From Fidelibacterota bacterium (GTDB lineage Bacteria > Fidelibacterota > Marinisomatia > Marinisomatales > S15-B10), in NCBI GenBank assembly GCA_046861655.1, contig JBHIAI010000024.1, forward strand, positions 1-18,223: a DNA stretch of 18,223 bases, in the 5' to 3' direction. Below the pieces are notes generated by a model, which saw nothing but the letters and a program-made list of their open reading frames with translations, searched no databases and was not told where the DNA came from. Shown one piece after another: positions 1-18,223 of this stretch. Within the stretch, counting starts at the first letter, position 1; each line of letters begins with the position of its first letter. The position numbers were made by a program, and so were the translations under genes.

Positions 1-3000
1 CAGGTCCGGTTCAGAGGATGTAATATTCGTAATCACCACGGGGCCGTCCCCACTGTTCTCGAATCCCAGGTTGAAGGTGTCCGCCTCACCCACCTCGCCC
101 ACCAGAAAGATGTCATCCAGGAAAGCCGATACCTGGCCTGTTCCGAACAATCCCGGAGTGAACGTCACCTCATCCAGCCAGCCGGCGTCATCCCCGGCGG
201 ATCCAGAACTGTTCTTTTCATAACTCCAGCTCACATAGGTGTAATCGCAGACGTTCAAACTTCCCTGCTGCCAGTCCACTTCCCCACTGATGGCGTCCAC
301 TTCATTTCCCTCCTCATACAGACGAAGGAAGTCACCCCCGTCCTCCGAGGAAACCTTCCACCAGAAGCTCACGGTCCCGGCACCGTTGATCTCGATATCG
401 GCATCCAGCCAGGAGTCACCATCATCCCCTATGGCGCCGCTCTGGGCTGCATCGATGCCGTCGTGCGTCACCGTCCCCTGACCGAACCAGGGCTGATCGC
501 CGCCGGTGTACCAGTCGAGAGAAACGTTGTCCACGGCATCAGGAATAGGGATTTCAGGCTCGAACTGACTGCAATCCTCCAGATTGACATCCTGATTTGT
601 CACCTGAACTCCGCCGGAAATACTGATACCTCGCCGCATACCGGCCAGATCCTCTCCCGGATCGCATGTGTCGGGACCGACACCGGCGGAACCGGCTTGA
701 TCCAGAAAGGCTGCCACGGTGTAGCCATTCCCATCGGGGAGATCCGTGAATTCATAGAACCATGTGGCCCCGGGAGACTGAAAATCAACGTACACCTCAG
801 GCTGGACGATGTCAGGAGGATCCATGTCCGGGTCACTTGCGGGGAACCACAAGGCCAGGTAGAGCTGTCCATCGGCGGCCTTGGAAGCGATGAGATCCCC
901 ACTGATGGATCCCGTCCCTACGGGCGGATAGCCCACTGCAAAATCGATATCGAAGGCCGCTCCACCCGAGATTTCAAACTCGCCGCTTTTCCCTTTCATC
1001 TCGCCCTGATCAGGAAAGAAGTTCTGATTCTCATCCAGAAACGCCCTCACCTCCCAGCCGAAGGCGTCATAGATCCCCGGCTCATCAAAGACGTAGAAGT
1101 AGTCCCCGGGAAAGGATGTGCCGGGAAAGGACCGTTCAAAGTCGGGACTCCAGGGCGACTCGTTCCCGGGTTCGAACAGGCCCACGACCAGCTCACCCGA
1201 GCCCGTTTCCGTGGACGTGATGGTCCCGTCCACATGACCCATCACACCGGGGGTGGCCCAGACTTCCATGGTCTCATACCGGATGCCCGCCTGATCGAAC
1301 ATCCACAGTTTGTAGTAATAGTCCTGGCCCTCTACAACATCCACATCCCGCCAGCTGGTCACATTCACGTTCGGTTCGTTCAAAACCGTGGGATCAGCCA
1401 GGGTGACATTCCCCGAGTTGTTGCGATGGATTTCATACCGGTTGAAATCGCTATCCACATCCGGCCACCGGTCCCAGTTGAGGTCGATGAAATCAGTTCC
1501 CACATCGCCTATCCACAGACCCACAGCCCCGGCGATCGGAACCAGTGGAAGATCGATACCTGTGACGGAACCTGCGTCCAGGTTAATTTTCCCTGACGCC
1601 AGGTCCGTCCCGTACCACGCCTCCGCCTCCGGCGTTGGGGGCTGAAAGGTATTGTCTTCATCGAACACCGCGCCCACATAGTAGTCATGTCCCGGTTGAA
1701 GAATGGGATCGTCAATCACGTAGGGAACGGGATTCATGAAGTCCACGGGGGGACCGATAAAAACCGTGGTCACCGGTCCCTCGGGAGGGAACGGCCACTC
1801 AGAGGGATCCTCCCATACATCGACAAACAATTCCCCGTTGGGATAGTTCTGCTCAAAGCCCGGGTACGTGACGTTGCCGGAGATGGTCCGTGTTACCTCG
1901 TTGATTTCGTCCCAGAACGCCTGGGCCCGGCGGCTGGCCTGCCGAAGGGCAGTGAGGTCCGCCCCCGCCACCAGGGCAAAGGCCACCCTGAGGGAATCAT
2001 CAGACGGCAGAGTAAACGGACCCAACGCCTCCACGATCCGGTAGTCATCAGGACTGTCCCCCGAGGTATTATCGATCCCGGGCGACGACAGGGCCCGGAA
2101 AATCTGTCCCTCTGTGACCGGGGTGAACACACCCCCACCCCACCGTCTGAACACAGTGGGATCCTGATCCAGCATCCGGATGCCCGCGTAGCCCCAGTCC
2201 CCCAGATCATTGTACATAAAGGCCAGACGGTCAGGGGCCTCATAGCCTGAGAGATTCACGGTGTAGTCGGAAATATCGAAATCGGCAAAACTGGCCAGGT
2301 ACAGATTGCTGTAGGTCTCCCCGCTCCAGTTGTACAGGGTGTACTCCTGGATGATAAACGGTTCATCTGTAGCGCTGAAAGTGGCCTCCTCCACATCGAT
2401 ATCCAGATCGAGCCTGTCGCCGTAGCCGGTCCAGGTTTCCACGTAGTCGGTCTCCGGATAGACTTCGATGGGATACAAAGGCAGGAAGTCATCTCCGTAG
2501 AGGCGCACCGCAAAAGTATCCAGAACGTCATTCACGAACGCAAAGAGAAACTGGCCGATAAACAGGTGGTGGTTACCGCTCCCCGGGGGGAATTCCAGGG
2601 ATGGTTCCGTACTGCCCGCCGTGGAGGAAATGTTCCTGGATTCTGTCCGCAGGTTCCGGCCGGGGCTGGAGACTTCCGCACGGGTCGATTTCTTCGAGAC
2701 CGTTCCCTCATGGGAGGACGATCCGGAAAGGCCCAAGATACTCGTGGTGGTGGTTGTTCCCACCGAGCCTCCCAGGGCCCCCGTCCAGCCATCATTCCGT
2801 ATGGTATGGGAGATGGCCCCTGTGGCCAGGACGTGGGTGGACACGTCTTCGATGGTGAACACGCCGTCGCTTTCGTCTTCGGCCGAGACCCCCTCGGCAT
2901 CGTATGCGATCACCTTCACCATAGCGGTGGTGACAGGACCACGGGGAATACGCCACCTGAACCGGCCGTCGTTCACCAGGGAGTCCCGTATACTCGTGTA

Positions 3001-5976
3001 ATTGATCCCTCCGTCAGGAGAGTACAGCAGGCTAATCCGGGTCACCGAATCGTCATCGGTGGCCTGCCACCGGATAAGATGAAAGTGATCCTCGCTCCAC
3101 AGTTGTCCACCATTGGGGCTCAACAGTGTCACCGCCGGGGCTACGTTGCCGGCCCCGGGCGTGGCACTGGCCTCACTGGAAAAATCGCTCTCGTTCTCTG
3201 CCGTGTCCACGGCTGTAAGCCGGTAATAGTAGGTAATATCATTGATGAGACCGGTGAGGGTCCGGGTGGTATCGTTCACACTCGTTGTGGAATCCACCTG
3301 GTCGACGGGACCGGGGCTGGTATCTCCATAGATCCGGTATTTGACAACATCCCCTTCCGTATTCTCTGCCCAGGTGAGTTTCACCTGCCCGTCTCCTGCC
3401 TGGGCGATCAAACCGGTAGGTGCCGCCGGAGGCGTATTGTCCCCTGGGGTGACGTTGACCTCATTAGAAAAATTGCTTTCATTGTTCGCCGTATCCACGG
3501 CGGTGATGTGGTAGTAGTAGGTTGTACCGTTGGCTAGACCGGTAATGGTTTTCGTAGTATCCCCGGGGCTTAAAGTGGAATCTACCGGGGTGGTGGGTGC
3601 AGGGGTGGTTCCCCCATAGATGCGGTATTTATCGGCGTCGTCCTCGTCATTCCGGTTCCAGGTAAGAGTAACCTGGCGATCGCCCGCTTCCGCTACCAGA
3701 CCTGTCGGTGCGGCCGGTGGCGTAAGATCCCGGGGAGCGATGGATACCTCAGCGGAATAACCGCTCTCGTTGCCCGCATTGTCCACGGCGGTGATCCGGT
3801 AGTAATAGGTGGTATAATTGATCAGCCCGGTGATGGTTCTTGTCGTATCGCCGATAGTGGTCGTGGAGTCCACCTTGGTAACCGGAGCGGGACTGGTATC
3901 CCCATAAATCCGGTATTTTCCCACGTCCGTTTCCGGGTTCTGATTCCAGGTGAGGGTGATTTCCGTGTCTCCTGCCTCAGCCACAACACCTGTGGGAGCC
4001 GACGGGGCTGTTTCGTCCCCGGGGGTGGCCGCGATCTCATTGGAGTACCCGCTCTCGTTCCCTCCAGTGTCCACGGCTGTGACACGGTAATAATAGGTCT
4101 GTCCGTTGGTGAGACCTGTGAGGGTCGTGGTGGTGTCACCGGCATTGGTTGTGGAGTCCACCTGGGTGGTGGGGGAGGAGGCTATATCGCCATACACCCT
4201 GTACTTGGCCACGTCCCCCTCGGAATTCTTATTCCAGGTAAGGACGATCTCTCCATCTCCCGCGGACGCGGTCAGGCCGGCGGGTGCGCCGGGAGCGATG
4301 TCGATCGCAAAAGTTACCTCCGGGGCAAAACTCGATCCCGTGAAGCCGTTATCGATGGCCTGCAGGGACCAGTAATAGGTACCGTCCGGGAGATTTTTCA
4401 CCGTCCAGCTCGTCCGTTGACCTGCATTCCCCATGGCGGGAACCTTTCTGCGCCCCTCATTCACACCGGAGGTGAACGCCATGGGCGAAACCGTCTCCAC
4501 ACCCCCGGGAGACGTTCCCACTCTCACGTTATAGGTGAGGGCGTTCTGAGCGGTTTCGGTATCCGTGAACTTGGCCCAGCTCAGGTCTGCCGAATTCTCT
4601 GAGATCACATTGATCAACGTCGGGGAGGAGGGAACCGAAGGAGCGGTGTTGGCCGTTTGTGCGTCATTCCGGTACACTTTGGTGAGGGCGTCCGTATCCG
4701 TCTGTCCCGACACGAGAAGATCCAGATCGCCGTCGTTGTCGTAGTCCCCCCACGCCACAGAACTGTGGAATACTGTGGTAAGGTTCGCCCCTATATCGGA
4801 GAAGGTGTCGTTGCCGTTGTTCCTGTACACTGCGGTATGCCGCCCGATGTTGAGTCCTCCGGCAAGGGCTACGTCCAGGTCGCCGTCATTGTCATAGTCG
4901 CCCCAGGCGGCCGAGCTGTAGCTCACGCCCGTGAACCCTGCAGTGGCCATTTCTGTAAAACTTCCCCCGGTGCTCACATCGTTGCGGTAGAGTTTGGTGA
5001 TGCCGCTGGTCCCGTCGTCCCCCGTTACCAGGACATCGAGATCGCCATCGTTGTCGTAGTCGCCCCATTGGGCGGTGCCGTTGAAAACACCGGTAAACGA
5101 AGCGGAGATGTCAGTGAACGTGCCGTCGGTATTCTTGTAAATGCTTGCGATATACGGAGAGGTCCCGGTGTTGTCTCCGGTCATGAGGAGATCCAGGTCG
5201 CCGTCTTCGTCGTAGTCCCCCCAGGCCACGGAGCCTCCGGTAACGCCGGGAAGACCGGCGGAAATGTCACTGAAGGAGCCGTCGGTATTCTCGTAGATTT
5301 GAGATACCCGGGTGCTTCCGTTGAATCCCGTGATGGCCAGATCCAGATCGCCATCGTTGTCGTAGTCCCCCCAGGCCACCGAGCTGAGGTTGACCCCGGT
5401 GATGGAAGCGCCCACATCGGTAAGGGTGGCATCGCCGTTGTTGCGGTACACCTTGGCGATGCGTTCCGTACCGGTGTATCCGGTGATCACCACATCCAGA
5501 TCACCGTCGTTATCGTAGTCCCCCCAGGCGGCATCACCGTTGTAGGTGCCGGTCAACACCGCGGTCAGGCTCTGGGTGAAGCTCCCATTCGTGTAGATCG
5601 CTGCGTTGGATGTTACGGCGGAAAGGTCGGAATCCCCGGTGAGGAGGATATCCAGGTCCCCATCGTTATCAAAGTCCCCCCAGGCTACTGATCCATCGAA
5701 GACCCCCAACAACCCAGCAGAAATATCCACGAACAGGGGAGGCGAAACAGCCGGCCAGAAACCGGCGCCGTGCTGGTAGGATGAACTGCTGAGTCCAGTC
5801 CCTGTGACAGCCTGGCCAACGGTTCCGGTCAGATCGTAGTTGGCGCTGGTGACACTCTCGCCGCCGTTTCCAACCACGCTGCTGGGGATGTCGTAGCTCT
5901 GGGCCACGATACTGTGTTGAAATAAGAAGACGGCTGTGAAAGCAATAAGAATTGGTTTGATCCGGCTCTTTCTCAT
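1..5976 (-). CDS. Giant secreted multidomain surface protein, 3'-truncated (>1992 aa): signal peptide, ~50-aa N-terminal module, 7x VCBS/FG-GAP-like repeats, capping FN3, 4 tandem FN3, Ig-like domain, unnamed FCB-type domain, repeated beta-sandwiches, FN3, CBM-like jelly roll, start of a choice-of-anchor-D/ASH-like Ig domain
   Basis: Hand translation from ATG 5976 (MRKSRIKPILIAFTAVFLFQHSIVA|QSYDIPSS...) stays open to base 1 (...ITNITSSEPDL). Absent from the ORF track because no stop falls inside the window. Contains seven WGD(Y/F)DxDGDLD motifs and FN3 signatures (LTW...YRIY...TYYYR.TAVD). An in-frame alternative ATG lies at 6039 and the upstream in-frame stop is at 6085-6087. Confidence 0.93.
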   Translation of the reverse strand, partial: MRKSRIKPILIAFTAVFLFQHSIVAQSYDIPSSVVGNGGESVTSANYDLTGTVGQAVTGTGLSSSSYQHGAGFWPAVSPPLFVDISAGLLGVFDGSVAWGDFDNDGDLDILLTGDSDLSAVTSNAAIYTNGSFTQSLTAVLTGTYNGDAAWGDYDNDGDLDVVITGYTGTERIAKVYRNNGDATLTDVGASITGVNLSSVAWGDYDNDGDLDLAITGFNGSTRVSQIYENTDGSFSDISAGLPGVTGGSVAWGDYDEDGDLDLLMTGDNTGTSPYIASIYKNTDGTFTDISASFTGVFNGTAQWGDYDNDGDLDVLVTGDDGTSGITKLYRNDVSTGGSFTEMATAGFTGVSYSSAAWGDYDNDGDLDVALAGGLNIGRHTAVYRNNGNDTFSDIGANLTTVFHSSVAWGDYDNDGDLDLLVSGQTDTDALTKVYRNDAQTANTAPSVPSSPTLINVISENSADLSWAKFTDTETAQNALTYNVRVGTSPGGVETVSPMAFTSGVNEGRRKVPAMGNAGQRTSWTVKNLPDGTYYWSLQAIDNGFTGSSFAPEVTFAIDIAPGAPAGLTASAGDGEIVLTWNKNSEGDVAKYRVYGDIASSPTTQVDSTTNAGDTTTTLTGLTNGQTYYYRVTAVDTGGNESGYSNEIAATPGDETAPSAPTGVVAEAGDTEITLTWNQNPETDVGKYRIYGDTSPAPVTKVDSTTTIGDTTRTITGLINYTTYYYRITAVDNAGNESGYSAEVSIAPRDLTPPAAPTGLVAEAGDRQVTLTWNRNDEDDADKYRIYGGTTPAPTTPVDSTLSPGDTTKTITGLANGTTYYYHITAVDTANNESNFSNEVNVTPGDNTPPAAPTGLIAQAGDGQVKLTWAENTEGDVVKYRIYGDTSPGPVDQVDSTTSVNDTTRTLTGLINDITYYYRLTAVDTAENESDFSSEASATPGAGNVAPAVTLLSPNGGQLWSEDHFHLIRWQATDDDSVTRISLLYSPDGGINYTSIRDSLVNDGRFRWRIPRGPVTTAMVKVIAYDAEGVSAEDESDGVFTIEDVSTHVLATGAISHTIRNDGWTGALGGSVGTTTTTSILGLSGSSSHEGTVSKKSTRAEVSSPGRNLRTESRNISSTAGSTEPSLEFPPGSGNHHLFIGQFLFAFVNDVLDTFAVRLYGDDFLPLYPIEVYPETDYVETWTGYGDRLDLDIDVEEATFSATDEPFIIQEYTLYNWSGETYSNLYLASFADFDISDYTVNLSGYEAPDRLAFMYNDLGDWGYAGIRMLDQDPTVFRRWGGGVFTPVTEGQIFRALSSPGIDNTSGDSPDDYRIVEALGPFTLPSDDSLRVAFALVAGADLTALRQASRRAQAFWDEINEVTRTISGNVTYPGFEQNYPNGELFVDVWEDPSEWPFPPEGPVTTVFIGPPVDFMNPVPYVIDDPILQPGHDYYVGAVFDEDNTFQPPTPEAEAWYGTDLASGKINLDAGSVTGIDLPLVPIAGAVGLWIGDVGTDFIDLNWDRWPDVDSDFNRYEIHRNNSGNVTLADPTVLNEPNVNVTSWRDVDVVEGQDYYYKLWMFDQAGIRYETMEVWATPGVMGHVDGTITSTETGSGELVVGLFEPGNESPWSPDFERSFPGTSFPGDYFYVFDEPGIYDAFGWEVRAFLDENQNFFPDQGEMKGKSGEFEISGGAAFDIDFAVGYPPVGTGSISGDLIASKAADGQLYLALWFPASDPDMDPPDIVQPEVYVDFQSPGATWFYEFTDLPDGNGYTVAAFLDQAGSAGVGPDTCDPGEDLAGMRRGISISGGVQVTNQDVNLEDCSQFEPEIPIPDAVDNVSLDWYTGGDQPWFGQGTVTHDGIDAAQSGAIGDDGDSWLDADIEINGAGTVSFWWKVSSEDGGDFLRLYEEGNEVDAISGEVDWQQGSLNVCDYTYVSWSYEKNSSGSAGDDAGWLDEVTFTPGLFGTGQVSAFLDDIFLVGEVGEADTFNLGFENSGDGPVVITNITSSEPDL
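3157..4302 (-). repeat. Four tandem fibronectin type III domains (96-aa / 288-nt period)
   Basis: Units begin DIAP/DETAP/DLTPP/DNTPP (Asp codons at 4302, 4017, 3729, 3441). Each has APxG..A.AGD....LTW..N.E.D..KYR.YG, VDST, and TYYY(R/H).TAVD...NES..S.E. Confidence 0.9.
4665..5735 (-). repeat. Seven VCBS/FG-GAP-like repeats (predicted 7-bladed Ca-binding beta-propeller) in the 1..5976 protein
   Basis: Seven WGD(Y/F)D(N/E)DGDLD motifs about 47-53 aa apart, each followed by (I/V/L)YxN. The DxDxDG loop is an established Ca-binding motif. Confidence 0.9.
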
Positions 5977-6098
5977 TCCCTCAAAACCTTCATTTTCATG
6001 ATCATTGGCCCCTGATACGACGTGATTATCCGGTCTCATTATTCCCTGGTTCTTAACGGCGATTCCTTTGTACGGTTCGGATTCTTACTGTCGTCAAA

Positions 6099-7472
6099 CT
6101 ACCCCTTGCCAATTACTAGCCAGTTTGATCCGTCGGAAATGATCTCAACCCAATTCCATTGCTCATTCACACTAGTACTCGCTCCGCCATCAATGGTTTC
6201 TGTACCGGATGGGTAAACATTCACGTACATAGCAGCAGTGGCTCCGATTCTCTTGATGATGTATCTTCTGCCCTTTATTCCCACGGCAGTAGGTAACGTG
6301 ACGCTCGTGGTTGTAGTGTTGTTTACCAGAATCAGATAGTCAGAAGCTGAAATGGTGTAAGATCCAATCGTCGTAGTAACAGCAGATGTGGCAAAGCTGC
6401 CGCTTATTTCAAAGGTGCTGGTGGGGCTCGTCGTCCCGATGCCGACCCTGCTGTTTGTATCGTCAAAATAGAGGCTCCCCGCACCTCCGAAACTCCCGCC
6501 GTTGTTGTACTGGACCTGACCGTCTGATCCTGCAGGTGAAGCCGACACGGTGGACCAGGAGAGCGTACCCGTCCCATTCGTGGACAGGAGCTGCCCACCG
6601 GACCCATCGGCTGAAGGCCAGGTGTAGGCAACGCCACCTAAAGTCGTTGCGCCACTCACACCAAAAGTACCTGAGACGTCAAGAGTTGTGGTAGGAGTGA
6701 CAGTTCCGATGCCCAGGCGGGTGTTCGCCTCGTCGTATGCGGAGGAGGTACCAAAGTTGATCTTGCCCTTGGTAGCATTCGACGTCGATTCGAGGGTCAG
6801 AGTGCCTGAGGCCGCCGTGCCTCCACTCAGGGTCTGTCCCCCCGTGCGACCGTCAAGGAGCGCGTACTGGGAATGATCGTCATCGGCCAGACCAGAGAGA
6901 CCCCCATGATCCGTCAGACCCGCCTGCCAGGTGCCGACACCACTGGCGTCTGAAGTCAACACGTAGCCGTTCACGGGGCTCGTCGTCAACTTGAATCCCG
7001 TCATCTGCGCTGTTCCGGCAACATCCAATTTGTCAGCTGGAGACGTCGTTCCAATACCCACGTTCCCGCTGGAAGGGAATACATTCGCTGTCCCCAGCAC
7101 GGAAAGGGAATTCAAGCTGTAAGGAGAAGACGTCAACTTGATCCGGGGGGACATCTCTGAATCTGTCCCAACGGTCACTCCCAACCAGTACTGCTTGTCA
7201 AAGTCCAGGCTGAGAGCGGTCACGCTCCCCAATATGACGTTGAAGATCCCGTCCGTGACCGATACAGCCGAATGGGTTTCACTCCAGAGGGACGTGCCTG
7301 CTGTTTCCACGTCGTAGAGGCTGACGGTGATGGAATAGGTCCCGTCGGATACCAGCGTGCCATCACTGTTCTTAAGAATCCCCTGGTAACTGATTGTCCC
7401 GGGAATCTGACCTACGACGACCTGCGAAATCAGTCCCAAAGACAACAGGAAAGTGAGACATGTACGTTTCAT
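6099..7472 (-). CDS. Secreted phage-tail-fibre-like (probably trimeric) adhesin, ~457 aa
   Basis: Start is better placed at ATG 7472 (AAGGAG RBS upstream; MKRTCLTFLLSLGLISQVVVG|QIP signal peptide) than at the track start 7541. N-terminal 'ISYQG.L...G.Y...LYD...LWSETH...V.DG.F.V.LG...WLGVTVG...EMSPR..LTS.PY' domain, three (V/L)GIGT.(S/T)P shaft repeats, a DHGGLSGLADDDHSQY motif, a GSDGQVQYNNGGSFGG motif, and a C-terminal TLP.A...G..Y.IK...TIDG...SDG.NW head. Confidence 0.85.
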   Translation of the reverse strand: MKRTCLTFLLSLGLISQVVVGQIPGTISYQGILKNSDGTLVSDGTYSITVSLYDVETAGTSLWSETHSAVSVTDGIFNVILGSVTALSLDFDKQYWLGVTVGTDSEMSPRIKLTSSPYSLNSLSVLGTANVFPSSGNVGIGTTSPADKLDVAGTAQMTGFKLTTSPVNGYVLTSDASGVGTWQAGLTDHGGLSGLADDDHSQYALLDGRTGGQTLSGGTAASGTLTLESTSNATKGKINFGTSSAYDEANTRLGIGTVTPTTTLDVSGTFGVSGATTLGGVAYTWPSADGSGGQLLSTNGTGTLSWSTVSASPAGSDGQVQYNNGGSFGGAGSLYFDDTNSRVGIGTTSPTSTFEISGSFATSAVTTTIGSYTISASDYLILVNNTTTTSVTLPTAVGIKGRRYIIKRIGATAAMYVNVYPSGTETIDGGASTSVNEQWNWVEIISDGSNWLVIGKG

Positions 7473-7479
7473 CGCCTTT

Positions 7480-7485
7480 CTCCTT
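7480..7485 (-). promoter_or_regulatory. Shine-Dalgarno (AAGGAG) for the fibre gene
   Basis: Minus strand reads gcAAGGAGaaaggcgATG, with 7 nt between the SD and ATG 7472. Confidence 0.75.
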
Positions 7486-7559
7486 GCGTTCACTCTATTA
7501 ATTGATATGCTTGTTGAATGGTTAAATCTTTTGGGAATCAAGAATTCCGATAAGATCCG

Positions 7560-8282
7560 TTACTGCCCCGGTGTGGGTGGGGGTGCCGGGGGAGCACCGG
7601 GAAGTTCCTCCGGTCCCTGCAGAACAGTGAGATAATAGTAGGCGCCGCCTCCCACCGCGGCCAGGAGCACCGTACCCAGCAGTAGCCGGCCGAAGCCTCC
7701 CTTCTTCTTGGGCTCTTCCGGCTTAGCTTCCGCCTCCGCCTCCTTCGCCGGCTCTGTCTTCTCCACCTCAGCTACTTCAACTTCCACGCCCGCCAGGTCC
7801 TTGGAAACAATCTCCAGAAGATCGATCAACCCTTCCACATCACCACGGTGCTCTCTCTTGGATACCTTCTCAATTCCCCCCGTAGTCACGTCAAACATCC
7901 GTACGTCAATGGTGTAAAGGGCACCTATCTTCCCGATACTGCCGGCCACCATCTTCTCCACACCCAGGAGTTTTCCCACCTCCACGGCACACTCCGCGGA
8001 GGTGCATCCCGTCTGCTGAAATCCCTGCTCCTGCAGCACCATCTCCATCTGACCCCGCTCCACCACCTGAAAATAACCCAATTCCACCATCTCCGACCGG
8101 AGCCTGTCCGTAAGGGTCGCCGCCTCCAGGGCCGAAATCCCCCGACCATCCATATCCAGAACGGCCACGTTCATTTTTTCCTGGGCCACCCCCTTCACCG
8201 GCAGGGAGAACATCAACACCGCGACGGCGAGAACCGAACAGAGCGATTTATGAAATACGGAAGGACGCACTAACTTTATCAT
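7560..8282 (-). CDS. CsgG/HfaB-like (TolB-N-like fold) exported protein with C-terminal hydrophobic helix and Pro-rich tail, 240 aa
   Basis: Signal peptide ending GVA|QEK. Motifs VAVLD, F.VVER..M..VL.EQ.FQQTGC...C.VE.GKLLGV..MV.GSIG.IG..Y.I..RM.DV.TG.I are typical of this family. Followed by a Glu/Ala/Lys/Pro linker, KKK, GGFGRLLLGTVLLAAVGGGAYYYL and LPGAPPAPPPTPGQ. GGGGA lies 7 nt before the ATG. Confidence 0.85.
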   Translation of the reverse strand: MIKLVRPSVFHKSLCSVLAVAVLMFSLPVKGVAQEKMNVAVLDMDGRGISALEAATLTDRLRSEMVELGYFQVVERGQMEMVLQEQGFQQTGCTSAECAVEVGKLLGVEKMVAGSIGKIGALYTIDVRMFDVTTGGIEKVSKREHRGDVEGLIDLLEIVSKDLAGVEVEVAEVEKTEPAKEAEAEAKPEEPKKKGGFGRLLLGTVLLAAVGGGAYYYLTVLQGPEELPGAPPAPPPTPGQ

Positions 8283-8354
8283 AAGAGATTCCCCGGTTCG
8301 AGCAATCTACGGAAATTTACTGGGCACCACCACTTTGATGCTGTGATCAAGCTA

Positions 8355-8383
8355 ACAATAGAGAAAAACGGCCGGTTTTCCAA
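8355..8383 (-). promoter_or_regulatory. Candidate sigma70-like promoter with overlapping quasi-palindrome
   Basis: Minus strand TTGGAA(8383-8378)-N17-TATTGT(8360-8355), 4/6 match to each consensus hexamer, ~70 nt upstream of ATG 8282. An 18-bp near-perfect palindrome spans 8363-8380. Confidence 0.35.
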
Positions 8384-8426
8384 GCTGAAACTCCCAATGC
8401 TTTCGACCAATAATAACCAATCTAAG

Positions 8427-8461
8427 CTTCTCCGGTCTCCCGTCGTCGGTCTCCTGTCTCC
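8427..8461. repeat. Degenerate heptamer tandem array (5 units)
   Basis: cttctcc ggtctcc cgtcgtc ggtctcc tgtctcc, with an exact 7-nt period. Confidence 0.75.
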
Positions 8462-8471
8462 GTTCCACTTG

Positions 8472-8500
8472 ACTGCCAACTGCCACTGCTACTGCCGACT
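8472..8500. repeat. ACTGC(C/T)-based 6-7-mer tandem array
   Basis: actgcca actgcc actgct actgccg act; lies 3 nt downstream of the giant gene's stop codon. Confidence 0.75.
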
Positions 8501-8503
8501 TTG

Positions 8504-11500
8504 TCATTTCACCAGCATCATCTTGCGGGTCTGGCGCAGAAGAACTTTTCCCGTGGGTGACGACATTCTGGTGGCGAATACATAGATGCCGCTACTGACC
8601 GCCCGCCCCGAAGCATTCCGGCCGTCCCAGATCACATTGTAGTATCCCGACGGCCTCAGATCGTGATCTATCAGCCTGGCCACCTCCTGACCCAGAAGAT
8701 TGTAGACCGACAAATCCACCACGGCACGATCTTTCAAGGAAAGGATGATGGTAGTCTGAGCGTTAAAAGGATTCGGGAAATTCTGACTGACCTGGTAGGC
8801 GTCAGGATACAGATCCACACCTGCACTGTTGTCCTCCACAAACTCCCGGGTCCCCGCCACCAGTCTCAGGTGATGGACACTGTTCGCACTGGGGACATCA
8901 AAGACATAGGTGGATTTCCACCTGAGGTTCAATGCCGTTTCCAGCGACCTGTCCACAAGGAATACGTCAAAGTCTTCAGGGATTCTTTCAATGCCCTCTA
9001 TCTTCACCCGGGCCGGGCTGTGGGCATCACCGGCCATCACTTCCAGATCCCAGAAATGACCCTCCGTGGACGGGGACCGGAAATCGGTGGTGTACATGTC
9101 CGCATGTTCGCCCCAATCCGGGTGTGGGATCCGAAGAGAGATGCCCCCGGGGAGAAACGGCGGCTCGAAGGCGTCCAGCCTGTCGTACCCATCCAGGGCT
9201 TCACGGTGAACACCGATCTGGTTTACCCCGTCCCGGGCATTCCCGTTCTGCGCATCGATCTTCACCTGCCATTCGCTTTCCGGTCCACTACGCAATAAAG
9301 GATACTCGGGGTCTTCCACGGGCATCGATCTCGCCACTGCTTGACCTCCACCCCTGGGATCGATGTAAAGCCTGGCGGCTTCAGTGGATTTATAGATAAA
9401 CCCAAACCATGGACGTAGATTCCCCGGGACCCGCCATTCACCCTCCCAGGTGAAAACGTTGGGATCACCCTGGATGGATGTTCCATCATCGGCGGTGATG
9501 TTTTCCAGATTGATCTGGAAATCAAAGGGATTGCCGATGAAGTTCCAGTTTCCCGCTTCAAGGTCGATCTCGAAAGGATCGCTGGTACTGACCGTGGTTC
9601 CCTGATCGGTATCGAGCGTTACGCTTCCGGCGGAGATTAAGAAATAGGCCTTTCCCGTCTCGATCCTGGAGATCCTGGGGAACTCGATGTAGCCACCTCC
9701 CCCGTACGTGAAGAATCTCCATTTCGTAGCATCATACGGTCCCAGGTCATCGGTAAGAATGTCCGAAGGCGAATTGGCGTCTGGCAGAATGGGAAAAGAC
9801 AGCAGGTTGTAACTGGCCACTGTTTGACCACTGGGAATTCCCCCTGGCCACCTTTCAGTGCTTAGCTGTCCATTCCCTGGAATGGTCACGATGATGGAGT
9901 AGAATCCCCCGCTTTCCGGAACCCGGGAAAAATTGCCCGCCACATCCTCGGCTTCTATGTAGTACTCCAGCCCAGCGGTGGTCACCTCCGAGCCTGGAAT
10001 GGACCGGCTGGGCATCGCCTCCATATCCAGGGGACCTGTCCACGATGTCAGCCCCCCTCGCCGGTAAAACATCTCGACCCGGTCAATTCCAGACCGGTCA
10101 TCGAAGAACGAAACGGTGATGTCGTCCGTATCCGTGCTCAACATGGCACTGACAACCGGCGTGTGAGAAAGGGACACCGGTGACCGGTCTATCTGGACAT
10201 AAGGAGCGTTGGAGGCTGCGGTGGAATTGCCCGCAAGGTCATATGCGGAAAGGACGGTACCATAATCCGTTTCGTCCAGACTGTCCGGCAGTGTCAATCC
10301 GGTACTGTCAGGCTCAACCGTATAGGCGTTCGTCCCCACCTGCAGTTCGTAGCGGTCCAGTCCCGAGGTCGCATCTTCAGACCTGCTCCATTCAAACCGG
10401 ACGTATGTCTCATTGGTCCACCCCGTTCCCGGGGCCGTCACGGTGAAGTCTCCAGGGGGGACGTTGTCCCATCTCGCCACCACCTGGGCCGAGCTGTCTT
10501 CACTTTCGTTGGCCAATTCATCCATCAACCAGACGGTGATGGGATATTCGCCGTTATCCGGCAACTGGATGTTTTCGATCTGGCTGATGTTGTCTCCCGC
10601 TATCCTGACCGGATCCTCCCCCGAAATCCTGTAGGCGACTCCGGAGATATTGTAGTACCAGGATGGATTGGTCCACGTGAGGGTGAAACTGTTCACCTGA
10701 GTCCAGTCGTCGGGATTAATGACAAGGCCTGCGGGGGGAGGAGGTGCCCGAACCACCTTCTCCAGCACAAAGTAGCTCCCGGAGATGACGGTTCGAACGG
10801 AGGCCAGGGTGGCCCCCACCCTGAACTCCAGTCCCCGGGGGGCATCGGCGGCCACGGCAACTACAACCCCAGCTTCTCCCCCGGTAGTAATGGTATCCTC
10901 GCTAACGATGGTGACGTATGCGGTAGAAGGAATTAGAGTCCAGGCCACGGTGGTCCCTTCGTCAACGGGGTTGCCCTGGGAATCCATGGCGGTGAAAAGG
11001 ATGTCAAAGGTCGTGTCCTGCGGAACGATGGTCACTTCCTGCGGCAGGGACACGATGATGACGGCTCCCCCTTCGAAAGCACCCATGTCGGGATTGGTCC
11101 CGGCCGGCACAGGCCTGTCGGCGCCCAGAATATCCATGGACGGAGCGTTGATGCCGCCGAAGGAGGTGGTCCCTGCCTCCATCACGGGACTGAACGGGGA
11201 AAGGGAGTAATCTCCGTTATCCGGGTCCGAAAACAGGGGGGGAGCGTCCAGGGAGTTGTCCCCCACCCAGGAAACCCCCGCGCTCCCCTCGACATCGTTG
11301 AAGTCAATACTCTTATTGGTGAGACTTTCAACGGACAGGTTATTCCCCAGTGGATTCCCGTCAGAGGTGTTGTCCCAGAGAATGGTATTGAACAGGGCGG
11401 TGAAGAAGTCATCCGTCCCCAGGTTGACTCCTCCCACCGCGGATTGGTTGTTGCCGGTTTCGTCCCTGGCCACATTGCCGGTGATGGTGCAGTTCACGAT

Positions 11501-14500
11501 GTTCACCGCACCGTACTCATAGAAGGTGGTCTGGGGATTGTACTGTTCTCCCAGGTCTGCCAGGATAGCCCCTGCGGTTCCGATGGCACTGGGGTTCGTC
11601 CTGCCACCCACGGCTTCATTCCCGGAAAGGACGCAGTTCACAAGGTCAGCACGGCCATGAATGGCCAATCCGCCCCCCTCCGCTCTTCCATCCGATTCCG
11701 CCCGGTTGTCCCGGAAGGTACATCCCAGGAACGTAACCGGTTCGTAGTACCAGTAATCCACTCCGGAGATGTACACCGCCCCGCCCTCCGCCCAGTTGTC
11801 GGAATTGCTGACATCCACGTAGTTGGAGTCAATCACACAATCTTCAAACGTCGCCGTTCCGGTTCCGATGTGGATCGCCCCTCCCATGGACCAATCAGCG
11901 GTAGAGATGCCGTTGTGACTGATCTTGCACGCCAGGAATTCCGGAGAGGCATAAATCCCGTCAATGAAAACAGCTCCCCCAATGCTGCCGGCTGCTGTAT
12001 TATCCCTGAATTCACACCCCACAAATGTGGGGGCGGCATCGTAGATCCGCACGGCTCCTCCTTCGGTCCCGGCACTATTGCCCAAGAAAATACAGTTGGT
12101 GATCACGGGGGCGGGCCCGTTCTCATCGGAGAAGCTCCATTCAATGTTCATGGAACCACCTGACCAGGAATCCCATCCGTTGATGAATGTGAACCCGGAG
12201 ATGGCGATGGACACGTCCCGGGAAACGCCATCGATGAGAAAATGCCGACCCTGGGATTCCGCGTCGATGACCGTCACATCCGGTCCGGACAGGGACATGA
12301 TGACCACACTCCTGTCAATGTTCATATCCCGGTTGGACGATCCTCCATAGAGTCCCTCCTTCACCAGGATGGTATCTCCGGAACCGGCCGCATCCAGGGC
12401 GGTCTGGATGGACTCGAAAGGCGAAGATTCACTGCCTACGTTCCCGGAAGCCCCGTCCGTTGCCACCCACCATACGGGACCGGCGTAGGATGGAGTAGAG
12501 GAAACCTCTGCCGAAGGGGCTCCGTGAAACCCCTGGGTATCCACCGCCGCCACCCGGAAGTAATAGGTGACGCCGTCGGTTAGACCGGTAGCCTGGTACG
12601 TGGTATCCGTTGAAATATCCAGGGAATCTTCCGGTGCGGGGGTAAATCCCTGGGTCAGACTCATGTATATAAGGTAATAATCGATATCGCCTTCCGGGTT
12701 CGCGTTCCAGGACAGGGTGACCTGCCCGCTGGTTGGGAGGGCGGACAAGCCCGTCACCGGTGCAGGATAATCGGATTCGCCCAGGGGGCTTTCATAGGCG
12801 CCCAGATCGGGATCGGAACCCTCAGGATCGGGACGGGCGTTCCCAAGGATATCGTCCGATGGCGCGTCGAGCCCCTCGAAGGACGCCGTACCGGCGCCCA
12901 GGCAGAAACTGGCCTCGGTGAGGGAATAATCGCCCGTTTCCGGACCGGTAAAGGCGGGATCGGTCACCAGAGAGTTTTCTGCGTTGAACCAGGAATAAGA
13001 GTCCCCGTGTTCCATATCGTTGTACCCGGTTACCGGACTGGCACCGTTGTCCTCTACAGAGGGATTCTGATCGGCAGAATTCCCCCAGATGATGCTGTTG
13101 AACAGGATCAAGTTCTGAACGGAGCTGGACAGATAGATGGCTCCCCCCCATCCCTCGTACCCGCTGGTCACATAGGAGGCCACGTTTTTCGTTAGCGTGC
13201 AGTTGATGAGGGTGACTTCCCCGTACTCATACTGGAAGGTGGAGCTATTGTACTGGCTCGACACATCGATGTTGACCGCGCCCCCGTACCCGTATCCGTA
13301 ATCGGCTCCCCCCGTCGCTGCGTTTCCGGCAAAAAGACAGTTGACAAACCTTGCCCTGGACTGGGCATACACGGCACCTCCGTAGGCATAATCGTTGGGA
13401 CTGGACGAATTCCCTCTGAAGGAGCAGCGGGAAAATGTTACGGGTTTACCCGGTTCCAGATTGTTAAAGGCACCGATAAAGACCGCTCCACCGTAGCCGG
13501 CATAATCGCCGCTCTGAACCCGGTTCGAATCGAAGTCACACTGAGTGAACGTGGCGTGGCCGTCGCCGATATAGACGGCACCTCCGTAGGTGGTCCTGTA
13601 GTCCAGGGCATCGTTGGCCGCGGCATTATGGATAAACGTACACCCTGAAAACGTCGGATCGGAGTTGTCGCCCGCGGACATGATGGCTCCACCGTTGCTT
13701 TCAGTCAGGTTATACTTGAATTGGCACCTCACGAACTTGGGAGACGAATTTATGATGGCAACTGCTCCCCCCTCCCACCATCCGGAAACCGCATTGTCTC
13801 TGAAGACACACTCTTTGAAGGTTGGACTCGACGGTACATCTCCCGACGCGTTAATGTGGACGGAACCGCCGTCACCGTCCGTCTTGAGGCCGTTTTGGAA
13901 CGTCATGCCGACGATCTCAAATGTCGAGTCCTCCCCCGATTCGAAAATGAAATGGCGATCCAGACTTTCGGCATCCAGGAAAGTAGTATCCGCTCCGTGG
14001 GTGGACATGATGACCAAGTTGGATGCGATAAGGCCGGCCGGGTTTACTCCCCGGTTTCCTTCACCGGTGTAGGTGCCGGGCTTTAGCTTGATGGTGTCCC
14101 CTTGGGACACACTGGCCATGGCCGTGGACAGGTCCGCGAAGGGGCTCTCCTCCATCCCCTGGTTTGCGTTGTCGCCGTCCGTTGCCACCCACCACACCGG
14201 ACCCACATAGGCAGGTGTAGCTGAGGCGAATTCACTCAACGCACTGTATTCGCCGCTCGTCGTTCTCGATTTTACCCGGTAGTAGTAGGTAATGCCGTTT
14301 GTCAACCCGGCATCGGTAAAGGTGGAATCGGTTGAGGCCACTGAATCTAAAACAGCCAGGGTCGAAGGATCTGTGCCACGGGAAATCACATAATGGGACA
14401 GATTGGAGGAGCCCGAATGGTGCCAGGTCAGGATGATTTGCTGATGCCCCGGAGTCGCCGTTATATGACTGGGAGCCAGAACGGCAGGGTTCACGTAAAC

Positions 14501-17500
14501 CAGCTGCAGGTCCACTACCTTGTCATCCGTTGTGGCCGCCAGGCTTTCATTGAAGGGATAGTTTCCAGCACCGGAATCACTGTATCCCCGCCGGCCCCGA
14601 TTCGACCCGGCCTGCCGCAGGTAAACACCACCGTTGGAAGAATAGGCACTGTTGTCATGACTGAACTCCACCACAAGATTATCGGCGGCATCCCAATCGA
14701 TGGCGGTGATGGAGAAATGCTCCCAGGCGTCCACCTCAAAATCCTCAACCGCCAGGGTATCCGGCCCGTAGACCACCGAGGTGGTGAGGAAAGAGTCCAG
14801 GGTTGTTTGCTCTGTAAAGGCTGTGGCGACCCTGAAATCATTGAGGTCACGACCGGGCAACTGACTGGGCTTGATCTCCACCCCGAAAACGGTGGCTCCG
14901 GCAGGGACCCCTGCCTGAACGAGATCCTGTGCCAGGTACAGAGATTGGTGCTTAACATCATGGTAATACGTATTGAGGGGATATCCGCGACCGGACGAAC
15001 TTCCTCCTGGAGAAGGGGAACCGGTTGAATCAACGAGCAGTTCAGCCACTTTCAGACCGGGAACCGCACTCACTTCCCCCGAATACCCGCTTTCGTGTCC
15101 GCCATTATCCACGGCCGTGATCCGGTAGTAGTACGTCTGTCCATCGGTGAGTCCCTGGTCCACATAGAACGAATCAGGAGGAGACGTGGCCACCACACTG
15201 TCGATGAAGGTGGTGGCGGGTGAGGACGTATCCCGGAAAATCCTGTACCGTTGAAGATCCGCTTCCGGGTTGTGGTCCCAGGACAGGGTAATCTCCTGGT
15301 CCCCACTGGCGGCGGTGAGTCCCGTTGGCGTGGACGGGGGAACATCCGCAGTGAAGCTCGCCTCAGTCGAAAACGGCGACCCCATGAACCCGTTGTCGAT
15401 GGCCTGGACGCTCCAGAAGTAGGTCCCATCGGTGAGTCCGTTTATGGACCAGCTGGTGTTGTGATTCACATTCCCCAGGTCGGGGAGTCGTCTCTGTCCT
15501 GCGGTGTCCCCGCTGGTGGCAACGTTGGCCATGGGCGAGACCAGGTCGATGCCGCCTGTGGATGAACCCACTCTTAGATTGTAGGTCAGAGCATTTTGGG
15601 CCGTAAGATCATCCGTTGATTTGCTCCAGCTCAAGGTCACCGTATCCCCTGAGACACTGCTGGAAAGACCCGTCGGTGCCGTAGGGGCTGCATTGGCCGT
15701 TGTGATATCGTTGCGGTAGATATTGGAAACGTAGATCGAGCCTGCCCCGGTGTCCCCCACCAAAAGAATGTCCAGATCGCCATCACCGTCATAGTCTCCC
15801 CACTCTCCCGAACCGTAGGACGCGCCACTCAGCGTCAAGCCAGCATTTATGTCAACAAAACTGCCAGTATCGTTCCGGTAGACCCGGGAAACATGAACGC
15901 TGGTTCCTGATCCCCCTAAGTAACCTGTCTGCAGAACATCCAGATCTCCGTCATTGTCGTAGTCGCCCCACTTCACAGAACTCAGGGAAGTCGCATCCAG
16001 ATTGGCGGCAATATCAGTGAAATTGGCCCCATCGTTGTTACGGTAGACCTTCGATACACGGCCTGAACCCGTGTATCCTGCGAGCAGGATATCCAAATCG
16101 CCATCACTGTCGTAGTCCCCCCAGTCCACCGAGCTGTAGTAGACACCCTGGAGAACTGTAGATTGAATGTCTGTGAACGTACCGTCCGAGTTCTTGTAGA
16201 GTTCTGTTACTGCGGCAGACCCGGTGTAACCTGTCAGGAGCAGATCCAGATCCCCATCGTTATCGTAGTCCCCCCAGGCCACCGAGCTGTAGCGGACGCC
16301 AGTCAGCCCCGCTGAAATATCCGTGAAGCTACCCCCGTCATTCCGGTAGATCTTAGAGATCTGGTAGTCTGGCCAGACTCCGGTATACCCCGACAGGGCA
16401 ATATCCAGGTCTCCATCGTTATCGTAGTCCCCCCAGGCCACCGAACCCTCACGGACCCCTATGAGATTTGCGGAGACGTCTGTGAACGTGCCATTCGTGT
16501 TCTGATAGACTCTGGAGATGTACCCTGAACTTCCACTACCTGACAGGAGAACATCTAGATCACCATCATTGTCGTAATCCCCCCAAGCGGCGGAACTGTA
16601 ATAAACACCCTCGAGCCCGGCGGAGATGTCAGAAAAGGTCCCGTTGGCGTTTCCGTACACCTTCGAGATACCCTGCGATCCCGTATACCCTGTCAGAAGA
16701 ATATCGAGGTCTCCGTCGCTGTCATAGTCCCCCCAGGCGGCGGTAGCCCGATACACCTCAGTCAGGCCTGCAGAGAGGTCCGAGAATAGCGACGGGATGA
16801 CGCTCACCTCATTGGAGTAGCTGCTTTCCCTGCCGTCCGTGGCGACGGCGGTGATGCGGTAGTAGTGGATGGTCTCGTTGGTGAGATCTGTAAGGATTTT
16901 TGTAGTGTCGTTGACACCGCCGGTGGTGCTGTCCACTTTCGTGGTGGGATTGGCGGAGGTTCCGCCGTAGATGCGGTAGCGTTGAAAATCACTTTCTGTG
17001 TTGGGAGTCCATGTGAGGGTGACCTGATGACTTCCTGGAGTGGCGGCGAGGTTTGTGGGAGCGGCTGGTGGCAACCTAGGATATATGTAGACCGACCCGG
17101 TTTGGGTATTGTCATAAGGTGCCCCGATCGAAAGGGTGGTACTATCCAGGGAAACTGACCATCCAAATCGATCGCTGGCCGCCCCGTCGCTTGCCAGAAA
17201 TTTATTGTGCTGAGTCCAGCTCGTCCCCTCGCGTTTAAAAATGTAAACAGACCCCGAGGTCGATCCTTTGTCATCATCCCCGTAGGCTCCCACGGCCACA
17301 AACGTATCGCTAATGGAAACAGAAGCGCCAAAATAGTCTGAAGAGGCTCCATCGCTGGCGGTGATCTTGGTCAGCTCGCCCCAGCTGGACCCACTTCGCA
17401 GGAAAATATAGGCGGACCCTGACGCTCCACCGTTGTCATCGTCTCCATCGGCGCCCACAACGAGATAGTCACCACTTATTGAAACGGACGTTCCAAAGAA

Positions 17501-18223
17501 GTCTGAAGAGGCTCCATCGCTTGCCGTGAGTTTGGCCTGTTGAGTCCAGTTGCTACCGCTGCGGACAAAGATATAAGCTGATCCGGAACTGCTTCCTTTG
17601 TCATCATCTCGGTATGATCCGACAACTGCGTAATCTCCCCTAATAGAAACTGACTTGCCAAAAAAATCGCTGGCAGCCCCATCACTGGCAGTGAGTTTTG
17701 CCTGCTGCGTCCAACTCGTCCCGCTACGCACGAAGATGTAGGCGGAGCCTGCATCGCTGGCAACGCTGTTGTCATCGGGACTCCCCACAATGACGTAGTC
17801 TCCATCAATGGCGACAGAATGGCCGAAAAAATGATTGGCAGCGGCGTCGCTCGCAGTCAGCTTCGTTTGTTGAGTCCAATTCGTTCCACTCCGCACAAAG
17901 ATGTAGGCCGAACCGGAGCTAGTTCCGTCGTCATCGTTGTATTGGGCACCCACAATGACGTAGTCCCCGCTCATCACAACAGAAATCCCAAAATAGTCGG
18001 AACCTGCTGCGTCGTCTGCCGTGAGCTTGGCCTGCTGACCCCAGTTGTCTGAACCTCCCTCGTTCCGGTAGAAAATGAAAGCGGACCCGGAACTGGATAC
18101 GTTTCCGTCATCCAAGTAACTACCCACGGCAAGATAGTCACCGCTTATGGCCACGGAATATCCGAAATAGTCGTACGTCTGTCCATCACTGGCCGTCCGA
18201 TTCAGCTGGGTCTGGGCGGACGC
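8504..18223 (-). CDS. Giant surface/adhesin-like protein, 5'-truncated (>3239 aa), with FG-GAP and VCBS propellers, FN3 domains, two parallel beta-helix/choice-of-anchor-Q modules and a C-terminal FlgD-Ig/T9SS type A-like sorting domain
   Basis: The frame is open beyond the track start 18154 to the window edge (ASAQTQLNRTASDGQTYDYFGYSVAISGD), so the true start is outside the window; ASA|Q resembles a signal peptidase I site. TGA at 8504-8506. Repeats and domains are visible in the translation. Confidence 0.95.
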   Translation of the reverse strand, partial: ASAQTQLNRTASDGQTYDYFGYSVAISGDYLAVGSYLDDGNVSSSGSAFIFYRNEGGSDNWGQQAKLTADDAAGSDYFGISVVMSGDYVIVGAQYNDDDGTSSGSAYIFVRSGTNWTQQTKLTASDAAANHFFGHSVAIDGDYVIVGSPDDNSVASDAGSAYIFVRSGTSWTQQAKLTASDGAASDFFGKSVSIRGDYAVVGSYRDDDKGSSSGSAYIFVRSGSNWTQQAKLTASDGASSDFFGTSVSISGDYLVVGADGDDDNGGASGSAYIFLRSGSSWGELTKITASDGASSDYFGASVSISDTFVAVGAYGDDDKGSTSGSVYIFKREGTSWTQHNKFLASDGAASDRFGWSVSLDSTTLSIGAPYDNTQTGSVYIYPRLPPAAPTNLAATPGSHQVTLTWTPNTESDFQRYRIYGGTSANPTTKVDSTTGGVNDTTKILTDLTNETIHYYRITAVATDGRESSYSNEVSVIPSLFSDLSAGLTEVYRATAAWGDYDSDGDLDILLTGYTGSQGISKVYGNANGTFSDISAGLEGVYYSSAAWGDYDNDGDLDVLLSGSGSSGYISRVYQNTNGTFTDVSANLIGVREGSVAWGDYDNDGDLDIALSGYTGVWPDYQISKIYRNDGGSFTDISAGLTGVRYSSVAWGDYDNDGDLDLLLTGYTGSAAVTELYKNSDGTFTDIQSTVLQGVYYSSVDWGDYDSDGDLDILLAGYTGSGRVSKVYRNNDGANFTDIAANLDATSLSSVKWGDYDNDGDLDVLQTGYLGGSGTSVHVSRVYRNDTGSFVDINAGLTLSGASYGSGEWGDYDGDGDLDILLVGDTGAGSIYVSNIYRNDITTANAAPTAPTGLSSSVSGDTVTLSWSKSTDDLTAQNALTYNLRVGSSTGGIDLVSPMANVATSGDTAGQRRLPDLGNVNHNTSWSINGLTDGTYFWSVQAIDNGFMGSPFSTEASFTADVPPSTPTGLTAASGDQEITLSWDHNPEADLQRYRIFRDTSSPATTFIDSVVATSPPDSFYVDQGLTDGQTYYYRITAVDNGGHESGYSGEVSAVPGLKVAELLVDSTGSPSPGGSSSGRGYPLNTYYHDVKHQSLYLAQDLVQAGVPAGATVFGVEIKPSQLPGRDLNDFRVATAFTEQTTLDSFLTTSVVYGPDTLAVEDFEVDAWEHFSITAIDWDAADNLVVEFSHDNSAYSSNGGVYLRQAGSNRGRRGYSDSGAGNYPFNESLAATTDDKVVDLQLVYVNPAVLAPSHITATPGHQQIILTWHHSGSSNLSHYVISRGTDPSTLAVLDSVASTDSTFTDAGLTNGITYYYRVKSRTTSGEYSALSEFASATPAYVGPVWWVATDGDNANQGMEESPFADLSTAMASVSQGDTIKLKPGTYTGEGNRGVNPAGLIASNLVIMSTHGADTTFLDAESLDRHFIFESGEDSTFEIVGMTFQNGLKTDGDGGSVHINASGDVPSSPTFKECVFRDNAVSGWWEGGAVAIINSSPKFVRCQFKYNLTESNGGAIMSAGDNSDPTFSGCTFIHNAAANDALDYRTTYGGAVYIGDGHATFTQCDFDSNRVQSGDYAGYGGAVFIGAFNNLEPGKPVTFSRCSFRGNSSSPNDYAYGGAVYAQSRARFVNCLFAGNAATGGADYGYGYGGAVNIDVSSQYNSSTFQYEYGEVTLINCTLTKNVASYVTSGYEGWGGAIYLSSSVQNLILFNSIIWGNSADQNPSVEDNGASPVTGYNDMEHGDSYSWFNAENSLVTDPAFTGPETGDYSLTEASFCLGAGTASFEGLDAPSDDILGNARPDPEGSDPDLGAYESPLGESDYPAPVTGLSALPTSGQVTLSWNANPEGDIDYYLIYMSLTQGFTPAPEDSLDISTDTTYQATGLTDGVTYYFRVAAVDTQGFHGAPSAEVSSTPSYAGPVWWVATDGASGNVGSESSPFESIQTALDAAGSGDTILVKEGLYGGSSNRDMNIDRSVVIMSLSGPDVTVIDAESQGRHFLIDGVSRDVSIAISGFTFINGWDSWSGGSMNIEWSFSDENGPAPVITNCIFLGNSAGTEGGAVRIYDAAPTFVGCEFRDNTAAGSIGGAVFIDGIYASPEFLACKISHNGISTADWSMGGAIHIGTGTATFEDCVIDSNYVDVSNSDNWAEGGAVYISGVDYWYYEPVTFLGCTFRDNRAESDGRAEGGGLAIHGRADLVNCVLSGNEAVGGRTNPSAIGTAGAILADLGEQYNPQTTFYEYGAVNIVNCTITGNVARDETGNNQSAVGGVNLGTDDFFTALFNTILWDNTSDGNPLGNNLSVESLTNKSIDFNDVEGSAGVSWVGDNSLDAPPLFSDPDNGDYSLSPFSPVMEAGTTSFGGINAPSMDILGADRPVPAGTNPDMGAFEGGAVIIVSLPQEVTIVPQDTTFDILFTAMDSQGNPVDEGTTVAWTLIPSTAYVTIVSEDTITTGGEAGVVVAVAADAPRGLEFRVGATLASVRTVISGSYFVLEKVVRAPPPPAGLVINPDDWTQVNSFTLTWTNPSWYYNISGVAYRISGEDPVRIAGDNISQIENIQLPDNGEYPITVWLMDELANESEDSSAQVVARWDNVPPGDFTVTAPGTGWTNETYVRFEWSRSEDATSGLDRYELQVGTNAYTVEPDSTGLTLPDSLDETDYGTVLSAYDLAGNSTAASNAPYVQIDRSPVSLSHTPVVSAMLSTDTDDITVSFFDDRSGIDRVEMFYRRGGLTSWTGPLDMEAMPSRSIPGSEVTTAGLEYYIEAEDVAGNFSRVPESGGFYSIIVTIPGNGQLSTERWPGGIPSGQTVASYNLLSFPILPDANSPSDILTDDLGPYDATKWRFFTYGGGGYIEFPRISRIETGKAYFLISAGSVTLDTDQGTTVSTSDPFEIDLEAGNWNFIGNPFDFQINLENITADDGTSIQGDPNVFTWEGEWRVPGNLRPWFGFIYKSTEAARLYIDPRGGGQAVARSMPVEDPEYPLLRSGPESEWQVKIDAQNGNARDGVNQIGVHREALDGYDRLDAFEPPFLPGGISLRIPHPDWGEHADMYTTDFRSPSTEGHFWDLEVMAGDAHSPARVKIEGIERIPEDFDVFLVDRSLETALNLRWKSTYVFDVPSANSVHHLRLVAGTREFVEDNSAGVDLYPDAYQVSQNFPNPFNAQTTIILSLKDRAVVDLSVYNLLGQEVARLIDHDLRPSGYYNVIWDGRNASGRAVSSGIYVFATRMSSPTGKVLLRQTRKMMLVK
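8507..8810 (-). other. C-terminal secretion/sorting domain (T9SS type A-like / FlgD Ig-like)
   Basis: PDAYQVSQNFPNPFNAQTTI...VYNLLGQEVARL...WDGRNASGRAVSSGIY...TRKMMLVK matches the established QNYPNPFNP / YN..GQ.V / WDG.N..G..V.SG.Y / KM.L.K pattern. Confidence 0.9.
11070..14480 (-). repeat. Tandem duplication of an [FN3 + right-handed beta-helix + choice-of-anchor-Q-like cap] module
   Basis: Copies at ~14480-12790 and ~12765-11070. Both have Y.GPVWWVATDG, GDTI....G.Y.G..NR, DAES..RHF, repeated GGA(I/V) and C.F..N motifs, and GDYSL...S....AGT.SF.G..APS.DILG..RP.P.G..PD.GA(Y/F)E. Confidence 0.88.
15705..16790 (-). repeat. Seven VCBS/FG-GAP-like repeats (beta-propeller) in the 8504..18223 protein
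   Basis: Seven WGDYD(S/N/G)DGDLD motifs. An exact 32-nt DNA repeat lies at 16254-16285 and 16413-16444. Confidence 0.9.
17085..18200 (-). repeat. Seven FG-GAP (integrin-alpha-like, FG-GAP_2 type) repeats
   Basis: Seven units of the form (T/L)A.D.....(Y/F/R)FG.SV....D...VG...DD.....GS.YI(F/Y) at a ~55-aa period. An exact 22-nt repeat lies at 17335-17356 and 17500-17521. Confidence 0.9.

Follow-up and report, generated by a model that had tools for sequence, protein, structure and literature searches.

How a secreted fibre that carries no visible anchor could be held on the cell surface is the question raised by a locus of a Fidelibacterota bacterium, analyzed here within a stretch of 18,223 nucleotides (the window). 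The fibre gene is followed by the gene for a very large secreted protein, termed the scaffold, whose mature part begins with a 50-residue module, and a first-pass annotation had proposed that this module binds the fibre. The evidence assembled below suggests, with a probability of roughly two in three, that the module is a portable docking peptide for the base of the fibre trimer, probably with one module per trimer. No description of the module-fibre pairing was found in the literature.

An anchorless fibre with a MAT-like base

The fibre gene (6099..7472, minus strand) encodes 457 aa comprising a signal peptide, a MAT-like base domain, a phage-fibre-like shaft, and a small tip domain. The basic-hydrophobic signal peptide (residues 1-21; 7410..7472, minus strand) was recognized by sequence inspection with Q22 as the mature start, the same residue from which the homologues align. 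Inspection revealed no lipobox, the sole early cysteine being residue 5 outside any such motif, and no hydrophobic helix or barrel at the C-terminus; Pfam searches assigned no family to the protein, and an NCBIfam search detected no T9SS C-terminal domain (CTD), leaving the fibre outside the T9SS type A cargo class. This bore out the earlier description of a Sec signal unaccompanied by a CTD, autotransporter barrel, lipobox, or transmembrane anchor.

The base domain (ND; 7098..7409, minus strand) of about 104 aa is predicted to be an Ig-like beta-sandwich, with support from profile NF053851 (Bdello_MAT_N), an AF2 model (pLDDT 87.8), and an Atlas structure match that assigned PF30789. It matched NF053851 with 35.1 bits (E 1e-8), under the family membership cut-off of 60 and over profile positions 14-78 of 162 only. 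Matches to the same profile at E <= 0.05 (best 1e-8) were obtained for 26/28 members of the ND alignment, compared to two members at most for any other family, and no protein scored above the cut-off in the 61 genomes of the phylum of G104. Judged by these profile matches, the ND is remotely related to the MAT base domain of Bdellovibrio while staying under the family cut-off, a relationship that had been overlooked in the first-pass annotation. Structure comparisons were consistent with a generic sandwich (best VIA, Z 6.9, rmsd 2.8, 83 aligned), Foldseek returned nothing at E <= 0.001 in PDB or BFVD, and no PDB sequence match was found.

The homologues are mosaics of 250-1,400 aa that have the ND in common and differ behind it, where precomputed Pfam assignments included S74, Collar, LamG, and other domains; one protein (P0132) has three tandem NDs, and the ND also occurs in CPR proteins. 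The MAT fibres of Bdellovibrio bacteriovorus likewise combine a conserved N-terminal base with a variable phage-fibre-like shaft and tip in S74 and non-S74 forms, and are present as several paralogues per genome, as are the 17 ND matches in genome G103. In contrast, the ND matches the MAT profile in part and below its cut-off, the host is a T9SS-bearing bacterium rather than Bdellovibrio, and the fibre is shorter than the about 630-1,150 aa given for the named MATs in the consulted portion of Caulton (2024; PMC10769870). Fibre-type repeats and the S74-bearing relatives suggest that the fibre may be a homotrimer.

The phage-like parts of the fibre raise the alternative that it is the tail fibre of a prophage, tailocin, or contractile injection system, with an incidental neighbour. 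Shaft and tip do match phage families, the PHROG matches being confined to these parts with phrog_37034 (E 5e-10) at the tip (about residues 361-457; 6102..6392, minus strand), and relatives carry S74 or Collar domains; phmmer matches to the L308 and L319 fibres showed that the tip is common to some other ND fibres. A tail fibre would nonetheless not be expected to carry the signal peptide, no Baseplate_J match was found in the genome, which is 93% complete, three queries of IMG/VR and a search of 50,697 phage records yielded no confirmed ND relative, and the other genes of the window encode secreted or surface-type proteins. The tail-fibre alternative is largely refuted and very improbable.

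A CsgG-like gene (7560-8282) was excluded from the system because no homologue was found near the other fibres in the loci compared.

A surface-sorted scaffold and its N-terminal module

The scaffold gene (1..5976, minus strand) starts with an ATG at 5976 and a 25-aa signal peptide identified by inspection (5902..5976, minus strand; the start of P0075), and leaves the window at base 1 into contig C78. The window start overlaps C78 at 49/51 bases, the frame-1 translation of C78 picks up from the final residues of the scaffold, and a public contig of 1,824 bases from run X2, with length and depth agreeing between both match tables, spans window positions 1-1466 and C78 positions 1-409. The continuation on C78 matched TIGR04183, the T9SS type A CTD, with 25.9 bits (cut-off 23), answering the question posed in the earlier annotation of whether the scaffold ends in a CTD beyond base 1; the complete protein is about 2,746 aa by arithmetic (1,992 + 771 - 17). 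The scaffold is a T9SS type A cargo by its signal peptide and CTD together with SprA and PorV, both above cut-off in the same genome.

The module (5752..5901, minus strand) directly follows the scaffold signal peptide, and the 50 residues quoted previously were found letter for letter at 5901-5752. Behind it lies a seven-repeat FG-GAP propeller (4597..5751, minus strand, end approximate; repeat starts spanning residues 99-409) and then Fn3 repeats according to Pfam. The upstream gene for a giant CTD protein (8504..18223, minus strand), considered here solely as an internal control, contains a homologous propeller-Fn3 unit that is 49.75% identical to that of the scaffold over 601 columns; this unit has seven repeats and lacks the module. 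The module is therefore no propeller blade, since the propeller has its full set of seven repeats outside the module, which is also absent from the paralogous one, and its fusion to unrelated domains in other carriers likewise rules this out; the proposed distinction between module and propeller thus holds.

Ser, Thr, and Gly are abundant in the module, which has near-invariant G-Q and G-F-W positions. Three weak repeats with a period of 19 were suggested by a post hoc joint score reached by 82/5,000 shuffles, the first test of the repeat being not significant (p 0.063). Folded alone from 142 sequences, it yielded no confident structure (pLDDT 48, pTM 0.19), and the best score of an Atlas look-up (0.83) is at most a lead.

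Pairing of module and fibre genes across genomes

The first module HMM was cleaned of 9/57 initial matches, seven being unrelated repeat proteins judged by eye and two partial. With HMMs for module and ND, the adjacency that the first-pass annotation had described between fibre genes and module-bearing CTD proteins was found far above chance across genomes of several phyla, in counts that include non-independent kin and alignment rows partly drawn from the searched genomes. In the phylum of G101, 75 of the 77 module genomes have an ND compared to a module in 2/60 ND-negative genomes, and 124/130 module matches examined adjoin a fibre gene. In the phylum of the window itself, the ten module genomes (of 101) all fall within the 16 with an ND, and the genome under study has two module ORFs, each directly after a fibre gene. 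An adjacent module was identified at 53/73 fully visible fibre loci using the HMM from initial matches only. The ND proteins themselves contained neither CTD nor module, and no natural ND-module fusion was found, among 184 stored ND proteins and 281 ND ORFs in loci, two sets that overlap and include some truncated ORFs.

The pairing is incomplete on both sides. An adjacent module was missing at 19/73 fully visible fibre loci with the wider HMM included, and the four of these genomes that were searched have module genes elsewhere; 32/107 ND genomes of the G101 phylum gave no module match; and no module neighbour was seen at 11/14 fetched fibre regions of the G105 phylum, in which two ND proteins end in a hydrophobic stretch of their own. 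No fibre was found near modules L264, L268, and L287. Such fibres without a module neighbour would also fit co-expression of both genes in one adhesion apparatus without contact, the module being a maturation, glycosylation, or ligand-binding segment and the fibre having another anchor. The Ser, Thr, and Gly content of the module agrees with this, as does the missing covariation signal over 100 module-ND pairs (best z 4.0 versus a mean of shuffled maxima of 4.45), a comparison of low power. Against it, the module is nearly confined to fibre-adjacent carriers, occurring, by the HMM from initial matches only, on 68/91 CTD ORFs adjoining a fibre versus 6/44 other CTD ORFs, on proteins whose other domains are unrelated. 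The near-invariant G-Q and G-F-W positions further suggest a specific interface, and an arrangement without contact is quite unlikely.

The carriers are diverse, the commonest being a stalkless module-CTD protein of 170-200 aa, and many contain little beyond signal peptide, module, and tag, while the module is also found on stalk-like proteins of 2,000 aa. Pairs without a T9SS tag, overlooked in the earlier annotation, were identified on Herpetosiphon pHAU01, where the module ORF is short with a non-T9SS tail, and at three loci of the G105 phylum. Depending on the lineage, the tag is a T9SS CTD, a Chloroflexi-type YLP tail, or a dockerin, and the module therefore behaves as a portable adaptor from one fibre base to many anchoring systems. 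Since non-T9SS carriers have the module, display rather than T9SS export is likely its conserved role.

Cleavage of T9SS CTDs at the cell surface is normal. This leaves room for a transient contact, in which the module escorts the fibre during export or serves as its folding chaperone and the fibre is subsequently released or held otherwise, a role for which the stalkless module-CTD protein would suffice. The presence of the module on stalk-like proteins argues against such an escort, as does the short Herpetosiphon ORF, where escort across an outer membrane is unexpected, and transient binding is accordingly considered unlikely.

Proposed docking and related systems

In the proposed docking, Sec would take fibre and scaffold across the inner membrane, and the fibre, probably an adhesive fibre like the MATs of Bdellovibrio, would trimerize. 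The module would then bind the fibre base and keep the fibre at the cell surface, mounted on the end of the long stalk, possibly folding on binding such that each of its three weak 19-residue repeats contacts one base domain of the trimer. Attachment would be supplied by the C-terminal tag of the carrier, in diderms possibly with T9SS co-export. The MAT N-domain is expected to bind a surface element described as unidentified by Caulton (2024; PMC10769870); the partner proposed here is the adjacent module.

Attachment through cohesin-dockerin pairs or donor strands fixes tagless proteins to surface scaffolds. The docking proposed here is alike in that an anchorless protein would be displayed through a small transferable module borne by a surface-sorted carrier. 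It differs in its partner, which would be the base of a homotrimer, and in the module, which is no dockerin; no relation to these systems was found in sequence or fold.

A further carrier tag is perhaps PamT, the predicted tip pilin of the CPR Pam pilus described as a truncated Ig domain, with a tail-fibre-like gene co-localizing with the pam operons and no link to the fibre drawn (Troman, 2026; PMC13278184). Matches to the PamT profile (NF058579), in its N-terminal third, were obtained for 17/67 module-only rows with E <= 0.1 (best 1.6e-5) and for small genes beside fibres with E 2e-6 to 1e-3, all limited to about profile positions 5-107 and to 18-33 bits, far under the cut-off of 240. The module therefore lacks the full-length match above cut-off and the pilin Ig domain that define PamT. 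The module of the window gave no match to the profile, and the single match in its genome contains stops and is not the module. The ND in CPR proteins and the fibre-like gene near pam operons add to the likeness, set against a scaffold that is T9SS cargo and not a pilin. No ND locus was recovered from IMG/VR using CPR-type queries, and plasmid searches in the Bdellovibrio and CPR context yielded nothing useful.

Taken more widely, a single pseudo-threefold peptide of 50 residues could serve MAT-type trimeric fibres throughout the bacteria as a general socket, where fusion to a T9SS CTD would carry the untagged trimer out (FCB-type), fusion to PamT would mount a host-binding fibre on CPR pilus tips, other tails would serve Chloroflexota and others, and the missing MAT anchor of Bdellovibrio would be the module or something related to it. 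This extension is possible but doubtful; if true, the module would be a display adaptor independent of the secretion system. Two published questions thereby become accessible to direct tests with small soluble parts, namely the surface partner of the MAT base domain, raised in the discussion of Caulton (2024; PMC10769870), and host recognition by CPR Pam pili (Troman, 2026; PMC13278184, discussion). Docking would further imply that trimeric proteins lacking a CTD are displayed, and perhaps exported, by T9SS bacteria. The fibre-module pair is common, as judged from the ND, present in 107/167, 39/121, 16/101, and 12/101 genomes of the four sampled phyla that have it, with the module in 77 of the 167 genomes of the first (the phylum of G101).

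The fibre locus and the complete scaffold

Every long gene of the window lies on the minus strand, including a giant protein (8504-18223) cut by the window end that contains a pair of FG-GAP propellers together with Fn3 repeats, beta-helix repeats, and a type IX secretion system (T9SS) C-terminal sorting domain (CTD). A CsgG-like gene of 240 aa (7560-8282), whose product combines a CsgG/TolB_N-like domain with a hydrophobic helix at the C-terminus, is directly upstream of the fibre; it has three paralogues elsewhere in the genome and none was found near other fibres. The fibre (7472-6102) has a signal peptide by inspection but no Pfam family or sorting signal, and its phage-family matches were restricted to the shaft and tip.

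Next comes the scaffold, which runs from 5976 past base 1. Its mature chain begins with the 50-aa module (5752-5901) exactly as quoted in the first-pass annotation, after which come seven FG-GAP repeats and then those of Fn3 type. The module had been considered unrelated to the propeller, a view borne out by the giant upstream gene, whose propeller-Fn3 unit is 49.75% identical to that of the scaffold and has no module; as the homologous unit has none, the module is not a propeller blade. Contig C78 of the same genome overlaps the window start at 49/51 bases and continues the reading frame, giving a scaffold of ~2,746 aa whose last part is a T9SS CTD scoring above cut-off, in agreement with the surface-sorted carrier envisaged in that annotation. 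A single 1,824-base contig from the public sequencing run X2 spans window positions 1-1466 and C78 1-409, which supports the join but adds no independent biology because X2 and the source sample may be connected. SprA and PorV were also present in the genome.

A second pair was identified on contig C77, where a fibre ending in an S74 domain and cut at the contig start is followed by a module-bearing gene. A local scan of the genome found 32 CTD-like ORFs, some of them without their N-terminus at contig ends, and the module in just two ORFs, the window scaffold and the C77 carrier. The C77 fibre (locus L370, 1-1371) displayed the S74 chaperone and a repeated shaft motif of ~26 residues, its N-terminus being cut by the contig end. 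The pre-CTD region of the giant protein was ~30% identical to the C78 part of the scaffold and resembled the C77 carrier less strongly.

A MAT-like fibre base domain

Fibre residues 22-125 (the base domain, ND) were confidently predicted to fold as an Ig-like beta-sandwich (pLDDT 87.8) with no close match among solved or viral structures, and an Atlas structure match placed it in PF30789. Against the NCBIfam model Bdello_MAT_N, for the mosaic adhesive trimer (MAT) fibres of Bdellovibrio bacteriovorus, it scored 35.1 bits (E 1e-8). Because 26 of 28 aligned homologues also match this model while the score is below the cut-off of 60, the ND is, by score, distantly related to the MAT base without belonging to the family. 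We regard the fibre as a new variant resembling the MAT fibres. Caulton et al. (2024, PMC10769870) describe the MAT base domain as invariable and presume that it binds a surface element still to be identified, and the accessible portion of a 2026 review names no anchor (PMC13689555).

The ND is widespread: of 7,998 proteins scored, 861 matched at E <= 0.001, and a two-sequence CPR profile had 619 matches among 7,995, the best named ones mostly from Patescibacteria; no relative was confirmed in the viral collections. Genomes G103, G325, G353, and G272 each contained 10-17 base-domain matches, an expansion resembling the 21 MATs of Bdellovibrio. Protein P0132 has three tandem base domains (residues 24-428) preceding Ig-like domains and a murein endopeptidase domain. 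ND proteins with their own C-terminal hydrophobic stretch plus basic residues were encoded at L350 3876-4697, L351 2063-2776, and L053 7881-9953, those of L350 and L351 having no module neighbour.

Gene pairing across phyla

Adjacency is given as counts instead of p-values because the relatives are not independent. Among 101 genomes of the fibre's own phylum, the ND was found in 16 by a single-sequence search, and the module was found in 10, all within those 16; 13 of 15 module matches were beside an ND gene, and the other two were next to the truncated C77 fibre and at a contig start, respectively (7 of the 67 module alignment rows derive from these genomes). In all 167 genomes of the G101 phylum, the ND occurred in 107, the module in 77, and both in 75. 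The first-pass annotation had proposed such adjacency, and 90 of 131 module matches lay <=9 kb from one of the ND matches listed; the two shared a strand in every case, with the module downstream in 77 and upstream in 13. Inspection of 40 of the remaining 41 revealed an ND gene nearby in 23, a contig-cut or broken fibre tail (judged from ORF ends) before 11, no fibre in 3, and a contig edge leaving the neighbour undecidable in 3. Conversely, a module match occurred <=9 kb from 95 of the 151 ND matches listed.

For 148 loci chosen by ND alone, the module HMM was built only from hits of a search of 1.84 billion representatives. Of the 73 loci whose flanks were both visible, 53 had a module next to the fibre by this HMM, which also found the module on 68 of 91 CTD ORFs beside a fibre vs 6 of 44 other CTD ORFs. 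Four genomes with a neighbourless fibre had module genes elsewhere, and none of the ND proteins examined had a CTD or module of its own. In own-phylum loci L032-L048, the gene after the fibre repeatedly encoded a CTD protein of 2,100-2,300 aa from one conserved family, in which the modules diverge and some have no G-Q motif.

In the G103 phylum (probably Bacteroidota), the ND occurred in 39 of 121 genomes. A small partner gene adjoined the fibre in 18 of 20 regions inspected, but the HMM scored the module in only four; a divergent look-alike was discerned by eye in nine more. On Fulvitalea pFA10, a module-CTD gene is followed by a short ND gene, and on Herpetosiphon pHAU01, fibre Haur_5099 is followed by an unannotated ~95-aa ORF with the module. 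The G105 phylum, with the ND in 12 of 101 genomes and a module-like neighbour in 3 of 14 regions inspected, counts against a universal pairing.

The module and its proposed docking role

The 1.84-billion-representative search gave 57 module hits without genomic context, 48 of which were used. Fusion partners recognized by eye included T9SS CTDs, large unrelated proteins, and short YLP-ending tails, which we take to be of Chloroflexi type; fusion to a dockerin (NF041540) was also found. In the profile, G-Q and G-F-W are near-invariant, and aromatics occupy positions 4, 23, and 42. A period-19 repeat is only suggestive, as the first test gave p 0.063 and the joint test (82/5,000 shuffles) was post hoc. 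Folded alone, the module gave no confident fold (pLDDT 48).

A tagless fibre stands beside a tagged carrier, with the module nearly confined to fibre-adjacent carriers whatever their other domains. The module is probably a portable, uncharacterised docking adaptor. It would dock the base of the fibre trimer, probably one module per three fibre chains, and the carrier's tag would anchor the complex, placing the fibre of the window on a stalk of 2,700 residues, at its N-terminal end. The fibre may also be co-exported via the T9SS, as no alternative way through the outer membrane is apparent for it. Covariation between module and ND over 100 pairs gave no signal. No title or abstract in a literature search describes the pairing, most subscription papers lying outside the search; the accessible part of one candidate (PMC12750041) was unrelated.

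The only family matched by many modules was CPR_pilus_PamT (NF058579), which 17 of 67 rows containing the module alone matched at E <= 0.1 (best 1.6e-5), with no match for the window's own copy; small carriers taken whole reached 5e-7. Weak PamT matches were also given by the three G105-phylum module-like neighbours and by L122. PamT is predicted at the pilus tip, and a tail-fibre-like gene is central in pam neighbourhoods, not linked to PamT in the available text (Troman et al., 2026, PMC13278184).

P0080, P0082, P0094, and P0110 each have two or three copies of the module, some on peptidase-like or large Ig proteins. At L342 (1635-10753, minus strand), an Rhs protein of 2,274 aa that contains SpvB and TcdB-middle domains comes after a fibre and a small gene for the module. 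At L122 (5542-11092, plus strand), a long protein with an apparently Rhs-like end opens with a module-like segment.
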